Positions 1-57,861 of a DNA stretch of 57,861 nucleotides are shown one piece after another. The DNA comes from an uncultured Pseudomonadota bacterium (GTDB lineage: Bacteria; Babelota; Babeliae; Babelales; UASB340). Location: positions 1 through 57,861 of the forward strand of contig CAYVQB010000001.1 of NCBI GenBank assembly GCA_964453985.1, read 5' to 3'. Each line of letters opens with the position of its first letter. Position 1 is the first letter of the stretch. The notes below the pieces were generated by a model, which worked only from the letters and a program-made list of their open reading frames with translations, did no database searches and was not told the origin of the DNA. The translations under genes and the position numbers were made by a program.

Positions 1-1
1 T

Positions 2-103
2 GAACGTTTATTTGGATTCTTTATTGGCCAAGCTATGAAGTTAACAGAAGGTAAAGCTAATCCTAAGATGTTGCAAGATTTATTTAAAAAGCATTTAAAG
101 TAG
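2..103 (+). CDS. gatB: 3' end of Asp/Glu-tRNA amidotransferase subunit B (GatB/YqeY-type C-terminal tail); the 5' part lies outside the window
   Basis: The frame is open from the window edge and reads [33 protein letters not shown], then TAG at 101-103. GQxMKxTxGKANP is the conserved GatB/YqeY tail motif. Confidence 0.55.
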
Positions 104-829
104 CTACCTCGTATACAAGGGTCTCTTAACCTTGCAATCTTTGCAATGTTTTTCAATTCGCTCAAAAGCCTCTTGAACATCACTTGTAACAGATACAAGA
201 TCAACGTCTTTTCGATTTATTAAGCCCTGTTTTAAGGGGCGAGTTTTTAGCCAATCCATAACAGGCTCCCAAAAACGATTATCCATCAAAATTATTGGGA
301 GCTTTGGCATTTTATAGGTTTTTTCTAAGGTTACAATCTCAAACAACTCATCCAAAGTTCCAAAACCACCCGGAAAAACTATGAACCCAACAGAATATCT
401 TACAAGCAACCATTTCCTTGTAAAAAAATGTTTCATATATATTTTTTCATGAACATATGGATTTACCACTTCTTCTTTAAAACTTGTAAGCGTTATACCC
501 AAAGAAGTCATTGAAAACTTTTTTTTACTATTTTTCAAACCCATCTCTTTTGCTGCATCATAAGCACCTTGATTTGCAGCTTGCATAATACCTTGGCCGC
601 CACCTGTAATTATAGAGTAACCGGCCAGGGTTAATTGCCTTGCTATCTCATATGCTCTTTTTGCATGAAAACTATCTTTTTCTACAGCGTTACCCCCGAA
701 AATTGTTATTGCAGGCTGTGGAAGTTTTGTTAGTTTCCACATACCCCAAATCAAACGTCCATTGGTTAAAAATAAGGTTTTTAAAAATTTTAAATATTCT
801 CTTATTCGTCTAAACATACCTTCTCCCAC
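104..829 (-). CDS. LOG-family (TIGR00730, lysine-decarboxylase-like) nucleotide 5'-monophosphate phosphoribohydrolase
   Basis: Carries both LOG signatures, GGGQGIM and PGGFGTLDELFE. Position 829 is a GTG start; the ATG at 817 is equally plausible. Confidence 0.8.
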   Translation of the reverse strand: MGEGMFRRIREYLKFLKTLFLTNGRLIWGMWKLTKLPQPAITIFGGNAVEKDSFHAKRAYEIARQLTLAGYSIITGGGQGIMQAANQGAYDAAKEMGLKNSKKKFSMTSLGITLTSFKEEVVNPYVHEKIYMKHFFTRKWLLVRYSVGFIVFPGGFGTLDELFEIVTLEKTYKMPKLPIILMDNRFWEPVMDWLKTRPLKQGLINRKDVDLVSVTSDVQEAFERIEKHCKDCKVKRPLYTR

Positions 830-835
830 CCATAT

Positions 836-1681
836 CTATAAAAGTCTTTTTACTTGTTCAAACTCCATACCATCCAAAACTATCTTTGCAATAACGTCAC
901 AAAATTTTATAGCATCATCTAATTTATTCTGATAAATATTTCTACCAATAGCACAACCAGAAGTTCCACCAATTTTCATTTGATAATAAAGTCTCTCTAA
1001 GAATAATTTCTTATCTGTTTCTTTTTTACCACCAGAACAAACAACTCCGGTTTTACCAGCAGCCATAGTCGCCTGTTTTAATAAATACGCACTCTCTGTT
1101 ATATCTTTGGCTTTTGGAGGATTCACCTTTACAAAGTCTGCACCTAATGCGGCACCTACGCCTGCAGCTCCTGCAATTATATTTGGATCAAAATCATCTT
1201 TAACAGCCTCGCCTCTTGGGTATATCCATAAAACTGCTAATAAGCCATTTTGATGCGCTTTATAAATAGACTGTGCAGCCTGGTATAACATTTGAGATTC
1301 ATACTTACTACCAAGATAAATTGTGTAACCAATACCTATTATTGGAATATTTGTATCATTTTTAAATTCTACAACTTGATCAACACTATTTAATAGAAGA
1401 CTTATTGGATCAGCTTGCTTTGTTGTTACAAGATCTGTTTTGGAATTAAGCTTTACAATATAATTTATATTTTCAAAATCTCGTGCATAAGATTCTATCA
1501 GGCCTAGCTGTGTTGCAAAGGCACTGATTCTGGCTTTACTTGCGATCTCAAATAAATACTTAGGATCAGCGCACTCGGATGGAATATCTTTACCATAAAA
1601 ATCTTTGTTTAGATGTTCTATTTTTTGATCACCAGCAAAAAGAAATAGTTTTTTTAATTTTTCTCTTTTTATTTGTTCCAT
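836..1681 (-). CDS. Class I (DhnA/FbaB-type, DeoC/LacD superfamily) fructose-bisphosphate aldolase-like protein
   Basis: ORF from ATG 1681 with a GGAG Shine-Dalgarno just upstream (the track start at 1693 is a TTG). Shows the candidate Schiff-base lysine context GADFVKVNPP, a YPRG motif and a Gly-rich C-terminal phosphate-binding region (SGGKK, GCAIGRN). Confidence 0.65.
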   Translation of the reverse strand: MEQIKREKLKKLFLFAGDQKIEHLNKDFYGKDIPSECADPKYLFEIASKARISAFATQLGLIESYARDFENINYIVKLNSKTDLVTTKQADPISLLLNSVDQVVEFKNDTNIPIIGIGYTIYLGSKYESQMLYQAAQSIYKAHQNGLLAVLWIYPRGEAVKDDFDPNIIAGAAGVGAALGADFVKVNPPKAKDITESAYLLKQATMAAGKTGVVCSGGKKETDKKLFLERLYYQMKIGGTSGCAIGRNIYQNKLDDAIKFCDVIAKIVLDGMEFEQVKRLL

Positions 1682-1886
1682 TTTAATCTCCAAAAAACTT
1701 AATTAATAACTTCTATGTAATTTATTGTTTTAGTGAAACAAAACACAATACATTCATAATATAATACTCATAATAAATTTAATTATTATTAAATTATATT
1801 TAATTGACAGAACAAGCATTATTTAATAATTTTATCTCTCACAATGTATCTATAAATATATAAACCAAAATTAGGAACTTAGTATT

Positions 1887-2318
1887 ATGATCTCAAAAAA
1901 AATATTTTTATTTTTAATACTTTTAACAACAAGCTTTAGCGCTTACTCAATGGAAGAAGAAATAACGCCTACAAGCTTAGAATATGGTTATATAGAAAAC
2001 ACTTGTCCCGAATGCCATGAATCATCTTATTATTATGAAAAAGATTTTTTAGAATGTTTTAACCTAAACAAACTAGAAGAAGTTCCGGTAGATTCAATAA
2101 ACTATAGTCGTACAATATGTCCAATACGTAACACATGCAAACATTGCTTACGTTATTTAGAAGAGAAAGATGCAAGCTCAGATTCTAAAGAAGACCAAGA
2201 ACCAGAAATAAGAAATAAAAGAGTAACAAATAAATATTATCACAAAGTAAAACGTGTTAAAAAATTAAGAAAAAGAAATAAGCCAAAAACACCTAAAATT
2301 CATAGCTCAAAAAAATAA
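1887..2318 (+). CDS. Small secreted protein with a CxxC...CxxC zinc-ribbon-like Cys pattern and a very basic NLS-like C-terminal tail
   Basis: N-terminal signal peptide (MISKKIFLFLILLTTSFSAYS); CPEC...C...CPIRNTCKHC cysteine pattern; tail KRVTNKYYHKVKRVKKLRKRNKPKTPK. No family was recognised. Confidence 0.6.
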   Translation: MISKKIFLFLILLTTSFSAYSMEEEITPTSLEYGYIENTCPECHESSYYYEKDFLECFNLNKLEEVPVDSINYSRTICPIRNTCKHCLRYLEEKDASSDSKEDQEPEIRNKRVTNKYYHKVKRVKKLRKRNKPKTPKIHSSKK

Positions 2319-2325
2319 TATGAAT

Positions 2326-3300
2326 TTAAGATCTTCGTAAGTCAACACTTGAAGACTTTCTTGACATAGGTCTTGATTTTAACGGCGTCACACTTCGACT
2401 CGCACTACGACTTATATTTTTTGAATTTGTACGTGAACCATAAAGCCTGTCTTGACAGGCTTTTCTTTCTTTATTTTTTTTTAACAAATTTAATTTGGTT
2501 TTTTGATTTAACCAGAAATTAATTTTTTTATCATATATATAAGAAGACCTACTTGAATAAATTTTATCTTTATTTTCGATCAAAAAGTTAAGCCTACCAT
2601 CAACAACCTTCTCTGCTGAATCAAGACATACCCTGGCCCCATTCATAAGTAAATAGTCAATCACGATAAATCTAAGACTGTTTAACTCCTCAGAAATACC
2701 AAACTTTTCATCAGAGTATACTACACAGTCTAAGGCAGTTAGACCGTCATAGTTATGATGCCAAATATAAGCTTCAAAATTTTTAACCAGCATTTGAACC
2801 ATAAATAGATTATACTGGTATGCTGCAAACATAAGGGGTGAGAATAAAGGCTCTCTATTGGGGTGCTTAGATGGAAACTCTTCTTTTAATTCAGGACAAG
2901 AACATAAAAAATTAACTTCTAATTTTTGGTTAATACTAGAACTCTTTTGTAATAAATAAGATACCTCAAGAAAATCTCTACTCAGTATTGCATAATACAT
3001 TGGTGGGTGCACAATTTCAATTGGATTACCTAGAGCCTGTGGATACTTGTTTTCAGGAATATTAAAACTAAGACTTAAATTTTCTTGAATAAAAAAATCA
3101 ACCACAGATTTAAAGCGATCAATATCTTGGAAACTATATTTAAACATGCTCTCAAGTTTAATATAGTCCGTATAATTTTTTATATCGTCACAAGACTCTA
3201 TGCCAGGCTCCATCTGCGCCCACAAATCACACTCATCTTCCATCATAAAAATGTTTTTAGAAAATAATAGAATAATAAAGAATATATATATTTTTTTCAT
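2326..3300 (-). CDS. Secreted ankyrin-repeat-like protein with a Ser/Arg-rich C-terminal tail
   Basis: Signal peptide MKKIYIFFIILLFSKNIF. ANK-like segments (SPLMFAAYQYNLFMVQMLVKN, DGLTALDCVV...LLMNGARV). Tail SRTNSKNISRSASRSVTPLKSRPMSRKSSSVDLRRS. Strong GGGGGGAGAAGGAA Shine-Dalgarno region upstream. Confidence 0.65.
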   Translation of the reverse strand: MKKIYIFFIILLFSKNIFMMEDECDLWAQMEPGIESCDDIKNYTDYIKLESMFKYSFQDIDRFKSVVDFFIQENLSLSFNIPENKYPQALGNPIEIVHPPMYYAILSRDFLEVSYLLQKSSSINQKLEVNFLCSCPELKEEFPSKHPNREPLFSPLMFAAYQYNLFMVQMLVKNFEAYIWHHNYDGLTALDCVVYSDEKFGISEELNSLRFIVIDYLLMNGARVCLDSAEKVVDGRLNFLIENKDKIYSSRSSYIYDKKINFWLNQKTKLNLLKKNKERKACQDRLYGSRTNSKNISRSASRSVTPLKSRPMSRKSSSVDLRRS

Positions 3301-3405
3301 TTCCTTCTCCCCCCAGAGAATTGCCCCTAAAAATGTCCCTTATTTACTTAATTAGTAAACCCTAATTAAACCTTAAAAATCAAGAGTTTAATATTGTTGC
3401 CAGAC

Positions 3406-3738
3406 CTAGAATAAATCGTTATCATCCTCTAACATGTCTTGCGCACATTTATAAACCCTAAATTCTCTCTGTAATTTGGCTATATCAATAATACCGGTCT
3501 TACCTTTTTTACACTCTGGGCATACCACAAAAGAATCCTTAATACAACTAGGCGACAATCGTTCAAAGAAACATTTTTTATGCATAACATGTTTACAATC
3601 AAAAATCATTAGTTCTTCTAAAGGTTTTCTCGTTTTGCAATAAAAACACTTTTGAACTCTGTTAACTCTCTGCATGCCAAAAGCAACCTGGATAGTCATA
3701 ACGCAAAAAACAAAAATAATAATATTTCTTAAACTCAC
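3406..3738 (-). CDS. Small membrane-anchored or secreted RING-H2 zinc-finger protein (candidate E3 ubiquitin-ligase-like effector)
   Basis: N-terminal hydrophobic segment, then C31-x2-C-x13-C-x-H-x2-H-x2-C-x16-C-x2-C76. This is an exact fit to the RING-H2 spacing rule. GTG start. Confidence 0.65.
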   Translation of the reverse strand: MSLRNIIIFVFCVMTIQVAFGMQRVNRVQKCFYCKTRKPLEELMIFDCKHVMHKKCFFERLSPSCIKDSFVVCPECKKGKTGIIDIAKLQREFRVYKCAQDMLEDDNDLF

Positions 3739-3874
3739 AATAAACCCTTATTAAAATTCAAATTTTATAAATAAAAGACAAGTATATATAAGTCAAAATA
3801 CTTGTAAAACCATTTCAAAATTATTTATTAATGATACTGATAAATAAAAATAAAAAAATAGGGGATTTAAAAAT

Positions 3875-6454
3875 ATGAAATTTTATCAACAAACAATCGA
3901 ACAAGTAGTAAAAAGCTTAAACACAAATACTCATGACGGGCTGACACAAGAAGAAGTAAAAAAACGATTACAAAAATATGGGCCAAACAGTATTCCGGAA
4001 AAAAAGCCAACTAGCGCTTTTATAATATTTTTAAAACAGTTTACAAGTCCATTGATGTTCATATTACTCATAGCATCAGTATTAAGTGTTATTATAAATG
4101 AACCTGGCGATGCAATCGTTATAATGATTGCAGTAGTAGTAAACGTAATAATTGGCTTCTTTCAAGAATATAAAGCTCAGAAAGCAGCACTCTCTTTAAA
4201 ATCTTATGAGGTTCCTCATTGCTATGCAAAAAGAAACGGTAAAATAGCTTTTATAAAATCAAGAGACTTGGTTCCAGGTGATATTATTGTACTTTCAGCA
4301 GGAACAAGAATCCCTGCCGATGCAAGATTAACCAATGTCATAGATTTTGAAGTTGAAGAAGCAATTCTAACAGGAGAAGCAAACCCTGTAATAAAAAATA
4401 CTATGCACATAGACCAAAAAGTCTCTGTTGGAGATAGAACAAATATGGGTTTTGCAGGAACCTATGTTCTGCGCGGTAAAGCAGAAGGCATAGTTGTAAA
4501 TACGGGTGCAGATAGTTACTTGGGCCAAATAGCACAACTTGTAACATCAACAAAAGAACATTCCACACCTCTGCAAGAACAAATAAAAAAATTAAGCTGG
4601 TGGCTGGGTGCAATACTCTTAGGGATCACAACTCTTGTTGCAATTTTAGGGTTAATAAAAGGTATGCATTTTCATGAGATTTTTATGATCAGTATAGCCT
4701 TGGCAGTTGCTGCAATACCAGAAGGCCTGCTTGTAGCAGTAACAGTAATCCTGGCCATAGGTATGCAAAGAATGTTAAAGCGTCACGCATTAGTACGTCA
4801 CCTAGTTGCAGCAGAAACTTTGGGCAGCGTATCTGTAATTTGTACAGATAAAACAGGAACCCTCACAAAAGGACACATGCAGGTCACGCAAATAGTTACA
4901 GAAGATCATGATATAAAAATGGTGAAGCAAACAAGTATACCGGAACAGATAGAAAATATACTCACACTTACAACACTAAATAACGATGCACAAATAGAAC
5001 GAGAAGATTCAAAAAAGAATATAGGCCATCCAACGGAAATAGCATTACTGCAAGCAGCAAACGACCTTAATATCGATACTAATAATATTCGTCAAAAATA
5101 TGAACGTATAAATGAAATTCCATTTTCTTCTAATTTAAAATATATGGCAACAGTACATAAAATGAACGGGCATGAAAAATTAATAGTAAAAGGCGCACCT
5201 GAAAAAATCTTTGCCATGTGTGATGCACAAGACAATATAGAAAGATTTAAAAGATTAGCAGACAAAATGGCAAGTGACGGTTTACGAATTTTAGCCGTTG
5301 CCACAAAGACAACTGAAAAAATAGATCTTAAAAAAGACTTATATGGTTTAGATTGCATAGGATTAATTGGCATTCAAGATCCATTAAGAAGCCAGGCTGT
5401 AAGTACTGTAAAAGAATTACAGAAAGCTGGAATTCGTATAATTTTAGTTACAGGCGATCATAAAGATACGGCAACTAGTATTGGTAGAAGTGCAGGAATA
5501 AGTAATCACAAAAACATTACCGTTACTGGACCAGAGCTAGACAAAATGTCTGACGAACAACTTGATAAAGAAATTCATGATATCGATATTTTTGCACGAG
5601 TTGATCCAAGACATAAAATTAGAATAGTTCGCTCTTGGCAAAAGGCGGGTAACGCTGTTGCAATGACTGGTGACGGCGTTAATGATGCACCGGCACTAAA
5701 AGCCGCTGACATAGGTGTTGCACTAGGTTCAGGATCTGATGTAGCGCACGAGGTCTCTGACATGGTGATATTGGATGATAACCTTTCAACTATTGATATG
5801 GCCGTAAAGGAAGGGCGTGTTATCTTTGATAATTTGAGAAAAGTTATCACCTATCTTATGACAGATAGTTTTTGTGAAATTATTTTAGTAGCAGGTGCTT
5901 TATTAGTAGGACTACCAATTCCTATTCTTGCTACTCAAATTTTATGGATCAATCTACTCTCTGATGGCCTACCTTATTTAGCATTGACTGTTGAGCCTGC
6001 AGAACCTGAGGTTATGCAGGAAAAACCAAGAGCAAAAAATGAACCTATTTTAAATAAAGAAATGAAGATATTAATTTTCTTGATTGGTATAATCACAGAT
6101 ATCGGACTCTTTGGACTTTTTATAGCTCTATTAAAACTTAATTTTAATTTAGAACATACTCGCACAATTATATTTACCGCTGCATCTATTAATTCACTTT
6201 TTTATGTATTTGCTGTCCGTAGCTTTAGAAAATCTTTATTTCAAATGAATCCATTTTCTAATCACTGGTTGAATGCTGCAGTTATTGGTGGATTTATTAT
6301 GCAACTTGCTGTTGTTTATTTACCACCATTACAAAGTTTATTTTCTACAGTATCACTTAACTTTTTTGAATGGGTTATTATTTTTGGACTAGCATCAATT
6401 AAACTTGTAGCAATTGAAATTACAAAAAAGTTTTTTATAATAAATAAAAACTAA
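3875..6454 (+). CDS. P-type (P2, Ca2+-type) cation-transporting ATPase
   Basis: DKTGTLT phosphorylation site, PEGLLV ion-gate motif, TGDGVNDAPALKAADIG hinge, and an N-terminal cation-ATPase-N segment (GLTQEEVKKRLQKYGPN). 859 aa with about 10 TM segments. Confidence 0.9.
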   Translation: MKFYQQTIEQVVKSLNTNTHDGLTQEEVKKRLQKYGPNSIPEKKPTSAFIIFLKQFTSPLMFILLIASVLSVIINEPGDAIVIMIAVVVNVIIGFFQEYKAQKAALSLKSYEVPHCYAKRNGKIAFIKSRDLVPGDIIVLSAGTRIPADARLTNVIDFEVEEAILTGEANPVIKNTMHIDQKVSVGDRTNMGFAGTYVLRGKAEGIVVNTGADSYLGQIAQLVTSTKEHSTPLQEQIKKLSWWLGAILLGITTLVAILGLIKGMHFHEIFMISIALAVAAIPEGLLVAVTVILAIGMQRMLKRHALVRHLVAAETLGSVSVICTDKTGTLTKGHMQVTQIVTEDHDIKMVKQTSIPEQIENILTLTTLNNDAQIEREDSKKNIGHPTEIALLQAANDLNIDTNNIRQKYERINEIPFSSNLKYMATVHKMNGHEKLIVKGAPEKIFAMCDAQDNIERFKRLADKMASDGLRILAVATKTTEKIDLKKDLYGLDCIGLIGIQDPLRSQAVSTVKELQKAGIRIILVTGDHKDTATSIGRSAGISNHKNITVTGPELDKMSDEQLDKEIHDIDIFARVDPRHKIRIVRSWQKAGNAVAMTGDGVNDAPALKAADIGVALGSGSDVAHEVSDMVILDDNLSTIDMAVKEGRVIFDNLRKVITYLMTDSFCEIILVAGALLVGLPIPILATQILWINLLSDGLPYLALTVEPAEPEVMQEKPRAKNEPILNKEMKILIFLIGIITDIGLFGLFIALLKLNFNLEHTRTIIFTAASINSLFYVFAVRSFRKSLFQMNPFSNHWLNAAVIGGFIMQLAVVYLPPLQSLFSTVSLNFFEWVIIFGLASIKLVAIEITKKFFIINKN

Positions 6455-7188
6455 TAAGTAGCACCATAAGAAGTCAAAATTGTATGTGCAGCAAAATTGC
6501 CTTCGTTACCCGCTATCTTTAATGGAGTTATATAAGGGGGTTGTGGATTAAAGTTTAAATCTAAATCAACAGAGTTTTTAATTAATAAAGATAAAATGCC
6601 CCAACCAGGCTTAATATGTATTGCTTCGATTAAGGGAGTTGTAACAAAATATTCATTCCTAGAAAGATCATCATCAAAAACAACAGGGCAAGTGTGACTG
6701 CGAATACAATTTACATCAATAGGATATGCAGTTAAAGAAAGCATATATTCAATAATAACTTTTCGTTTGCAAGCGTTTTTAAAACATGCCCTTAAAGTTT
6801 TATTCTTTTTACTCTTTCTTTCAAATTCATTATATGGAAACATACTATCAATACGCATCAATTCCATTGCAAAATGAAAAGGGGTAACTCCGCTATCTGG
6901 ATCCTGAAAATTAAAATCAAAGAACCTACTAAAGCTTTTAATTTTAATAATACTAGCATTTCTAATGGCTTCAAAAACTTGTTCTTCCCTACCCAAGTCC
7001 ATGGAAAATAATTTTTTCTCTATAAAACCAAATAAAAAAGCTACTATAAAAATAAATTTGAATAATATTTTGCAATCTTGCATCTCAAAAAAATATACCA
7101 ATCTTAAAGTTTTTCCAATAACCATAAATAATATACTGAATTGTTTTTTTGAATTAATTTCTTTTTCTAAGTTTTTTCTTGACATCAA
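6451..7188 (-). CDS. Hypothetical secreted/membrane protein with ankyrin-like repeats
   Basis: ANK-like TPxH/TPL motifs (VTPFHFAMEL, TTPLIEAIH, ITPLKIAGNEGNFAAHTILTSYGA). A signal-like segment follows Met36, so ATG 7083 is a plausible true start. Confidence 0.5.
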   Translation of the reverse strand: MMSRKNLEKEINSKKQFSILFMVIGKTLRLVYFFEMQDCKILFKFIFIVAFLFGFIEKKLFSMDLGREEQVFEAIRNASIIKIKSFSRFFDFNFQDPDSGVTPFHFAMELMRIDSMFPYNEFERKSKKNKTLRACFKNACKRKVIIEYMLSLTAYPIDVNCIRSHTCPVVFDDDLSRNEYFVTTPLIEAIHIKPGWGILSLLIKNSVDLDLNFNPQPPYITPLKIAGNEGNFAAHTILTSYGATY

Positions 7189-7276
7189 AAAGACAGATTG
7201 TTAGTCTCTTGCAAGACCAAACAATTATTAAAAAACATTTGAAATATAATACAAAAAATTTAAAGAGTCCCTAAAT

Positions 7277-7345
7277 GAACAATACAAAAAGTATTGTTCG
7301 CCCCCCCAACCCTCCAACTTGTCCTAAGTTGGAGGGAATTTTTTT
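7277..7345. terminator. Two adjacent perfect stem-loops: a 9-bp AT-rich stem, then an 11-bp GC-rich stem followed by a T-run on the + strand
   Basis: GAACAATAC-aaaaa-GTATTGTTC (7277-7299); C7 tract; CCCTCCAACTT-gtcct-AAGTTGGAGGG (7310-7336), then AATTTTTTT. It sits between two minus-strand genes, so the strand of action is ambiguous. Confidence 0.5.
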
Positions 7346-7372
7346 GTTTCTATGTTAAAAAAATTCCCAATT

Positions 7373-7807
7373 TTATTTTTCGCAAACGATTTGGCTAGAA
7401 GGGCCTTCAAGAACTTTATCATGAACATCAAAAACAGCTGTAACCATATAACAGTTACAATATTTTTGTTCTTCATAATCTTTTTGAAAGATAGATTTAT
7501 CTAAAAAGACGTTATCTGTAGTAACAATTTTATTTAATGGCTTTTTTGGAACAATGGAAGCTCGAACCAATCTATAAACATTATAACCAAGAAGTTGCTC
7601 TTCTTTTTTTTCAGACAAAACAGGTTGCCAAGAAATTTTGTTACCATCTTTATTTTTTTCTACGTTAACATGCTTAACATAGGGCAAAGATAATTTGTTA
7701 ACTTTGACAACTGGTTTAGATTCAGGAAAATAAAATATATCCTTTTGTTTTCGTCCACAAGAAATCATGAACAAAAAAAAAGAACATGTAAAAAAGATTT
7801 TTTTCAC
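7373..7807 (-). CDS. Lipoprotein with an FN3-like segment, start overlapping the atpA stop
   Basis: Lipobox-like FMISC|G after MKKIFFTCSFFL. ISWQPV...GYNVYRL resembles an FN3 strand pattern. The GTG start overlaps the atpA TGA stop (GTGA). Confidence 0.6.
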   Translation of the reverse strand: MKKIFFTCSFFLFMISCGRKQKDIFYFPESKPVVKVNKLSLPYVKHVNVEKNKDGNKISWQPVLSEKKEEQLLGYNVYRLVRASIVPKKPLNKIVTTDNVFLDKSIFQKDYEEQKYCNCYMVTAVFDVHDKVLEGPSSQIVCEK

Positions 7808-9303
7808 GATATAACTTTAAACTCTTCTACTGCTTTTTTAAGCTTAGTTATAGTTTGTTCATCTAAATCTTGTGTATTAAAAATATGTTCATAAACACTA
7901 AGCATTGTGCCTTTTACATAGCTTGCAAATTTTACAGAAAAGTCTTTAACGTGATCAATTTCTAGATCATCCAAATAATTCTCTTTTAACAAGAATAAAA
8001 ATATAGCCTGATCAACAAAAGAATAAGTTTCATACTCTGGTTGCTTTAAAATTTCTATAGCTCTACGGCCTCTATTTAATGCCTCCTGGCTAGCTCTATC
8101 AAGCTCTGAACCAAATTGAGCAAAAGCCAACAGTTCATTATATTGAGCTAATTCTAATTTTAAAGTGCCTGCGACTTTTTTTATTGCTTTAGTTTGAGCT
8201 GCACCACCAACACGAGATACAGATAAACCGATATTAACAGCTGGCCTTATACCTTGGTTAAACAAATTTGTATCAAGAATAATTTGCCCATCTGTTATAG
8301 AAATTAAGTTTGTTGGAATGTAAGCAGAAATATCATCACCCTGAGTTTGCGCCAAAGGTAATGCTGTAAGAGATCCTCCGCCAAGCTGTGCATTAAACTT
8401 ACAAGCTCGTTCCAATAAACGTGAGTGAATATAGAAAATATCACCGGGATATGCTTCGCGGCCAGGCGGACGTCTTAAGAGTAACGACAATTCTCTATAA
8501 GCAATAGCATGCTTAGTTAAATCATCATATATGATTAAGACATCTTTACCTTGATTCATAAAGAATTCACCAATGGAACATCCAGTATAAGGTGCAAGAT
8601 ATTGATTTAGCGATGTCTCTTTTGCATCAGCATCTACAATAATTGTATAATCAAGGGCACCTTTTTTTTCAAGGTGATATAGAATCTTTGCAACATTTGA
8701 TTGCTTATGACCAATTGATACATAAATACATATTACATCTTTATCTTTTTGATTACAGATGGTGTCAAGAACCATAGAAGTTTTTCCGGTACTTCTGTTC
8801 CCTATAATCAACTCTCTTTGGCCTTTCCCTATTGGGAATAAGGCGTCAATAACGGTTATGCCCGTCTGCAATGGCTGGTTAATAGGAGTCCTTGCAATGA
8901 TACCTGGAGCTATACGCTCTATAGAAAATTTTTCTTCAAATTCAATAGGACCTAACGCATCAATAGGTCTTCCAAGCGCATCAATAACACGGCCTAATAA
9001 CTTTGGACCAACAGGAACCCTGAAAACATCTCCAGTTCTTTTTGCAACTTCCTGTTCTACAACCCCAATGGTAGTCTCAAGCAAAACAACCGAGACATAG
9101 TCCTCATCCAAATCTAAAACAATCCCTTGAGCTCCACGCTCAAATTCAATTAACTCACCATAAACGGCATTTGTTAGGCCATAAACCTTACAAACAGTGT
9201 CTCCGAATTTTATAACTGTACCAACCTCTTCTAATTTTTCTTGAGGTTGGGCACTTAATGCACGCTCAAGTAAGGAAATAATATCTGTTTCTTTTTCTAC
9301 CAT
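7804..9303 (-). CDS. atpA: F1 ATP synthase subunit alpha
   Basis: 499 aa with full-length alpha-subunit similarity. P-loop GNRSTGKTS; conserved blocks such as REAYPGDIFYIHSRLLERA and VSRVGGAAQ. Confidence 0.95.
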   Translation of the reverse strand: MVEKETDIISLLERALSAQPQEKLEEVGTVIKFGDTVCKVYGLTNAVYGELIEFERGAQGIVLDLDEDYVSVVLLETTIGVVEQEVAKRTGDVFRVPVGPKLLGRVIDALGRPIDALGPIEFEEKFSIERIAPGIIARTPINQPLQTGITVIDALFPIGKGQRELIIGNRSTGKTSMVLDTICNQKDKDVICIYVSIGHKQSNVAKILYHLEKKGALDYTIIVDADAKETSLNQYLAPYTGCSIGEFFMNQGKDVLIIYDDLTKHAIAYRELSLLLRRPPGREAYPGDIFYIHSRLLERACKFNAQLGGGSLTALPLAQTQGDDISAYIPTNLISITDGQIILDTNLFNQGIRPAVNIGLSVSRVGGAAQTKAIKKVAGTLKLELAQYNELLAFAQFGSELDRASQEALNRGRRAIEILKQPEYETYSFVDQAIFLFLLKENYLDDLEIDHVKDFSVKFASYVKGTMLSVYEHIFNTQDLDEQTITKLKKAVEEFKVIS

Positions 9304-9854
9304 AATCCCACCTGTTTAAATATAAATTTTCTTACATCTCTAAGCTGTTTCTGAATAGATCTTTCCCATAAAAATCTGTTACTGTGTATTCTGAAACCAC
9401 AAATTAGTTTTTCATCCACCATAAATTTTGCAATAACCTTAGACTTTGTAACATGCCTTATGAACTCTATGATTTTGTCTTTTTCTATATCAATAAGTTT
9501 ATGAGAAGTTGTAACTAAAAATAATCGTATATTTTTAAAGACTCTATAACAAGTCTCTATCTGTTTTAAAACTTTATCCAAAATCTCTATTCTTCCATGA
9601 TCCAATAAAATAAAAATTAATTTTTTTAAAGGTTTACATAAACCTAGCTCTTGAGCCACTCTATTTACTGCTTTCTGTTTTATTAAATAAGAAACTCCAG
9701 GAATACCTAAATATACATAGAACTGTTTATTCTGTTTTAAAAAAGTATCTAATTCAGAAATTTTAGAAAGTTCCTGATCCGTCAGGTCATCAATATATAA
9801 ATTTAGAAAAGCAATAGCATATTTTTTTGCGACAACATTAGCTCTTACTTGCAT
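9297..9854 (-). CDS. atpH: F1 ATP synthase subunit delta (OSCP)
   Basis: Position between atpF and atpA, about 185 aa, N-terminal VAKKYAIAF typical of delta. ATG at 9854 is preferred over the TTG at 9866. Confidence 0.75.
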   Translation of the reverse strand: MQVRANVVAKKYAIAFLNLYIDDLTDQELSKISELDTFLKQNKQFYVYLGIPGVSYLIKQKAVNRVAQELGLCKPLKKLIFILLDHGRIEILDKVLKQIETCYRVFKNIRLFLVTTSHKLIDIEKDKIIEFIRHVTKSKVIAKFMVDEKLICGFRIHSNRFLWERSIQKQLRDVRKFIFKQVGLW

Positions 9855-10335
9855 TTTTAGGCTCAATTTTTTCTATAAGTTCCCGTAATAAACTCAAACT
9901 TTTATCTCCCCCATATAAACTTGATATCTCATCTGTTGCTTTAATAATTGCCTGAGGAATAACAATTTTTTGCATCTTTAAGAGGTTCAGATTTTTATCT
10001 TGTAGTTTTCTTTTATCTTCTATGCTTTTAAACAATAATTGATTTTCGATTTGTTGCTGCTTCTCTTTTTCATTTATATCTGTGCGCCAAATACAAACTT
10101 TTTTCTCAAGAGAAAAGAAAATATCTTTTTGTTTTTTAATTTGATTATCTAATCTATCGTGACTAGCAATAAGTAGTTCTGTTTCTTCTTTAAAATCTTT
10201 TTGTTTTTTTTTAATATTACTTATTTGTCGATAAAGAATGGGAAGTAAATTTTCTTTTATTATTTTATAGAAAACAATAGAAAACAAAAAAAATATGAGT
10301 AGCTCAAAAAGTACATAGAAAAAATCAATCGACAT
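9838..10335 (-). CDS. atpF: F0 ATP synthase subunit b
   Basis: Single N-terminal TM helix followed by a long charged coiled coil; located in the atp operon. Confidence 0.7.
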   Translation of the reverse strand: MSIDFFYVLFELLIFFLFSIVFYKIIKENLLPILYRQISNIKKKQKDFKEETELLIASHDRLDNQIKKQKDIFFSLEKKVCIWRTDINEKEKQQQIENQLLFKSIEDKRKLQDKNLNLLKMQKIVIPQAIIKATDEISSLYGGDKSLSLLRELIEKIEPKNASKS

Positions 10336-10684
10336 GAGGAACCCTTTCTACAAGCAATTCTGTTGCTGCTTGAATAATTTTTTCGGACTCATTTTTATTG
10401 ATTTTTTCATCTGATATTTCATTTACAGCACATTCTAAGACGGGCATTTCAACCTCATATTTAACACTCATACTCGTCTTAAAATCATCAAGCTCTTTTT
10501 TGCTGCTTCGTTCCATCTGCAAGAGCAGTTTTTCTTTTTGAGAAATCTTTTTTTTAATTAGGTCTTCTTTTTGTTTTTTCTGGTCTAAAACCAACAAAAC
10601 CGGCTTAAACATGAATTTGTTTAAAAACCAGTAAGTTACCCAAAAGTTTAAAACCTGCAAAAATAAAGTCATGTTGATTTGCAT
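10325..10684 (-). CDS. F0 ATP synthase subunit b' (second b-type subunit)
   Basis: N-terminal TM with the FLNKFMFKPVLLVLDQKKQ pattern typical of b/b' subunits; lies directly after atpE. Confidence 0.65.
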   Translation of the reverse strand: MQINMTLFLQVLNFWVTYWFLNKFMFKPVLLVLDQKKQKEDLIKKKISQKEKLLLQMERSSKKELDDFKTSMSVKYEVEMPVLECAVNEISDEKINKNESEKIIQAATELLVERVPHVD

Positions 10685-10703
10685 GGCAAAACTCTTTTAT
10701 TTT

Positions 10704-10964
10704 TTATCTACCCACAACAAACATTAGAACTAACGCAACAAGTAATGCATAAATAGCTGAAGATTCAACAAATGCCAAAGCCACGACCATCGTACGCGTT
10801 ATAAGGCCCGCGCTCTCAGGTTTTTTGCCTATACTTTCGCAAGCTTTACCCCCAACAAATCCTTGTCCCAACGAAGGACCTATTGAGCCCAATCCCATAC
10901 AAATACCCGCTGCGACACAAGCTGATACCTTTACCCAATTTACCACTTCTACAGGTCCGGCCAT
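10704..10964 (-). CDS. atpE: F0 ATP synthase subunit c
   Basis: 86-aa hairpin proteolipid: GLGSIGPSLGQG loop region and a carboxylate in helix 2 (FVESSAIYALLVAL). Confidence 0.9.
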   Translation of the reverse strand: MAGPVEVVNWVKVSACVAAGICMGLGSIGPSLGQGFVGGKACESIGKKPESAGLITRTMVVALAFVESSAIYALLVALVLMFVVGR

Positions 10965-11003
10965 TTTATCCCTTTCAAAAAAGTATAAACTTACTTTTAA
11001 TAA

Positions 11004-11032
11004 GTATTAAGAACATTGAAGCAATTTGTCAA
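11004..11032 (-). promoter_or_regulatory. Candidate sigma70-type promoter for atpE
   Basis: On the minus strand: TTGACA (11032-11027), a 17-nt spacer, then TAATAC (11009-11004), about 40 nt upstream of the atpE ATG. Confidence 0.35.
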
Positions 11033-11057
11033 ATCTATACTAATTTATATTAAGAAA

Positions 11058-11798
11058 TTATAATCCCCTTAAACTCTTCACTCCCGTTTCCCCTGGAACA
11101 ACAAAGTCTAATCTATCAACAAAGCTTTGTACAGAATCTAAATGCTGCCTTTGTATAGTTAAATCACCCTCAAAATCAGTATTACAGTCTAAAACTAGCA
11201 CAGGCACATCAGCCAAGTAACTCATAACCTCTTTTTTATCCACAAGCCAATCATTGTGTTTCTTATTCAACTCTTGTAAATAAGAAAGTGCAATAGACTC
11301 TTCCTCGCTACGGCTTCTTTTTACAATTCTTTGATGACAAACTTCAGGGTCAGCTTGTAAGTAAATGAAACCATGAGGCTTTTTAGTGTAATTCTTAACC
11401 AACCAGCCAAACCACTCTTGATAAATTTGCCACTCTAAGGCAGACATTTTACCAGATTCATAGCAGTTTTTAGCAAAACAGAAGCGATCACAATAAACAG
11501 ATCTTTCTAGTATCTGAACAGGATATTCACCGGTACTCTTGGCCTCATGCTCAACTAAAGACTGTATTCTTGTAATAAACGCATAACACTGAAAAGTATA
11601 AGCCCAACGCTTTGCATCCTTATAAAAAAGGCCTAAAAGGTTGCCACCTTCATCTAGATTTTGCCACTTATCAGTAGGCTCAAATATAATATCTACATTA
11701 AGCTTTTCTTTTAATATCTTTAGAAAGGTTGATTTACCAACCCCTATATTGCCTTCCAATATTAACGTTTTAGTTGGCACGCAATTCTGTTTTTGCAT
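11058..11798 (-). CDS. Deoxynucleoside kinase (dCK/dGK/dNK family)
   Basis: P-loop EGNIGVGKSTF, ERS motif (ILERSVYCDR), and an arginine-rich lid (RIVKRSRSEE). Confidence 0.8.
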   Translation of the reverse strand: MQKQNCVPTKTLILEGNIGVGKSTFLKILKEKLNVDIIFEPTDKWQNLDEGGNLLGLFYKDAKRWAYTFQCYAFITRIQSLVEHEAKSTGEYPVQILERSVYCDRFCFAKNCYESGKMSALEWQIYQEWFGWLVKNYTKKPHGFIYLQADPEVCHQRIVKRSRSEEESIALSYLQELNKKHNDWLVDKKEVMSYLADVPVLVLDCNTDFEGDLTIQRQHLDSVQSFVDRLDFVVPGETGVKSLRGL

Positions 11799-11975
11799 AA
11801 TATATTCCCCTAAGCATAAAATTACTATTATTCAATCCCGTCATTTTACCTGTTTTAAACAGTATAAAAGCCGTTTAAAAATGTATTAAATTGACAACTA
11901 AGGCAATTGTATTTAAAAATTATACTCTCCATTTTAATAAATTAAAGTATAAAGAAAATTATAAAGAAAGTGTTT

Positions 11976-13445
11976 ATGAATTTTGTTAAGAAATTATTTT
12001 CGCTATTTATTTTTACGACTTTGGTAGCAGGTAGCAGCTATATTATTGCTAATGATCTCGATGATGACGATTTTGATTTTGGCTTAGACATTAACGAGAT
12101 AACACCTATAAATCTTCCTAATACACAAACAAGGGCCAACAATGACGATCTTTTACCATTCCTGGTACCTGTAGTTGAAAACATAAAAACACCCCTATGG
12201 AACCATACAAAATCTCCCAAAGGGCGAGATGCTTTGTATCTTATGCCCAACAAACTTTTGGCCATAGAGTACGGTGGAGCTGTTTTAAATCTATTTTTTA
12301 ACTATACAAATAAGATGAACTTTTCTATAGATGAAGCCCTAAAACTTACAGATAATCAAGAAGCAATCAACTCTCTAGAAACTTTTCTTGTGCACTTAAT
12401 AAACGACACATCCGCTTCCGAAGCTTCAGCTATTATGCCTTTATTTAAAAAGCTAACAATACAAGAACGAAAAGGTGGAGGGCTTATTCAAGCAGGCTTT
12501 ATAACCGGACCATTTACCTTTCAACTAAACACATCACTACAAGTATCAGAAAGAAATTTCTGGCTAAGCAAAGGTGATCAAGAAGAACTTTCAAGTATGT
12601 TTAAAGGTGCAGATTCAACTTTTGATAAAAAAGAACTCTATTTAATAAAGTATGGCTTAGGTGATACAAGACTAAAAGCAGGCCTAAATAGTCTTAATAT
12701 GAGTAGCTTTAAATTAGATGTAGGCTTTGAGGGTATCTTTCCAACAAGTAAAATATCCAGCATTCCCAGATTAAAAGCTTATGACATAAACTTAGACAAC
12801 TTCCAAACCACGCTTCCTGATGTTCTAAAAAGTATAAGAGACAATCTTATAACTCCAAGGTTAGGTAATGGTGGGCACTTTGGGTTAGGTTGCTATACAG
12901 AAGCAAAAGTGGATCTATTTCATAATGCAATACAACTGTGGGGACGATTATCTTTCGATAATTTATTTAGCGCAAAGGAAGATAGACTTATAGCCTCAAA
13001 ACAAACAATAACAAAAGTTGATCCTCTTGAACTATTGGCAGATCCAGAATATATGACAAAATTCTTGAAAGAATTTGTGTTTCCACCAGCTTACCAAGTC
13101 GTAATTCAGCCCGGAGGCATATTTAATTTTGTACTAAGCTCAACCTTTAATGTAAGTAAACGATGGGGTCTGGGCATTGGTTACGATTATTACTTGGAAC
13201 AAAAAGAATTATTTGAAAATGTTTATAACATAGAAGACGGTTCATCAGTAGACACTAGCTCATTGCGTGTTGATGATGCACAACAACCAAGCTCATCCCA
13301 ACATAAAATCTTTGCTGAGGCTAACTATACACGAAAACAACGAGGCTGGGATCTACTTCTAGGCTTAGGTGGTGACTACACAATATCAAGCAAAAGAATG
13401 GGCCATGACTGGACACTCTTTTTAAGACTAGGTGCAGCATTCTAA
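11976..13445 (+). CDS. Putative outer-membrane beta-barrel protein
   Basis: Signal peptide, alternating-hydrophobicity strands, a GLGD motif and a C-terminal ...RLGAAF (terminal Phe typical of OMPs). ATG at 11976 is preferred over the GTG at 11970. Confidence 0.5.
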   Translation: MNFVKKLFSLFIFTTLVAGSSYIIANDLDDDDFDFGLDINEITPINLPNTQTRANNDDLLPFLVPVVENIKTPLWNHTKSPKGRDALYLMPNKLLAIEYGGAVLNLFFNYTNKMNFSIDEALKLTDNQEAINSLETFLVHLINDTSASEASAIMPLFKKLTIQERKGGGLIQAGFITGPFTFQLNTSLQVSERNFWLSKGDQEELSSMFKGADSTFDKKELYLIKYGLGDTRLKAGLNSLNMSSFKLDVGFEGIFPTSKISSIPRLKAYDINLDNFQTTLPDVLKSIRDNLITPRLGNGGHFGLGCYTEAKVDLFHNAIQLWGRLSFDNLFSAKEDRLIASKQTITKVDPLELLADPEYMTKFLKEFVFPPAYQVVIQPGGIFNFVLSSTFNVSKRWGLGIGYDYYLEQKELFENVYNIEDGSSVDTSSLRVDDAQQPSSSQHKIFAEANYTRKQRGWDLLLGLGGDYTISSKRMGHDWTLFLRLGAAF

Positions 13446-13532
13446 AAACTTTGCTTTTTTATGCAACTTGCGCTAGATTAACCAATCGTTTTATAGCTTA
13501 TGAAAAATAAATTTTTAATAGGAAGTTTTTAT

Positions 13533-14201
13533 ATGAAAAAAATTATTTTAGCTAGCTTAGCTACAACACTTATAACATCAGTAAATCTCTTAAGTATTGC
13601 ACCTCAAACAGAAACAATAAACGAACTTGCTAAGCAACTTGATACACTTAAAATACAACCAACAAAATCTGATATCGCAGGAGAAAAGTTATCAAAACTT
13701 TTATCCACCAAACCTGACTGGGTAGCATCAGCAAAAAATACAGTTTCCATATCCAAAAACATTAATGCTTTACTAGCAAAAGTAAAAAATAATAAAAATA
13801 AAAATTTAGAAGCAAAACTATATAAAGTAGTTGCCAGCCATATCAATAAAATGGCAAAAAGTATTGAGGGCGTAGAAGAAATCAAAACAGAAGCTCCTAC
13901 ACTAAAAGAAATAACTAAAAAAAGTAAAGAAGTTTTACTCGTTCCAGTAAACGTATTCTTAAAACCTTTACACGCAGCCCAAAGTCTTGTAAGAAGTTAT
14001 GTTGAAGATATAATACAAGAAGATCTGACTATAATAGAAATCATAAAGATCACAGATAATAAACCTTTAATTATTCAATTTTTAGACACAAAAAAAGATG
14101 TCGACAGTTTTTTTGAAAAAGAACTAAATAATATAGAAAATACAATTCAGTTGTGCCTTGAAATTATAAGCCTAACTGATCCAATATTTAAATTTATATA
14201 A
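13533..14201 (+). CDS. Hypothetical secreted protein
   Basis: ATG 13533 preceded by AGGAAG; signal peptide MKKIILASLATTLITSVNLLSIA. No recognisable domain. Confidence 0.5.
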   Translation: MKKIILASLATTLITSVNLLSIAPQTETINELAKQLDTLKIQPTKSDIAGEKLSKLLSTKPDWVASAKNTVSISKNINALLAKVKNNKNKNLEAKLYKVVASHINKMAKSIEGVEEIKTEAPTLKEITKKSKEVLLVPVNVFLKPLHAAQSLVRSYVEDIIQEDLTIIEIIKITDNKPLIIQFLDTKKDVDSFFEKELNNIENTIQLCLEIISLTDPIFKFI

Positions 14202-14206
14202 TTTTA

Positions 14207-16402
14207 ATGAACGAAATTGTAGAGATTCACGGTACTTTAGAAAAAGAAGTTTATAAAAGTAAAGAAAATGGTTTTGGCGTTTTTCGTGTAAAAGTAAACG
14301 CCAAGACCGTTATTACTGTTCAAGGTTGCCTACCTCAAGTTCATGAAGGCGAACAAGCAACATTTAAAGGCAAATGGGTCTTTCATCCAAAGTTTGGCCG
14401 GCAATTTGAAGTGACAGAATGCCAAGCTACACTTCCAGCTTCTGCAGACGGCATTCAAAAATATCTAGCTTCAGGACTAATAAAAGGCATAGGTCCAAAG
14501 TTTGCAGAAAAGCTTGTAAAAGCTTTTGGGGAAAAAACCTTACAGATAATAGACGAACAACCTCAAATGCTCTCTAGTATAAATGGTGTTGGGCCAAGAA
14601 AAATTGAGTCTATAATAAATGCCTGGCAAGACCAAAAAGAGATTTCTCAGGTGATGGTATTTTTGAAAGAAAAAGATATACCAACCTCATTTGCAGTAAA
14701 AATATACAAAACCTATGGCGCAAACTCTTTACAAAAAATACAAGAAGATCCATATAGACTAGTTGAAGATATTTGGGGCGTAGGATTTAAGACCGCAGAC
14801 TCACTAGCATTAAAACTTGGTATCGAAAAAAATTCCATTAAACGAATAAAGTCTGGAATAATGTTTTGTATCACACAAGCCACGACTAATGGGCACCTAT
14901 ATGAAAAAGTAGAAGATACAAAAAAGAATACATTAAAAATATTAGAACTTGGAGCTGAAGACACCCAAAATCAACAATTATTAAAACAGGCTTTAGGTGA
15001 ACTTTACCAACAAGATAAAATAAAATTAATTACACATGATGATAAACATTTTTTATCTTTACCTAAATTTTATTATTCAGAAAAAGGTATTTCTAATAAA
15101 ATACTAAAATTCTTAGATAAAAAAGTTACCCACAACTTTGACTTTGACAAAGTATATGATCAAATAAGAAAACCAGATTCAAACAGCATAGACCTTAACG
15201 AAGATCAACAAAGAGGTATTCTTACCTGTTTGCAAAACAGAATTACAATTATTACTGGTGGTCCAGGAACAGGTAAAACAACTTTAATTAAAAAATTACT
15301 AGAGACTCTATCTGATAATCATATTAAATTTAGACTCGCAGCGCCCACAGGACGTGCTGCAAAGCGGATGTTTGAAGGTACAGGTCAGAATACTGAAACA
15401 TTGCACAGGCTTCTGGAATTTAGCCCAGACATAATGACGTTTAAAAAAAACGAATTAGATGCGCTTGATCTAGATTTTTTAATAGTTGACGAATCTTCTA
15501 TGATCGACGTTTTTTTAATGCACTCTTTATTAAAAGCACTACCCAGCAAAGCTCACCTTGTCTTATTAGGCGATGTAGACCAACTACCATCCGTAGGAGC
15601 CGGAAACATATTAAATGACCTTATATGTTCAGAAAAAATAGCCATTGTAAAATTAATAGAGATTTTTAGACAAGCTCAAGATAGCCTTATTATCGTCAAT
15701 GCACACAAAGTTAATAATGGTGAGTTTCCAACCACATTTGTAGAAAATAAAAACTTAAAAAAAGATTTTATTTATATAAAAGAAAATGAACCCGAGGGCA
15801 TCTTCCCTCTTTTGCATAAAATATATAAAACTAAATTACCTAGCCTTGGTATTCTTCCAAGCGATGCTATAGTACTTGCCCCTATGAACAGGGGCATTGC
15901 AGGAACACAAAGAATTAATCAAGAGTTACAAATGCTTTTGAATCCTGCGCAGACACCAAAACAAATTACACGATTTGGCCAAGTTTATAAGCTTGGAGAT
16001 AAAGTGATGCAGATTCGTAATAATTATGACAAGTTTGTATTTAATGGCGATATAGGCACAATTCAAGACGTGCTTTTGGAAGATCAAAAACTTATCATTA
16101 ACTTTGGCAGCAGAGACCTTGAATATGATTTTACAGAAATGGATGAACTTGTACTTTCTTATTCTATTTCTATACACAAAAGCCAAGGATCAGAGTTCCA
16201 GGCTGTTATAATACCAATTTTCATGCAACACTTTATTCTGTTACAAAGAAATTTAATTTACACTGCTATAACTCGAGCAAAAAAACTTTGTATTTTGATT
16301 GGGCAACCTAGAGCTGTTGCAATGGGAATCAAGAATAATAAAAGCGTAGAACGTAATACTTTTTTAAAAGAATTTTTAACTAGCGATCTGGAAGCCAGGT
16401 AA
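14207..16402 (+). CDS. recD2: RecD2-type SF1B DNA helicase
   Basis: Walker A GGPGTGKTT, Walker B LIVDESSM, LLGDVDQLPSVGAGN, C-terminal SIHKSQGSEF and YTAITRAK. HhH-type N-terminal region (GIGPKFAEKLV). Confidence 0.9.
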   Translation: MNEIVEIHGTLEKEVYKSKENGFGVFRVKVNAKTVITVQGCLPQVHEGEQATFKGKWVFHPKFGRQFEVTECQATLPASADGIQKYLASGLIKGIGPKFAEKLVKAFGEKTLQIIDEQPQMLSSINGVGPRKIESIINAWQDQKEISQVMVFLKEKDIPTSFAVKIYKTYGANSLQKIQEDPYRLVEDIWGVGFKTADSLALKLGIEKNSIKRIKSGIMFCITQATTNGHLYEKVEDTKKNTLKILELGAEDTQNQQLLKQALGELYQQDKIKLITHDDKHFLSLPKFYYSEKGISNKILKFLDKKVTHNFDFDKVYDQIRKPDSNSIDLNEDQQRGILTCLQNRITIITGGPGTGKTTLIKKLLETLSDNHIKFRLAAPTGRAAKRMFEGTGQNTETLHRLLEFSPDIMTFKKNELDALDLDFLIVDESSMIDVFLMHSLLKALPSKAHLVLLGDVDQLPSVGAGNILNDLICSEKIAIVKLIEIFRQAQDSLIIVNAHKVNNGEFPTTFVENKNLKKDFIYIKENEPEGIFPLLHKIYKTKLPSLGILPSDAIVLAPMNRGIAGTQRINQELQMLLNPAQTPKQITRFGQVYKLGDKVMQIRNNYDKFVFNGDIGTIQDVLLEDQKLIINFGSRDLEYDFTEMDELVLSYSISIHKSQGSEFQAVIIPIFMQHFILLQRNLIYTAITRAKKLCILIGQPRAVAMGIKNNKSVERNTFLKEFLTSDLEAR

Positions 16403-16433
16403 ACTAAATTATTAAAAAAGAAGAAAGTTTTTT

Positions 16434-17081
16434 ATGAAAAGCATTTCAAAAATATCTTATTTTTTTCTTGTTACACTTGTTTTTTCAAATTTGTATGCAG
16501 GACGTGGTCATCATTGTACTCACAATAATAAGCAGAGCCTTAAGGCTCGTCGGCTACAACATCAAATCTACAAACGAACCCAGGAAAACCAAAACCAACG
16601 AGGGGAACATCTTGCAAAAGAGATGCCACAAGGTTTTATTCCTTGCCAAGCATTTGTAATTTCGAATAAATCAGTCGTTATGACCTTAATAGTTTTTTTG
16701 CTAATGAGCAATTTTGCATCAGTAAAGGCTAGTGTAGATAATCCATTATGCTATCTAGAGGAGGGTCCTTTATACGATATAGATCAGCCTTTACACTATC
16801 TAGAGACTACATACATTATAGAGGGGAATAGGTTAGATGTTAGACAGAATAGTATTCGTTATCACTATCCAGAGGGTTCTTTAGACTGTCTAAATTATTG
16901 TCCAGGAAACGGCTATGGGATTCATCAAGCAACTGTAAATGAGACAAAAATCTTTGAAGACGTCACTGGTCATAAAATACTCTCTAAAGAGATGTTATAT
17001 GTAAATTCAGACTATACAAATTTAAACTCACATGAAAATATATATTATCTTAGGCGCTGCAAACCATTAAAGAATTATTAA
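16434..17081 (+). CDS. Hypothetical secreted/membrane protein
   Basis: N-terminal signal peptide plus a second signal-like hydrophobic segment (VVMTLIVFLLMSNFASVKA). Cys-containing C-terminal half. Confidence 0.45.
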   Translation: MKSISKISYFFLVTLVFSNLYAGRGHHCTHNNKQSLKARRLQHQIYKRTQENQNQRGEHLAKEMPQGFIPCQAFVISNKSVVMTLIVFLLMSNFASVKASVDNPLCYLEEGPLYDIDQPLHYLETTYIIEGNRLDVRQNSIRYHYPEGSLDCLNYCPGNGYGIHQATVNETKIFEDVTGHKILSKEMLYVNSDYTNLNSHENIYYLRRCKPLKNY

Positions 17082-17102
17082 TGGTAAAAAAAGTTTTGAA
17101 AT

Positions 17103-17789
17103 ATGAAAATATCAAAAACAAAAATTCTAATTATTTTATTATTAATCTCTGGAATAATTGCACTCCGATTTTCCCCAATTACAGAGTATTTAAGCTTTCA
17201 AAACTTTGTAAAATATAAACAAGAATTCAAAGATCTGGTTAATAATAATTACCTTATCTCTGTTCTTCTTTATATCTTAACTTATATTCTTATAAATATA
17301 TTTATGCTCCCAAGCGCTGCAATTCTAACTCTTGCAGGAGGCTTTATATTTGGTATCTTCTTAGGAACCTTGTATATAAACATAGGTGCTACAGCGGGTG
17401 CTGTAATTGGGTTTTTAGGTTCTAGATATCTCTTTGGACATTGGGTACAAGAAACCTATAAAGATAAATTGATAAAATTTAATCAAAACTTAAAAGATAA
17501 CGGAGCCTATTATCTCTTTATAATCAGGCTCATACCAGTAATACCTTTCTTTTTAATAAATATATTGGCAGGACTCACAAAAATACGACTATTTACATTT
17601 GCCTGGACAACAGCACTTGGCATAATACCTATATCTCTAATTTATACTTTCGCAGGAAAACAAATAGAGACTATATCAAAGCCATCAGATATTTTTTCTC
17701 AAAAAATCATACTAGCTTTTATTCTTCTTGTTTTGGTCTCTTTATTACCAATTATTTTTAATAAAATTAAGAACAAGCACAAAAAATAA
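17103..17789 (+). CDS. TVP38/TMEM64 (DedA-superfamily) membrane protein
   Basis: LPSAAILTLAGGFIFG, GATAGAVIGFLGSRYLF and RLIPVIPFFLINILAGLT match the family's conserved re-entrant loop motifs. Confidence 0.7.
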   Translation: MKISKTKILIILLLISGIIALRFSPITEYLSFQNFVKYKQEFKDLVNNNYLISVLLYILTYILINIFMLPSAAILTLAGGFIFGIFLGTLYINIGATAGAVIGFLGSRYLFGHWVQETYKDKLIKFNQNLKDNGAYYLFIIRLIPVIPFFLINILAGLTKIRLFTFAWTTALGIIPISLIYTFAGKQIETISKPSDIFSQKIILAFILLVLVSLLPIIFNKIKNKHKK

Positions 17790-17858
17790 CCCACACCTTG
17801 CTTTATATTCCCTGTTTTATTATGATTTAACCCTTATAATAAAATAGGGGATTTTTAT

Positions 17859-19241
17859 ATGAAAGAATGTACATTTATTATCTTAGGGGCAACAGGGGAC
17901 CTAACAAAAAGAAAACTGATTCCTGCCATATACAAGTTAGTAGAAGATAAAAGAATAGAAAAGTTTGCAATAATAGGTGCTGCAAGCTCAGATACAAATA
18001 TAGATACAATATTACAAGCATCTGAAAAGTTTATCCCTAATCTAAACAATAAGACCTGGGATAAAATAAAAACTAATTCTTATTACTATAGGTTAGATTT
18101 TTATGAGAGCTCCGGATATCCAGATTTCAAAAAGCTTATAGAAAAAGTAGAAAAAAAACATAAGCTAGTTTGTAATAAAATATTTTATTTTGCGACCTTA
18201 CCAAAACATTTTAAAACGGTAACAGAAAATTTAGCAAAATATAAAATAGTCGAAAAGCATGAAAACCAACAAGAATGCGTAAAATGTAAGCATCCATGGT
18301 CAAGGATAGTCTACGAAAAACCTTTTGGTGATGACCTCAAAACAGCAAAAGAAATAAACAAATCTATATCAAAACTATTTCACGAAAAACAGATATATCG
18401 CATAGATCATTATCTAGGTAAAGAACTTGTAAGCAATATTGCACTTTCTCGTTTTACAAACATAATATTCGAACCACTCTGGAATAATAAATACATAGAC
18501 TCTGTTAATATTAAACTTAGTGAAAATATAGGGGTAGGCTCCCGTGGTGCATTCTATGATAAATACGGTGCCATAAAAGATGTAATACAAAACCATATGT
18601 TACAAATTTTGGCCCTTGTTGCAATGGAACAACCCAAAGAACTAAAAGCCGAAGATATACGTAATGCAAAATCCAAAATTTTGAAAAAAGTAAAAGTAAA
18701 AGAAACTATTTTAGGCCAGTATGATGGTTATACAGAAGAAAAAAATGTTGATCCAAAATCCAAAACAGAAACTTTTGCGGCCCTAAAGGTTTGTATAGAT
18801 AATAAGCGCTGGAAGGGTGTTCCTTTTTATCTTGAAGCAGGTAAATATTTAGATAAAAAAGAATCTTTAATAAAAATAAAATTCAAAATGGTAAAATGCT
18901 TATTACCTGAAAATTGCCCTACAGATTCAAACTATCTAATTATAAAGATAAATCCAGATGAAGGCTTTTATCTAGAATTAAATACTAAAACTCCAGGCAA
19001 ATCGAATCAGATTACACCGGTTAAAATGAATTTTTGTCAAAGTTGCCTCTTTGGCCCAAATACACCTGCAGCCTATGAAAACCTTTTATACGATGTTATA
19101 AACGGCGATCAATTTGCATTTGTAAGATCTGATGAAATAGAACTTTCTTGGAAAATAGTAGAACAAATTAATAAAAATAAATTAAAACTTTATAAATATA
19201 AAAAGGGGAGCACTGGCCCCAAATTAAACTGGAGTAAATAA
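17859..19241 (+). CDS. zwf: Glucose-6-phosphate 1-dehydrogenase
   Basis: NADP-binding ILGATGDLTKRKLIPAIY; active-site RIDHYLGKE; IQNHMLQILALVAME. Confidence 0.9.
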   Translation: MKECTFIILGATGDLTKRKLIPAIYKLVEDKRIEKFAIIGAASSDTNIDTILQASEKFIPNLNNKTWDKIKTNSYYYRLDFYESSGYPDFKKLIEKVEKKHKLVCNKIFYFATLPKHFKTVTENLAKYKIVEKHENQQECVKCKHPWSRIVYEKPFGDDLKTAKEINKSISKLFHEKQIYRIDHYLGKELVSNIALSRFTNIIFEPLWNNKYIDSVNIKLSENIGVGSRGAFYDKYGAIKDVIQNHMLQILALVAMEQPKELKAEDIRNAKSKILKKVKVKETILGQYDGYTEEKNVDPKSKTETFAALKVCIDNKRWKGVPFYLEAGKYLDKKESLIKIKFKMVKCLLPENCPTDSNYLIIKINPDEGFYLELNTKTPGKSNQITPVKMNFCQSCLFGPNTPAAYENLLYDVINGDQFAFVRSDEIELSWKIVEQINKNKLKLYKYKKGSTGPKLNWSK

Positions 19242-20132
19242 ATGAAAATAGGTTTAATAGGCCTTGGACGAATGGGACAAGCAATTGCTGATAGATTACT
19301 AAAGGATAAGCATGAAGTTATTGGCTATGATCCTGCAATACAAGAAGTCCCAGAAAACTTACGCTTAACACAAAACATAAAAGAAATCATTGATAATAAA
19401 CCAGATGCAATTTGGCTAATGGTACCCGCAGGTAAAATTGTCGACAATGTAATAGATGATTTATTAAAAAACAATTTACCTGAAAATAGCGTAATAATCG
19501 ATGGTGGAAACAGTTACTATAAAAATACAATTAAAAGACAGGATAAACTTAAAGCCCAAAATATTTATTATTTAGATTGTGGTACATCCGGTGGACTTTT
19601 GGGTAAAGAAATAGGTTTTTCTTTAATGATAGGTGGAGAAAAAAATATTTTTGAAAAATTAGAGCCTGTTTTTAAATCTATTGCAGCACCTAATGGTTAT
19701 GGATATATGGGACCATCTGGTTCTGGACATTATGTTAAGATGATTCACAACGGCATAGAATATTCTTTACTACAAGCCTATGCAGAAGGCTTTGATTTAC
19801 TAAAAAATAATACTCAATACAAAAAATTAGACCTAGAAAACATTACACGCGTTTGGCAACACGGCAGCGTTGTAAGGTCTTGGATCCTGGATCTTTCTCA
19901 TGATATTTTTGCGCAAGACCAAGAACTAAAAGAAATCTCTGGAGAAATTGGAGAAAACTTAACCGGACAATGGACAATACAAGAAAGCAAAGATCAAAAT
20001 ATTGCTATGGATCTTTTGGATAAATCTTTGCAAATTAGAGCCTGGTCAAGAGAAACCGGAGGCAATTACGCTACAAAGGTTATCGCTATGTTGCGCAACG
20101 CTTTCGGTGGACATAAGTTTGAAAAAAAATAG
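19242..20132 (+). CDS. gnd: 6-phosphogluconate dehydrogenase, short (YqeC/GndA-like) form
   Basis: Rossmann MKIGLIGLGRMG, GGNSYY, GxSGxGHYVKMIHNGIEY block. 296 aa. Starts one base after the zwf stop. Confidence 0.8.
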   Translation: MKIGLIGLGRMGQAIADRLLKDKHEVIGYDPAIQEVPENLRLTQNIKEIIDNKPDAIWLMVPAGKIVDNVIDDLLKNNLPENSVIIDGGNSYYKNTIKRQDKLKAQNIYYLDCGTSGGLLGKEIGFSLMIGGEKNIFEKLEPVFKSIAAPNGYGYMGPSGSGHYVKMIHNGIEYSLLQAYAEGFDLLKNNTQYKKLDLENITRVWQHGSVVRSWILDLSHDIFAQDQELKEISGEIGENLTGQWTIQESKDQNIAMDLLDKSLQIRAWSRETGGNYATKVIAMLRNAFGGHKFEKK

Positions 20133-20146
20133 TATGCTGGGATAAT

Positions 20147-20767
20147 ATGAAAATAATAGATATAAGCTGGCCAATAACAGAAAATATCACAGAATATAAA
20201 AATAAAAAAACAGTAAAATTTGAGCTCACAAAGACGTTCTCAGAGAATGGGGTCCGTGATTCAATAATAACTTTAGGCTCTCATACAGGGACACATGTTG
20301 ATGCTCCTGCCCACTTTCTGGATAATGGGGAAAGTATAAACCAAATAAAGTTAGAAAAGCTTATAGGTAAAGCAAAAGTTCTTGATCTAACAAGTATAAA
20401 AGAAAAAATAACGGAACAAGATTTAAAGCAATTTAATATAGAAAAAGATGATATCATTTTACTTAAAACAAAAAATAGCTTACTATCACCAATTCAAAAA
20501 TTTTATCCTGATTTTGTTTATTTAGATAAATCAGGTGCAAAGTTTTTGAAAGATAAAGAAGTAAAAGCTGTTGGGATTGATTATCTTGGCATAGAAAGAA
20601 ACCAACCAGAACATGAAACACATAAGCTTTTACTTGAAAGTGGAATTTATATAATTGAGGGGCTCCGGTTAAAAGATGCAATAGAGCAAGATTATAACTT
20701 TATCTGTTTACCAATATTTACAATCAACCTAGAAGCTGCACCTGCACGAACAATTTTAATGGAATAA
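20147..20767 (+). CDS. Cyclase-family metal hydrolase (kynurenine formamidase-like)
   Basis: HxGTHxDxPxH motif (GSHTGTHVDAPAHF) and about 205 aa, typical of the family. Confidence 0.75.
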   Translation: MKIIDISWPITENITEYKNKKTVKFELTKTFSENGVRDSIITLGSHTGTHVDAPAHFLDNGESINQIKLEKLIGKAKVLDLTSIKEKITEQDLKQFNIEKDDIILLKTKNSLLSPIQKFYPDFVYLDKSGAKFLKDKEVKAVGIDYLGIERNQPEHETHKLLLESGIYIIEGLRLKDAIEQDYNFICLPIFTINLEAAPARTILME

Positions 20768-20768
20768 C

Positions 20769-22334
20769 ATGAAGTATAGTATTTTTCTTAGACTTTTAAC
20801 TTTTTTTATCTTTTTAACAACAACCGGATATGGGGCCATAAATTTATCAAAATACCTTAAAGCCGATTTAACTAAATTTGAAGAACGAGAAAGCCTACTG
20901 AGTGATATTGAAAATTTACAAGCAACACAAAAAGACAAACTAACAATTACAATGTTCAACAGGTTTATATCTATATTAAGCAACATAGGATATGAAAAAG
21001 AACTGACAAGCCAAGAAAAAACTGAATTATTACACCATGTAAAGATCGTCCAAAAAAAGAATTTAATAAGCACAAACTATCTAAAAGAGATACAATCTAT
21101 AACTGAAAAACTTTTTAGTATTCCTAAAAAAGATTTTATTTTAAAACCAGAAACTCCAAAACCTCAACAACAGAAATATTCGGGTTATAGTACAAACTGG
21201 CAGAATAATGTCTCATTCACAAATGACCCCAGAGTGGTTTTTTTAAAAAATAAATTCAAAACCGATTGTACGAATAATTGGGATCAAATGATGAATTTTA
21301 CTAACAATAAAGAAGTAAAATCAAACCAAAGCCAAGAATATTATAATAAACTGATAAACGAAACAGATGAATTCTATAGAATAAAATCTGAAGAAATTCT
21401 GGGCACCAAATACCAGGTTGAAAAAAGGTTAAAAGAAATAGAAAGTGAACTAAAAAATACTTACTCCTACGAATACAGTAAGATCTCACAAGAGGCACTA
21501 TCAGTAAGTAGTGAAAACGCAAGATATTATACAAAGTGTCTCAATGGATATGCAACCTGGAAAAACACATTAATAAATAAGATAAGATCATGTTCCATGA
21601 AATCTACTTATAGTCAAAGAAAACAACAAGAGAAGGTTGCATCCCTTTTAAATGACCCAAGAATTATTGTTCTAAAGTTAAGTCTGAAAAGAAACTACGA
21701 AGAAAATCTACAATCCCTTAAAAACTTTCTAATAACCGAAGATATAAAATCCAACAAACCTACAGAATATTATCGAAATTTAACAAAAAAAGTTTTTAAT
21801 TTCTACGACACAAAGACCCAAGAATTTTACAATTTTCAACGTCAAGCCAAAAGAGACCTAGACAAAATAGAAACAGAAATAAAAAGAAAAAATCATTACA
21901 GTGGATGTATTAAAATATCACGAGAATCTCTACATATATCAAGAGAAATAAGTGACTATCAAGCTAAATATTTAGCAAAATCTCAAGAATATAGAGACTC
22001 AATAATCAGAACAATAAAGTTTTTCTCCGGTAACTCCAATAATCCTTCAGATAAAAAAAATAAAACTAATGTAGATAAAGATAGAACCCTTAGAATTATT
22101 GCCACGGCAGGCTTACTAGCAACTCCTGCTGTAATAATTTTAACCTACCTATACTGCAAGGCAAAACAAAAAGAATGCGACAATGACCTTGAGATTATAT
22201 CTAAACTAAAAAATCTTACAGAAGAAGAAATAGAAGAACTACACAAAGAACGACAATCTTTTAACCAAAAATACTTTCCTAATTGGCTTAAAGATATGCT
22301 TAACATGAGCCTTGACTGGTCATTTTACACGTAA
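20769..22334 (+). CDS. Hypothetical secreted, C-terminally membrane-anchored protein with an internal tandem duplication
   Basis: Signal peptide; two ~125-aa units both starting NDPR(V/I)(V/I); TM segment IIATAGLLATPAVIILTYLYC near the C-terminus. Confidence 0.6.
   Translation: MKYSIFLRLLTFFIFLTTTGYGAINLSKYLKADLTKFEERESLLSDIENLQATQKDKLTITMFNRFISILSNIGYEKELTSQEKTELLHHVKIVQKKNLISTNYLKEIQSITEKLFSIPKKDFILKPETPKPQQQKYSGYSTNWQNNVSFTNDPRVVFLKNKFKTDCTNNWDQMMNFTNNKEVKSNQSQEYYNKLINETDEFYRIKSEEILGTKYQVEKRLKEIESELKNTYSYEYSKISQEALSVSSENARYYTKCLNGYATWKNTLINKIRSCSMKSTYSQRKQQEKVASLLNDPRIIVLKLSLKRNYEENLQSLKNFLITEDIKSNKPTEYYRNLTKKVFNFYDTKTQEFYNFQRQAKRDLDKIETEIKRKNHYSGCIKISRESLHISREISDYQAKYLAKSQEYRDSIIRTIKFFSGNSNNPSDKKNKTNVDKDRTLRIIATAGLLATPAVIILTYLYCKAKQKECDNDLEIISKLKNLTEEEIEELHKERQSFNQKYFPNWLKDMLNMSLDWSFYT
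21222..22028 (+). repeat. Intragenic tandem duplication with 429-nt period; units 21222-21596 and 21651-22028
   Basis: Almost gap-free protein alignment of the two units: NDPRVVFLK/NDPRIIVLK, (E/D)(V/I)KSN..(Q/T)EYY, FY, KEIESELK/DKIETEIK, KISQEAL/KISRESL. Confidence 0.75.
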
Positions 22335-22342
22335 TAAAAAGC

Positions 22343-22712
22343 TTATTCACCCCATTCAGCAAAGAAATTATCTAAAAACTGTAACATAAAATCATGCCGC
22401 TTTTGTGCCATAGATTTAGCAGTTTTAGTGTGCATTAAATCTTTTAGTAATAATAGTTTTTCATAAAAGTGATTTATCGTATTACTTTTATTTTTTCTAT
22501 ACTCTTGCTTACTAGCATGTAAAACAGGTTTTATACCAGGTTCATAAAAAGAACGCTTTTTGAATCCACTATAAGAAAAAGCACGCGCCACACCAATTGC
22601 ACCCATGGCATCTAGCTTATCTGCGTCCTGAACAATCATGGCCAGACTCTTGACCAGAAAGAGTTTCTTTTACAAAACTAACTGTCTTTTGAATAACAGC
22701 TTCTTGTATCAT
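22343..22712 (-). pseudogene. HD-domain phosphohydrolase remnant (internal deletion plus frameshift)
   Basis: ATG 22712 gives MIQEAVIQKTVSFVKETLSGQESGHD then CSGRR-stop at 22617. A different frame from ATG 22639 gives IVQDADKLDAMGAIGVARAFSY..., the C-terminal HD-domain block. About 90 aa between the first HD motif and the DADKLD block are missing. Confidence 0.6.
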
Positions 22713-22714
22713 TA

Positions 22715-23164
22715 TTAGATCTCTTTAGAACTATCTAGAATTATTGTAACAGGACCATCGTTAACTAAACTAACCTGCATATAAGCACCAAATATGCCAT
22801 CACTAACTTTAGAGTAGTTTTGTTTTAATTTTTCTAAGAATTTATCATAAAAGAGTTTTGCCTCTTTGGGCGACATAGCCTTATCAAATGAAGGCCTGTT
22901 TCCCTTATTGCAATTGCCATAAAGGGTGAATTGTGAAACACAAAGGATCTCAAGACCTAAATCTTGCACACATTTATCCATAAAGCTTTTTTGGCTCTCA
23001 AAAATTCTAATATTTAAAATTTTTTTAATTATATAATCGATATCAGAATCCATATCGCCAGATCTTATACCGACTAAAACGAGCAGCCCCTTACTGATAC
23101 TTGAGACTAATTTGCCATCAACATCAACAGAGGCTGAATTCACTCTTTGGATAACAACTCTCAT
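22715..23164 (-). CDS. dtd: D-aminoacyl-tRNA deacylase
   Basis: MRVVIQRV start, SQFTLYG and NDGPVT(I) signature blocks; 149 aa. Confidence 0.9.
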   Translation of the reverse strand: MRVVIQRVNSASVDVDGKLVSSISKGLLVLVGIRSGDMDSDIDYIIKKILNIRIFESQKSFMDKCVQDLGLEILCVSQFTLYGNCNKGNRPSFDKAMSPKEAKLFYDKFLEKLKQNYSKVSDGIFGAYMQVSLVNDGPVTIILDSSKEI

Positions 23165-23181
23165 AAACTCCTTACAAAAAA

Positions 23182-23724
23182 TTATTTATCTTTTTTGTTT
23201 TCTTGATCTCTTTTTAAATAAAGTTCCATAACTTTTAAATTTGTTAGCTTTTGGTCAAAACCTAATTTCAACTGAGAAAAAGAAACTCTTAAATCTTTTC
23301 TTACCTTTTTAAAGAAACTTCTAGAATCTTTAATCTTCCATTTAATAACTTCTTCAAAATCATCAGGTTGAGATTTCAAGACTTTAATAGTCTTTGGATG
23401 TTCCTCAGAAATTATACCTTCAAAAAAATTATATTCACCAGCACATTTATTAATAGTATCGCTCAATAAATCATTATAATATTTGAAACCAGCTTCACTC
23501 TCTTTTTTATCTTCTTCAGACATATCATGGCCACTCAAAGTTGCCAACTTTTCTAAGCTATTGTTTAGTGCCGTTTTATACTCCAAAAAAGTTTTTCTTT
23601 TTTCATCCAGCTCCAACAATAATTGCTTATAATCCTTTGCCAATAGATTAATCTTAGCAACAAAACCCTTATCTATTTCTTTATAATCAATATCTTTTGT
23701 ATATTTGTTTATATCTGAATCCAT
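23182..23724 (-). CDS. Hypothetical coiled-coil protein
   Basis: Charged, heptad-rich 180-aa ORF. ATG at 23724. No recognisable domain. Confidence 0.45.
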   Translation of the reverse strand: MDSDINKYTKDIDYKEIDKGFVAKINLLAKDYKQLLLELDEKRKTFLEYKTALNNSLEKLATLSGHDMSEEDKKESEAGFKYYNDLLSDTINKCAGEYNFFEGIISEEHPKTIKVLKSQPDDFEEVIKWKIKDSRSFFKKVRKDLRVSFSQLKLGFDQKLTNLKVMELYLKRDQENKKDK

Positions 23725-24326
23725 CAATCAATCCAATCAATGTTAAAATAAAAAATGCTTTTTTAAACCCTAAAATAAAGAGTTTTAAGCTTAGAGCAAA
23801 AAAGTTTAAAAAACAATTTATTAAAATTTGGATTGACTTTATCAAAAACAAAAGAAAAACCCCAACAAATTTCTCATTAGAAAAATAAAACTTGTCAAAA
23901 ACATGCCCATATACTCCTGTGCCAAAACCTATTCCTATATTTAAATCTAAATTGATTACGTTTTTTAATTTTACTACAAATAGCAATGCTTACTTTAACG
24001 CTTTTCGCATAAAAACGCTTTAAAACCAAGGTTAAACCAAATTATTAACAAAGTTATCAACAAGATTGTTAGTAACTATGATATAAAATTCTGCAACAAA
24101 TCTACTAATCTATGTTTCAATAGATTGTATGAAATTGAAACAGTTTTTTTTAGTGCCTACCAGTCGGCTTAAATACACAATTAACATAATATTTAAAAAC
24201 GCGACACATAAAAAATAAAAAAAGGGGGTCACAAAAATTTCTATTTTGATAAATTATAGGAAAAACTATTATTTATATAGCATCTTGTTAACCTCAAAAA
24301 CATACTTAACAAAAAAGAAAGATAAT

Positions 24327-25718
24327 ATGATTCTAAAAAATCATCCCGTTGCATGTCACACAGACAACGTTGGACCAAACTCAACTTTTGTGGCTATTAA
24401 AGGATTTAATAGCGATGGAAACAAGTTTATAACAAAGGCTATTGAACAAGGCGCAACTCAAATAGTACTTACTAAAAACAGTTCTAATCAAAAACTTGAA
24501 AAACAATATCAAAATATAAAATTTATTTACACAAAAAACACACGAATAAAATTAGCGCAACTTTCTGCCAAAGCCTTAAATTATCCAGCAAATAAATTAA
24601 AAATAATCGGCATTACGGGAACAAAAGGTAAGACAACCACGAGTTACATCATCGAACATGTTTTGCGCAACTGTGGACTAAAAATAGCCCTTCTGGGATC
24701 AATCAAAAACAAGATCCTAACCACAGAAACACAAAGTAAGCTAACTTGTCCCGAAAGCAATTACTTACATATGTTTTTCGATGAATGTGTAAAGCAAAAT
24801 ATAGACTATGTTGTTATGGAAGTCAGCTCACATGCCTTAAGCCTTGATCGAACATATGGAATAAAATTTAATGCAGTAGGTTTTACTAATTTAGCACCAG
24901 AGCACATGGATTTTTACAAAGACATGCAAGAATATTTTCAGGCAAAATATCTTTTATTTGATCAAGCAAAAAAAGAGGGCGCTATAATTATTAACTCAGA
25001 TGATGCTTGGGGTAAAAAAGCTTTAAATAATTTAAAAAATAAAGATAACAATATCTTAGGCTTTGATAATAAAACTTTTTCTATAGAGCAAAATAATATA
25101 AATGGTTTAGAAATAAAAATTAAAAACAATGTAATTATTGCACCCAAACTTTTTGGACAATTTAATGCCTATAATTTAGTTATGTCATTCTTGATTTGTC
25201 AAAAACTTGGACTAAAAGATAATAAAATTATAGATGCTATAAAAACTTTTCCAGGAGTACCCGGTCGCCTACAAATTCATACACTCAAAAACAATGCTAA
25301 AGCTTTTGTTGATTATGCACATAATCCATCTTCTATGGAAGCTGTATTATCAGTATTAAGAACAATGACCAAAAATTTAATAGTTGTCTTTGGATGCGGT
25401 GGAGATAGAGATAAAACCAAAAGACCTGTGATGGGAAAAATATCCACACAATATGCTGATAAAATAATAATTACAGATGATAATCCAAGATCAGAAAATA
25501 GAGAAAATATTTTAAAAGATATTTTGGCTGGCATAGAAAAAAAAGATTTAAATAAAGTTACATGTTTATTAGATAGAAAAAAAGCAATTGCAAAAGCTGT
25601 CCAATTCTCTAACCCCAATTCTATTATTGCTCTTTTGGGCAAAGGGCATGAAGATTATTATTTAATAAATAATAAAAAATTCTATTTAGATGATTATAAA
25701 GAAATTGAAAAATATTAG
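24327..25718 (+). CDS. murE: UDP-N-acetylmuramoyl-L-alanyl-D-glutamate--2,6-diaminopimelate ligase
   Basis: GITGTKGKTTT P-loop, EVSSHAL, and DNPRSE near the C-terminus. ATG 24327 is preferred over the upstream TTG at 24246. Confidence 0.9.
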   Translation: MILKNHPVACHTDNVGPNSTFVAIKGFNSDGNKFITKAIEQGATQIVLTKNSSNQKLEKQYQNIKFIYTKNTRIKLAQLSAKALNYPANKLKIIGITGTKGKTTTSYIIEHVLRNCGLKIALLGSIKNKILTTETQSKLTCPESNYLHMFFDECVKQNIDYVVMEVSSHALSLDRTYGIKFNAVGFTNLAPEHMDFYKDMQEYFQAKYLLFDQAKKEGAIIINSDDAWGKKALNNLKNKDNNILGFDNKTFSIEQNNINGLEIKIKNNVIIAPKLFGQFNAYNLVMSFLICQKLGLKDNKIIDAIKTFPGVPGRLQIHTLKNNAKAFVDYAHNPSSMEAVLSVLRTMTKNLIVVFGCGGDRDKTKRPVMGKISTQYADKIIITDDNPRSENRENILKDILAGIEKKDLNKVTCLLDRKKAIAKAVQFSNPNSIIALLGKGHEDYYLINNKKFYLDDYKEIEKY

Positions 25719-25722
25719 AAAA

Positions 25723-25770
25723 GGGCACATCCAGCCGTCGCCAAGGCTATGGCGGACAGGTATATGCCCC
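25723..25770. terminator. GC-rich imperfect hairpin between the convergent murE and the membrane-protein gene
   Basis: GGGCACAT...CCGTCGCC-aaggctat-GGCGGACAGG...ATATGCCC. It is a GC island in an AT-rich intergenic gap of 58 bp. Confidence 0.55.
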
Positions 25771-25776
25771 TATTTA

Positions 25777-26403
25777 TCAGAAATTAAAATTGATATCTTT
25801 GTGGCTTTTTATTGAACTATAAACACTGTTAATAGATGTATCTATATTTTTTAATGTAATTCTGACTTCTTTTGCATCTTTTTTTGATACAAGCTTTAAA
25901 GAATAAAATCTTTTTGCAAACCACCAAGGCCCAAGACAAAACATGTAGTTGAAATTTGAATATAGATAAACTTTTCCAATTTTATCCCAAGAAAAAAAGC
26001 CTTTTGAATAGTGGGCGACTCCCTCACTACTTATAATTATCTCTGGATCACCTCTAAAAAATCTTACAATAGATTTAAAAAATATCACTATTGCAATTAA
26101 AGCGATAAAAACTTCCAATAAAATAGAAAGTAAAAACATGAAAATAAGCATTATTGAAGCAAAACCTGCCACTTCTTTTTTTTCTACTTCAGTAAGCTGT
26201 ATATCAAACTCTGGAGAAGCAATCTCTACTTTTGCTGTAACAGGGTGACCACTTATCTTATATGCCCAATCCTGCGGAGCAAACAAGAGATCAGGATCTA
26301 CAAAAAATGTACCTATAACCAAAGATAGTGTAAATAGAAATGGAAACATATAAGCAAAAAGTTTCCACTTATTTGAATAAACCTTTAATTCTCCGTTCAT
26401 CAA
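25777..26403 (-). CDS. Hypothetical membrane protein (2-3 TM segments, soluble C-terminal domain)
   Basis: Hydrophobic segments FAYMFPFLFTLSLVIGTFF and ASIMLIFMFLLSILLEVFIALIAIVIFF. No family was recognised. Confidence 0.5.
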   Translation of the reverse strand: MMNGELKVYSNKWKLFAYMFPFLFTLSLVIGTFFVDPDLLFAPQDWAYKISGHPVTAKVEIASPEFDIQLTEVEKKEVAGFASIMLIFMFLLSILLEVFIALIAIVIFFKSIVRFFRGDPEIIISSEGVAHYSKGFFSWDKIGKVYLYSNFNYMFCLGPWWFAKRFYSLKLVSKKDAKEVRITLKNIDTSINSVYSSIKSHKDINFNF

Positions 26404-26490
26404 CTCTCCTCCTAAATATTAGAAATAACATACAATCGAACTAGATATATTACTTTTATTAACAAATAATTAGGATTTTGTGCAATAAAA

Positions 26491-27351
26491 CTATTTAGAG
26501 GCAAGCAAAGCTTTTGGTTCAGCTAATTTAAGAAAATCTTTATCTTTAAATTTCAAAATCTCCCAGCCTTTCTTTTTAGCATGGGATTCTAATTGGGAAG
26601 TTGGGTTAACGGCAACAGCTTTGCCAACAACCTCAAGCAATGGAATATCAAGATGACTGCTAGCATAAAAAACTGCGTCTTTTAAATAACCCTTGAGTTC
26701 ATTTTCTACTAAATTTTTAACTTTATCATATTTAACTGTTCCAATACATGGCTCACCGACAAGTTTTCCAGAAACTTTATTGTCTTTAATTTCAAGCTCA
26801 GAGAAAAACATGTAATCAAATTTATATATATCTAATAAATCTGCATAAAGTTCTTGCATGCCAACCTCAACCAAAATCATTTTTGCACCATTATTTTTAA
26901 GCTTATCAAAAATATCTTTTGGTTCTCTATAAAGACAAGCCTTACACTCACTTTGCCAGATTTCAGAACAACCTTTTTTTAGCTCTTGAACAGAAGAATT
27001 TTTACAACAATCTAGAAAGGACTCGAATGCTTTTTTAGGATCAAAATTTCCAAACAAATAACTTGTTCCAAAATTTAAAAGCTTCCAATAATAACCAAGG
27101 GAAACACCTTTTTTCTTCTGATAAGCATATAATATATCATAGGTTCTTTTTTTCCATAAAGTACCGCTTACATCGAATATCGCATATTTGAAGTTATGTT
27201 CGACCTTTTGTAACGTTTCAACTTTTTTTTCATCATGTAAACGTCGTCTTGTTCTTTTGGACTTTGTCCAAACATTACCAATAAATAATATAGCTAAAAA
27301 CGCAAAAAGTAGTTTACTTTTATTGAAAAAATCAAACATAAATAAAGCCAA
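26491..27351 (-). CDS. HAD-IB (SerB-like) family protein with an N-terminal membrane anchor and a degenerate catalytic motif
   Basis: Motif I FDVSGTLW (DxS instead of DxD); motif IV region YASSHLDIPLLEVVGKAVAVNP versus the usual YSDSxNDLPLL...VAVNP. Confidence 0.6.
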   Translation of the reverse strand: MALFMFDFFNKSKLLFAFLAILFIGNVWTKSKRTRRRLHDEKKVETLQKVEHNFKYAIFDVSGTLWKKRTYDILYAYQKKKGVSLGYYWKLLNFGTSYLFGNFDPKKAFESFLDCCKNSSVQELKKGCSEIWQSECKACLYREPKDIFDKLKNNGAKMILVEVGMQELYADLLDIYKFDYMFFSELEIKDNKVSGKLVGEPCIGTVKYDKVKNLVENELKGYLKDAVFYASSHLDIPLLEVVGKAVAVNPTSQLESHAKKKGWEILKFKDKDFLKLAEPKALLASK

Positions 27352-27361
27352 TAATTTTAGA

Positions 27362-28399
27362 TTATTTTAATAAGGCATCCCTAAAGAAATCCAATTCTTC
27401 AAGAACTTTACCAGCACCTAAAACAACGCATAACAAAGGATCTTTTGCAACCTTTACAGGTAACCCCGTCTCCTTGGATATTAGCACATCTAGGTTCCTA
27501 AGCAAAGCACCGCCACCAGCCATCATTATACCTCTATCAACTAAATCAGAGGATAACTCTGGAGGTGCATTCTCTAGAGCTGAATGAACGGCATCAATAA
27601 TAATAGATATGGGTTCAGTCAAGGACTCAAAAACCTCTGAGTCAGATAAAGAAATAGTCTTAGGCACGCCTGTTATAAGATCTCTACCCTTGACATCTTC
27701 TTTGACTGATTCATCTGTTAGCATGGCCGTACCGATTTTCATCTTGATTTGTTCTGCTGTGCGTTCACCAATTAATAAATTATATTTACGTTTTACATAC
27801 TGAACAATGGCACGATCCATTTCATCACCACCAACACGTACAGATTTGCAATAGACAACATCTTTTAAAGATATTATAGCAACTTCTGTTGTGCCACCAC
27901 CGATATCAACAATCATGTTTCCTGCAGGCTCTTCTACTGGCAAACCTGCTCCAATTGCTGCAGCCATAGGCTCCATGATAGTATAAACTTCTCTTGAACC
28001 TGCCTGTTTTGCAGAATCTTCAACTGCACGTTTTTCGACTTGGGTTATACCTGATGGCACACCTACAATCATTCTAGGTCTTACTAAAGTTTTTCTATTA
28101 TCATGAACTTCTCTAATAAAATAGCGCAACATACTTTCTGTTAGTTGAAAGTTTGCAATAACGCCATCTCTCATTGGTCTACAGGCAATAATGCTTTCTG
28201 GAGTCTTACCCAACATGCTCTTAGCTTTATTTCCCGCAGCCAAAACTTCATTAGTCGAACGTTTAACGGCAACGACAGAAGGTTGGTCCAAAACAACACC
28301 TTGCTTGCGAACATAGATAACCGTATTCGCAGTCCCCAAATCGATAGCCAAATCATTAGAAAAAAAACTAAATAATTTTCTAGCAGGCCAAAACTTCAT
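27362..28399 (-). CDS. mreB: Rod-shape-determining actin homolog MreB
   Basis: DLGTANT, VDIGGGTTEVAI, GGGALLRNLD blocks; AAGGAG Shine-Dalgarno upstream. Confidence 0.95.
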   Translation of the reverse strand: MKFWPARKLFSFFSNDLAIDLGTANTVIYVRKQGVVLDQPSVVAVKRSTNEVLAAGNKAKSMLGKTPESIIACRPMRDGVIANFQLTESMLRYFIREVHDNRKTLVRPRMIVGVPSGITQVEKRAVEDSAKQAGSREVYTIMEPMAAAIGAGLPVEEPAGNMIVDIGGGTTEVAIISLKDVVYCKSVRVGGDEMDRAIVQYVKRKYNLLIGERTAEQIKMKIGTAMLTDESVKEDVKGRDLITGVPKTISLSDSEVFESLTEPISIIIDAVHSALENAPPELSSDLVDRGIMMAGGGALLRNLDVLISKETGLPVKVAKDPLLCVVLGAGKVLEELDFFRDALLK

Positions 28400-28411
28400 T
28401 TATTCTCCTTG

Positions 28412-29752
28412 CTAAAAATGTAATTCTATTCCTAGCGAAACCTGATGAGTTTTACAAGAACCATTTCCATTAACTTGATAATCTAAAAGTGCATAAAATA
28501 CAGGGTCCATAAACCATTTATTATCTGCTTCTAAAGCGTCATATGATATTTGAAAACTTAAATAATGATCACTCCATTTAGTCAAATTTGCTTTCTCGTT
28601 TATATTTTTAGAAATATCTTCAGCAGTTAAATCTGTTCCAGAAAAACTATACCCTGGTTCTATATGTAAATAACTCTTAACTGTTGAGTCTGTGTTATTA
28701 TCGTACCATTTATCTTTATTGTGTCTTAAATATGTATAACGAAATTGGAAGTTAAATCCATCTGAAATATTTTTAGCTATAATATATGGAGAAAATTTAA
28801 AGGTCATACCCGGATCAATTTTTGTGTCTCTAATCAAAGCACTAAATATTGCAGGCTCATTGTACACAGGAATACGTATTTTACGAGTATTATTAAACTG
28901 ATGCACAAAACCAAACAAGACACCAAATATCCAATCTCTTTTAAGTTCTAATTCCGACATAGCATCAAAATAAACACCCCAATGCCCATCACCCATAAAT
29001 GACACAGAAGAGGCATAATTATAATCAGATTTAGTTCCCGTTGGGCATAAAACACCTAATTGAAAAACCAAATTAATTGAACGCATCAAAAGTGTATAAT
29101 CCCAATTCAAATCTAATTTAGCGTGCAAATCCAGATCACCGATACCTGTTTTTGACCAATCACCACCATTAATGCCTAAATCTTCATTTACATTTCTTCT
29201 AATACGATCAAGCTGCTCAATCTCACCATCTTTTAAATTACTCAAAGCAGAATCTGAATCACCAGATAAAAATGTAAAATGGTCACTGGCATTAACATGC
29301 ATCACTGGTAAAAAAGCACCAAATGATAATCCGTATTTTAAATATTGCTCATAAGGAATTAATAAACCTTTCCCCTTAAGCTTGCCATCAACTTTGTATC
29401 TAATTGACTTATTGATCCAGTTATCTTCCGGACCACGCTCTGTCTTAATAGGATTTACAAACGTTGCATTAGTCTTCTCTAAACTGCTTATAATATCATT
29501 CAAATCATAAAAACCCCAAAGCTCCGGGATTCCAGTGTCGCCACCACCACGTTTAAAAGCGCCAGAAGCTTTCGCGAAGAAGAGTGCGGGGGAAACATGA
29601 GATTTTTCATCTAATATATATTCTGACGATAGTCTCTCTAAAAATGGAAAATACCTACTGACATTTCGAGTACCAAAAATAAATGTATTTGAAGACACAC
29701 TGAGAACTAGAAGAATTACTACTCGTTTAAAATTACAATTTAATCGGCTCAT
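28412..29752 (-). CDS. Putative outer-membrane beta-barrel protein
   Basis: Signal peptide, GIGDLDL motif, alternating strands, C-terminal SLGIELHF (terminal Phe). Confidence 0.5.
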   Translation of the reverse strand: MSRLNCNFKRVVILLVLSVSSNTFIFGTRNVSRYFPFLERLSSEYILDEKSHVSPALFFAKASGAFKRGGGDTGIPELWGFYDLNDIISSLEKTNATFVNPIKTERGPEDNWINKSIRYKVDGKLKGKGLLIPYEQYLKYGLSFGAFLPVMHVNASDHFTFLSGDSDSALSNLKDGEIEQLDRIRRNVNEDLGINGGDWSKTGIGDLDLHAKLDLNWDYTLLMRSINLVFQLGVLCPTGTKSDYNYASSVSFMGDGHWGVYFDAMSELELKRDWIFGVLFGFVHQFNNTRKIRIPVYNEPAIFSALIRDTKIDPGMTFKFSPYIIAKNISDGFNFQFRYTYLRHNKDKWYDNNTDSTVKSYLHIEPGYSFSGTDLTAEDISKNINEKANLTKWSDHYLSFQISYDALEADNKWFMDPVFYALLDYQVNGNGSCKTHQVSLGIELHF

Positions 29753-29937
29753 AAACCCATACCATTATTTCTTTTAAATTATTTACTACCTAAATGCAAG
29801 CACTGAGCTTACTGCAATTTAAGTTTTCGTCAAGACACAAAACCTAAACCAATTTGGAAAAAAATGACACTTAGGTTATTCTAAAGTAATTGGCTTACAT
29901 GAGAAAGAATAACCATAAAAATTCAGAAAGTAAAAAA

Positions 29938-30702
29938 ATGAATAAACATTATATTTTTGCTGCTAATTGGAAAATGAATTTAGACATCGACCAAGAGCTA
30001 AATTATGTGAGTTCTAATTATGATCAACTCATAAGCTTAAGCGAGAATATTAATACCTCAATAATATTATGTCCGTCTTTTGTTAGCCTTTATCCAATAA
30101 ATAAAATATTTCAAGACAGTAACATAAGTATTGGAGCTCAAGATTGCTCAAATCATACAAAAGGCTCTTTCACTGGACAAGTCTCAGCAATAAGCCTACA
30201 TAATGTAGGCTGCCAATATTGCCTTATTGGTCACAGCGAAAGACGACAACATGCAAATGAAACAAACCAAAAGATTAGTCAAAAATTCTCTCAACTAGTC
30301 AACCATAAAGTTTCTCCAATATTATGCATAGGTGAAACATCAGAAGAACATAAACAACAGAGTACCATCGCCATATTAACACAACAATTACAAGAGATTT
30401 TTAATCTAATTAAATCAGGCTTAATAATTCCTAACCATATGTCCATAATAATAGCCTATGAACCAATATGGTCCATAGGAACGGGAAATACCCCCTCCAT
30501 AGATCATCTGGAAAACATTTTCGCCTGGTTATTAGATAAAACTGAAAAAATTGCTCCAAATATTAATTGGAAATTCTTATATGGAGGCAGTATAAACTCC
30601 AAAAACTCAAAAAAATTAAAAACTATTAACAATTTGGATGGCTTTTTAATAGGAAAAGCAAGCTTAGACTTTGCAGAACTTGAAAAAATAGTTAAATTAT
30701 AG
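29938..30702 (+). CDS. tpiA: Triosephosphate isomerase
   Basis: AANWKMN, GHSERR, AYEPIWSIGTG. ATG 29938 is preferred over the TTG at 29890. Confidence 0.9.
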   Translation: MNKHYIFAANWKMNLDIDQELNYVSSNYDQLISLSENINTSIILCPSFVSLYPINKIFQDSNISIGAQDCSNHTKGSFTGQVSAISLHNVGCQYCLIGHSERRQHANETNQKISQKFSQLVNHKVSPILCIGETSEEHKQQSTIAILTQQLQEIFNLIKSGLIIPNHMSIIIAYEPIWSIGTGNTPSIDHLENIFAWLLDKTEKIAPNINWKFLYGGSINSKNSKKLKTINNLDGFLIGKASLDFAELEKIVKL

Positions 30703-30758
30703 AAGATTAGATATAATTATAGTTTGATAGGTATATATAAATTTAGGAGCAAATAAAG

Positions 30759-31073
30759 ATGATAGTTACATTGCTAATGGTTTTTTTCATTGTCATATGT
30801 TTTGTTTTAATCTTATCCGTGTTATTACAACAGGGTAAAGGCGATATGGGTCTTGGAGGACTAGGAGGAGGAAGTCAAATGTTATTCGGTGGTTCCGGAG
30901 GCCAAGAAATATTTGAAAGGGCCACCTGGGTCATGGGTGCTATTTTTATTATAGGAGCTCTTGGGCTTGCAATCTTAAAATCTAAACATACAGAAAAAAC
31001 CAGATTTAAAACAACAACAACCTCATCAAGACAAATACCTGCACCACAGCCAAAAGGGCCTGTTTCTAAATAA
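30759..31073 (+). CDS. secG: Preprotein translocase subunit SecG
   Basis: TM1 followed by LLQQGKGDMG...GGS..LFG and a second TM; conserved tpiA-secG adjacency. Confidence 0.8.
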   Translation: MIVTLLMVFFIVICFVLILSVLLQQGKGDMGLGGLGGGSQMLFGGSGGQEIFERATWVMGAIFIIGALGLAILKSKHTEKTRFKTTTTSSRQIPAPQPKGPVSK

Positions 31074-31100
31074 CAAACAATTAAACTAAAAGTTGAGAAA

Positions 31101-31898
31101 GTGAAAGAAGCTAATAATAATTCATTTTTTATAAAGCTTTTTGACTTTGTAGGTAATACTGTACTAGCATTTTGTACAGGCATAGGTAATATCGGGTTGT
31201 TTTTTTACGATTCAATGTCCACTATGTTTGCCACCAAACCAAAAACTCAAAAAATATTTTACCAAATGTCCTTCATAGGAGTAAACTCCTTGGGCGTTAT
31301 TGCTTTGGTAGGTATAACTATTGGTGCAGTGCTGGCAGTACAAAGTCATATAGGTCTTCATCGCTTTGGAGCGCAACGGTTTATAGGACCAATTGTATTC
31401 ATATCAATGGTAAGAGAATTTGGACCAGTGCTAACGGCAATAATGGTAATAGGTCGAGCCGGCTCTGCTATGACAGCAGAAATAGGCACCATGCGTATAA
31501 CAGAACAAATTGATGCGTTGCAAACTTTATGTATCAATGTAAAACAATATCTAGTTATTCCAAGATTAATTGCATCTACTTTCATATTACCTTTTCTTTC
31601 TATTTTTTGTTCTCTTTGCGGCATAGCAGCTGGATACTTTGTTTCCGTATATATTTTAAATATCAACTCAGAAATGTATATGGAGTCTATCAGAGAAAAT
31701 GTAGTTTTTTCTGATATTACAAACGGTTTAGTAAAGTCTATTTTCTTTGGACTTTTATTGTCTTTAATTTGTAGTTATAAAGGTTTTATAACAAAAGGAG
31801 GAGCTAAGGGAGTGGGCATAGCAACAACCCAAGGCGTTGTGTACGCTAACGTAACGATATTTGTGGCTGACTATATACTTACCTCACTTATGTTCTAA
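31101..31898 (+). CDS. mlaE: Mla-type ABC transporter permease
   Basis: REFGPVLTAIMVIGRAGSAMTAEIGTMRITEQIDAL matches the MlaE signature. GTG start. Confidence 0.85.
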   Translation: MKEANNNSFFIKLFDFVGNTVLAFCTGIGNIGLFFYDSMSTMFATKPKTQKIFYQMSFIGVNSLGVIALVGITIGAVLAVQSHIGLHRFGAQRFIGPIVFISMVREFGPVLTAIMVIGRAGSAMTAEIGTMRITEQIDALQTLCINVKQYLVIPRLIASTFILPFLSIFCSLCGIAAGYFVSVYILNINSEMYMESIRENVVFSDITNGLVKSIFFGLLLSLICSYKGFITKGGAKGVGIATTQGVVYANVTIFVADYILTSLMF

Positions 31899-31913
31899 AA
31901 TATTAGTTTTAAA

Positions 31914-32657
31914 ATGATAGAAATAAAAGATTTGAGAAAGGCCTTTGGCCCCAAAAAAATCATCCGTGGACTCGATCTAGATATCCCTGACCACGACTTT
32001 TTAGCAATTATAGGACGATCAGGGGAAGGAAAATCTGTTTTACTAAAAGAGATTATTGGCTTAATAAAGCCCGATTCAGGTGAAGTAATAATAGATGGCA
32101 TCGACGTAACAAAACTCAAAAAAAATCAAGCTCAAGAAATCTACAAAAAATGTGGTTATGTTTTTCAGTTTGCAGCACTACTAGATTCGTTGAATGTTTT
32201 TGAGAATGTAGGCATAACAATGCTAGAAAATGAAGTGCCTCCTGAAAAAGTTAGGCCGTTAGTAATTGAAAAAATAAAAAGTGTAGGGCTAAAAGAAGAA
32301 GTCCTTGATAAATATCCATCGGAATTATCTGGTGGAATGAAAAAAAGAGTTGGGCTAGCAAGAACCTTAATGTTAAGTCCTGAAATATTAATCTACGACG
32401 AACCCACTACCGGACTTGATCCTATTACTGTACGAATTATCCATGAGCTCATAAAGAAAACACAAGATGATTTTAAAGCTACTACAGTAGTTATTTCTCA
32501 CGATATTGAAATATTTAAATATGCAAAACGTGTCGCAATGCTAAATGAAGGTAAAATTGTCTATATCGGACCCGCTGATAATATATGGGAATGCGACAAC
32601 CCATACATTTATCAATTTATACGTGGGCTAGATGAAGGTCCAATAAAAGTTAAATAA
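31914..32657 (+). CDS. mlaF: Mla-type ABC transporter ATP-binding protein
   Basis: Walker A GRSGEGKS, signature LSGGMKKRVGLAR, Walker B ILIYDEPT. Confidence 0.8.
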   Translation: MIEIKDLRKAFGPKKIIRGLDLDIPDHDFLAIIGRSGEGKSVLLKEIIGLIKPDSGEVIIDGIDVTKLKKNQAQEIYKKCGYVFQFAALLDSLNVFENVGITMLENEVPPEKVRPLVIEKIKSVGLKEEVLDKYPSELSGGMKKRVGLARTLMLSPEILIYDEPTTGLDPITVRIIHELIKKTQDDFKATTVVISHDIEIFKYAKRVAMLNEGKIVYIGPADNIWECDNPYIYQFIRGLDEGPIKVK

Positions 32658-32662
32658 AATTT

Positions 32663-33946
32663 ATGAATAACTCCCCTCTCCTATTAATAGTAGATGATGA
32701 AACAACAATTTTAAAAACTCTAAAAGAAGCTCTCGAAGATGAAAAATATCAAGTCGAAACAATACAAGATGGTAATAAAGCCCTTGATGCCATAGGAAAA
32801 TTAATTCCAGACCTAGTTCTTCTTGATATATTTATGCCTAATTGTAGCGGACTAGAACTCCTAGAAAAAATAAAAAAAGAATATCCTCAACAAAGGGTAA
32901 TAATAATTTCAGGCTTTGGAAATATACCTATTGCAATACAAGCAGTAAAAAATGGAGCCTTAGATTTTATTGAAAAACCTCTCAACCTTGATGAGATTCT
33001 TTCAAAGATTAGTTTTCTAAAAGAAAAACACGTAGACTCAAAAATAAAAAATGACTCCCCTGAAAATCTAGAAGATTTTGGAATAATTGGTCAGAGCAAT
33101 TTATTTTTAGAACTAATACAACAACTTAATATGGTAAAAAAATTAACATTACCACTTCTTATCTATGGACAACATGGCACAGGCAAAGCCCTATTCGCCA
33201 AGTATATTCACGGAAGTGTCCTTCATGGCTTATGTATCCTAAATAGTGAAAGCCTAACCAGAGAAGAATCTATTAAAATTATAAACAATTTTTTCACAAA
33301 TCAAGAAGGCACTCTTTTTGTAAAAAATATAAATCAATTAGATCTTGATAGTCAGAAGAGGTTATTATTTTATTTACAAAATGATACCACCAAAAATACA
33401 AGGGTAATTGCTTCATGCTGCACACCCTTATATGAATTAGTAAAAGAAGGAAAGTTTAATAACTCTCTTTTTCATGCACTAAATTCAACTCCCTTAGAAA
33501 TACCCCCCTTAAATAAGCGTAGATATGACATACCATTATTGGTAGATTATTATCTGAAGAAATATAATCTAAGATATAATAAATCTATTATTTTAAATAT
33601 TAAAAGTGTCCGCAACCTCCGAAACCACAGTTGGCAGGCAAATGTATCAGAGTTAAAGACTGTAATTAAAAAAATAGTTATTAACACTGATCAAGAAAAC
33701 CAGGTAATCAATCCTGAAATATTAAATCTGTATTTGGACGAAAAAAGAACCCATATAATAGAGGAACAATTTTTCACAAAATTCAACTCTTTAAAAGAAG
33801 CATCTCAGGATTTTGAGAAAAACTTTCTAACTTTCTTACTAAAAAAAAATCATTTCGATATAAAACAAGTATCAAACCGATTAAATTTAACTCCTATTCA
33901 ATTACGTGATAAAATACTAAAGTTAGATTTAGAGATTAAAATTTAA
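32663..33946 (+). CDS. NtrC-family-like response regulator with a degenerate sigma54-interaction AAA+ domain and a Fis-type HTH
   Basis: Receiver domain (LLIVDDE...DLVLLDIFMP...KP), Walker A GQHGTGKA, PPLNKRRYDIPLL and WQANVSEL blocks. However, no GAFTGA loop, and Walker B DE is replaced (GTLFVKNINQL). Confidence 0.7.
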   Translation: MNNSPLLLIVDDETTILKTLKEALEDEKYQVETIQDGNKALDAIGKLIPDLVLLDIFMPNCSGLELLEKIKKEYPQQRVIIISGFGNIPIAIQAVKNGALDFIEKPLNLDEILSKISFLKEKHVDSKIKNDSPENLEDFGIIGQSNLFLELIQQLNMVKKLTLPLLIYGQHGTGKALFAKYIHGSVLHGLCILNSESLTREESIKIINNFFTNQEGTLFVKNINQLDLDSQKRLLFYLQNDTTKNTRVIASCCTPLYELVKEGKFNNSLFHALNSTPLEIPPLNKRRYDIPLLVDYYLKKYNLRYNKSIILNIKSVRNLRNHSWQANVSELKTVIKKIVINTDQENQVINPEILNLYLDEKRTHIIEEQFFTKFNSLKEASQDFEKNFLTFLLKKNHFDIKQVSNRLNLTPIQLRDKILKLDLEIKI

Positions 33947-33967
33947 AATAAAAAATATGGGGTTGAT

Positions 33968-34954
33968 ATGCAAAATTTACCATCTCAAGATATAACCGAA
34001 AAAATCAAAGATCAAAGTATTGAATGGCAAAAATTAAGAGACGAAATTAAAAAAGGAATCGTTGGGCAAGAACATATAGTTGATCGAACTTTTATAGGGT
34101 TACTATGTAATGGTCACATTTTATTAGAAGGTGTGCCAGGACTTGCAAAAACAACTTTAATAAAAACAATATCAGAAGCTATCGGATTAAATTACCAGAG
34201 AATTCAATTTACACCTGATTTATTACCTGCAGATTTAATAGGAACTCTTATATATAACCCTAAAACACAAGAGTTTCAGACAAAAAAAGGTCCCATATTT
34301 TCAAACCTAATTTTAGCAGATGAGATAAACAGGGCACCAGCAAAAGTACAATCAGCATTACTTGAAGCCATGCAAGAACAACAAGTTACAATTGGTTCTG
34401 AAAGCTATAAATTAGAAAAACCATTTTTGGTATTGGCTACCCAAAACCCTATTGAACAAGAGGGAACATATCGCCTACCTGAAGCTCAAGTAGATAGATT
34501 TATGTTCAAACTTATTATGACATATCCCTCTTATGAACAAGAAAGAGAGATCATAAATAAAGTCTTTAATCCAATACCAATTCACAAAACAATGAATACC
34601 GAACAAATCACCATAGGGCAAAAACTGGTAAATCAAATTTATGTGGATGAAAAAGTTACTGAATATTTATTAAATATAGTCTTTGCAACAAGATCCCCAG
34701 AAAATTATAACCTGAATGACCTTGAAGGGCTTATAGAATATGGCGGCTCACCAAGAGCTACATTGATGTTGGATTATGCTTCTCGCGCATATGCTTTCTT
34801 GAAAAAGAGACATTTTGTAATTCCTGACGACATAAAAGCCATTGCCCCTGATGTCTTAAGACACAGGATACTACTGACTTATCAGGCAGAAGCTGAAAAT
34901 ATTACAACGGATCAAATTATACAAAAAATATTGCAAACTATACCCTCGCCTTGA
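33968..34954 (+). CDS. MoxR-family AAA+ ATPase
   Basis: LLEGVPGLAKT Walker A, ILADEINRAPAKVQSALLEAMQE Walker B/sensor block, ATQNPIEQEGTYRLPEAQVDRF. Confidence 0.85.
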   Translation: MQNLPSQDITEKIKDQSIEWQKLRDEIKKGIVGQEHIVDRTFIGLLCNGHILLEGVPGLAKTTLIKTISEAIGLNYQRIQFTPDLLPADLIGTLIYNPKTQEFQTKKGPIFSNLILADEINRAPAKVQSALLEAMQEQQVTIGSESYKLEKPFLVLATQNPIEQEGTYRLPEAQVDRFMFKLIMTYPSYEQEREIINKVFNPIPIHKTMNTEQITIGQKLVNQIYVDEKVTEYLLNIVFATRSPENYNLNDLEGLIEYGGSPRATLMLDYASRAYAFLKKRHFVIPDDIKAIAPDVLRHRILLTYQAEAENITTDQIIQKILQTIPSP

Positions 34955-34987
34955 AGTTATATAAAAAAAGAGCAAGAATATATTTAC

Positions 34988-35017
34988 TTGACAATTATGC
35001 AAGCGGAAAACTATCTT
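34988..35017 (+). promoter_or_regulatory. Candidate sigma70-type promoter ahead of the gspC-like gene
   Basis: TTGACA (34988-34993), an 18-nt spacer, TATCTT (35012-35017), then TAAGG Shine-Dalgarno and ATG 35047. Confidence 0.3.
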
Positions 35018-35046
35018 CATAGTTTATAAATAAGGTGTTTTTGAAC

Positions 35047-36180
35047 ATGAAGCAAAAATTATGGATTTTAAATAGCAGTTTATTAGCAATCTTTTTAATG
35101 GTATTGCTAATAAATAACTTTTTGGAGCAAGAGCCTCCAAAAATAAGAATAAACCCAAAGCCGACTGGCGAAGTTCAAAAAAAAAAACCAGTTGTATTAA
35201 ATATAGAAAGAATCTATAAATTAGATATCTTTGGAACATTTTCTGATTCCATATCGCCTGTAGCGCAACAAAGCTTTGTAACGCCTATACCAGAGCCTCA
35301 AAAACCTACTATAATACCTCCTCCCGAACCTAAAAAACAGGAATTTATAGCACCTTTAAATATATCATTAAAAGGAATCATATATTCATCCCAAGAAACA
35401 AATAGCGTTGCAATGTTTGAGGATGAAACTAAAAAAGAACATATATATCACTCTGGTGATAAAATAAAAGACGGGCAGGTCTTAAGAGTTGGAAGAAATA
35501 AAGTAATAGTCTTACGATCTAATGGACAAGAAGAAATATTTCTTTTAAGAAAAGATGATCTTGTGTTGGGGGAACAATCACAACAACCTCAAAAACCTGA
35601 CGAGAAATGGAAATATACCATAAAGAAAATCGATGATAAAAATTATGAATTAGATATTAAGCAATTTGCTAAAAACACACCATCTCTTGCAAAATTCATG
35701 GAAAACCTAAATATTGCTACAGCCTACCAAGATGGACAAACCGTTGGAATAAAAATTGGAGCAATAGAACCGGATGAAGTAGGCACCGTGATGGGCCTAA
35801 AACCTAGCGATATAATCACATCTATAAATAATGTTGATACAAAAAGCCTAAAAAATAGAATAAAAATTTATGATGCTATCACAAGAACGAAAAAGAAAGA
35901 TATAATAAAGGTCGCCTTAAAAAGAGACAGCCAAGATTTAATGTTAAATTATAAAATTTCCAAACTAGAGCCAAAGAAAGCGTCTTTCTTACAGTCAACA
36001 AAAGAGGGTGCTCAAACATCTGGAATGTTTAAATTAAGCCCTGAACAAGAAAGAGAAAAAAGGCTACAAGAGTTTAAGAAATACCATAGAAGCCCAAGGC
36101 AACAACAGGCAATTTCCGACGTAAGACAAAGATTTCTTGATAATTTAAGATCTAGAACAAGAAACAGAAGGGTACGGTAA
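35047..36180 (+). CDS. gspC: Type II secretion GspC-like protein (N-terminal TM, HR-like domain, PDZ-like domain, basic tail)
   Basis: TM LWILNSSLLAIFLMVLLI. HR-like LKGIIYSSQETNSVAMFEDETKKEHIYHSGDKIKDGQVLRVGRNKVIVLRSNGQEE. PDZ-like GIKIGAIEPDEVGTVMGLKPSDIITSINN. Lies immediately upstream of a secretin. Confidence 0.55.
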   Translation: MKQKLWILNSSLLAIFLMVLLINNFLEQEPPKIRINPKPTGEVQKKKPVVLNIERIYKLDIFGTFSDSISPVAQQSFVTPIPEPQKPTIIPPPEPKKQEFIAPLNISLKGIIYSSQETNSVAMFEDETKKEHIYHSGDKIKDGQVLRVGRNKVIVLRSNGQEEIFLLRKDDLVLGEQSQQPQKPDEKWKYTIKKIDDKNYELDIKQFAKNTPSLAKFMENLNIATAYQDGQTVGIKIGAIEPDEVGTVMGLKPSDIITSINNVDTKSLKNRIKIYDAITRTKKKDIIKVALKRDSQDLMLNYKISKLEPKKASFLQSTKEGAQTSGMFKLSPEQEREKRLQEFKKYHRSPRQQQAISDVRQRFLDNLRSRTRNRRVR

Positions 36181-36186
36181 GGGACT

Positions 36187-38976
36187 ATGACTAAGCTTTT
36201 TAAAATAACTTTTATTTTAATGTTTTTTATTTTCATAACAAAAAACAACTATCACATGGGGATGCCCGCTGCATCACCAAATCCTACTGGAGGCATGTCA
36301 GGAGCCATTCCTGCAACACCCCCAATTCCAACGCCTGCACCCGCTAGTTCGCCTACACCCAGCCTCCCCGGCGGGCAAGCCAGCGTAACCCCATCAGTTG
36401 CAAAAACCTATGTCCAGATACCAAAAACTGAGCCCTTAGTGATGGGTCTGCCCAAAGAAGAAAATAAAAATAAAGAAGAAAAGATAAAAAAAGAATCCAA
36501 ACCTGCACAACCCTCACAAGCAAAGCCTGCAGGCAAACAAAAAGACAAAGAAAAAAAAGAAATTTTCTTAAATTTTGAAAATGCAGAACTTTCAAGCCTG
36601 GTAAATTACATTGCAGAGATCAAGAAAATAAACCTGATTCCTGATAAAAATTTGGCTGGTAAAAAAATATCTTTATCTATTAGAAATCCTCTTACTGTAG
36701 ATGGTGCCTGGAATATATTTTTAACAGTGCTTGATATGGGAGGCTTTACAATAGTAGAAAGAGGTGATGTTTACACCGTTGTGCCCAATAACGCCAAAGG
36801 ACAGCCGTTTAGATCTTTCATAAACACTCCATTCTTAACCTTGCCTGATAGCGATGAAGATATACGCTATGTAGTTTTTTTACAAAATATACATGTAGAA
36901 CAAATTCAAGGTTTATTACAAGGCATGTTAAGCAAGACAAGTTCTGTTGTACCCTACAAAGAAGTTAATGGTATGGTTGTAACAGACAAATCATACAATA
37001 TTAAGTCTGCGATGAAAGTTATACAAGAGCTAGATCAAACAGGATTACAAGAAACTGTTGTTGTAATGAGACTTAAACAAACTAATGCTACCGATATACA
37101 AAAACTGCTTACAAGCCTTATTCAACCAGGTCAAAACCAACAAAATCCTCTTGCTAGATTACTAGGAAGACAAGCAGAAAGTAGTCTTACATACTTTTCT
37201 CCAAGTACTAAAATTATCGCTGAAGAAAGAACAAATTCTCTAATTTTAATGGGCAACCAAAAATCAATTGAAAAAATAGAAAAATTCATTACAGACAACC
37301 TGGATACTGAACTTAAAGGCACAGAATCTCCTTTACATATTTATGAGCTACAACACACAGATGCTGAGCAAATGCGTAGAATTTTAGAAGTAGTGGTTCC
37401 TTATGATATGGCTAAGGCAAAACAAGGTGGCATCAGAGGTGGTGCAAAATACTTTAAGCCCATGAAATTTGAAATTGATAAAGACGGTAACAGATTGATT
37501 GCTTCTTCTACAGAAAAACAAGACTGGAAAATGCTAAAGAAAACAATACGTGACCTTGATAAACCTCAACCTCAAGTTGCCATAGAAACTCTAATACTTA
37601 CAGTTGACTTTAATGACCTAAAAGAATTAGGTGGTGCTCTCAGAAATAAACACGAAAATCAAATTGGGCAAGGAGTGAATTTCCAATCTCCAACCTATGC
37701 AAAAACAATTCTTAAAGGAACAGACAATAGCATTTCTCTTGCTAATATGGCACTGGGACTAACAGGAGGAGTTGGTGCAACTATTCTTACTATAGGAAAT
37801 GCCGCAAGCAAAACAGGGATCTGGGGTATTTTTAGGGCTTTAAAGCAACAAACAAATACAACTTTACTTTCTCAACCATTTTTTACTGTAGCAAATAATA
37901 CTCAAGCAGAAATTAAAATTGGAGAAACACTTAATGTAGTCAACGAAACTACAGAAAGTAAATTTAAAGGTTATACAGAAAGAACAGCTGATACAACCTT
38001 AAAAGTCACACCACAAATAAACTTAGATGGAATTATAAGATTAAAGATAGATCTTGATTTTGATTTCTTTACCGATCCAGAATTAGGAAATAAAGATACA
38101 AAAAAATTAGTAACAGACGTCTCTGTTGCAAACGGTCAAGTACTTGTTCTTGGTGGTTTTATAAAAAGCAAAACAACCGAGTTAAATAACAAAACACCAT
38201 TACTTGCAGATATTCCAATTTTAGGTTGGATGTTTAAGAATAAGAAAAAAGTAATCACAAAAAATTATTTATTGGTATTCATGTCTCCAACAATAGTAAA
38301 ACCGCGTTCGACGCCAGGAACAAACCTATACACCAATCTAAAAATAGAAGATGCAACCAATACAATTAGAGATTCAGTGCAAACAAGAAAAACAAACGAT
38401 CCAATACATAACTGGTTTTTTAATCCTGAAAAGGAAGATTACTCTTACAAAGTTACTAACTTTGCATCAGCTAAGTATCAGCCAACAAGTGTTGATATAA
38501 AAAATGATCCTTATTACAGAGCAACACCTGACGCTAAACTTAAATATATGGAAAAAATAAAGAAACAAGAACAAGAAGCTGAAGATAAATTCCTAGGCAA
38601 AACAGAACCCGACAATAATATGTTGGATAAAAAAAGAGAACAACTTAAGCAAATGCTTACAAAAAATCCAGTAATTAAAACAGAAGAACCAAAAATAGAA
38701 GCTAAACTTATTAAGCCTAAAAAACGCCAAGAATTTAAAGAAATACTTAACATCCCAAAGGTTAATAAAAAAAGAAATGCTCTGAAAAACAGGCTTACTG
38801 TAGCCCAAAATATCCCTCAAGAAGTACCAGTAAATATTGAACCTATAAAACCGTTAAGACCTACAATAGACAAAAATGAAATATTAGCTAAAGCTAATAA
38901 CATGAATTTAAATAAATTAAATAGCAGAAAAACTGTCCAAGCAGCCAGAACATTAAAAGCGAGGAGTCTGGCGTGA
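36187..38976 (+). CDS. gspD: Secretin (GspD/PilQ family) with a Pro/Ala/Thr-rich N-terminal linker and a long C-terminal extension
   Basis: N0 domain IFLNFENAELSSLVNYIAEIKKINLI. Secretin core VLVLGGFIKSKTTELNNKTPLLADIPILGWMFKNK...LLVFMSPTIV. 929 aa. Confidence 0.85.
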   Translation: MTKLFKITFILMFFIFITKNNYHMGMPAASPNPTGGMSGAIPATPPIPTPAPASSPTPSLPGGQASVTPSVAKTYVQIPKTEPLVMGLPKEENKNKEEKIKKESKPAQPSQAKPAGKQKDKEKKEIFLNFENAELSSLVNYIAEIKKINLIPDKNLAGKKISLSIRNPLTVDGAWNIFLTVLDMGGFTIVERGDVYTVVPNNAKGQPFRSFINTPFLTLPDSDEDIRYVVFLQNIHVEQIQGLLQGMLSKTSSVVPYKEVNGMVVTDKSYNIKSAMKVIQELDQTGLQETVVVMRLKQTNATDIQKLLTSLIQPGQNQQNPLARLLGRQAESSLTYFSPSTKIIAEERTNSLILMGNQKSIEKIEKFITDNLDTELKGTESPLHIYELQHTDAEQMRRILEVVVPYDMAKAKQGGIRGGAKYFKPMKFEIDKDGNRLIASSTEKQDWKMLKKTIRDLDKPQPQVAIETLILTVDFNDLKELGGALRNKHENQIGQGVNFQSPTYAKTILKGTDNSISLANMALGLTGGVGATILTIGNAASKTGIWGIFRALKQQTNTTLLSQPFFTVANNTQAEIKIGETLNVVNETTESKFKGYTERTADTTLKVTPQINLDGIIRLKIDLDFDFFTDPELGNKDTKKLVTDVSVANGQVLVLGGFIKSKTTELNNKTPLLADIPILGWMFKNKKKVITKNYLLVFMSPTIVKPRSTPGTNLYTNLKIEDATNTIRDSVQTRKTNDPIHNWFFNPEKEDYSYKVTNFASAKYQPTSVDIKNDPYYRATPDAKLKYMEKIKKQEQEAEDKFLGKTEPDNNMLDKKREQLKQMLTKNPVIKTEEPKIEAKLIKPKKRQEFKEILNIPKVNKKRNALKNRLTVAQNIPQEVPVNIEPIKPLRPTIDKNEILAKANNMNLNKLNSRKTVQAARTLKARSLA

Positions 38977-40646
38977 TAAAAGAAATATTCTTACCTGAAA
39001 AAATTGGTAATAAAAGATTATACTCTGAAAAAATACTAGGTTTTACTATTCAAGAAAATATTATTACCTGTGCAAAAATATTTGCTAAGCCTTCAAAAAC
39101 AATAATAGAACAAATAATATCAAAAGAAATTCCTGAGGAACAAAGTTCAGAAGATTTTACACATTTTGCATCCAAAGCAATAAAAGAAATTATAAAAGAA
39201 CTAGGCAAATATGACAAAATCAGAATTTCTATACCATCTTCTTTGGTAATCTTTAAAGAACTAGAAGTGCCTTTTAAGGACCCAGACAAGATAAGAATGA
39301 TCCTTGATTATGAAATAGAATCTATGCTTCCATTTTCTATGGAAGAATCAATAATAGATTTTATAATCACAAAACAAGAACTAAAAGAAACCAAATCTAT
39401 AATACTCGCCGCAGCAGTAAGAAAAGAAGATTTGAGCTCTATACTAGATATTTATACAAATGCAGGTATAAAACCAAATAATATCACCATAGATCTATTT
39501 GCAATCTATAGCCTTTACCAACAAATTCCTGAATACCAAGAAATTAAAAATGCTAGCGCATTAGTTGATCTAGGGCTAGGCTCAACACGTGTATCGGTTC
39601 TATTAGATGGACAACTAAGACTCACTAGAGTTCTGCCTAGAGGCTTATTAACAATCGCTAAAATAATAAGTGATGAACTCAATAGACCGTTAAAAGAAAT
39701 TGAAACAAAATTATTAAACTATGGTCTTGCAATTACACATGACGAGCAATATGATAAATCATTAAAAAAACATGTAATTAATTTTTTTAATGATATTCAA
39801 TTCACATTAAATTCTTTTAGCCTAAAATTAAATTTTTACCAAGGAATAAGCAAAATACTATTTACAGGAAGATGCTCACAGATTAAAGATCTGGCAAAAC
39901 TTGGTAATAATATTCTCCAGATTCCATGTGATATTTTTGATTTCGAAAAAATATTTGTAAACAAACTTTTTAAAAATAAATTAAAAACTATACCGTATGA
40001 TTCAAATTTATATTTAGCCGCTCTAGGCACGGCTTTGCCAAGCGATCAACAAGACCAGTTTGACTTAAGAAGAAAAATTTTTGCGATACAAGAAGATAAT
40101 ATTACAAGAAAACAAATTATCAGTGCACTAATAATAATATTTGCTATATTCACAACCATATCTATCACTGGGTATATACAAATTAATACACTAACCCAAA
40201 ACTTCAATAGGATAGAACAAAGGCAAACCGAAAAGTTACGTCTAATATTCCCTGTACCAGCTAAAATACCAAAAAATATTAGTCTCAGAAATTTAATGCA
40301 GAGAGCAAAAAACTTAATACAAGACAAAGTACAAATGTGGGAGCCATTCAAAAAAGAAAAATTACACCCACTAGAAATATTACAAGAACTCACAAATATT
40401 ATAGATAAAAGACGCTTTGATGTAACAATAGAAGAAGTAATAATTTCCCAAGAAGATGGAATTCCAAAAGCAGAAGTAGAGGGTTATTTCAGATCAAAAA
40501 CAGGAAGTAATCATTTCAAATATTTTGAAGAATTAGAAAAAAGATTTGTAGATTCACGTTTTTTCACTTTGGAAGAAGAAATAGATCCAAAAGGGGTAGA
40601 AGACAAGGGCGTTAAATTTATAGCAAAATTAAGAATTCAAGAATAA
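38973..40646 (+). CDS. GspL-like / PilM-PilN-fusion-like assembly platform protein (actin-like cytoplasmic domain, one TM, periplasmic domain)
   Basis: The GTG start overlaps the secretin stop and has a GAGGAG Shine-Dalgarno. PilM-type VDLGLGSTRVSVLLDGQLRLTRVLPRGL. TM IISALIIIFAIFTTISITGYI around aa 385. Confidence 0.5.
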   Translation: MIKEIFLPEKIGNKRLYSEKILGFTIQENIITCAKIFAKPSKTIIEQIISKEIPEEQSSEDFTHFASKAIKEIIKELGKYDKIRISIPSSLVIFKELEVPFKDPDKIRMILDYEIESMLPFSMEESIIDFIITKQELKETKSIILAAAVRKEDLSSILDIYTNAGIKPNNITIDLFAIYSLYQQIPEYQEIKNASALVDLGLGSTRVSVLLDGQLRLTRVLPRGLLTIAKIISDELNRPLKEIETKLLNYGLAITHDEQYDKSLKKHVINFFNDIQFTLNSFSLKLNFYQGISKILFTGRCSQIKDLAKLGNNILQIPCDIFDFEKIFVNKLFKNKLKTIPYDSNLYLAALGTALPSDQQDQFDLRRKIFAIQEDNITRKQIISALIIIFAIFTTISITGYIQINTLTQNFNRIEQRQTEKLRLIFPVPAKIPKNISLRNLMQRAKNLIQDKVQMWEPFKKEKLHPLEILQELTNIIDKRRFDVTIEEVIISQEDGIPKAEVEGYFRSKTGSNHFKYFEELEKRFVDSRFFTLEEEIDPKGVEDKGVKFIAKLRIQE

Positions 40647-40672
40647 TTAAAGGGCGAACGGCGTATAAAACT

Positions 40673-41224
40673 ATGAAAGCTTTAACAAACCTATCAAATT
40701 ACCTACAAAGTCTTAGTAAAAAAGAATTTAAAAAATATTTAATTATATTTATAAGCGCCATAACTTTGTTAACTATATTTGCGATATATTATGTATATAA
40801 TACAAGTTCAAACTTAACAAAAGAAATAAAAACCCTTGAAAAACTTGCAAATGAAACTATAGAAATAATAAACAAAAATGCAAAACTAAATTTAGAAGAA
40901 AACAAACTAAAAGAGTTATTAAACAAAAACATGGGTTTTAATATTAAAACTTATTTTGAACAATTTATAAAAGAACAAAACATTACCCCTGAAGCCAATT
41001 GGGGAGATAATACCTTTACTCAAGCAGTAGAAGGCAATGATAAATTTGACGAAGTAGTACTTACTGCTACATTCAAAAATCAGACAATGCAAGAATTAGT
41101 TAAAATTTTAGATGTTCTTAAAAAGAATGAAATGCTTTATATAAAACAACTTTTAATAAAAAACCAAGATAATAAAAAAATAGAATTTACTCTTACCCTA
41201 GCAGCAAAAAAATATAAGAAATAA
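40673..41224 (+). CDS. GspM/PilO-like bitopic protein (assignment by topology and position only)
   Basis: 183 aa with an N-terminal TM (YLIIFISAITLLTIFAIYYVY), a coiled coil and a small C-terminal domain. Lies between the platform gene and the second secretin. Confidence 0.35.
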   Translation: MKALTNLSNYLQSLSKKEFKKYLIIFISAITLLTIFAIYYVYNTSSNLTKEIKTLEKLANETIEIINKNAKLNLEENKLKELLNKNMGFNIKTYFEQFIKEQNITPEANWGDNTFTQAVEGNDKFDEVVLTATFKNQTMQELVKILDVLKKNEMLYIKQLLIKNQDNKKIEFTLTLAAKKYKK

Positions 41225-41242
41225 AACTTGGGGACAATTTAG

Positions 41243-43675
41243 ATGATTAAGAAAATATTATTAATATCAATGTTTTTTGCAAACATGATCTTTATTTGTA
41301 AAACAGAAAAAGACATAATAAAAAATGAAACTCCCTCCATACATCCAAAAGCAAACGTCGTAATTAATAATAATCCAAAAAAGCCTACAAGTGACAATAA
41401 AAATACAGATAAAACTAAAACTGATAATAAAAAACAAAAAGACACAAAAGTATTTCTAAACTTTGATAATATATCACTTTCAAACGTTGTTACATATATT
41501 GCAGAAAGAAAAAAGATAGATATTATATATCCCAAACCAGAATTAAAAGCTCAATTTGATAATCAAAAAGTCTCTTTAACTACCCACAAAGCCCTCTCTT
41601 TAGATAGTGCATGGGATATTCTTTTAACCCTTCTAGAACTAAATAACTTTACAATAATCAATGTTGATGGAATTTATAGAGTTGCATCAAAAGCAGATAA
41701 TTCTAAAGAACCGTTGCCATTCTATTCTTCTGGAACAGGAACAGAACCTGAAGATCTTCCAGAATCCGACATTATTGTTCGTTATGTATATTTCCTTAAA
41801 AATATACAGGCACAAGGGGTAAAGCCTATTATAGACACTATGTTAGACCAGCCTGCTCAAATAAATGCCGACCTACAAGCCTTTATAATTACAGATAAAT
41901 GTATAAATATTAAAGCTGCTATGGCAGTAATAAAAGAGCTGGATCAGGGAGGGCTAAGAGAGTCTATTAAGGTGATTAAGTTAAATCATACAAACGTAAA
42001 CGATATAAAAATTTTATTCGATAAAATCATACCAAAACAAAATCAAAATAGTGCCGTAAGGTTCATAGGACCTTCCCCAGAAAAACCCTCTAGTTATTTT
42101 TCTTCATCCACAAGAATTATTCCTGATACTAGAAACAACTCTTTGATATTATTAGGAACAGAAAAAGGAATAACCAATATTATTAATTTCATTCAAAAAA
42201 ACATAGATATTCCACTTACTTCTGCTCAATCAAGACTACATATAAAAGAACTAAAATATGCAAAAGCACAAGACCTTATAAGAATACTAAAAGAGATAGT
42301 CAAAAGACCTGCAGGAGAACAAAAAACAGAACAGATGGGGCAATATAAATTTTTTGAAGATGTTCATATGGTTGCAGACTCTCAACAAACTGATGGTGGT
42401 GGTGGAGCCGGCAATAGGTTGGTTATATCTTGCAACAAGGAAGACTGGATAAGGCTTTCCAAATTTATAGATAAACTTGATAAACCTCAACCTCAAGTAG
42501 CCTTTGAAGTAATGATAGTTAAAGCATTTATAGAAAGAGACAAAGTTCTGGATGCTACTTTTAAACCAAAAAATCAAGGCCTGTTTGGCAAAGGAACAAA
42601 TGTACGTTTTATGAACCAAGGAAAAGCAGCCGATATATCCACAACAGGCGAACTAACTCCAATAACTATTAACCAGGAAGATGGAGCAACTCTAACTCTT
42701 GGAAAATATGATTCTCTAGGAGCAAATCTTTGGGCAGTAGTCCAAGCAACTTTAAAAACAGACAATTTCAATGTTATAGCCCAACCCTTTTTAGTAACCA
42801 ATAATAATAGCCCTTGTACATTTGATGCAAGTTCAATTCGTTGGGTGCCCGGAAAATTAAATACTAGTGTGGGCACACAACCTGTACAATCTAAAAACCA
42901 AGCTAAAGCACGAACAGTTGTTAAGCTAACACCTGAAATTAACTCCACAGGCCAAATAGCCTTAAAAATAGTCGTCGATTCTGATGATTACCAATCCGCA
43001 GCCCAAACAGATGCCAATAGAGATACAAGAAAATTAGATACCAAAGTAGTTATTGGAACAGGAGAGGTTCTTACCTTAGGAGGCTTAACAAAAGACGAAG
43101 TACAAGATAAAGATTATAAAACTCCAATTTTAGGAGACATTCCAATTTTAGGAAATTTTTTTAAAGCTAAATCTAAAGTGACAAAAAAAACCACCTTATA
43201 TATATTCATTAGACCAAGTATTATAAAACCTGAACTAGAAGGCGGCGTAGATGAATATACACAATTAAAACTGGATTACGCAAAACGCCAAATAATAAAT
43301 GCAGACACTTATTATACAGAAAAAGACCCTATTCAAAGATGGTTCTTTAAGCCTGAAGGTGAATCTATAAAACAAACAATATCTGATGCGCGCAAGGGAA
43401 TTTATAGACCTATTGATAACTTTGCATACGGGTCCAAACAACCAAGATCTGTAGATATACGATATGATGATTATTATAGAGCAGAAGAAGGCGTACAAGA
43501 AGAAGTTAAAAAAATTCTGCCTGCAGTAAAATTTACAGAGATAGATAAAAAACCTCCTGCAAGCGAGAAAATAGAAGTTGTCACTCTTAACAAACCAAAA
43601 GCAACCCAGACCAAAAATATCGTAATAAATAGAAACAAACGCATAGGACTTAAGAGCAGACTCAGCGAACGATAA
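41243..43675 (+). CDS. Second secretin (GspD/PilQ family) paralog
   Basis: N0 domain VFLNFDNISLSNVVTYIAERKKIDII. Secretin core VLTLGGLTKDEVQDKDYKTPILGDIPILGNFFKAK...LYIFIRPSII. The C-terminal extension is homologous to that of the first secretin. Confidence 0.85.
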   Translation: MIKKILLISMFFANMIFICKTEKDIIKNETPSIHPKANVVINNNPKKPTSDNKNTDKTKTDNKKQKDTKVFLNFDNISLSNVVTYIAERKKIDIIYPKPELKAQFDNQKVSLTTHKALSLDSAWDILLTLLELNNFTIINVDGIYRVASKADNSKEPLPFYSSGTGTEPEDLPESDIIVRYVYFLKNIQAQGVKPIIDTMLDQPAQINADLQAFIITDKCINIKAAMAVIKELDQGGLRESIKVIKLNHTNVNDIKILFDKIIPKQNQNSAVRFIGPSPEKPSSYFSSSTRIIPDTRNNSLILLGTEKGITNIINFIQKNIDIPLTSAQSRLHIKELKYAKAQDLIRILKEIVKRPAGEQKTEQMGQYKFFEDVHMVADSQQTDGGGGAGNRLVISCNKEDWIRLSKFIDKLDKPQPQVAFEVMIVKAFIERDKVLDATFKPKNQGLFGKGTNVRFMNQGKAADISTTGELTPITINQEDGATLTLGKYDSLGANLWAVVQATLKTDNFNVIAQPFLVTNNNSPCTFDASSIRWVPGKLNTSVGTQPVQSKNQAKARTVVKLTPEINSTGQIALKIVVDSDDYQSAAQTDANRDTRKLDTKVVIGTGEVLTLGGLTKDEVQDKDYKTPILGDIPILGNFFKAKSKVTKKTTLYIFIRPSIIKPELEGGVDEYTQLKLDYAKRQIINADTYYTEKDPIQRWFFKPEGESIKQTISDARKGIYRPIDNFAYGSKQPRSVDIRYDDYYRAEEGVQEEVKKILPAVKFTEIDKKPPASEKIEVVTLNKPKATQTKNIVINRNKRIGLKSRLSER

Positions 43676-43677
43676 TT

Positions 43678-43980
43678 TTAATAAACATTGTGTACTGTTG
43701 TAATATCTGCACAGTAAGCAAACATGGCATAATTATCAAAATAATCAGTTTTTAACTTATTAAATATTTTCTTTAAAACATCTTCACTACAAGCTATTTC
43801 TATTCTTACGTTTCGTGAGGCTTCTAAATCAGATGTTCTTATCCCTCTAGCACCTTCCCCTCTAACGTCTGAGACGGTATAACCTAGGATACCAAGCTCT
43901 CTTAAATCATTTATAAGCGAATCTTCTATTGCTGTCTCTGTGATAACAACAACTAATTTTTCATTTTTATATAATTCCAT
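43678..43980 (-). CDS. sbtB: PII-like regulatory protein SbtB
   Basis: 100 aa. KLVVVITE...GYTV...G.G.RG...NVRIEI...DYFDNYAMFAY parallels cyanobacterial SbtB (KLVIVTE...GYTV...KYFNDYAGIIY). Lies directly downstream of the sbtA-like gene. Confidence 0.65.
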   Translation of the reverse strand: MELYKNEKLVVVITETAIEDSLINDLRELGILGYTVSDVRGEGARGIRTSDLEASRNVRIEIACSEDVLKKIFNKLKTDYFDNYAMFAYCADITTVHNVY

Positions 43981-43982
43981 TA

Positions 43983-44918
43983 TTACATCCCAATCTTATA
44001 AATAAATTGCGTTAAATGATAATATATCGTGATTCCAAAAATTAAATTAAAGGGGAGAGTAACTCCCAAAGAAGATGTTAAAGATAAAGTTGGGTTTGCC
44101 TCAGGAACCGTTATTCGCATAGCTGCAGGAACAGCTATATAAGAAGCACTAGCAAACATTGTAGCCAAAACAGTAGTACCACCAATAGAAAACCCTAAAA
44201 AATATCCCAAAACAGATCCGAATAAGGAAGACAACAAAGGCATCCCTAACCCAAAAAGAATTATTTTAATACCATACCTTTTTAAACTACCTAATTGTTG
44301 AGATGTTATTAATCCCATTTCTAACATGAAAAGAGCTAAAATTCCTTTAAAGGGATCTATAAAAAGAGCACTCAAAGGCTGAAGTCCTTTGGGACCAATT
44401 GCCCATCCAATTAAAAGACCACCGATAAGTAAAACTACGCTTTTACCTAAAAGAATCTCATTCGAAAGTTCTTTCCATTTTGTTTTCTTACTAATCCCTT
44501 TAGCTAAAACAACTCCGACAATAATCGCCGGAATTTCTAACAAAACAACAAACAAAGACATATAGTCTTCATAGCTAACCTGATTATAAGTAAGATAAGT
44601 TACTACAACGGCATAAGTGCCTACACTAACAGAACCATAATGGGCTGCAATAGACGCAGCATCAACGAGCTTAAAATTGAATATTTTTAGTATCTGATAA
44701 GCTAAAACAGTTAAAAGGCAACCCATAAAAATCACGCTTAACATTTTAGGAATTAGGCTCAATATAGGTTGAACAGAAAGTTCAGCTCCACCCTTTAAAC
44801 CAATAGACAAAAGCAAAATAATGCTTAATAATTCGTATATAGCGGTCGGAAGCCTTAACTTTGAATGTAACAGCCCGGCGCTTACTCCAAATATAAAAAA
44901 TAAAACTATTGGATCCAT
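43983..44918 (-). CDS. sbtA: SbtA-family sodium-dependent bicarbonate transporter-like permease
   Basis: Blocks LRLPTAIYELLSIILLLSIGLKGGAEL, DAASIAAHYGSVSVGTY, FIDPFKGILALFMLEMG and GFSIGGTTVLATMFASASYIAVPAAMRITVPEANP align with recalled Synechocystis SbtA blocks. Confidence 0.75.
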   Translation of the reverse strand: MDPIVLFFIFGVSAGLLHSKLRLPTAIYELLSIILLLSIGLKGGAELSVQPILSLIPKMLSVIFMGCLLTVLAYQILKIFNFKLVDAASIAAHYGSVSVGTYAVVVTYLTYNQVSYEDYMSLFVVLLEIPAIIVGVVLAKGISKKTKWKELSNEILLGKSVVLLIGGLLIGWAIGPKGLQPLSALFIDPFKGILALFMLEMGLITSQQLGSLKRYGIKIILFGLGMPLLSSLFGSVLGYFLGFSIGGTTVLATMFASASYIAVPAAMRITVPEANPTLSLTSSLGVTLPFNLIFGITIYYHLTQFIYKIGM

Positions 44919-44920
44919 TG

Positions 44921-46189
44921 TTATCCTTTAATCTTCAGTAAATCTTCTTCTATTTTTAACAACCTATTATACTTTGCAACACGCTCACCTCTTGCAGGAG
45001 CCCCTGATTTAAACTGGCCACTACCGGTTCCTACAACTAGATCTGATATAAAAGCATCATCGGTTTCTCCTGAGCGATGAGAAACAACAGTGTTGTATTT
45101 AGAGTTTTTACAAAACTGCATTGACCATAAGGCCTCAGAAACCGTTCCTATTTGATTTGGTTTTATAAGTGTAGCATTGGCAACACCAAGTTCAACACCT
45201 TTTTTTATTCGCTCAAGATTTGTTACAAATATATCATCACCAACTAATTGTACTTTATTTCCTAGAGATTCTGTTAAAGACTGCCAACCAATCCAATCCT
45301 GCTCATCTATTCCATCTTCAATAGAGTAAATAGGATAAGAAGAAACAAGATCTTCGTATAAGCTAATCAATTGATCACTCTTTAGTTTTTTATCCTCTAA
45401 GATATAAACTTTTTCTTCTTGATTATAAAATTGAGAAGCTGCCACATCCAAACAAAAAACAATATCTTGTCCTAACTCAAAGCCAGAGCTTTCAACAGCC
45501 TTACATAAAAGATCTAAAGCTTTTCGCTCTGTTCCTATCTTAGTTTTTGCAAAGACTGGAGCAAAGCCACCTTCATCACCAACGCCAACATTATAACCAG
45601 ACTCAAGCAAAATTCTTTTAAGGTTGTGATAAACAATACAAGCCATCTCCAAATTTTGCGCAAAGCTTTTACCGCTAATAGGCATAATCATAAATTCCTG
45701 GAAAGCAATTCCATTATCAGCATGAGCCCCACCATTCAAAACATTAAACATAGCCTTAGGCAACAAGAGATCTTCACCTTTATAAATAGTTGAAATCAAG
45801 CTATAAAGCTCAACCTCTTCTATCAAGGCCTGAGCACGAGCCACGACCATGCTAACAGCTAAAGTGGCATTAGCCCCTAAATTTGACTTGTTATTTGTGC
45901 CATCTAGATCAATAATAATCTTATCAAGCTCAACCAAATCTGGTTTTTTATTTATAAGCGCTGGAGCTATTTTATTCTCAATATTAGAGATAGCTCTAAA
46001 AACAGACTTGCCAAAGTATATCTTGGGATCACCATCACGAAGCTCTACAGCCTCATATTTCCCAACAGAAGCTCCTGAAGGCACACTAGATTTAACAACC
46101 TGAGAGTTGTCTAAAAAAAGAGAGCACTCAATGGTTGGCATACCTCTTGAATCAAGTATTTGTCGGGCTTTTATATCTGCAATCTTCAT
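44921..46189 (-). CDS. eno: Enolase
   Basis: ILDSRG, SGASVG..EA.ELRD, IKPNQIGT and SHRSGETDD blocks; 422 aa. Confidence 0.95.
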   Translation of the reverse strand: MKIADIKARQILDSRGMPTIECSLFLDNSQVVKSSVPSGASVGKYEAVELRDGDPKIYFGKSVFRAISNIENKIAPALINKKPDLVELDKIIIDLDGTNNKSNLGANATLAVSMVVARAQALIEEVELYSLISTIYKGEDLLLPKAMFNVLNGGAHADNGIAFQEFMIMPISGKSFAQNLEMACIVYHNLKRILLESGYNVGVGDEGGFAPVFAKTKIGTERKALDLLCKAVESSGFELGQDIVFCLDVAASQFYNQEEKVYILEDKKLKSDQLISLYEDLVSSYPIYSIEDGIDEQDWIGWQSLTESLGNKVQLVGDDIFVTNLERIKKGVELGVANATLIKPNQIGTVSEALWSMQFCKNSKYNTVVSHRSGETDDAFISDLVVGTGSGQFKSGAPARGERVAKYNRLLKIEEDLLKIKG

Positions 46190-46269
46190 AAATTTCCCTA
46201 TTTTTTAAAATTTGTTATGTTTGTATATTAGTAAAGTTTATTATATTAATTTAAACGAAAGATGTTATT

Positions 46270-46614
46270 ATGTTTACCTTTTTATTTTCAGCTCTACAGG
46301 CAGCCGAACAAACCTCCGCTCCAGCAAAAAGTGCCGGCATGGGAGCTATCGGTATTTTTGCTCAATTATTACCATTTATACTAATCGCTATAATATTTTA
46401 TTTTTTCATAATAAGACCTCAAAGCAAACAACGTCAACTATTAAAACAAATGATCGATAACATAAATATAGGCGACAAAGTTATAACAAAAGGTGGAATC
46501 ATTGGAACAATTTCACAAATATTAGAAAATTCTTTCATAATAAATTTATATGATGGCAGCAAGCTAGAGATACTCAAAAATGCCGTCATATCCATGATTA
46601 ATGACAACCAATAG
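46270..46614 (+). CDS. yajC: Preprotein translocase subunit YajC
   Basis: One TM, then IIRPQSKQRQLLKQMIDNINIGDKVITKGGIIGTI, the YajC signature. Confidence 0.8.
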   Translation: MFTFLFSALQAAEQTSAPAKSAGMGAIGIFAQLLPFILIAIIFYFFIIRPQSKQRQLLKQMIDNINIGDKVITKGGIIGTISQILENSFIINLYDGSKLEILKNAVISMINDNQ

Positions 46615-47710
46615 ATTTCCAGCTTTTCTTTATCCGCTAATAAGCTTAATGGTAGGCATATACTGGCAAGACAGTTATGCCTACTCTTTTTTACTACTAA
46701 TAACAAGTATAATAACCTCTCTTTTGTTTTTGTTCTTTCAACGCACAAAAACAAAAGCTGTATTGCTTCTTACTTGCTCCTTCTGTTTCTTTTCAGGAGC
46801 ACTATTACTTAAAACGCAAAAAATAGTAAACTGCTCTTTTCTAGATATCCTTGCTGATAAAAAAATAAATTTAATTGCAAAAATAATAGATAAGGAACGT
46901 GAAAATATCGGAAACAACAGGACTAGAGATATTCTTAAGCTATCAGTAATAGAAATACAAGAAGATTTACATTTAAAATATCAATCAGCCAAATTCAACC
47001 TACTCTGCTACTCATATACTCCCATAAATGCACAAATAGGCGACTCGATATTAGCCAAAAACATTATCTTAAAAAAGCCAAAACAAACAAGTATAATGGC
47101 ACAAAACAGAAATTTTAACGACTATCTAATAAAAGAAAACATATTAAACTGCGTCTTTATAAGAAAGCTTTATTATAAAATTATCTATTCACCTAAGCTT
47201 AACTTAAACAGGTGGATACAAAACAAAAAACATTCTATCTATTCAAGCCTTAAAGAAAAAATAATGCCAGAGACCTTTTCATTCTTCTCTTCTATTTTTC
47301 TAGGCTATAAGAAGCTCTTGTACTCAAGCAATTTGAGACAAAAATTTGGCTACTGGGGCATATCTCACTATCTAGCTAGGTCTGGCCTGCATATAGTACT
47401 TTTCATCTTACTGTGGAGCTTCTTGTTAGGATTTTTGCCACTAAATATATATATCAAACGAGTTCTTTTATTGTGTGTTTGCCTAATCTATCAAATATTC
47501 AGCTGGATCAGCATTTCTTTCATTAGGGCTTTTTGTGTTTTTCTTATATATCAAACTGGTAAAATATTTAACAAACAAACTAATTTTTTGCACATACTAA
47601 CGCTAGTCTGTTTGATTATTTTGCTATTTAATCCCATGCAATTATTTTTCTTAGACTTTCAACTCAGCTTTGCTTTAACATTTGCATTAGCCTGGCCTCA
47701 AAGTAGTTAG
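46601..47710 (+). CDS. comEC: ComEC/Rec2-family competence channel protein, apparently truncated at the 3' end
   Basis: N-terminal TM plus OB-like region, and the start of the competence domain (GISHYLARSGLHIVLF...FIRAF...LDFQLSFALTFA). It ends soon after the FQLSFA block, and no metallo-beta-lactamase domain is present. Confidence 0.6.
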   Translation: MTTNRFPAFLYPLISLMVGIYWQDSYAYSFLLLITSIITSLLFLFFQRTKTKAVLLLTCSFCFFSGALLLKTQKIVNCSFLDILADKKINLIAKIIDKERENIGNNRTRDILKLSVIEIQEDLHLKYQSAKFNLLCYSYTPINAQIGDSILAKNIILKKPKQTSIMAQNRNFNDYLIKENILNCVFIRKLYYKIIYSPKLNLNRWIQNKKHSIYSSLKEKIMPETFSFFSSIFLGYKKLLYSSNLRQKFGYWGISHYLARSGLHIVLFILLWSFLLGFLPLNIYIKRVLLLCVCLIYQIFSWISISFIRAFCVFLIYQTGKIFNKQTNFLHILTLVCLIILLFNPMQLFFLDFQLSFALTFALAWPQSS

Positions 47711-47718
47711 TTCAACCT

Positions 47719-48159
47719 CTATGAATCATTCTTTTTTTCTCTTTTTACTTTATACACCTCAGGCTCTGCACGAGAAATTATATCTATAGAATAATCTATA
47801 TCTCCAGTCATATAGTGTTTTAAATCAGGATTTATACCCAAAAGAACACCTTGTGATTCTTTATCTAACTTTTTTAAATATTCAGAATTTTTAACTTCTA
47901 TAAAAAGCCAACGCTCCGGCGTTTTCATCATGTGATGATCCAAACGCCTACCCTCGTCAGAAACTCTATAATCCTCCATAGAATGACCAAAATCAAATAC
48001 AACATCATAAGAAAAATCAGGTTCTTTGCAGAAAGCTACCCTAAGCCCTTTATCATCTGTAATTATATAAGATAAAAAATGATCCGGGCTTAATCTTTTG
48101 CCTATTTCTTTAGGTAGTTTAAATTCTAGAAACTCCATTAAATACCCTTCAATCATCAT
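47719..48159 (-). CDS. Small acidic cytoplasmic protein; candidate immunity/antidote partner of the upstream Hint-domain protein
   Basis: 146 aa with no signal peptide. The start overlaps the last 11 nt of the 48149-49081 gene. No family was recognised, so the functional call is by context only. Confidence 0.4.
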   Translation of the reverse strand: MMIEGYLMEFLEFKLPKEIGKRLSPDHFLSYIITDDKGLRVAFCKEPDFSYDVVFDFGHSMEDYRVSDEGRRLDHHMMKTPERWLFIEVKNSEYLKKLDKESQGVLLGINPDLKHYMTGDIDYSIDIISRAEPEVYKVKREKKNDS

Positions 48160-49081
48160 ATCTTACTTTTGTAGAATCATTCTTACCATGTTGTACTTCT
48201 ACTGTTGGTTCATTTCCAGATCTCTCACCAGAATAAGGCCTATTTATAACGTTTGCCCCATGCCTATCTGTGCCTACTTGAATTGTGCCTTTATCTGTTT
48301 TTATTGTACGTACATCTCTTCCTTCGGTGAGTTTTTCAAAATCTTTGCCTCTTTGTTCTTTTCCACCAGGCTTTTTATAAACATCTGAGCTTCCATTCGG
48401 TTTTTTTACAGAATCAGAACCCCTTAAGACATCATCTAAGTCAGAGTTAGGCTTACGGATATTTTCCTCGAGCTTCTCAGCACAATGTTTAACAAAAGCC
48501 CCTGCTATTATTGCACACAAAGCCTTAAGAGAAATAATAGCCAGATCTCCTCCAAAAGTCCAAGTTAAGACTGGAATTGAAAGTGCAAAATTATGGACTA
48601 ATATATGCGTACGCCCCTCAGTAAGGATCAGAAACAGATGTCCATCTTTTATTGCAACCTCATACAATTTGACTTGGTTTTGAAGTCGCTTTTTTAAAAC
48701 ACTTACTACCTTAATATTACCTTTCTCTGGAGAGAACAATATATCTCCAGCTCGAAATTCTTCTGCAGCAACAAAACGCTTGGCTAGCCTATTGTAAAGC
48801 TTTTGCTTTGGGCCAACAGTTAATACATCGTTTTCAGTTTTAATTAATATAATTTCTTTAAGCTTTCTTGATGCCACTACTTCTATCTTCTTTTTTTGTC
48901 TTTCAAATTTGCGCGTTGGAATATTGTAAATTGGAACATAGTCCCCAAATTTTAAATCTTTAGCCTTTTTATAAACCCCATTCCCCATGAAAACCATTGT
49001 TTCCGGTAAAAGCCCAGAAAAAACACTAGTAAAATTTGTAAGCACAAAAAACATTAAAACAATTTTTTTAAAAATTTTCAT
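48149..49081 (-). CDS. Secreted Hint-domain protein with a hydrophobic linker and a basic C-terminal domain (candidate toxin/effector)
   Basis: Signal peptide ...FTSVFSG. Hint block A LLPETMVFMGNGVYKKAKDLKFGDYV. Terminal blocks LYEVAIKDGHLFLILTEGRTHILVHN. Followed by 146 aa that include a Lys/Arg/Gly-rich domain. Confidence 0.7.
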   Translation of the reverse strand: MKIFKKIVLMFFVLTNFTSVFSGLLPETMVFMGNGVYKKAKDLKFGDYVPIYNIPTRKFERQKKKIEVVASRKLKEIILIKTENDVLTVGPKQKLYNRLAKRFVAAEEFRAGDILFSPEKGNIKVVSVLKKRLQNQVKLYEVAIKDGHLFLILTEGRTHILVHNFALSIPVLTWTFGGDLAIISLKALCAIIAGAFVKHCAEKLEENIRKPNSDLDDVLRGSDSVKKPNGSSDVYKKPGGKEQRGKDFEKLTEGRDVRTIKTDKGTIQVGTDRHGANVINRPYSGERSGNEPTVEVQHGKNDSTKVRYDD

Positions 49082-49098
49082 TAAAACTTTTCCTTATC

Positions 49099-50274
49099 TT
49101 AAAGATTATTATATGTAGCAAAAACAACTTCAATAGGATTACCATTAATATCAAAGAACTGTTCTGTATCAAATATTTCTGCACCTCCAGGAACCTCTTG
49201 ATATGATTGCTCTAAGACGTGTTCATCAACCTCATATTCAAAGTCAGCGCCAAAAAAATCAACATCCTCACCCTCACGCCTTTCCGTTTCTACAACAAGA
49301 TCTTCAATTTTTTGATCTATAAAACCATAAGAGCTCTTTGCACTATGAGAAACAGCTTCTGTTGCAACTACTCCAATAAAAATTGTTTTTTTTAATTTTG
49401 CCAGCACAGCCAAGGCCTGAAGAATCTTTTTTTCTACTGCGGCAGACTTTACAACTCCATTTAAAGCTACTTTAGTCTTCGCCGCCGCCCCAGAGCTAGC
49501 AAAAATTTTGTCTACAAATGAGGGCGCATACTTCACACCCAAACAAATTCCATAATATGTAACAGCGGCAAGAGCAGCCCCAGAAACAGCTCCAACCAAA
49601 CACCCTTTTAGCACAGTACTTGATGATACTTTTATCTTTTTTACATATGACTTATAAACTACAAGACTGCCACCAACAACTGCCCCAACAACTGCACCAA
49701 TAATAAGAACCCCAACTATCCCTATTACATTGTGAGTTAAAAGCCTATTTCCATTAGAATCAAGTAGATAAAAAGTACTACTTCTACCTACCGATATTTC
49801 ATATAGATCTATGCTACCTGGAAATTCTACATCTTGAATATCTTTTACTTTGAACTTTTCGTTATTATATCCAAAAAGAAACATGTTTTGCTGTAGATAT
49901 GCAGCATCAATCCACGAAACAGAAACAGACTCATCGTCATAATCACAAGCATCCAACTGTATACAAAATTTTTGATCTGATCCCACCATTATAGAACTTA
50001 TCGCTCCCTTACTAGATTCTAAAACCAACAAAGTTGCACGAGACACAAAGCCTCTATTTAATTTTATTCCAGAAACACTCCCATACGTATGCCTGAGCTG
50101 ATAAGGTGTCGGATTTGAACAAACCACATGATCGCCAAGTTTTAATTCTTTAACAGCACAACAACCATCTTGTCCCGTATAAATAACATTGTCTGGAAGC
50201 AGCCCTGAAAAAACATAGCTTGGACTGAATATAAATAAAAATAGAAAATAATAAAAACATCTAAGCTTACACAC
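49099..50274 (-). CDS. Secreted Hint-domain protein with a glycine-zipper-rich membrane region and an acidic C-terminus
   Basis: Signal peptide ...PSYVFSG. Hint block A LLPDNVIYTGQDGCCAVKELKLGDHV. Terminal LYEISVGRSSTFYLLDSNGNRLLTHN. Then IGIVGVLIIGAVVGAVVGGSLVVY and GCLVGAVSGAALAAV. GTG start. Confidence 0.7.
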   Translation of the reverse strand: MCKLRCFYYFLFLFIFSPSYVFSGLLPDNVIYTGQDGCCAVKELKLGDHVVCSNPTPYQLRHTYGSVSGIKLNRGFVSRATLLVLESSKGAISSIMVGSDQKFCIQLDACDYDDESVSVSWIDAAYLQQNMFLFGYNNEKFKVKDIQDVEFPGSIDLYEISVGRSSTFYLLDSNGNRLLTHNVIGIVGVLIIGAVVGAVVGGSLVVYKSYVKKIKVSSSTVLKGCLVGAVSGAALAAVTYYGICLGVKYAPSFVDKIFASSGAAAKTKVALNGVVKSAAVEKKILQALAVLAKLKKTIFIGVVATEAVSHSAKSSYGFIDQKIEDLVVETERREGEDVDFFGADFEYEVDEHVLEQSYQEVPGGAEIFDTEQFFDINGNPIEVVFATYNNL

Positions 50275-50468
50275 AAAACTCTCCTGTTGGTAATAGAATT
50301 GGGAATAGAATGGAAAACAATTACAAAGAAACTTACTTCTTTTTTAGAAAAAGTAAACATAAAATAAAAATTACTTTGTAACGAATCTATTGAAAAAAAA
50401 GACAAGCCCTCTCTATACTCAAAAAAGTATTAAAAACTTAGATATTAATAAAAAGAAGGGGAGAGGGC

Positions 50469-51836
50469 ATGAAAAAGCTTTTTTGTTCCATAGCAGCAAT
50501 ATTGGCCTATTGCTTCGTTACAACAACAGCAACAATACAAAAACCAACACTAGACACAACAAGTACAACAACCCAAAACCTATCTTCAAACAAAAACCCC
50601 CAAAATAATCAACCAAAAAAAGACTGGAACTTTCTCGTATACATAACAGCAAATAACGATCTTTATAGATTCGCACTAAAAAACATAAATCAAATGTTAA
50701 AAGTAGGCTCAAGCCAACATATAAACGTTATAGTGCAAATGGATACATACGGTAAAAGCGAAGTATGTAGATATTACGTAGAAAAAAACAACCTAATACC
50801 ACTTAACCTGCAAAGCAATAACCTAGAAAGCACATCAGGAACGCCAGAAAGTCTTTATAAGTTTGTGGAGTGGAGCACAACAAACTTTGCCGCAGAGCAT
50901 CAAGCTCTTGTAATATGGGATCATGGCTCAGGAATAGAAGATCCTGCCGGATGGAGAAAATTATGGCAAGGAATTGAAAAGCTAGAAGAAAAAGGCATAG
51001 CCTTCAATGAAATTTTTCAAACCTATATAAACAACCAAGGACTTACAAGCGCTCTTGAGGGAATTTCAAAAAACCTGCTCGCGGGCAAAAAAGTAGACAT
51101 AGTAGCAATGGATGCATGCAACATGGCCATGCTTGAAGTAGGCTCACAAATAAAAGAATACGTAGACTTCATGGTGGGATCAGAAAACGTAGAACCAGGA
51201 ACAGGGTGGAACTACGAACTTGTATTAAAAGAATTTCAACAAAAAACAATGACTCCTGAAGAATTTGCAAAACATATGGTAAATAAATACAGGGAAGCAT
51301 ATTATATATCAGGAATAAAATACACCCAATCAGCTATAAACCTAAACAAACATGCCCAACTAGAACAAAATATCGATACCGTAGCAGGCTTCCTGCTAAG
51401 CTTTCTTTCTAGTAAAGATAAAATAAAAATACTGAATCAAATAAAAAGAATTCGCAACAGCCGAATGCTAACAACTGTATTTCCTGACGACGCCTACACA
51501 AGCAATGGCAACTATATAGACCTGTATCACTTCTACAAAAGCCTTTTAGAAAAACTAAACCAACTTTATCCAAGCATCAAAGATATAGATAAACTTAAAA
51601 GTTTAACTTTTTTTCTATATAATGGCTTAAATATAATATTAGAAAACGTAATAGAAAATGCAGCAAGCCCAAACCTTAAAGACACAAAAGGAGTAGCAGT
51701 ATACTTCCCAACAAACCAAATACATTCTTCATACCCTAAAACAATTTTTGCACAAGACAACCAATGGAAAACATTTTTACAAAAATATATAAAAGAAACA
51801 AAACAGATATATGGAAAAAACAAAAAAATACTTTGA
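50469..51836 (+). CDS. Secreted clostripain-like (peptidase family C11) cysteine protease
   Basis: Signal peptide plus Thr/Asn/Gln-rich linker. DWNFLVYITANNDL, a catalytic-His context LVIWDHGSG and a catalytic-Cys context VAMDACNMAMLEV. Confidence 0.7.
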   Translation: MKKLFCSIAAILAYCFVTTTATIQKPTLDTTSTTTQNLSSNKNPQNNQPKKDWNFLVYITANNDLYRFALKNINQMLKVGSSQHINVIVQMDTYGKSEVCRYYVEKNNLIPLNLQSNNLESTSGTPESLYKFVEWSTTNFAAEHQALVIWDHGSGIEDPAGWRKLWQGIEKLEEKGIAFNEIFQTYINNQGLTSALEGISKNLLAGKKVDIVAMDACNMAMLEVGSQIKEYVDFMVGSENVEPGTGWNYELVLKEFQQKTMTPEEFAKHMVNKYREAYYISGIKYTQSAINLNKHAQLEQNIDTVAGFLLSFLSSKDKIKILNQIKRIRNSRMLTTVFPDDAYTSNGNYIDLYHFYKSLLEKLNQLYPSIKDIDKLKSLTFFLYNGLNIILENVIENAASPNLKDTKGVAVYFPTNQIHSSYPKTIFAQDNQWKTFLQKYIKETKQIYGKNKKIL

Positions 51837-52461
51837 CTATCTAATCAAACAACCTAAAGGCTTTTTATATCAAGACGCAGAAAAAGAAAAAGTAACAGAC
51901 AAAAAGGAAGCCCTAGAAAAACTCTATGCTAAATATAAAAAATGCAAAGAATGCCCTCTTTCCTCCCAAGGACGAACACAAGTAGTATTTGGAAATGGCA
52001 ACCCAAACACAAAACTAATGTTCATAGGAGAAGGCCCAGGAAAAGACGAGGACGCCCAAGGCGAAGCCTTTGTCGGCAGAGCAGGGAAGCTATTAACAAA
52101 AATTATTACCGCCATGGGCTTTGAAAGAAAAGACTTATACATATCAAACGTTGTTAAATGCAGACCTCCAAACAATAGAACACCCTTGCCCCAAGAAAGC
52201 CAAACCTGCAAAAAGCTAATACTTTATAAAGAAATTAATATTATACAGCCCACAATAATTTGTACCCTAGGGGCCTGCGCAACCCAAGCACTTTTGGGAG
52301 AAACCTCTCCAATATCTAAAATTAGAGGTGATTTTATAAATTTTAAAGACAATATCTTAATTATGCCAACCTTTCATCCAGCATACCTACTAAGAAATCC
52401 AGATAGCAAAAAACTAGTATGGCAAGACATGCAAAAGATAATAGAAAAGCTAACAATATAA
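51811..52461 (+). CDS. udg: Uracil-DNA glycosylase, family 4
   Basis: CxxC (CKECPL), GEGPGKDEDAQGEAFVGRAGKLL, VKCRPPNNR and HPAYLLRN motifs. Confidence 0.85.
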   Translation: MEKTKKYFDYLIKQPKGFLYQDAEKEKVTDKKEALEKLYAKYKKCKECPLSSQGRTQVVFGNGNPNTKLMFIGEGPGKDEDAQGEAFVGRAGKLLTKIITAMGFERKDLYISNVVKCRPPNNRTPLPQESQTCKKLILYKEINIIQPTIICTLGACATQALLGETSPISKIRGDFINFKDNILIMPTFHPAYLLRNPDSKKLVWQDMQKIIEKLTI

Positions 52462-52538
52462 AAAAAGAGACCTTGCCATTATTCATATAGCAACACCCAT
52501 AAACCCACAATGGAAAGTAACTTTCTATTTCGATAAAT

Positions 52539-52900
52539 TGTTGATAACTATGTTGATAACCTGTTGATAACTATGTGGATAACTCTTTTTGTGCCTGAAA
52601 GACTCCTGCCACAGGGACCTCTCAACCGACACCCAGAAACACTCCCTGCCAGAGCGCCATATGGACCTGTTTTAAAAGTTATCCACAAGTTATCCACATA
52701 GTTATCAACAGGTTATCAACATGTTTTTAAAAATGAATAGTGCGTACAAAAGGCGATATGCAGCAAAAAAAGGTGAAGTTATCCACAAAAACACGCGCAA
52801 CTACTACTACTATCTTTTATATATATATATTAATTAATAATAGATTAACGAACTTTTGAATATTTCCATAAACGTAATTAATTAAAACTTCACTTTTTTT
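52539..52900. promoter_or_regulatory. Cluster of nine DnaA-box-like 9-mers plus an AT-rich DUE-like tract; candidate oriC
   Basis: TGTTGATAA at 52539, 52551 and 52562. TGTGGATAA at 52574. TTATCCACA at 52679, 52690 and 52779. TTATCAACA at 52702 and 52713. AT-rich 52801-52900 with (TA)6 at 52818-52830. Confidence 0.65.
52550..52722. repeat. Perfect 35-bp inverted repeat (arms 52550-52584 and 52688-52722) flanking a 103-bp GC-rich core
   Basis: The left arm atgttgataacctgttgataactatgtggataact is the exact reverse complement of the right arm agttatccacatagttatcaacaggttatcaacat. Confidence 0.9.
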
Positions 52901-52997
52901 GTTTTTAATTTACACTAAGATTACTGTTAGAGTCTTATTGTCCAAGTTTGTCCAAAGGTTTACCCCCCAACTAAATAATCAAAAAGGTAGCTACAAA

Positions 52998-54044
52998 GTG
53001 AATCTTTCAGCCGTTATAGAATCTCTCGTTGAAGAACGTGGCCTAGATAAAGAGGCCGTTATAGAAATTGTCTGCCAGGGAGTGCATGCTGCGTTTATTA
53101 AGCGCTTTCCGGAGGCAGAGCTCAAGGCTATTTTTAACAGACACGGTGGCAATATTGAGGTTTTTGTCGAAAAAGCCGTTGTCCAAAGCGTTAAGGATGC
53201 CGACACGGAGATTTCTCTCAGGCGAGCCAGGGTTCTTAATACCAAGGTAGAAGTTGGACAAGTAATCACTGTTCCTTTTGAGCACAAAATTGGCCGAGTT
53301 GAGGTCTTGACGGCAAAGAATTTTATCGCCGCAAAGATCAGAGAGCTTGAGCAAGCCGTTGTTTATGAGGACCTTAAGGACAAAAAAGACACCATCGTTA
53401 GTGGGGTTGTTCACAAAAAAGAAAGAGCTGGCTTTGCCGTTAAAATGGGCGAGTTTATGGCTCTTTTACCTCAAGAAAACTCCATTCCGCAAGAGCCGCT
53501 TCGTATTGGGCATCCTGTGAGGGCGCTGCTTAAAGAGGTTTTGCCTTATGCTAGAGGGGATTATCAATTAATCTTAGACAGGGCTTCGGCGGGCTTTGTG
53601 AAGGGATTAATTGAAGTTGAGATACCAGAGGTTTTTGAAGGAGTTGTTGAGGTAAAAAGGATTGTTCGTGCCGCCGGATATAAAACCAAGGCAATTGTTG
53701 TATCCAATAGCAAGGATATTGATCCTGTTGGGACTTGTGTCGGGGTTGGCGGAGCTCGAATTAAGCCTATTCTTAGGGAATTAGGTCAGGAAAAAATTGA
53801 TCTAATTGGCTGGACTGATTCTTTGGAGGATTTGGTGAAAACCAGCTTGAAGCCCGCAGAAATTGATAAGGTTGAAGTTGTTGATGATAAAAAGGCTTTT
53901 GTTTGGCTAAATCAAGATCAACGCTCATTGGCCATTGGTAAGATGGGGCAAAACATAACGTTAGCTTCTCGTCTTGTTGGTTTGGCTATTCAGCTTCAGG
54001 ATATTGTTAACGTAGAAGAAGATAGTATTATTACAGAAGAATAA
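52998..54044 (+). CDS. nusA: Transcription termination/antitermination factor NusA
   Basis: A GTG start at 52998 gives (M)NLSAVIESLVEERGLDKEAVIEIV, a typical NusA N-terminus. S1 region and KH domain (GACVGxxGxRI-type CVGVGGARIKPI). The track start at 52899 is an implausible extension. Confidence 0.9.
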   Translation: MNLSAVIESLVEERGLDKEAVIEIVCQGVHAAFIKRFPEAELKAIFNRHGGNIEVFVEKAVVQSVKDADTEISLRRARVLNTKVEVGQVITVPFEHKIGRVEVLTAKNFIAAKIRELEQAVVYEDLKDKKDTIVSGVVHKKERAGFAVKMGEFMALLPQENSIPQEPLRIGHPVRALLKEVLPYARGDYQLILDRASAGFVKGLIEVEIPEVFEGVVEVKRIVRAAGYKTKAIVVSNSKDIDPVGTCVGVGGARIKPILRELGQEKIDLIGWTDSLEDLVKTSLKPAEIDKVEVVDDKKAFVWLNQDQRSLAIGKMGQNITLASRLVGLAIQLQDIVNVEEDSIITEE

Positions 54045-54063
54045 ATCGACAAGTAGGTTTTTT

Positions 54064-56247
54064 ATGCGTGTTTATGAAATAGCTCGAGATAAAAATGTAT
54101 CAAGTAGGCAGATGTTGGATTTGCTGAAGGAAGCCGGCATAGAGCTTGCTAGTCATATGTCTGTTGTTCCTGAAGAAGCTTTTGCGCATATTGATAAAGC
54201 TTTTTCTCCAAAGAAAACAGAAAAGAAGTCTGTTGAGAAAAAAGCAGAAAAAAAAACTGAAATTAAATCTAAACCTAAATCAGAACCTAAACCTGTAGAA
54301 AAAACCGAAACAAAAAAAGTGATAAGCAAAGAAGAAATTAAGCCTAAAGTTGTTGTTAGTCCTGTTTTAAATCCAAAGCCTATTCTTAAGCCAAAAGAAG
54401 ATCTGAAGACCACGGCTCGCCCTGTTGCTCACGTAAGGGCAGATTCTCGCTTTAGAAGGTATGCGCCAGAGTCTCAAGCGAAGCAAAGTGTAACAGAGAT
54501 TGAAGTTTCTGAAGGGAAGCCTCTTTTTCAGGTAGCTGAAATGATGGGAAAGTCTCAAGGAGACTTAATCTTAGCATTGCTAAGAAAAGGCATGGCTTGC
54601 AATAGAAATAATATTTTATCTGTAGACGTTATCTCTACTCTTGGTGGTTTATTCGGAATAAATGTTATAGCTAAAGAAAAAAATATTATTGCTGACAAAG
54701 ATTCTGCTGCAATAGAGAAATCTCGTAACGGTGTTACTAGGTGGCCAATTGTTGTTGTTATGGGACACGTTGATCATGGCAAGACAACGTTGCTCGACTT
54801 TGTTAGAAAGCAAAATACTGCTTCAAGGGAAAAGGGTGGCATTACTCAGCACTTAGGCGCTTATCAGGTTAGCAGTCATCACGGAGACATTGTTTTTCTA
54901 GATACTCCTGGTCATGAGGCTTTTTCTTTCTTGCGTTCTCGTGGTGCAAAAATTACAGACGTTGCTATTTTGGTTGTTGCTGTTGATGATGGTATAAAGC
55001 CTCAGACTATTGAAGCTATAAAGCATGCTAAGAATGCGAATGTTCCTATTATCGTTGCAGCGAATAAAATTGATAAGCTTGAATCTTATGATGCGGCTCT
55101 CCAGACGTTAAAGCGTCAATTAGCAGAGCATGATCTTGTTGTTGAAGATTGGGGTGGAGACATTGTTTGCGTTCCTATTTCTGCAAAAACAGGTAAGGGC
55201 GTAGACGAGTTGTTAGAAATGGTTGTTCTTCAATCTGAAATGATGGATCTCAAAGCTGATCCAGAACTTCCAGGTAAAGCTTTTGTTTTAGAATCGAAAA
55301 TTGAAAAAGGCTATGGACCTGTTGCTACCGTAATTTGTCATGAAGGATCTATTAAAAAAGGTGATTATTTTGTTTGCGGTTCCGGCACGGGTAAAGTACG
55401 TCTATTAATAAACAGCTTAGGGCAAAAAGTTGCTCAGGCTGGACCTTCTATTCCAGTAAAGATTGTTGGTTTTGATAAATTTGCAGAAATTGGTGATTGG
55501 TTAACTATAGTTTCTGCTGAAGAATATTCAAAAGCTAAGTCTGGCAAGGATGCTCGGGTTTATACAAAATTACCTGCTGCTATACAAGCTATGGACATGG
55601 TGGGCAAAGAAAAAGAAAAGAAGATAAATTTAATTATTAAGACTGATGCTCGTGGGTCTAGGGAGGCCGTCGAAGGTTCTTTAGCAAAATTATCCAAGAA
55701 AATGAAAAAGGGATATCCTAATTTAAACATAATTTATAGTGATGTTGGGGATATTTCTGAGAAAGATATTGAGCTTTCTATTACCGCAAATGCTTTAATC
55801 CTAGGTCTTCATGTTAAGGTGGAGCGAAATGCTGTTTCGTTTGCAAAAGACAAATCTGTAAATATTAAGTTATTCGATATTATTTATCACTTAGTAGAAT
55901 TTTTACAGGGCTACCTAGAAATGAGAAAAGAAGTAAAGACAATCTCTAAGCGTGTTGCTCTGCTTGAAGTAAGAAAAGTTTTCAATATTAAGAAAATAGG
56001 TGTTGTTGCTGGTTGTTACGTAAAAGAAGGCGTTATTACCAAGGGTAATAAGGTTGTTTGCGTAAGAGATAAGCAAGAAATTGGCGAAGGCAAGATTAAG
56101 AGCTTACAGAGAGATACCAAGACAGTTAAAGAAGTCCATGCAGGTTTTGAGTGTGGATTTATTTGCGAAGGCTTTAATGATTGGCAAGAGGGCGATGCTG
56201 TTGTTGTTTATTCTGTATCAAAAGAGCCTGTAGGTGAAAATAACTAA
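54064..56247 (+). CDS. infB: Translation initiation factor IF-2
   Basis: G domain VVVMGHVDHGKTTLLD, DTPGHEAF, NKID. Lys/Glu-rich N-terminal region. Follows nusA. Confidence 0.95.
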   Translation: MRVYEIARDKNVSSRQMLDLLKEAGIELASHMSVVPEEAFAHIDKAFSPKKTEKKSVEKKAEKKTEIKSKPKSEPKPVEKTETKKVISKEEIKPKVVVSPVLNPKPILKPKEDLKTTARPVAHVRADSRFRRYAPESQAKQSVTEIEVSEGKPLFQVAEMMGKSQGDLILALLRKGMACNRNNILSVDVISTLGGLFGINVIAKEKNIIADKDSAAIEKSRNGVTRWPIVVVMGHVDHGKTTLLDFVRKQNTASREKGGITQHLGAYQVSSHHGDIVFLDTPGHEAFSFLRSRGAKITDVAILVVAVDDGIKPQTIEAIKHAKNANVPIIVAANKIDKLESYDAALQTLKRQLAEHDLVVEDWGGDIVCVPISAKTGKGVDELLEMVVLQSEMMDLKADPELPGKAFVLESKIEKGYGPVATVICHEGSIKKGDYFVCGSGTGKVRLLINSLGQKVAQAGPSIPVKIVGFDKFAEIGDWLTIVSAEEYSKAKSGKDARVYTKLPAAIQAMDMVGKEKEKKINLIIKTDARGSREAVEGSLAKLSKKMKKGYPNLNIIYSDVGDISEKDIELSITANALILGLHVKVERNAVSFAKDKSVNIKLFDIIYHLVEFLQGYLEMRKEVKTISKRVALLEVRKVFNIKKIGVVAGCYVKEGVITKGNKVVCVRDKQEIGEGKIKSLQRDTKTVKEVHAGFECGFICEGFNDWQEGDAVVVYSVSKEPVGENN

Positions 56248-57295
56248 TCTGTGGCAAAAGAGTATTAGATTTAAGACTCTTTCTGTTTTTGAAAAAATAG
56301 TATTTTCCTTTCTATGTCTTTTAGAAAAGTTTTATAAATTAGGGTTTATTGTTGTTCTTTTTTTAAAAAGAAATAGCAATAAACCCTTTTTGGGTTTTAA
56401 AACTTTTTCTGTTGGCAATCTTTCTGTTGGGGGAACCGGCAAGTCTGTTTTTGTTCAATTTTTGGTGGATAGTCTCAAAAATAAAGAAAAAAAGTGTGCT
56501 GTTGTTTTACGTGGCTATAGAAGTAAAATAGAAAAAACTAAAAAAAGTTATTTAATTTCTGATGAGAAAAATATTTTTTATGAGCCTGAGTTTTGTGGAG
56601 ATGAGGCTTTTATGTTGGCTCAAAATTTAAAAATCCCTGTTGTTGTGGGTCAGGACAGGGGCAAGTCATGTCTTTTGTTAAAAGGAAAAAAAATAGATTC
56701 TGTTATTCTTGATGATGCTTATCAGAATTATCATGTAAAAAAAGATGTTGAAATTTTATTATTAGATGCTAAAAAACCATTTGAAAATGGGCATTGTTTG
56801 CCTGCTGGAAGATTAAGAGAGAAAGATTATTCTCGCGCTGATGTTATTATTTTGACGCATGCTGACAACGTTTCACAAGAACAAATATTTAAAATAAAAA
56901 ACAACTTGCTAAAAGATTTTGATCCCGAGCGCATTTTTGCTGGACGCCATAAAGCAGAAGATCTAAGCCTTGCTGGGGGTAATTACCTCGCCTTTGCCGG
57001 CATAGGCACATTCCAATATTTTCTTCAGAGCGTAAAAGAATCTAATATTAATATTACAAAGACCTTAGAGTATCCAGATCATCATAGCTATTCAAAAAAA
57101 GATTTAGATAATATCTTAAGCTTAATTAAAGATAATGCGCTTGACGGAGCAATAACTACACAGAAAGACTGGTGTAAGTTATTACCTTTGATTAAAAAGC
57201 TTCCTAAAGAATTAAATGTACCTATTCACGTTCTTAATATTAATTTTGAATTTTTATCAAAAAGCGATCATAATAAATTCTTGAAGCTGATTTAA
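56234..57295 (+). CDS. lpxK: Tetraacyldisaccharide 4'-kinase
   Basis: P-loop VGNLSVGGTGKS, RGY, ILDDAYQ blocks. The start is uncertain (GTG 56234 overlaps the infB end). Confidence 0.85.
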   Translation: MKITNLWQKSIRFKTLSVFEKIVFSFLCLLEKFYKLGFIVVLFLKRNSNKPFLGFKTFSVGNLSVGGTGKSVFVQFLVDSLKNKEKKCAVVLRGYRSKIEKTKKSYLISDEKNIFYEPEFCGDEAFMLAQNLKIPVVVGQDRGKSCLLLKGKKIDSVILDDAYQNYHVKKDVEILLLDAKKPFENGHCLPAGRLREKDYSRADVIILTHADNVSQEQIFKIKNNLLKDFDPERIFAGRHKAEDLSLAGGNYLAFAGIGTFQYFLQSVKESNINITKTLEYPDHHSYSKKDLDNILSLIKDNALDGAITTQKDWCKLLPLIKKLPKELNVPIHVLNINFEFLSKSDHNKFLKLI

Positions 57296-57321
57296 AAAAG
57301 AGGTTTTTAGGAGATCTGGAG

Positions 57322-57861
57322 ATGGAATTTGTATTAGTTCGTTGTTTATTTACTTTTATTTTTTCTTCTTTATTAACGTTTTATTTTGTTCCCATGATGA
57401 TCAATGCCGCCTTTAGGTTCAATATTTTAGATAGACCTGACGGTAAAATTAAAAAACATGAAAAAGCAACTCCATATCTAGGTGGATTGGCTGTATATAT
57501 CTCTTTTATTGCCACCTTGGCCGTTGCGTATCCTTTCGAAAATCAAATTTTATGGTTACTTTTAGGGGTTACTTTTTTGCTTTTTGTTGGGCTTGTGGAT
57601 GACATGAAATGTCTGAAGCCATACCAAAAGCTTTTTGGGCAATTTATTGCAGTTATATGTTTTTTAAAAGGTGGATTTGCTTTAAAATCAAATTTTTTTT
57701 CAGATTTTTTTAATCTATTTGCATCAAGCTTTTGGATGCTTTTAATTATAAATGCATTTAACTTAGTTGACGTTATGGATGGACTTTCTTCGGTGTTAGC
57801 TATAATCGCGAGTTTATCTTTTTTTGTCATAGCTATTATTTTTAAACAATACGCATTAAGT
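57322..57861 (+). CDS. Polyprenyl-phosphate N-acetylhexosamine-1-phosphate transferase (GT4, WecA/MraY superfamily); the 3' end lies outside the window
   Basis: ATG 57322, open to the window end (not in the ORF track). ILDRPDGKIKKHEKATPYLGG, VGLVDD and NAFNLVDVMDGL motifs. Confidence 0.7.
   Translation, partial: MEFVLVRCLFTFIFSSLLTFYFVPMMINAAFRFNILDRPDGKIKKHEKATPYLGGLAVYISFIATLAVAYPFENQILWLLLGVTFLLFVGLVDDMKCLKPYQKLFGQFIAVICFLKGGFALKSNFFSDFFNLFASSFWMLLIINAFNLVDVMDGLSSVLAIIASLSFFVIAIIFKQYALS

Follow-up and report, generated by a model that had tools for sequence, protein, structure and literature searches.

Two GspD-type secretins in a conserved five-gene envelope operon of Dependentiae

What does a bacterium build with two outer-membrane secretins encoded around a single set of inner-membrane platform genes? 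The question is raised by a locus of a Dependentiae (TM6/Babeliales) bacterium, a member of a phylum of widespread obligate parasites of protists. Two gspD copies, with pilQ absent, were reported in all TM6 genomes, where their function was called an open question and it was suggested that one gspD copy substitutes for PilQ (Yeoh et al. 2016, PMC4776705); the duplication itself is already published, but it was never explained. We analysed the window, i.e. one whole contig of 57,861 bp in which 35 kb precede the cassette and 14 kb follow it, together with related loci from genomes (n = 47) and metagenomes (n = 48), about 95 in all, some of them on the same contigs. New with respect to PMC4776705 and to Deeg et al. 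2019 (PMC6561590) are the cassette of five genes with its promoter and universally kept order, and its separation from motor genes, as well as the age of the duplication, the S-domain extension shared by both paralogs, and the assignment of PilM and PilO folds.

Once the ORFs and their coordinates had been checked, five genes were found on the plus strand between positions 35047 and 43675, in the order gspC-like, D1, L, M and D2, with intergenic spacing ranging from -4 (an overlap) to 26 bp. The features of the cassette are the following:

34988..35017, plus strand: sigma-70-type promoter of the cassette, TTGACA-18 nt-TATCTT (consensus scan, 10/12 matches; conservation)
35047..36180, plus strand: GspC/PilP-like protein with N-terminal TM helix, HR domain, weak PDZ and basic tail (Pfam, NCBIfam)
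36187..38976, plus strand: secretin D1, 929 aa, with signal peptide, Pro/Ala-rich linker, N0-N3, secretin domain, extended S domain and basic tail (Pfam, TIGR02517, PDB)
38973..40646, plus strand: L, 557 aa, with predicted PilM-type actin-like cytoplasmic domain, TM helix and PilN/GspL-like periplasmic domain (Pfam, AF2, Foldseek)
40673..41224, plus strand: M, 183 aa, bitopic protein of predicted PilO/GspM fold, with TM helix, coiled coil and ferredoxin-like domain (AF2, Foldseek)
41243..43675, plus strand: secretin D2, 810 aa, with signal peptide, N0-N3, secretin domain and extended S domain (Pfam, TIGR02517, PDB)

This cassette is an operon for the envelope-spanning frame of a T2SS/type IV pilus-like machine in Dependentiae. 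The canonical scheme comprises a PilM/N/O/P (= GspL/M/C) alignment subcomplex and an outer-membrane channel, and we equated these with the five products of the cassette. In the gap between the MoxR gene and gspC of nine Dependentiae species, the CTTGACA and TATCTT elements of the promoter are invariant, while the sequence of the spacer is variable. Mechanical ORF calling begins gspC at a GTG (35035); its true start is at 35047, where the first-pass annotation had placed it, because a conserved ATG and an AAGGTG ribosome-binding site sit there. A GTGA overlap joins the start of L to the stop of D1, and such a start/stop overlap recurs in nearly all loci. Downstream of D2, genes lie mostly on the opposite strand and include no conserved partner. 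A ComEC-type DNA-uptake gene occurs in the window, 3 kb from the cassette.

Both secretins carry the secretin domain PF00263 (cutoff 27.5), at 120.1 bits for D1 and 109.3 bits (2e-31) for D2. In Pfam searches, the periplasmic part of D1 showed an N0 domain (47.7 bits) and three Secretin_N stretches, and that of D2 a marginal N0 (26.4 bits; cutoff 27) and Secretin_N (52.5 bits). The two proteins are collinear with GspD, aligning to positions 1-591/592 of the 600 of TIGR02517, yet their scores (323.5 bits for D1 and 266.1 bits for D2) fall below the equivalog cutoff of 351.35, so that they are divergent GspD-like proteins and not equivalogs. Their best PDB matches were likewise T2SS secretins, namely GspD/XcpQ 5wln for D1 (6e-42) and GspD 5wq7 and 5zdh for D2 (1e-35). 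Neither reached the PilQ model TIGR02515 (cutoff 284.35), to which only the C-terminal part aligned (166.6 bits for D1, 133.7 bits for D2), and no AMIN domain was found among the Pfam matches of D1 and D2. An S domain is present, residues 707-754 of D1 aligning to the C-terminal S-domain region of PulD 6hcg, and residues 664-747 of D2 being homologous to 707-779 of D1. The C-terminal extension of this domain is conserved in both paralogs and is lineage-restricted; when 1.84 billion representatives were searched exhaustively, it was recovered in just 80 proteins, almost all of them long secretins, the single weak match bearing an organism name being a Dependentiae D2 and one match to a coral protein being spurious. 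Overall, D1 and D2 share 36% identity over 728 residues (E = 8e-121). The possibility of D2 being a lipoprotein ("liposecretin") was considered and rejected, as the lipobox Cys is conserved in neither D1 nor D2.

The GspC-like protein contains an HR domain at residues 108-167 (T2SSC PF11356; 37.2 bits, cutoff 27, 3.2e-9) and a weak PDZ (19.4 bits against a cutoff of 23.2); NCBIfam GspC_delta (NF041515) covers 29-310/311 with 1.7e-30, albeit at 106.8 bits against a cutoff of 150, and TIGR01713 gives 45.8 bits against 101.6. L matches PilM_2 at 87.5 bits (cutoff 27; 1.1e-24), and misses both T2SSL PF05134 (24.4 bits vs a cutoff of 25.5) and TIGR01175 pilM (74.1 vs 133). Its AF2 model (pLDDT 86) displays an actin-like fold (19-354), a long helix (375-423) and an alpha/beta domain (483-555), for which Foldseek returned PilM at 4e-23, with a target-length-normalised TM score of up to 0.81, and the EpsL/PulL cytoplasmic domains at 2e-8 to 5e-8. 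L is a predicted PilM-PilN fusion with the membrane topology of GspL. Homologues of L number more than 200 at full length, and those named by source are Dependentiae/TM6/Babeliales or unclassified "bacterium" MAGs; IMG/VR held no Dependentiae L locus. For M, no Pfam or PDB profile match was obtained by sequence, including an HMM search against PDB; a single one of 27 M orthologs touched T2SSM in Pfam (0.0044), and hhalign of M against the periplasmic part of L gave an insufficient P of about 0.008. The AF2 model of M, built on just 8 sequences (pLDDT 86), had as its top Foldseek matches PilO (3jc8_O, 2.4e-4; 2rjz, 9e-4) and EpsM 1uv7 (TMt 0.64-0.66), and it is by this structure search, rather than by sequence family, that M is assigned a predicted PilO/GspM fold. 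Profiles and folds thus bore out the gene-by-gene assignments of the first-pass annotation (GspC-like, two secretins, GspL/PilM-N-like and GspM/PilO-like).

The C-D1-L-M-D2 order was found in every relative locus covering the region, including lineages whose L is just 28-34% identical, the most distant at 28-30%, with D1 orthologs upstream of L and D2 orthologs downstream of M in all of them; the gap between M and D2 is 18 bp here and small or overlapping in the other loci. The two-secretin arrangement is hence kept in relatives, and the earlier idea of a lineage-specific apparatus gains support, since order, spacing and promoter are conserved across the phylum Dependentiae. In the paralog tree, the main clades received bootstrap values of 99% and 97.5% and mirrored each other in species order, which marks the two secretins as old paralogs. 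With regard to the deepest placement of the duplication, monophyly of all upstream copies obtained 36% bootstrap and that of all downstream copies 13.5%, while a separate duplication event in the deep lineage obtained just 5.5%. Purifying selection is equal on both genes (dN/dS of 0.158 for D1 and 0.156 for D2), and their conservation profiles are similar, which marks both paralogs as functional. D1 and D2 appear to go back to a single old event within the lineage, in which a GspD-type secretin was duplicated, and selection maintains both copies. Positions that each paralog conserves, but in which the two differ, are concentrated in the N3/secretin junction and in a second stretch made up of the S domain and the end of the secretin domain; in solved GspD structures, these regions pack subunit on subunit.

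Genes for the GspE/PilB ATPase, GspF/PilC, pilins and prepilin peptidase are never adjacent to the cassette. In the window, no ATPase, platform or pilin gene was detected by Pfam on all ORFs of at least 120 aa, neither the Walker A motif of GspE/PilB nor the N-terminus of class-III pilins was matched when all six frames were scanned, and none of the E. coli K-12 proteins GspE, F, G, H, I, J, K and O had a tblastn match in the 57.9-kb contig. Within 10 kb on either side of the relatives' loci (about 95), neither Walker-A nor pilin motifs occurred, and E. coli GspE/F/G/H-K/O had no tblastn or blastp match. The earlier statement that none of these genes lies within 57 kb holds for the contig, which carries no motor genes; it reaches, however, over 35 kb on the upstream side of the cassette and 14 kb on the downstream side, and does not extend to the genome. 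Motor and fibre genes elsewhere in the genome have been asserted for other Dependentiae (PMC4776705, PMC4378268, PMC6561590), and it is solely from the literature that we take how many ATPases and pilin sets there are, and even that this organism has gspE/F/G.

Compared with the canonical T2SS, as represented by gspC-D-E-F-G-H-I-J-K-L-M-O of E. coli K-12 (L056), the cassette has in common the GspC HR domain, a GspD-type secretin and the predicted GspM fold; its L has the membrane topology of GspL, and its C-D...L-M succession equals the canonical order minus E-K. In contrast, E, F, G-K and O are absent from the operon and from the 10 kb on either side in relatives, a second secretin follows M, the cytoplasmic domain of L is far closer to PilM than to GspL, and all NCBIfam equivalog cutoffs are missed. 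The departure from canonical loci, which have one secretin and adjacent gspE/F/G, had been noticed in the first pass and is upheld. The type IVa pilus cluster pilM-N-O-P-Q (P. aeruginosa, M. xanthus; 3jc8, 5eou, 2rjz) likewise encodes an alignment subcomplex and a secretin apart from the ATPases and pilins, with L resembling PilM, M resembling PilO, and D2 standing in the pilQ position after the pilO-like gene. It differs from the cassette, in which PilM and PilN are fused, the role of PilP is filled by a GspC-like TM protein that has a PDZ-like region and is encoded first, and the two secretins are of the GspD type, with N0-N3 and S domain and without AMIN. A weak likeness exists to Akkermansia Amuc_1098-1102, in that L matches the Amuc_1101 PilM-like family (8e-20), the secretins match the C-terminus of Amuc_1098 (1e-16) and the M model matches Amuc_1100 structures; the cassette nevertheless scores far below the family cutoffs (71 bits vs 650, and 60 vs 750), and the Amuc cluster has one secretin.

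How two secretins would work with one platform can be pictured in several ways. The reading we favour, tentatively and as falling somewhat short of probable, is that, across the phylum, this operon supplies the envelope scaffold of a single type IV filament machinery, with D1 and D2 as separate gates for two outputs. Each of D1 and D2 would most likely form a homo-oligomeric outer-membrane gate of its own, and the two gates would dock on C/L/M inner-membrane platforms of one kind, so that one reduced machine could serve two outputs: a short endopilus that secretes periplasmic effectors, and a surface pilus or DNA-uptake fibre for which one GspD paralog would replace the missing PilQ. The clustering of paralog-specific positions in expected subunit-contact regions argues softly for separate gates. 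For two outputs speak, likewise softly, the T2SS components and probable type IV pilus components reported, without pilQ, in all TM6 genomes (PMC4776705), and the Tfp assembly genes of Babela, in which the T2SS is the only secretion system (PMC4378268). Against separate gates, the two secretins come with only single copies of C, L and M, and co-transcription with partial translational coupling would fit one complex equally well; against a pilus role, both paralogs are GspD-like without PilQ hallmarks, and pili were not seen on Babela cells (PMC4776705). That one and the same C/L/M platform engages both secretins, either as a hetero-oligomeric or double channel or through interchangeable gates, is possible, if somewhat unlikely.

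Protein secretion alone might also account for both secretins, which would then be alternative gates chosen by cargo class or by life stage (extracellular infectious versus intracellular replicating), with no pilus. We regard this as unlikely: both paralogs are indeed of the GspD and not the PilQ type, and signal peptides on 44% of Chromulinavorax proteins (PMC6561590) imply a heavy export load, but one promoter drives all five genes, leaving no obvious route to stage-specific use, Dependentiae genomes are reported to hold genes for type IV pilus assembly (PMC4378268, PMC6561590), and the ComEC-type gene lies 3 kb away. Quite unlikely is co-assembly of D1 and D2 in one outer-membrane complex, be it a mixed ring or stacked or adjacent rings, with the operon encoding one channel-plus-platform unit. 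Such a complex would agree with the coordinated expression of tightly packed, partly overlapping genes from one promoter, with the single C/L/M set, with the presence of both paralogs side by side without exception through the history of the phylum, and with their common lineage-specific S-domain extension. On the other hand, the literature searched (heteromeric and paired secretins) yielded no precedent for a heteromeric secretin, each T2SS secretin of solved structure consists of 15 copies of one subunit (matched PDB entries, 15 chains), which excludes a strict alternation of D1 and D2, and the conserved differences between the paralogs lie where subunits are expected to touch. Finally, it is contradicted by the data, and hardly credible, that one copy is redundant or decaying, or that D2 is a mere neighbour from an unrelated system. 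Split secretin ORFs do occur in a few assemblies (D2 in L001/L039 and L048; D1 in L023, L071 and L082), but the D2 split in L001 is intact in L002, which comes from the same organism and was assembled independently, dN/dS is low and equal for the two paralogs, neither of which is decaying, and both occupy the same positions in every covering locus; D2, packed close behind M, belongs to the same operon.

The operon probably builds the exit route for the very large predicted secretomes of Dependentiae. With two secretins maintained throughout the history of the phylum next to just one alignment complex, it amounts to a natural experiment on the pairing of secretins with inner-membrane platforms, and bears on the merging or splitting of T2SS and type IV pilus functions. 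We know of no T2SS or T4P for which one platform with two interchangeable gates running both functions has been described; should the gates be interchangeable in this way, a minimal parasite genome would run secretion and pilus formation or DNA uptake from a single type IV filament machine. The cassette also offers a clean test case for the question asked in 2016, i.e. whether one GspD acts in place of PilQ, its practical value being modest until the complex is imaged or purified in cultivable Babela, Vermiphilus or Chromulinavorax.

Upstream of the cassette, and outside its own promoter, lie two further genes:

32663-33946, plus strand: sigma-54-type response regulator (Pfam)
33968-34954, plus strand: MoxR AAA+ ATPase (Pfam)

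A sigma-54 promoter, prompted by this NtrC/PilR-like regulator, was considered and rejected, as the sigma-70-type promoter is conserved instead; TGGCAC-N5-TTGC, with at most 2 mismatches, had 25 matches against 30.5 expected, none of them upstream of gspC or moxR. MoxR was also rejected as a member of the transcription unit, because the conserved promoter separates moxR from gspC and one subclade (L003/L026, L022 and L029) has no moxR there. In most loci the response regulator gene precedes that of MoxR, and the latter, directly upstream of gspC in most of them, is the best conserved gene there, with 63-82% identity.

The tandem-secretin cluster is a real feature: a variant T2SS/T4P scaffold, found throughout the lineage, in which the secretin is duplicated. 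It lies in AT-rich DNA (G+C of the window about 32%) in which Pfam searches of the ORFs also identified the diderm housekeeping genes LpxK, MlaE, SecG, MreB, NusA, IF-2 and ATP synthase, and its layout is as follows:

35035/35047-43675, + strand, cassette of five ORFs (gspC-like gene C, secretin D1, L, M and secretin D2) with spacings of 6, -4, 26 and 18 bp

The start of gspC was set at position 35047 by a conserved AAGGTG-ATG. Upstream of it, nine species share unchanged CTTGACA and TATCTT elements, separated by 18 nt, amid variable flanking sequence; these constitute a candidate promoter deduced from conservation alone. Because of the tight spacing and the conserved promoter, the five genes are best read as a single predicted transcription unit.

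Pfam and NCBIfam matches for C, D1, D2 and L, together with fold matches for L and M, proved the gene-by-gene description of the first-pass annotation correct. The GspC-like protein scored above the Pfam cutoff for the T2SSC HR domain and below threshold for PDZ, and aligned nearly end to end with the NCBIfam model GspC_delta at a score under its cutoff. Both D1 (929 aa) and D2 (810 aa) contain N0, Secretin_N and Secretin domains (Pfam) and align with the GspD model TIGR02517 along its full length (323.5 and 266.1 bits, respectively, both under the 351-bit equivalog cutoff), while their match to PilQ is confined to the C-terminal half. Their closest solved structures are the T2SS secretins GspD, XcpQ and PulD. 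The signal peptides of both are ordinary, and no lipobox conservation was found among the orthologs of either paralog. The two proteins share 36% identity across 728 residues; their collinearity begins at N0 and includes an S-domain-like region, in which D1 residues 707-754 align with the PulD S domain. D1 stands apart by its longer basic tail and by a low-complexity linker, rich in Pro, Ala and Met, that precedes N0. This linker, which contains 'MP' and is also rich in Thr, follows the signal peptide at about residues 22-105 (window 36250-36500); in many D1 orthologs such a stretch is 70 to >200 residues long, and it is absent from D2. It could serve as a spacer or as a cell-wall contact.

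For L (557 aa), Pfam returned PilM_2 (1e-24) and narrowly missed T2SSL. In its AlphaFold2 model (pLDDT 86, 25 sequences) a complete actin-like domain is followed by a long helix that includes the TM segment, and an alpha/beta domain forms the C-terminus. Foldseek ranked PilM at the top (4e-23, TM up to 0.81), with the cytoplasmic domains of EpsL/PulL well below it (2e-8). Taken together, the PilM_2 match, the model and the Foldseek ranking point to a predicted fusion of PilM and PilN whose membrane topology is that of GspL. Two short segments of L are also strongly conserved: the N-terminus (MIKEIFLPE..., residues 1-15, window 38973-39020), where M1, F6, P8 and R15 are invariant and L7 and E9 nearly so, and the linker preceding the TM segment (FDLRRK-F, residues about 360-372, window 40050-40090), where L365 is invariant and F363, R366, K368 and F370 nearly so. 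Both resemble the INLLP motif, the PilN peptide that binds PilM, and either segment could be an internal copy of it within the fusion protein. No sequence-level family was found for M (183 aa) by Pfam or profile searches. Its model, with a pLDDT of 86 from a shallow alignment of only 8 sequences, shows a TM helix, a long coiled coil and a ferredoxin-like domain, and its best PDB matches are PilO (3jc8_O, 2rjz, 5uvr) and EpsM.

More than 200 full-length homologues of L were found, the named ones belonging to Candidatus Dependentiae, Babeliales, candidate division TM6 and unclassified 'bacterium' MAGs. We compared 47 loci (one genome per species), 48 metagenome loci, some of them duplicates, and 4 exact look-ups. 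The order gspC-D1-L-M-D2 on one strand was present in every locus with a long enough contig, even where L identity is only 28-34%. The start of L overlaps the D1 stop in nearly all loci; M and D2 either overlap or have a small gap between them. The genes past D2 show no conservation and lie mostly on the opposite strand. Eleven of these loci (L006, L011, L012, L014, L016, L021, L025, L037, L041, L045 and L048) come from public MAG records titled 'uncultured Pseudomonadota bacterium'; they carry the Dependentiae cassette with the same synteny and 37-57% L identity, and their labels look wrong.

The reported lack of GspE, GspF and pseudopilins in the window was upheld by three approaches, covering the 35 kb before the cassette and the 14 kb after it, since the window is the whole contig of 57,861 bp: (i) no T2SSE, T2SSF or pilin domain was detected by Pfam in any window ORF of at least 120 aa, (ii) a six-frame search of the window found neither the GspE/PilB/PilT Walker A motif nor a class-III pilin N-terminus, and (iii) E. 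coli K-12 GspE, F, G, H, I, J, K and O gave no tblastn match in the window. Likewise, no GspE-type Walker A, pilin N-terminus or homologue of E. coli GspE/F/G/O occurs within 10 kb in any relative's locus; the separation of scaffold and motor genes is therefore a phylum trait, not peculiar to one contig.

In a secretin tree, the copies upstream of L and those downstream of M formed two clades with mirrored species order, with bootstrap support of 99% for the main D1 clade and 97.5% for the main D2 clade (neighbour-joining, 200 bootstraps, E. coli GspD as single outgroup, the deepest joins being without resolution). Within a deep-branching group, upstream copies were monophyletic at 98.5% and downstream copies at 87.5%; their pairing as sisters, as expected from an independent duplication, received only 5.5%. 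In both paralogs the extended region (D1 707-785) ranks with the most conserved parts, and when 1.84 billion representative proteins were searched exhaustively just 80 matched it, the strong matches being long D1-like secretins and the weak ones D2-like, one with a Dependentiae name; one coral protein among the 80 is spurious. Being common to D1 and D2 and lineage-restricted, this S-domain extension argues that the pair arose by duplicating a GspD within the lineage and not by recruiting a PilQ. Purifying selection is equally strong on both paralogs (dN/dS 0.158 and 0.156 in the only unsaturated species pair; 0.06-0.26 in the other pairs). Secretin ORFs split in some assemblies (D2 in L001/L039 and L048; D1 in L023/L071, L082 and L051) look like assembly errors; that of L001 is a sequencing or assembly error, the gene being intact in L002, which was assembled independently from the same organism. 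Between the close relatives L016 and L017, dS is 0.04-0.09 in L and M and 0.34-0.60 in MoxR, C, D1 and D2, which suggests that the L-M segment was recently recombined or replaced, or that the secretins and GspC turn over faster.

In type IV filament machines, the pilin fibre works through an outer-membrane pore, which a scaffold of this sort connects to the cytoplasmic ATPase and the PilC/GspF platform. As judged from sequence and models, one operon supplies the complete periplasm-spanning scaffold, with L as PilM/N, M as PilO, C as PilP/GspC, plus a secretin. We favour, at somewhat less than an even chance, a reading in which D1 and D2 would form separate gates, each on a platform of the same kind, and would serve two outputs. 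It is favoured because C-D1 mirrors the canonical gspC-gspD order while D2, behind the PilO-like M, holds the place of pilQ behind pilO, and because the paralog-specific conserved residues cluster around the junction of N3 with the secretin domain and in the region made up of the distal secretin domain and the S domain; both places touch neighbouring subunits in solved GspD structures. Co-transcription and the single C/L/M set fit a composite channel of D1 and D2 equally well; we consider such a channel unlikely.

The presence and number of Dependentiae ATPases and pilins are taken from the literature. TM6 genomes are reported to encode T2SS and probably pilus-type components without PilQ (PMC4776705), a further reason for preferring separate gates with two outputs. 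The T2SS is described as the only secretion system of Babela, for which Tfp assembly genes are mentioned (Pagnier et al. 2015, PMC4378268); type IV pilus assembly genes are also reported by Deeg et al. 2019 (PMC6561590). That both secretins would instead be secretion gates, specific for cargo or stage, agrees with the GspD-like character of both paralogs and with the absence of visible pili on Babela (PMC4776705), and seems to us rather unlikely. The two-secretin fact is already published: Yeoh et al. 2016 (PMC4776705) report a pair of gspD copies in all TM6 genomes, with pilQ absent, and suggest that one copy stands in for PilQ. In the texts consulted we found neither a description of the cassette nor later functional work. 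Our additions concern how the operon is built and how universal it is, the conservation of its promoter, when and from what the duplication arose, and the assignment of L to PilM and of M to PilO.

Upstream, the cassette adjoins a run of mlaE, ABC ATPase, sigma-54-type response regulator and MoxR AAA+ ATPase genes (window 31101-34954, + strand, 5-21 bp apart), as it does in L003, L005, L007 and most other loci. No other gene of the neighbourhood is as well conserved as MoxR (63-82% identity), which adjoins gspC in most loci; no VWA or DUF58 partner was found near it. MoxR or the regulator may have a functional link to the secretion scaffold, or the arrangement may simply be frozen synteny. Three kb downstream of D2, a 369-aa ORF (46601-47710, + strand), far shorter than a typical ComEC, contains just the 'Competence' membrane domain of ComEC (8e-22) plus a weak DUF4131; it was not seen beside the cassette in two relatives whose gene tables were inspected. 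Beyond it, at 47719-50274 (- strand) and 50469-51836 (+ strand), a pretoxin-HINT domain protein (310 aa) between two family-less ORFs (146 and 391 aa) adjoins a clostripain-family C11 peptidase; the group may be a small island encoding polymorphic toxins or effectors.

Follow-up and report, generated by a model that had tools for sequence, protein, structure and literature searches.

Hedgehog is a secreted protein with an autoprocessing Hint domain (Hog) at its C-terminus, in which the residue Cys1 releases and lipidates the N-terminal cargo. Neisseria reportedly possesses the polymorphic toxins MafB/MafI together with alternative C-terminal cassettes. Among the polymorphic toxins that are exported by Sec/T2SS, the combination of a Sec signal peptide with a HINT protease is a listed class (Zhang, de Souza, Anantharaman, Iyer and Aravind, 2012, PMC3482391, Table 1). 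Type A BILs end with His-Asn, have no nucleophile at position +1 and are cleaved at their C-terminus by cyclisation of the Asn, a reaction that does not need Cys1 (PMC4031507).

Here we describe a three-gene operon of an uncultured diderm bacterium that is most closely related to Dependentiae (TM6)-like MAGs. The operon is located in a window of 57,861 nucleotides, which is the whole stretch of DNA that was analysed. Its second and third genes, prot2 and orf3, are predicted with a probability of roughly 0.8 to encode a Sec-class polymorphic toxin that is processed by its Hint domain, and the cognate immunity protein.

Gene organization of the locus

The ORF listing of the window showed that all three genes are located on the minus strand and point in the same direction (Table 1). 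An earlier reading of the sequence alone (the sequence-only reading) had proposed two neighbouring minus-strand genes with a signal peptide and a Hint domain, and both ORFs were found exactly where that reading had placed them. They are separated by a gap of 17 nt. The overlap of 11 nt between prot2 and orf3, which had been reported as well, exists only if the longest ORF is used for orf3. Close homologues of orf3 begin at the equivalent of its Met8 (MEF/MKF..FKLP), and this codon is preceded by a GAAGGG RBS. Therefore, the start is likely at 48138, which yields a protein of 139 aa and a gap of 10 nt to prot2 instead of the overlap. With either start, prot2 and orf3 are tightly coupled.

Table 1. 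Genes and protein features of the operon (a slash marks the predicted signal peptidase cut).
Feature	Position	Strand	Description
prot1 (gene 1)	49099-50274	-	391 aa; GTG start; AGGAG RBS
prot1 signal peptide (predicted)	50206..50274	-	residues 1-23, ...SYVFS/G; from sequence, family alignment and N-terminal hydrophobic core
prot1 Hint	49729..50205	-	residues 24-182; Gly24 at Cys1 position, Gln101 for block-B His, end His181-Asn182
prot1 Gly-rich hydrophobic hairpin	49534..49728	-	residues 183-247, GAVVGAVVGG...KGCLVGAVSGAALAA; two predicted membrane helices
prot1 C-terminal region	49102..49533	-	residues 248-391; variable middle, acidic E.RE.EDxDF motif, terminal D.NGNPI... motif
prot2 (gene 2)	48149-49081	-	310 aa; AAGGA RBS; signal peptide, Hint, hydrophobic segment, linker, C-terminal toxin domain (predicted)
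prot2 signal peptide (predicted)	49016..49081	-	residues 1-22, MKIFKK-IVLMFFVL-TNFTSVFS/G; hydropathy 2.03
prot2 Hint	48590..49015	-	residues 23-164; Gly23 at Cys1 position, Gln93 for block-B His, end His163-Asn164, then Phe
prot2 post-Hint hydrophobic segment and charged linker	48431..48589	-	segment residues ~165-198; linker to 217
prot2 C-terminal toxin domain (predicted)	48152..48430	-	residues 218-310
orf3	47719-48159	-	146 aa as longest ORF; predicted cognate immunity protein

Predicted signal peptides and Hint domains

The signal peptides were assessed by inspection, family alignment and hydropathy. Each N-terminus opens with a basic n-region, after which come a hydrophobic core and the sequence SYVFSG in prot1 or TSVFSG in prot2. 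Val at position -3 and Ser at position -1 are compatible with a signal peptidase I site in both proteins. The n-, h- and c-regions and the V-x-S/G site are conserved across the two families, and in the prot2 family F21 and G23 are invariant. It had been suggested that a signal peptide ending with VFSG is followed at once by Hint; indeed, the Gly after the predicted cleavage site is position 1 of the Hint domain in both proteins.

The N-terminal regions of both proteins could be assigned to the Hint family by sequence, and that of prot2 also by its predicted fold. Residues 37-164 of prot2 score above the gathering score of Pfam PT-HINT (PF07591; 28.8 versus 27.7 bits, E 1.7e-6), and the prot2 family profile matches solved BIL domains (6tmm/6y75, E 8e-7; 2lwy, E 2e-6). 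A Foldseek search with the AF2 model of prot2 found BILs and inteins (BIL E 1.5e-4), the Hint part of the model being of low confidence (pLDDT 30-76). prot1 by itself gave no Pfam Hint match. It aligns with prot2 over residues 10-182 (BLASTP E 2e-8), and the two families match each other with 99.9% in hhalign (E 1.3e-31). In addition, the prot1 relatives P0159 and P0166 exceed the PT-HINT cut-off and the prot1 family profile matches the BIL 2lwy (E 9.7e-5). Homology between prot1 and prot2 is confined to this head, since the hhalign match ends just past the Hint domain; the earlier observation that the two C-termini are completely different is thereby confirmed.

G23 of prot2 and G24 of prot1 align without a gap with Cys1 of BIL2 (PDB entry named C1A-N143A), and among the relatives this position is G, N, D or S. 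The block-B His (TxxH) is exchanged for Gln (QKL/QKF) in the prot1 and prot2 families. At this block a canonical Neisseria PT-HINT reads ..IHPFY, and the related locus L007 retains the His. In the alignment of the prot1 family Q101, L179, H181 and N182 are invariant. Across about 30 members of both families the terminal His-Asn shows little or no variation, in a surrounding with an average column identity of 31-53%. The residue following the Hint domain (+1) is F, V, I, L, A, M, Y or E in 30 of 30 members and never C, S or T. Since Cys1 and the block-B His are lost and +1 is never a nucleophile, neither splicing nor an N-terminal thioester is to be expected. The terminal His-Asn is retained, which makes it plausible that the Hint domains of prot1 and prot2 are capable solely of C-terminal self-cleavage, by Asn cyclisation.

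The loss of both Cys1 and the block-B His might also mean that the Hint heads are catalytically dead; the proteins would then act in their full-length form, and Hint would be a folded module for carriage or adhesion. Hint decay does occur, since the same loci contain "dead-Hint" paralogues that have lost the His-Asn as well. However, the terminal His-Asn is kept in about 30 members while the columns around it vary, and Cys1 is dispensable for Asn cyclisation (PMC4031507), which makes dead Hint domains in prot1 and prot2 unlikely.

The C-terminal domain of prot2

The predicted toxin domain comprises the last ~90 residues of prot2. A profile of this domain identified 137 proteins from Spirochaetota, Bacillota, Gamma-, Beta- and Alphaproteobacteria and Margulisbacteria, and the domain is present in at least five phyla. 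It is located directly after the end of an RHS core (P0026), of MafB (P0078) and of PT-HINT (P0107), and it terminates a hemagglutinin-repeat (CdiA-like) protein and a DUF6531 protein of 3056 aa. The predicted toxin domain is a mobile module on unrelated carriers of the RHS/Tc, MafB, CdiA-like, WapA-like and PT-HINT types. A canonical member, P0025, matches the PHROG "toxin" family phrog_18811 (E 3e-8), and searches of Pfam, NCBIfam and PDB with the domain yielded no relative. Conserved residues are F248, G275, R281, S284, P292-T293, E295, K305, R307 and Y308. The AF2 model of residues 211-310 has pLDDT values of 72-90.

The target of the putative toxin would, for weak reasons, most likely be a nucleic acid, e.g., RNA, because the domain is small, basic and of the alpha+beta type, has invariant Arg, Ser, Thr, Glu, Lys and Arg-Tyr residues, contains no His or metal motif and has a cytoplasmic immunity protein. 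No profile likeness to RNases with BECR fold of the barnase or RelE type was found: hhalign of a 78-sequence profile against barnase and RelE gave a probability below 1%, and no PDB sequence match was obtained. Since no relative was found in the families or in PDB either, it is the residue pattern that suggests an RNase, which is a guess. The domain of prot2 has TDRHGA where the family consensus is LPDGR, and because of this departure the toxin could be attenuated.

The hydrophobic segment between Hint and toxin domain reaches a Kyte-Doolittle value of 2.07. Every family member has a comparable segment, and such a segment also precedes the same toxin domain in the RHS-type relatives P0026 and P0105. 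It may be either a stop-transfer anchor or the membrane-entry helix of the released fragment. As a stop-transfer anchor it would keep the toxin domain unexported in the cytoplasm of the producer. The locus might then encode a membrane-tethered, non-secreted toxin-antitoxin system, an addiction or abortive-infection module with the Hint domain in the periplasm and the toxin domain in the cytoplasm, bound to orf3. Such a topology is consistent with the basic residues that follow the hydrophobic 19-mer, which match the positive-inside rule, with the K/R clusters past the segment in many homologues and with an orf3 protein that lacks a signal peptide. In other phyla, however, exported RHS/Tc, MafB and hemagglutinin-repeat carriers bear the same domain as cargo at their C-terminus, where it is also located behind a hydrophobic stretch. 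Moreover, charged residues interrupt the segment in several homologues (e.g., LEKVVEATF in P0004), and PADLOC gave no convincing match (best E 0.0076 for orf3 and 0.037 for prot2). A tethered toxin-antitoxin system is thus highly improbable.

orf3 homologues accompany the predicted toxin domain

The orf3 protein has neither a signal peptide nor a hydrophobic segment. It had been called acidic, which is correct in a mild sense only (pI 5.4, compared to 9.7 for prot2). Compared with the folds in PDB, the AF2 model (pLDDT 82, pTM 0.77) had no match (best E 0.11; 0.46 for PIM7/8owu), the PDB sequence search was likewise without a match, and orf3 and six homologues belong to no Pfam, NCBIfam or PHROG family (Imm families, SUKH, SuFu etc.).

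In every locus examined an orf3 homologue is located directly downstream of the toxin domain. In six genera outside the Dependentiae the orf3 profile matches the next gene downstream: Cohnella (E 6e-46), Duffyella (1.5e-19), Serratia (2e-17), Neisseria (1e-15), Brucepastera (4e-13) and Lactococcus (3.6e-10). The small ORF is thus conserved with the upstream C-terminal domain in these genera as well as in the Dependentiae-like loci, as the sequence-only reading would have it. The pair occurs in maf islands of Neisseria gonorrhoeae, in Serratia, Yersinia, Enterococcus and Lactococcus and in many metagenomes. Dependentiae-like loci have one to three copies of orf3 homologues (L001 has three and two). 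Orphan pairs were found as well: L004 contains a toxin remnant of 53 aa with an immunity gene and L006 a head-less toxin with an immunity gene.

Polymorphic C-termini on a related Hint head, another feature that had been proposed, were found in one clear case. The toxin of L020 and P0174 are 48% identical over residues 1-215 and unrelated beyond. The exchange involves a DUF4258-like C-terminus (Pfam E 0.0046), and the ORFs downstream of the two genes are unrelated (E 0.66), so that C-terminus and downstream gene are replaced together. Most of the Dependentiae-like relatives keep the same C-terminal domain.

The relatives of the locus are found in "Candidatus Dependentiae" or other MAGs, and the related loci neighbour genes for eukaryote-like LRR, RING, WD40 and C2H2 proteins. 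This would fit a host-directed effector: the bacterium appears to be a Dependentiae-like intracellular parasite of protists, and it would turn the exported Hint-toxins against its eukaryotic host, with orf3 serving only to shield the producer until export has taken place. On the other hand, immunity genes are duplicated (L001) and orphaned beside a decayed toxin (L004), a pattern that is typical of interbacterial conflict, and the same pair is part of interbacterial systems in free-living bacteria (MafB, CdiA-like, RHS). We consider a host effector quite unlikely. The two readings, host-directed and interbacterial, can both hold.

The C-terminal part of prot1

In the hydrophobic hairpin of prot1 the Kyte-Doolittle values of 19-mers reach 2.78. 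The prot1 family shows almost no variation at G197, G201, G224, G228 and G232, and the match to the Pfam Gly-zipper is weak (E 0.77). Residues 300-391 have a pI of 4.05, and the terminal D.NGNPI... motif is shared with the "dead-Hint" paralogues. Searches of Pfam, PDB and PHROG with the C-terminal region were without a match. The family consists of 35 representatives among 1.84 billion proteins, and a prot1-type gene stands first in the related loci L001, L008, L009, L014, L019 and L020. Because operons of this kind always begin with it, prot1 probably encodes either a membrane-active partner that aids release or entry or a membrane toxin in its own right.

The C-terminus of prot1 is conserved across its relatives and not polymorphic, and it has no immunity-like partner gene. 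A toxin status of prot1 is therefore unsupported, and the proposed toxin-immunity interpretation, which had covered both Hint genes, applies to prot2 and orf3 (modular domain, co-occurring orf3 and joint swapping) but not to prot1. A related possibility is that prot1 is a pore-forming glycine-zipper toxin and that the "dead-Hint" paralogue which follows it elsewhere is its immunity protein or a decoy. It is suggested by the conserved GxxxG-rich membrane hairpin and by L001, L008 and L009, in which the gene directly downstream of the prot1-like gene encodes a "dead-Hint" paralogue that has its membrane and C-terminal motifs in common with prot1. In the window, however, no such paralogue is located between prot1 and prot2, which would leave the producer unprotected. 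Together with the conserved, non-polymorphic C-terminus and searches of Pfam, PDB and PHROG that gave no family or structure match to a pore-forming toxin, this makes a pore-forming prot1 rather unlikely.

Proposed mechanism and significance

As a polymorphic toxin, prot2 would be exported via its N-terminal signal peptide and cut by signal peptidase at VFS/G, so that Hint becomes the first part of the mature protein. Cyclisation of its Asn, as in type A BILs, would then let the Hint domain sever the peptide bond at its own C-terminus and free a fragment of ~146 residues that consists of the hydrophobic helix, the basic linker and the toxin domain of ~90 residues. This fragment would presumably also find a route across the outer membrane. 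The orf3 protein would remain in the cytoplasm and neutralise the toxin through binding.

The Hint domain has nothing upstream of it and thus no obvious "stalk" from which the toxin could be released, which counts against this explanation. It is conceivable that Hint is a self-removing cap and not a device for release from a stalk. Asn cyclisation after export would unmask the hydrophobic helix of prot2 and a glycine-zipper pore-former in prot1. The two proteins would form a self-contained delivery system without filament, shell or dedicated secretion machine, used by obligate intracellular Dependentiae against co-infecting relatives in the same protist. We give this idea only a small chance.

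The finding extends a known class, the polymorphic toxins, and overturns no current understanding. What is new is a widespread predicted toxin domain with a predicted cognate immunity family, both missed by the current Pfam and NCBIfam models; the pair is open to naming and to direct activity testing. The carrier of prot2 is minimal, a predicted signal peptide and a Hint domain that keeps only the residues for its own C-terminal cut, and might serve as a small and clean model of Hint-mediated release. Furthermore, predicted polymorphic toxin-immunity operons, among them some whose immunity genes are duplicated or orphaned, are placed in Dependentiae-like intracellular bacteria, which points to conflict of bacterium against bacterium within protist hosts.

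Comparison with known systems

Compared to Hedgehog, the cargo of prot2 is located C-terminally of the Hint domain and Cys1 is absent. Type A BILs (C. thermocellum BIL 2lwy; Tetrahymena BUBL BIL2 6tmm/6y75) are the best matches of the prot1 and prot2 Hint domains in sequence and fold, and like these they end with His-Asn and have no +1 nucleophile. BILs retain Cys1 and are able to make an N-terminal thioester that serves ligation or conjugation, whereas the Hint domains in the window have Gly at this position and Gln instead of the block-B His.

With CdiA-CT/CdiI and RHS/Tc/WapA systems the locus shares its toxin-immunity pair, which ends a hemagglutinin-repeat protein (Duffyella pEM02) and the DUF6531/RHS-type protein of 3056 aa (Lactococcus). 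In Brucepastera and Cohnella, cassettes of the same pair follow TcdB/RHS genes. These systems depend on very large filaments or shells and on dedicated secretion machinery, whereas the carrier of prot2 has about 140 residues. In the Neisseria MafB/MafI system the same toxin domain follows the MafB N-terminal region (P0078; Pfam MafB end E 2.4e-4), and in N. gonorrhoeae it is also present as an orphan cassette, each time with an orf3 homologue downstream of it (E 1e-15). The carrier there is the MafB N-domain (DUF1020) and not a Hint head, and identity to the window sequences is only ~30%.

Also among the closest systems are the Sec/T2SS PT-HINT toxins (PMC3482391). In contrast to these, prot2 has no stalk, repeat or adhesion region, its Hint domain lacks Cys1 and the block-B His and is followed after His-Asn by a hydrophobic segment, a conserved paralogue with Hint and glycine zipper (prot1) always precedes the toxin gene, and the toxin and immunity domains are without a Pfam or NCBIfam model. 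The sequence-only reading had spoken of a stripped-down architecture. Hint would indeed be the first mature part, but since a Sec signal peptide with HINT is already listed, this layout is a variant and not a new category. In common with the Sec/T2SS PT-HINT toxins, prot2 and orf3 have a predicted N-terminal signal peptide, a Hint domain immediately in front of a variable, putatively toxic C-terminal domain, a predicted immunity gene downstream, orphan toxin/immunity cassettes and the occurrence of the C-terminal domain on different carriers.

Organisation of the three-gene cassette

The cassette consists of three consecutive minus-strand genes, two of which code for proteins with a predicted signal peptide and a Hint domain (prot1 and prot2), followed by a small ORF (orf3). 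ORF calling reproduced all three as they had been proposed in the sequence-only reading, coordinates included. The proposed 11-nt overlap of orf3 with prot2 holds if the longest ORF is taken, but not with a start at the Met8 equivalent. Since close orf3 homologues start at this position and a GAAGGG RBS precedes Met8, the two genes are probably separated by a 10-nt gap, which still leaves them tightly coupled. Orf3 has a pI of 5.4 compared to 9.7 for prot2, and it contains no hydrophobic segment. The G+C content of the window is approximately 32%.

Positions of the cassette genes, their neighbours and features at related loci (L numbers)
Feature	Sequence	Position	Strand	Remarks
prot1	window	49099-50274	(-)	391 aa; AGGAG RBS and GTG start
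prot2	window	48149-49081	(-)	310 aa; own RBS; 17 nt after prot1
orf3	window	47719-48159	(-)	146 aa as longest ORF
Repeat D2	window	49002-49025 and 50192-50215		signal-peptide/Hint junction (…FSGLLP…)
Two secretin genes	window	36187-43675		929 aa and 810 aa; Secretin, Secretin_N and GspD N0; 4-11 kb from toxin operon
PilM-like gene	window	38973-40646		between the two secretin genes
ComEC-like ORF	window	46601-47710	(+)	ends 9 nt short of convergent orf3 stop
Peptidase C11 gene	window	50469-51836	(+)	clostripain family; divergent from prot1, 194-nt spacer
Dead-Hint paralogue	L001	4998-5990		SGLLP junction and terminal His-Asn lost
Dead-Hint paralogue	L008	1642-2532		as above
Dead-Hint paralogue	L009	411-1538		as above
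Dead-Hint paralogue	L014	7262-8302		as above
Hint/orf3 array	L001	3932-12212		about 8 kb with eight Hint-family and five orf3-type genes
Secretin gene	L001	758-2410		about 1.5 kb upstream of the array, one LRR gene intervening
P0174 gene	L014	5001-6143		DUF4258-like C-terminus
Toxin remnant and orf3 homologue	L004 (GCA_030640815.1)	5835-6438		53-aa remnant
Split toxin gene	L007	4794-6717		67-aa and 367-aa ORFs
Duplicated unit	L011 (Serratia fonticola CP072742.1)	1-14543		~9 kb, in tandem

Prot1 and prot2 share a nucleophile-less Hint head

The predicted signal peptides of both large proteins combine a basic n-region with a hydrophobic core, after which comes VFS/G (V at -3, S at -1). The junction is the best-conserved stretch in both families, with F21, G23, L24, P26, T28 and V30 invariant in the prot2 family and LLP conserved in the prot1 family. 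At the DNA level the junctions of the two genes are still 79% identical over 24 nt (repeat D2), which fits an origin by tandem duplication and makes this stretch a possible site of recombination.

Prot2 lies above the Pfam PT-HINT gathering score, and its family profile matches the solved BIL2 domain of Tetrahymena BUBL (BIL, bacterial intein-like; E 8e-7) and a Clostridium thermocellum BIL (E 2e-6), the latter alignment reaching the last residue of the BIL. The AF2 model of prot2 is weak in the Hint part; nonetheless its top Foldseek matches are BILs and inteins, and the whole model gave no matches other than Hint. Prot1 by itself has no Pfam match. Its relatives P0159 and P0166 are above the PT-HINT cut-off, its family profile matches BIL 2lwy, and the prot1 and prot2 families align with 99.9% probability (E 1.3e-31). 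Since this alignment is confined to signal peptide and Hint, different C-termini follow a common head, as had been proposed.

When aligned without gaps to BIL2 (entry named C1A-N143A), prot2 and prot1 have Gly23 and Gly24, respectively, in place of Cys1. Where a Neisseria PT-HINT has the block-B His (..IHPFY), both families have Gln, and the +1 residue is Cys, Ser or Thr in 0 of 30 members. Judged from these positions, both splicing and N-terminal thioester chemistry are predicted to be impossible. The terminal His-Asn shows little or no variation in either family, and C-terminal self-cleavage by Asn cyclisation is plausible; type A BILs cleave at their C-terminus in this way (PMC4031507).

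The C-terminus of prot2 is a predicted mobile toxin module

Among 5.8 billion proteins, no more than six resemble prot2 over its full length. A profile of its last ~90 residues (218-310, the toxin domain) identified 137 proteins from many phyla, with the consensus G.KTKG.TKQ.EK.GG...A.KDFD.L....G.LPDGR.V.VR..SSDGRPTLEI....IKIRY. Because the search with this 93-aa profile returned only proteins of up to 181 aa, missing even the relatives of 310-341 aa, full-length carriers were identified through their genomic context and by tblastn searches of plasmids. The N-terminal flanks of the matches are ends of known carriers, namely RHS core (P0026, Brucepastera), MafB (P0078, N. gonorrhoeae) and PT-HINT (P0107), and one match is annotated as filamentous hemagglutinin. 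On plasmids, two further proteins end with the domain (~85 residues): a hemagglutinin-repeat protein on Duffyella pEM02 and, in Lactococcus, a DUF6531 protein of 3056 aa. Taken together, the C-terminus of prot2 is predicted to be a mobile toxin module.

The C-termini and the small ORF had been described as falling outside recognised families. Scans of Pfam, NCBIfam, PADLOC and PHROG, which also took in six orf3 homologues and nine canonical toxin-domain members, bear this out: apart from the carrier ends and one PHROG family annotated 'toxin', matched by a canonical toxin-domain member, no family was assigned to the prot1 C-terminus, the prot2 C-terminal domain or orf3. The toxin domain itself has no match in Pfam, NCBIfam or PDB; sequence-profile searches of PDB with it (9- and 78-sequence profiles) and with orf3 gave chance matches only (PPR repeats, eIF2-gamma, SadP). 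A barnase-like GRT..E likeness seen by eye was dropped, as the toxin-domain profile reached less than 1% probability when compared with barnase and RelE by hhalign. Residues 211-310 of prot2 are modelled by AF2 with a pLDDT of 72-90 as a short N-terminal helix and a strand, then a strand, a helix and five further strands. The conserved residues (R281, S284, T293, E295, K305, R307 and Y308) include no His or metal motifs and would suit a metal-independent RNase, although the comparison with barnase and RelE gave this no backing.

The C-terminus is also exchanged on a related head. The L020 toxin carries the canonical C-terminal domain with an orf3-type gene downstream; P0174 from L014 is 48% identical to it from the signal peptide through the Hint to the end of the hydrophobic segment, but no similarity is left beyond this point, and the gene downstream (129 aa) is a different one. 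The extreme C-terminus of P0174 (residues 360-380, …NIKVITNTNGDVVTIHNI) resembles the Hint C-terminal block (…NIFFILNSRGDPVLAHNI; BLASTP E 0.065), a likeness that may be fortuitous or left over from a recombination event at the end of the Hint.

Orf3 accompanies the toxin domain

Homologues of orf3 are rare (17 clusters) and unannotated. The gene directly downstream of the toxin domain matches the orf3 family HMM in Cohnella (E 6e-46), Duffyella (1.5e-19), Serratia (2e-17), Neisseria (1e-15), Brucepastera (4e-13) and Lactococcus (3.6e-10), while other neighbouring genes have E > 0.01. In Dependentiae-like loci one to three orf3-type copies lie behind each prot2-type gene. The proposed coupling of the small ORF to the upstream C-terminal domain is thus retained across genera, and orf3 is the predicted cognate immunity partner of the toxin domain. 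Its AF2 model (pLDDT 82) has no significant Foldseek match among PDB folds. The PT7/PIM7 complex 8owu was rejected as a fold relative (E 0.46); PT7, an LXG-linked His/Asp metallo-DNase according to the paper on 8owu, is unrelated to the prot2 toxin domain.

The pair also occurs in reduced or mobile form. L006 contains an orphan pair of a head-less 176-aa toxin and an immunity gene adjoining a serine recombinase. In L004 a toxin-domain remnant (…GFLPDGRKVVSRDFS…KIKIRYID) precedes an intact orf3 homologue, which looks like an orphan immunity gene kept after toxin decay. The L007 toxin gene is broken by a frameshift or an assembly error; its block-B His is still present, and a long low-complexity linker rich in Asn, Ser and Pro leads to the same toxin domain as in prot2. 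One full and one truncated immunity copy follow, and RING-finger and WD40 genes are nearby. The Serratia pair rides on a mobile element, since its duplicated unit carries a primase-like gene, a phage-type integrase, SymE-like toxins and HTH regulators. In Duffyella the pair is located among ICE conjugation genes and adjoins a SymE gene.

Prot1 heads the operon

The prot1 family has 35 representatives among 1.84 billion proteins, all of the same build. Signal peptide and Hint are followed by two hydrophobic, Gly-rich helices that have a Lys-rich loop, then by a variable middle and two C-terminal motifs (acidic E.RE.EDIDFSG.D and terminal D.NGNPIRD..G....F). No immunity-like gene lies behind prot1. 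The toxin/immunity reading therefore applies to prot2 with orf3 only. A prot1-type gene is first in the operon in the window, L001, L008, L009, L014, L019 and L020, that is, wherever the sequence of a related locus extends upstream of the toxin gene. Prot1 could assist release or entry as a membrane-active protein, or it could be a membrane toxin in its own right.

In other genomes the prot1-type gene is often followed by a dead-Hint paralogue, which lacks His-Asn but has the same membrane and C-terminal motifs; those in L001, L008, L009 and L014 retain a hydrophobic Gly-rich segment and the D.NGN.IK...G....L motif. The window operon has none. The L001 array includes prot1-like and dead-Hint genes, two prot2-like genes with 3 and 2 immunity copies behind them and a truncated 239-aa head, and is flanked on both sides by LRR-repeat proteins.

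Membrane topology and genomic surroundings

After His-Asn every member has a hydrophobic stretch (KD 1.6-2.8), often with basic clusters behind it, and in RHS-type proteins, too, this toxin domain has comparable stretches ahead of it. The stretch could be a stop-transfer anchor, leaving the toxin domain in the cytoplasm with orf3, or a membrane-entry helix bared by Hint cleavage. The source organism is diderm, since LpxK is present; the nearby secretins may be an outer-membrane export route, although this is suggestive only.

Of the 270 positions of the Pfam Competence model, the ComEC-like ORF covers 2-136 only; its 3′ half may have been displaced by the cassette, or a short gene may be the norm in this lineage. 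The peptidase C11 gene has an apparent signal peptide and is absent among the called neighbours at the related loci examined. Neither tRNA genes nor direct or inverted repeats at its flanks identify the cassette as an island.

Comparison with known polymorphic toxin systems

The window recurs in several metagenome assemblies. Relatives of the cassette come from MAGs labelled 'bacterium' or 'Candidatus Dependentiae bacterium', and related loci hold eukaryote-like LRR, RING and WD40 genes; we infer a Dependentiae-like origin of the organism. A literature search returned no match linking Dependentiae with polymorphic toxins. By the four criteria tested, prot2 and orf3 are a predicted polymorphic toxin-immunity system of the Sec signal peptide plus HINT class, which was catalogued by Zhang et al. 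2012 (PMC3482391); one prot2 homologue is already labelled 'polymorphic toxin-type HINT domain-containing protein' at NCBI. New compared to this class are the carrier, cut down to a nucleophile-less Hint that begins at the predicted signal-peptidase site, the conserved three-gene operon headed by a Hint-plus-glycine-zipper paralogue (prot1), and the Dependentiae-like setting. The toxin and immunity families are likewise new, having no Pfam or NCBIfam model though they are widely distributed, gonococcal maf cassettes included.
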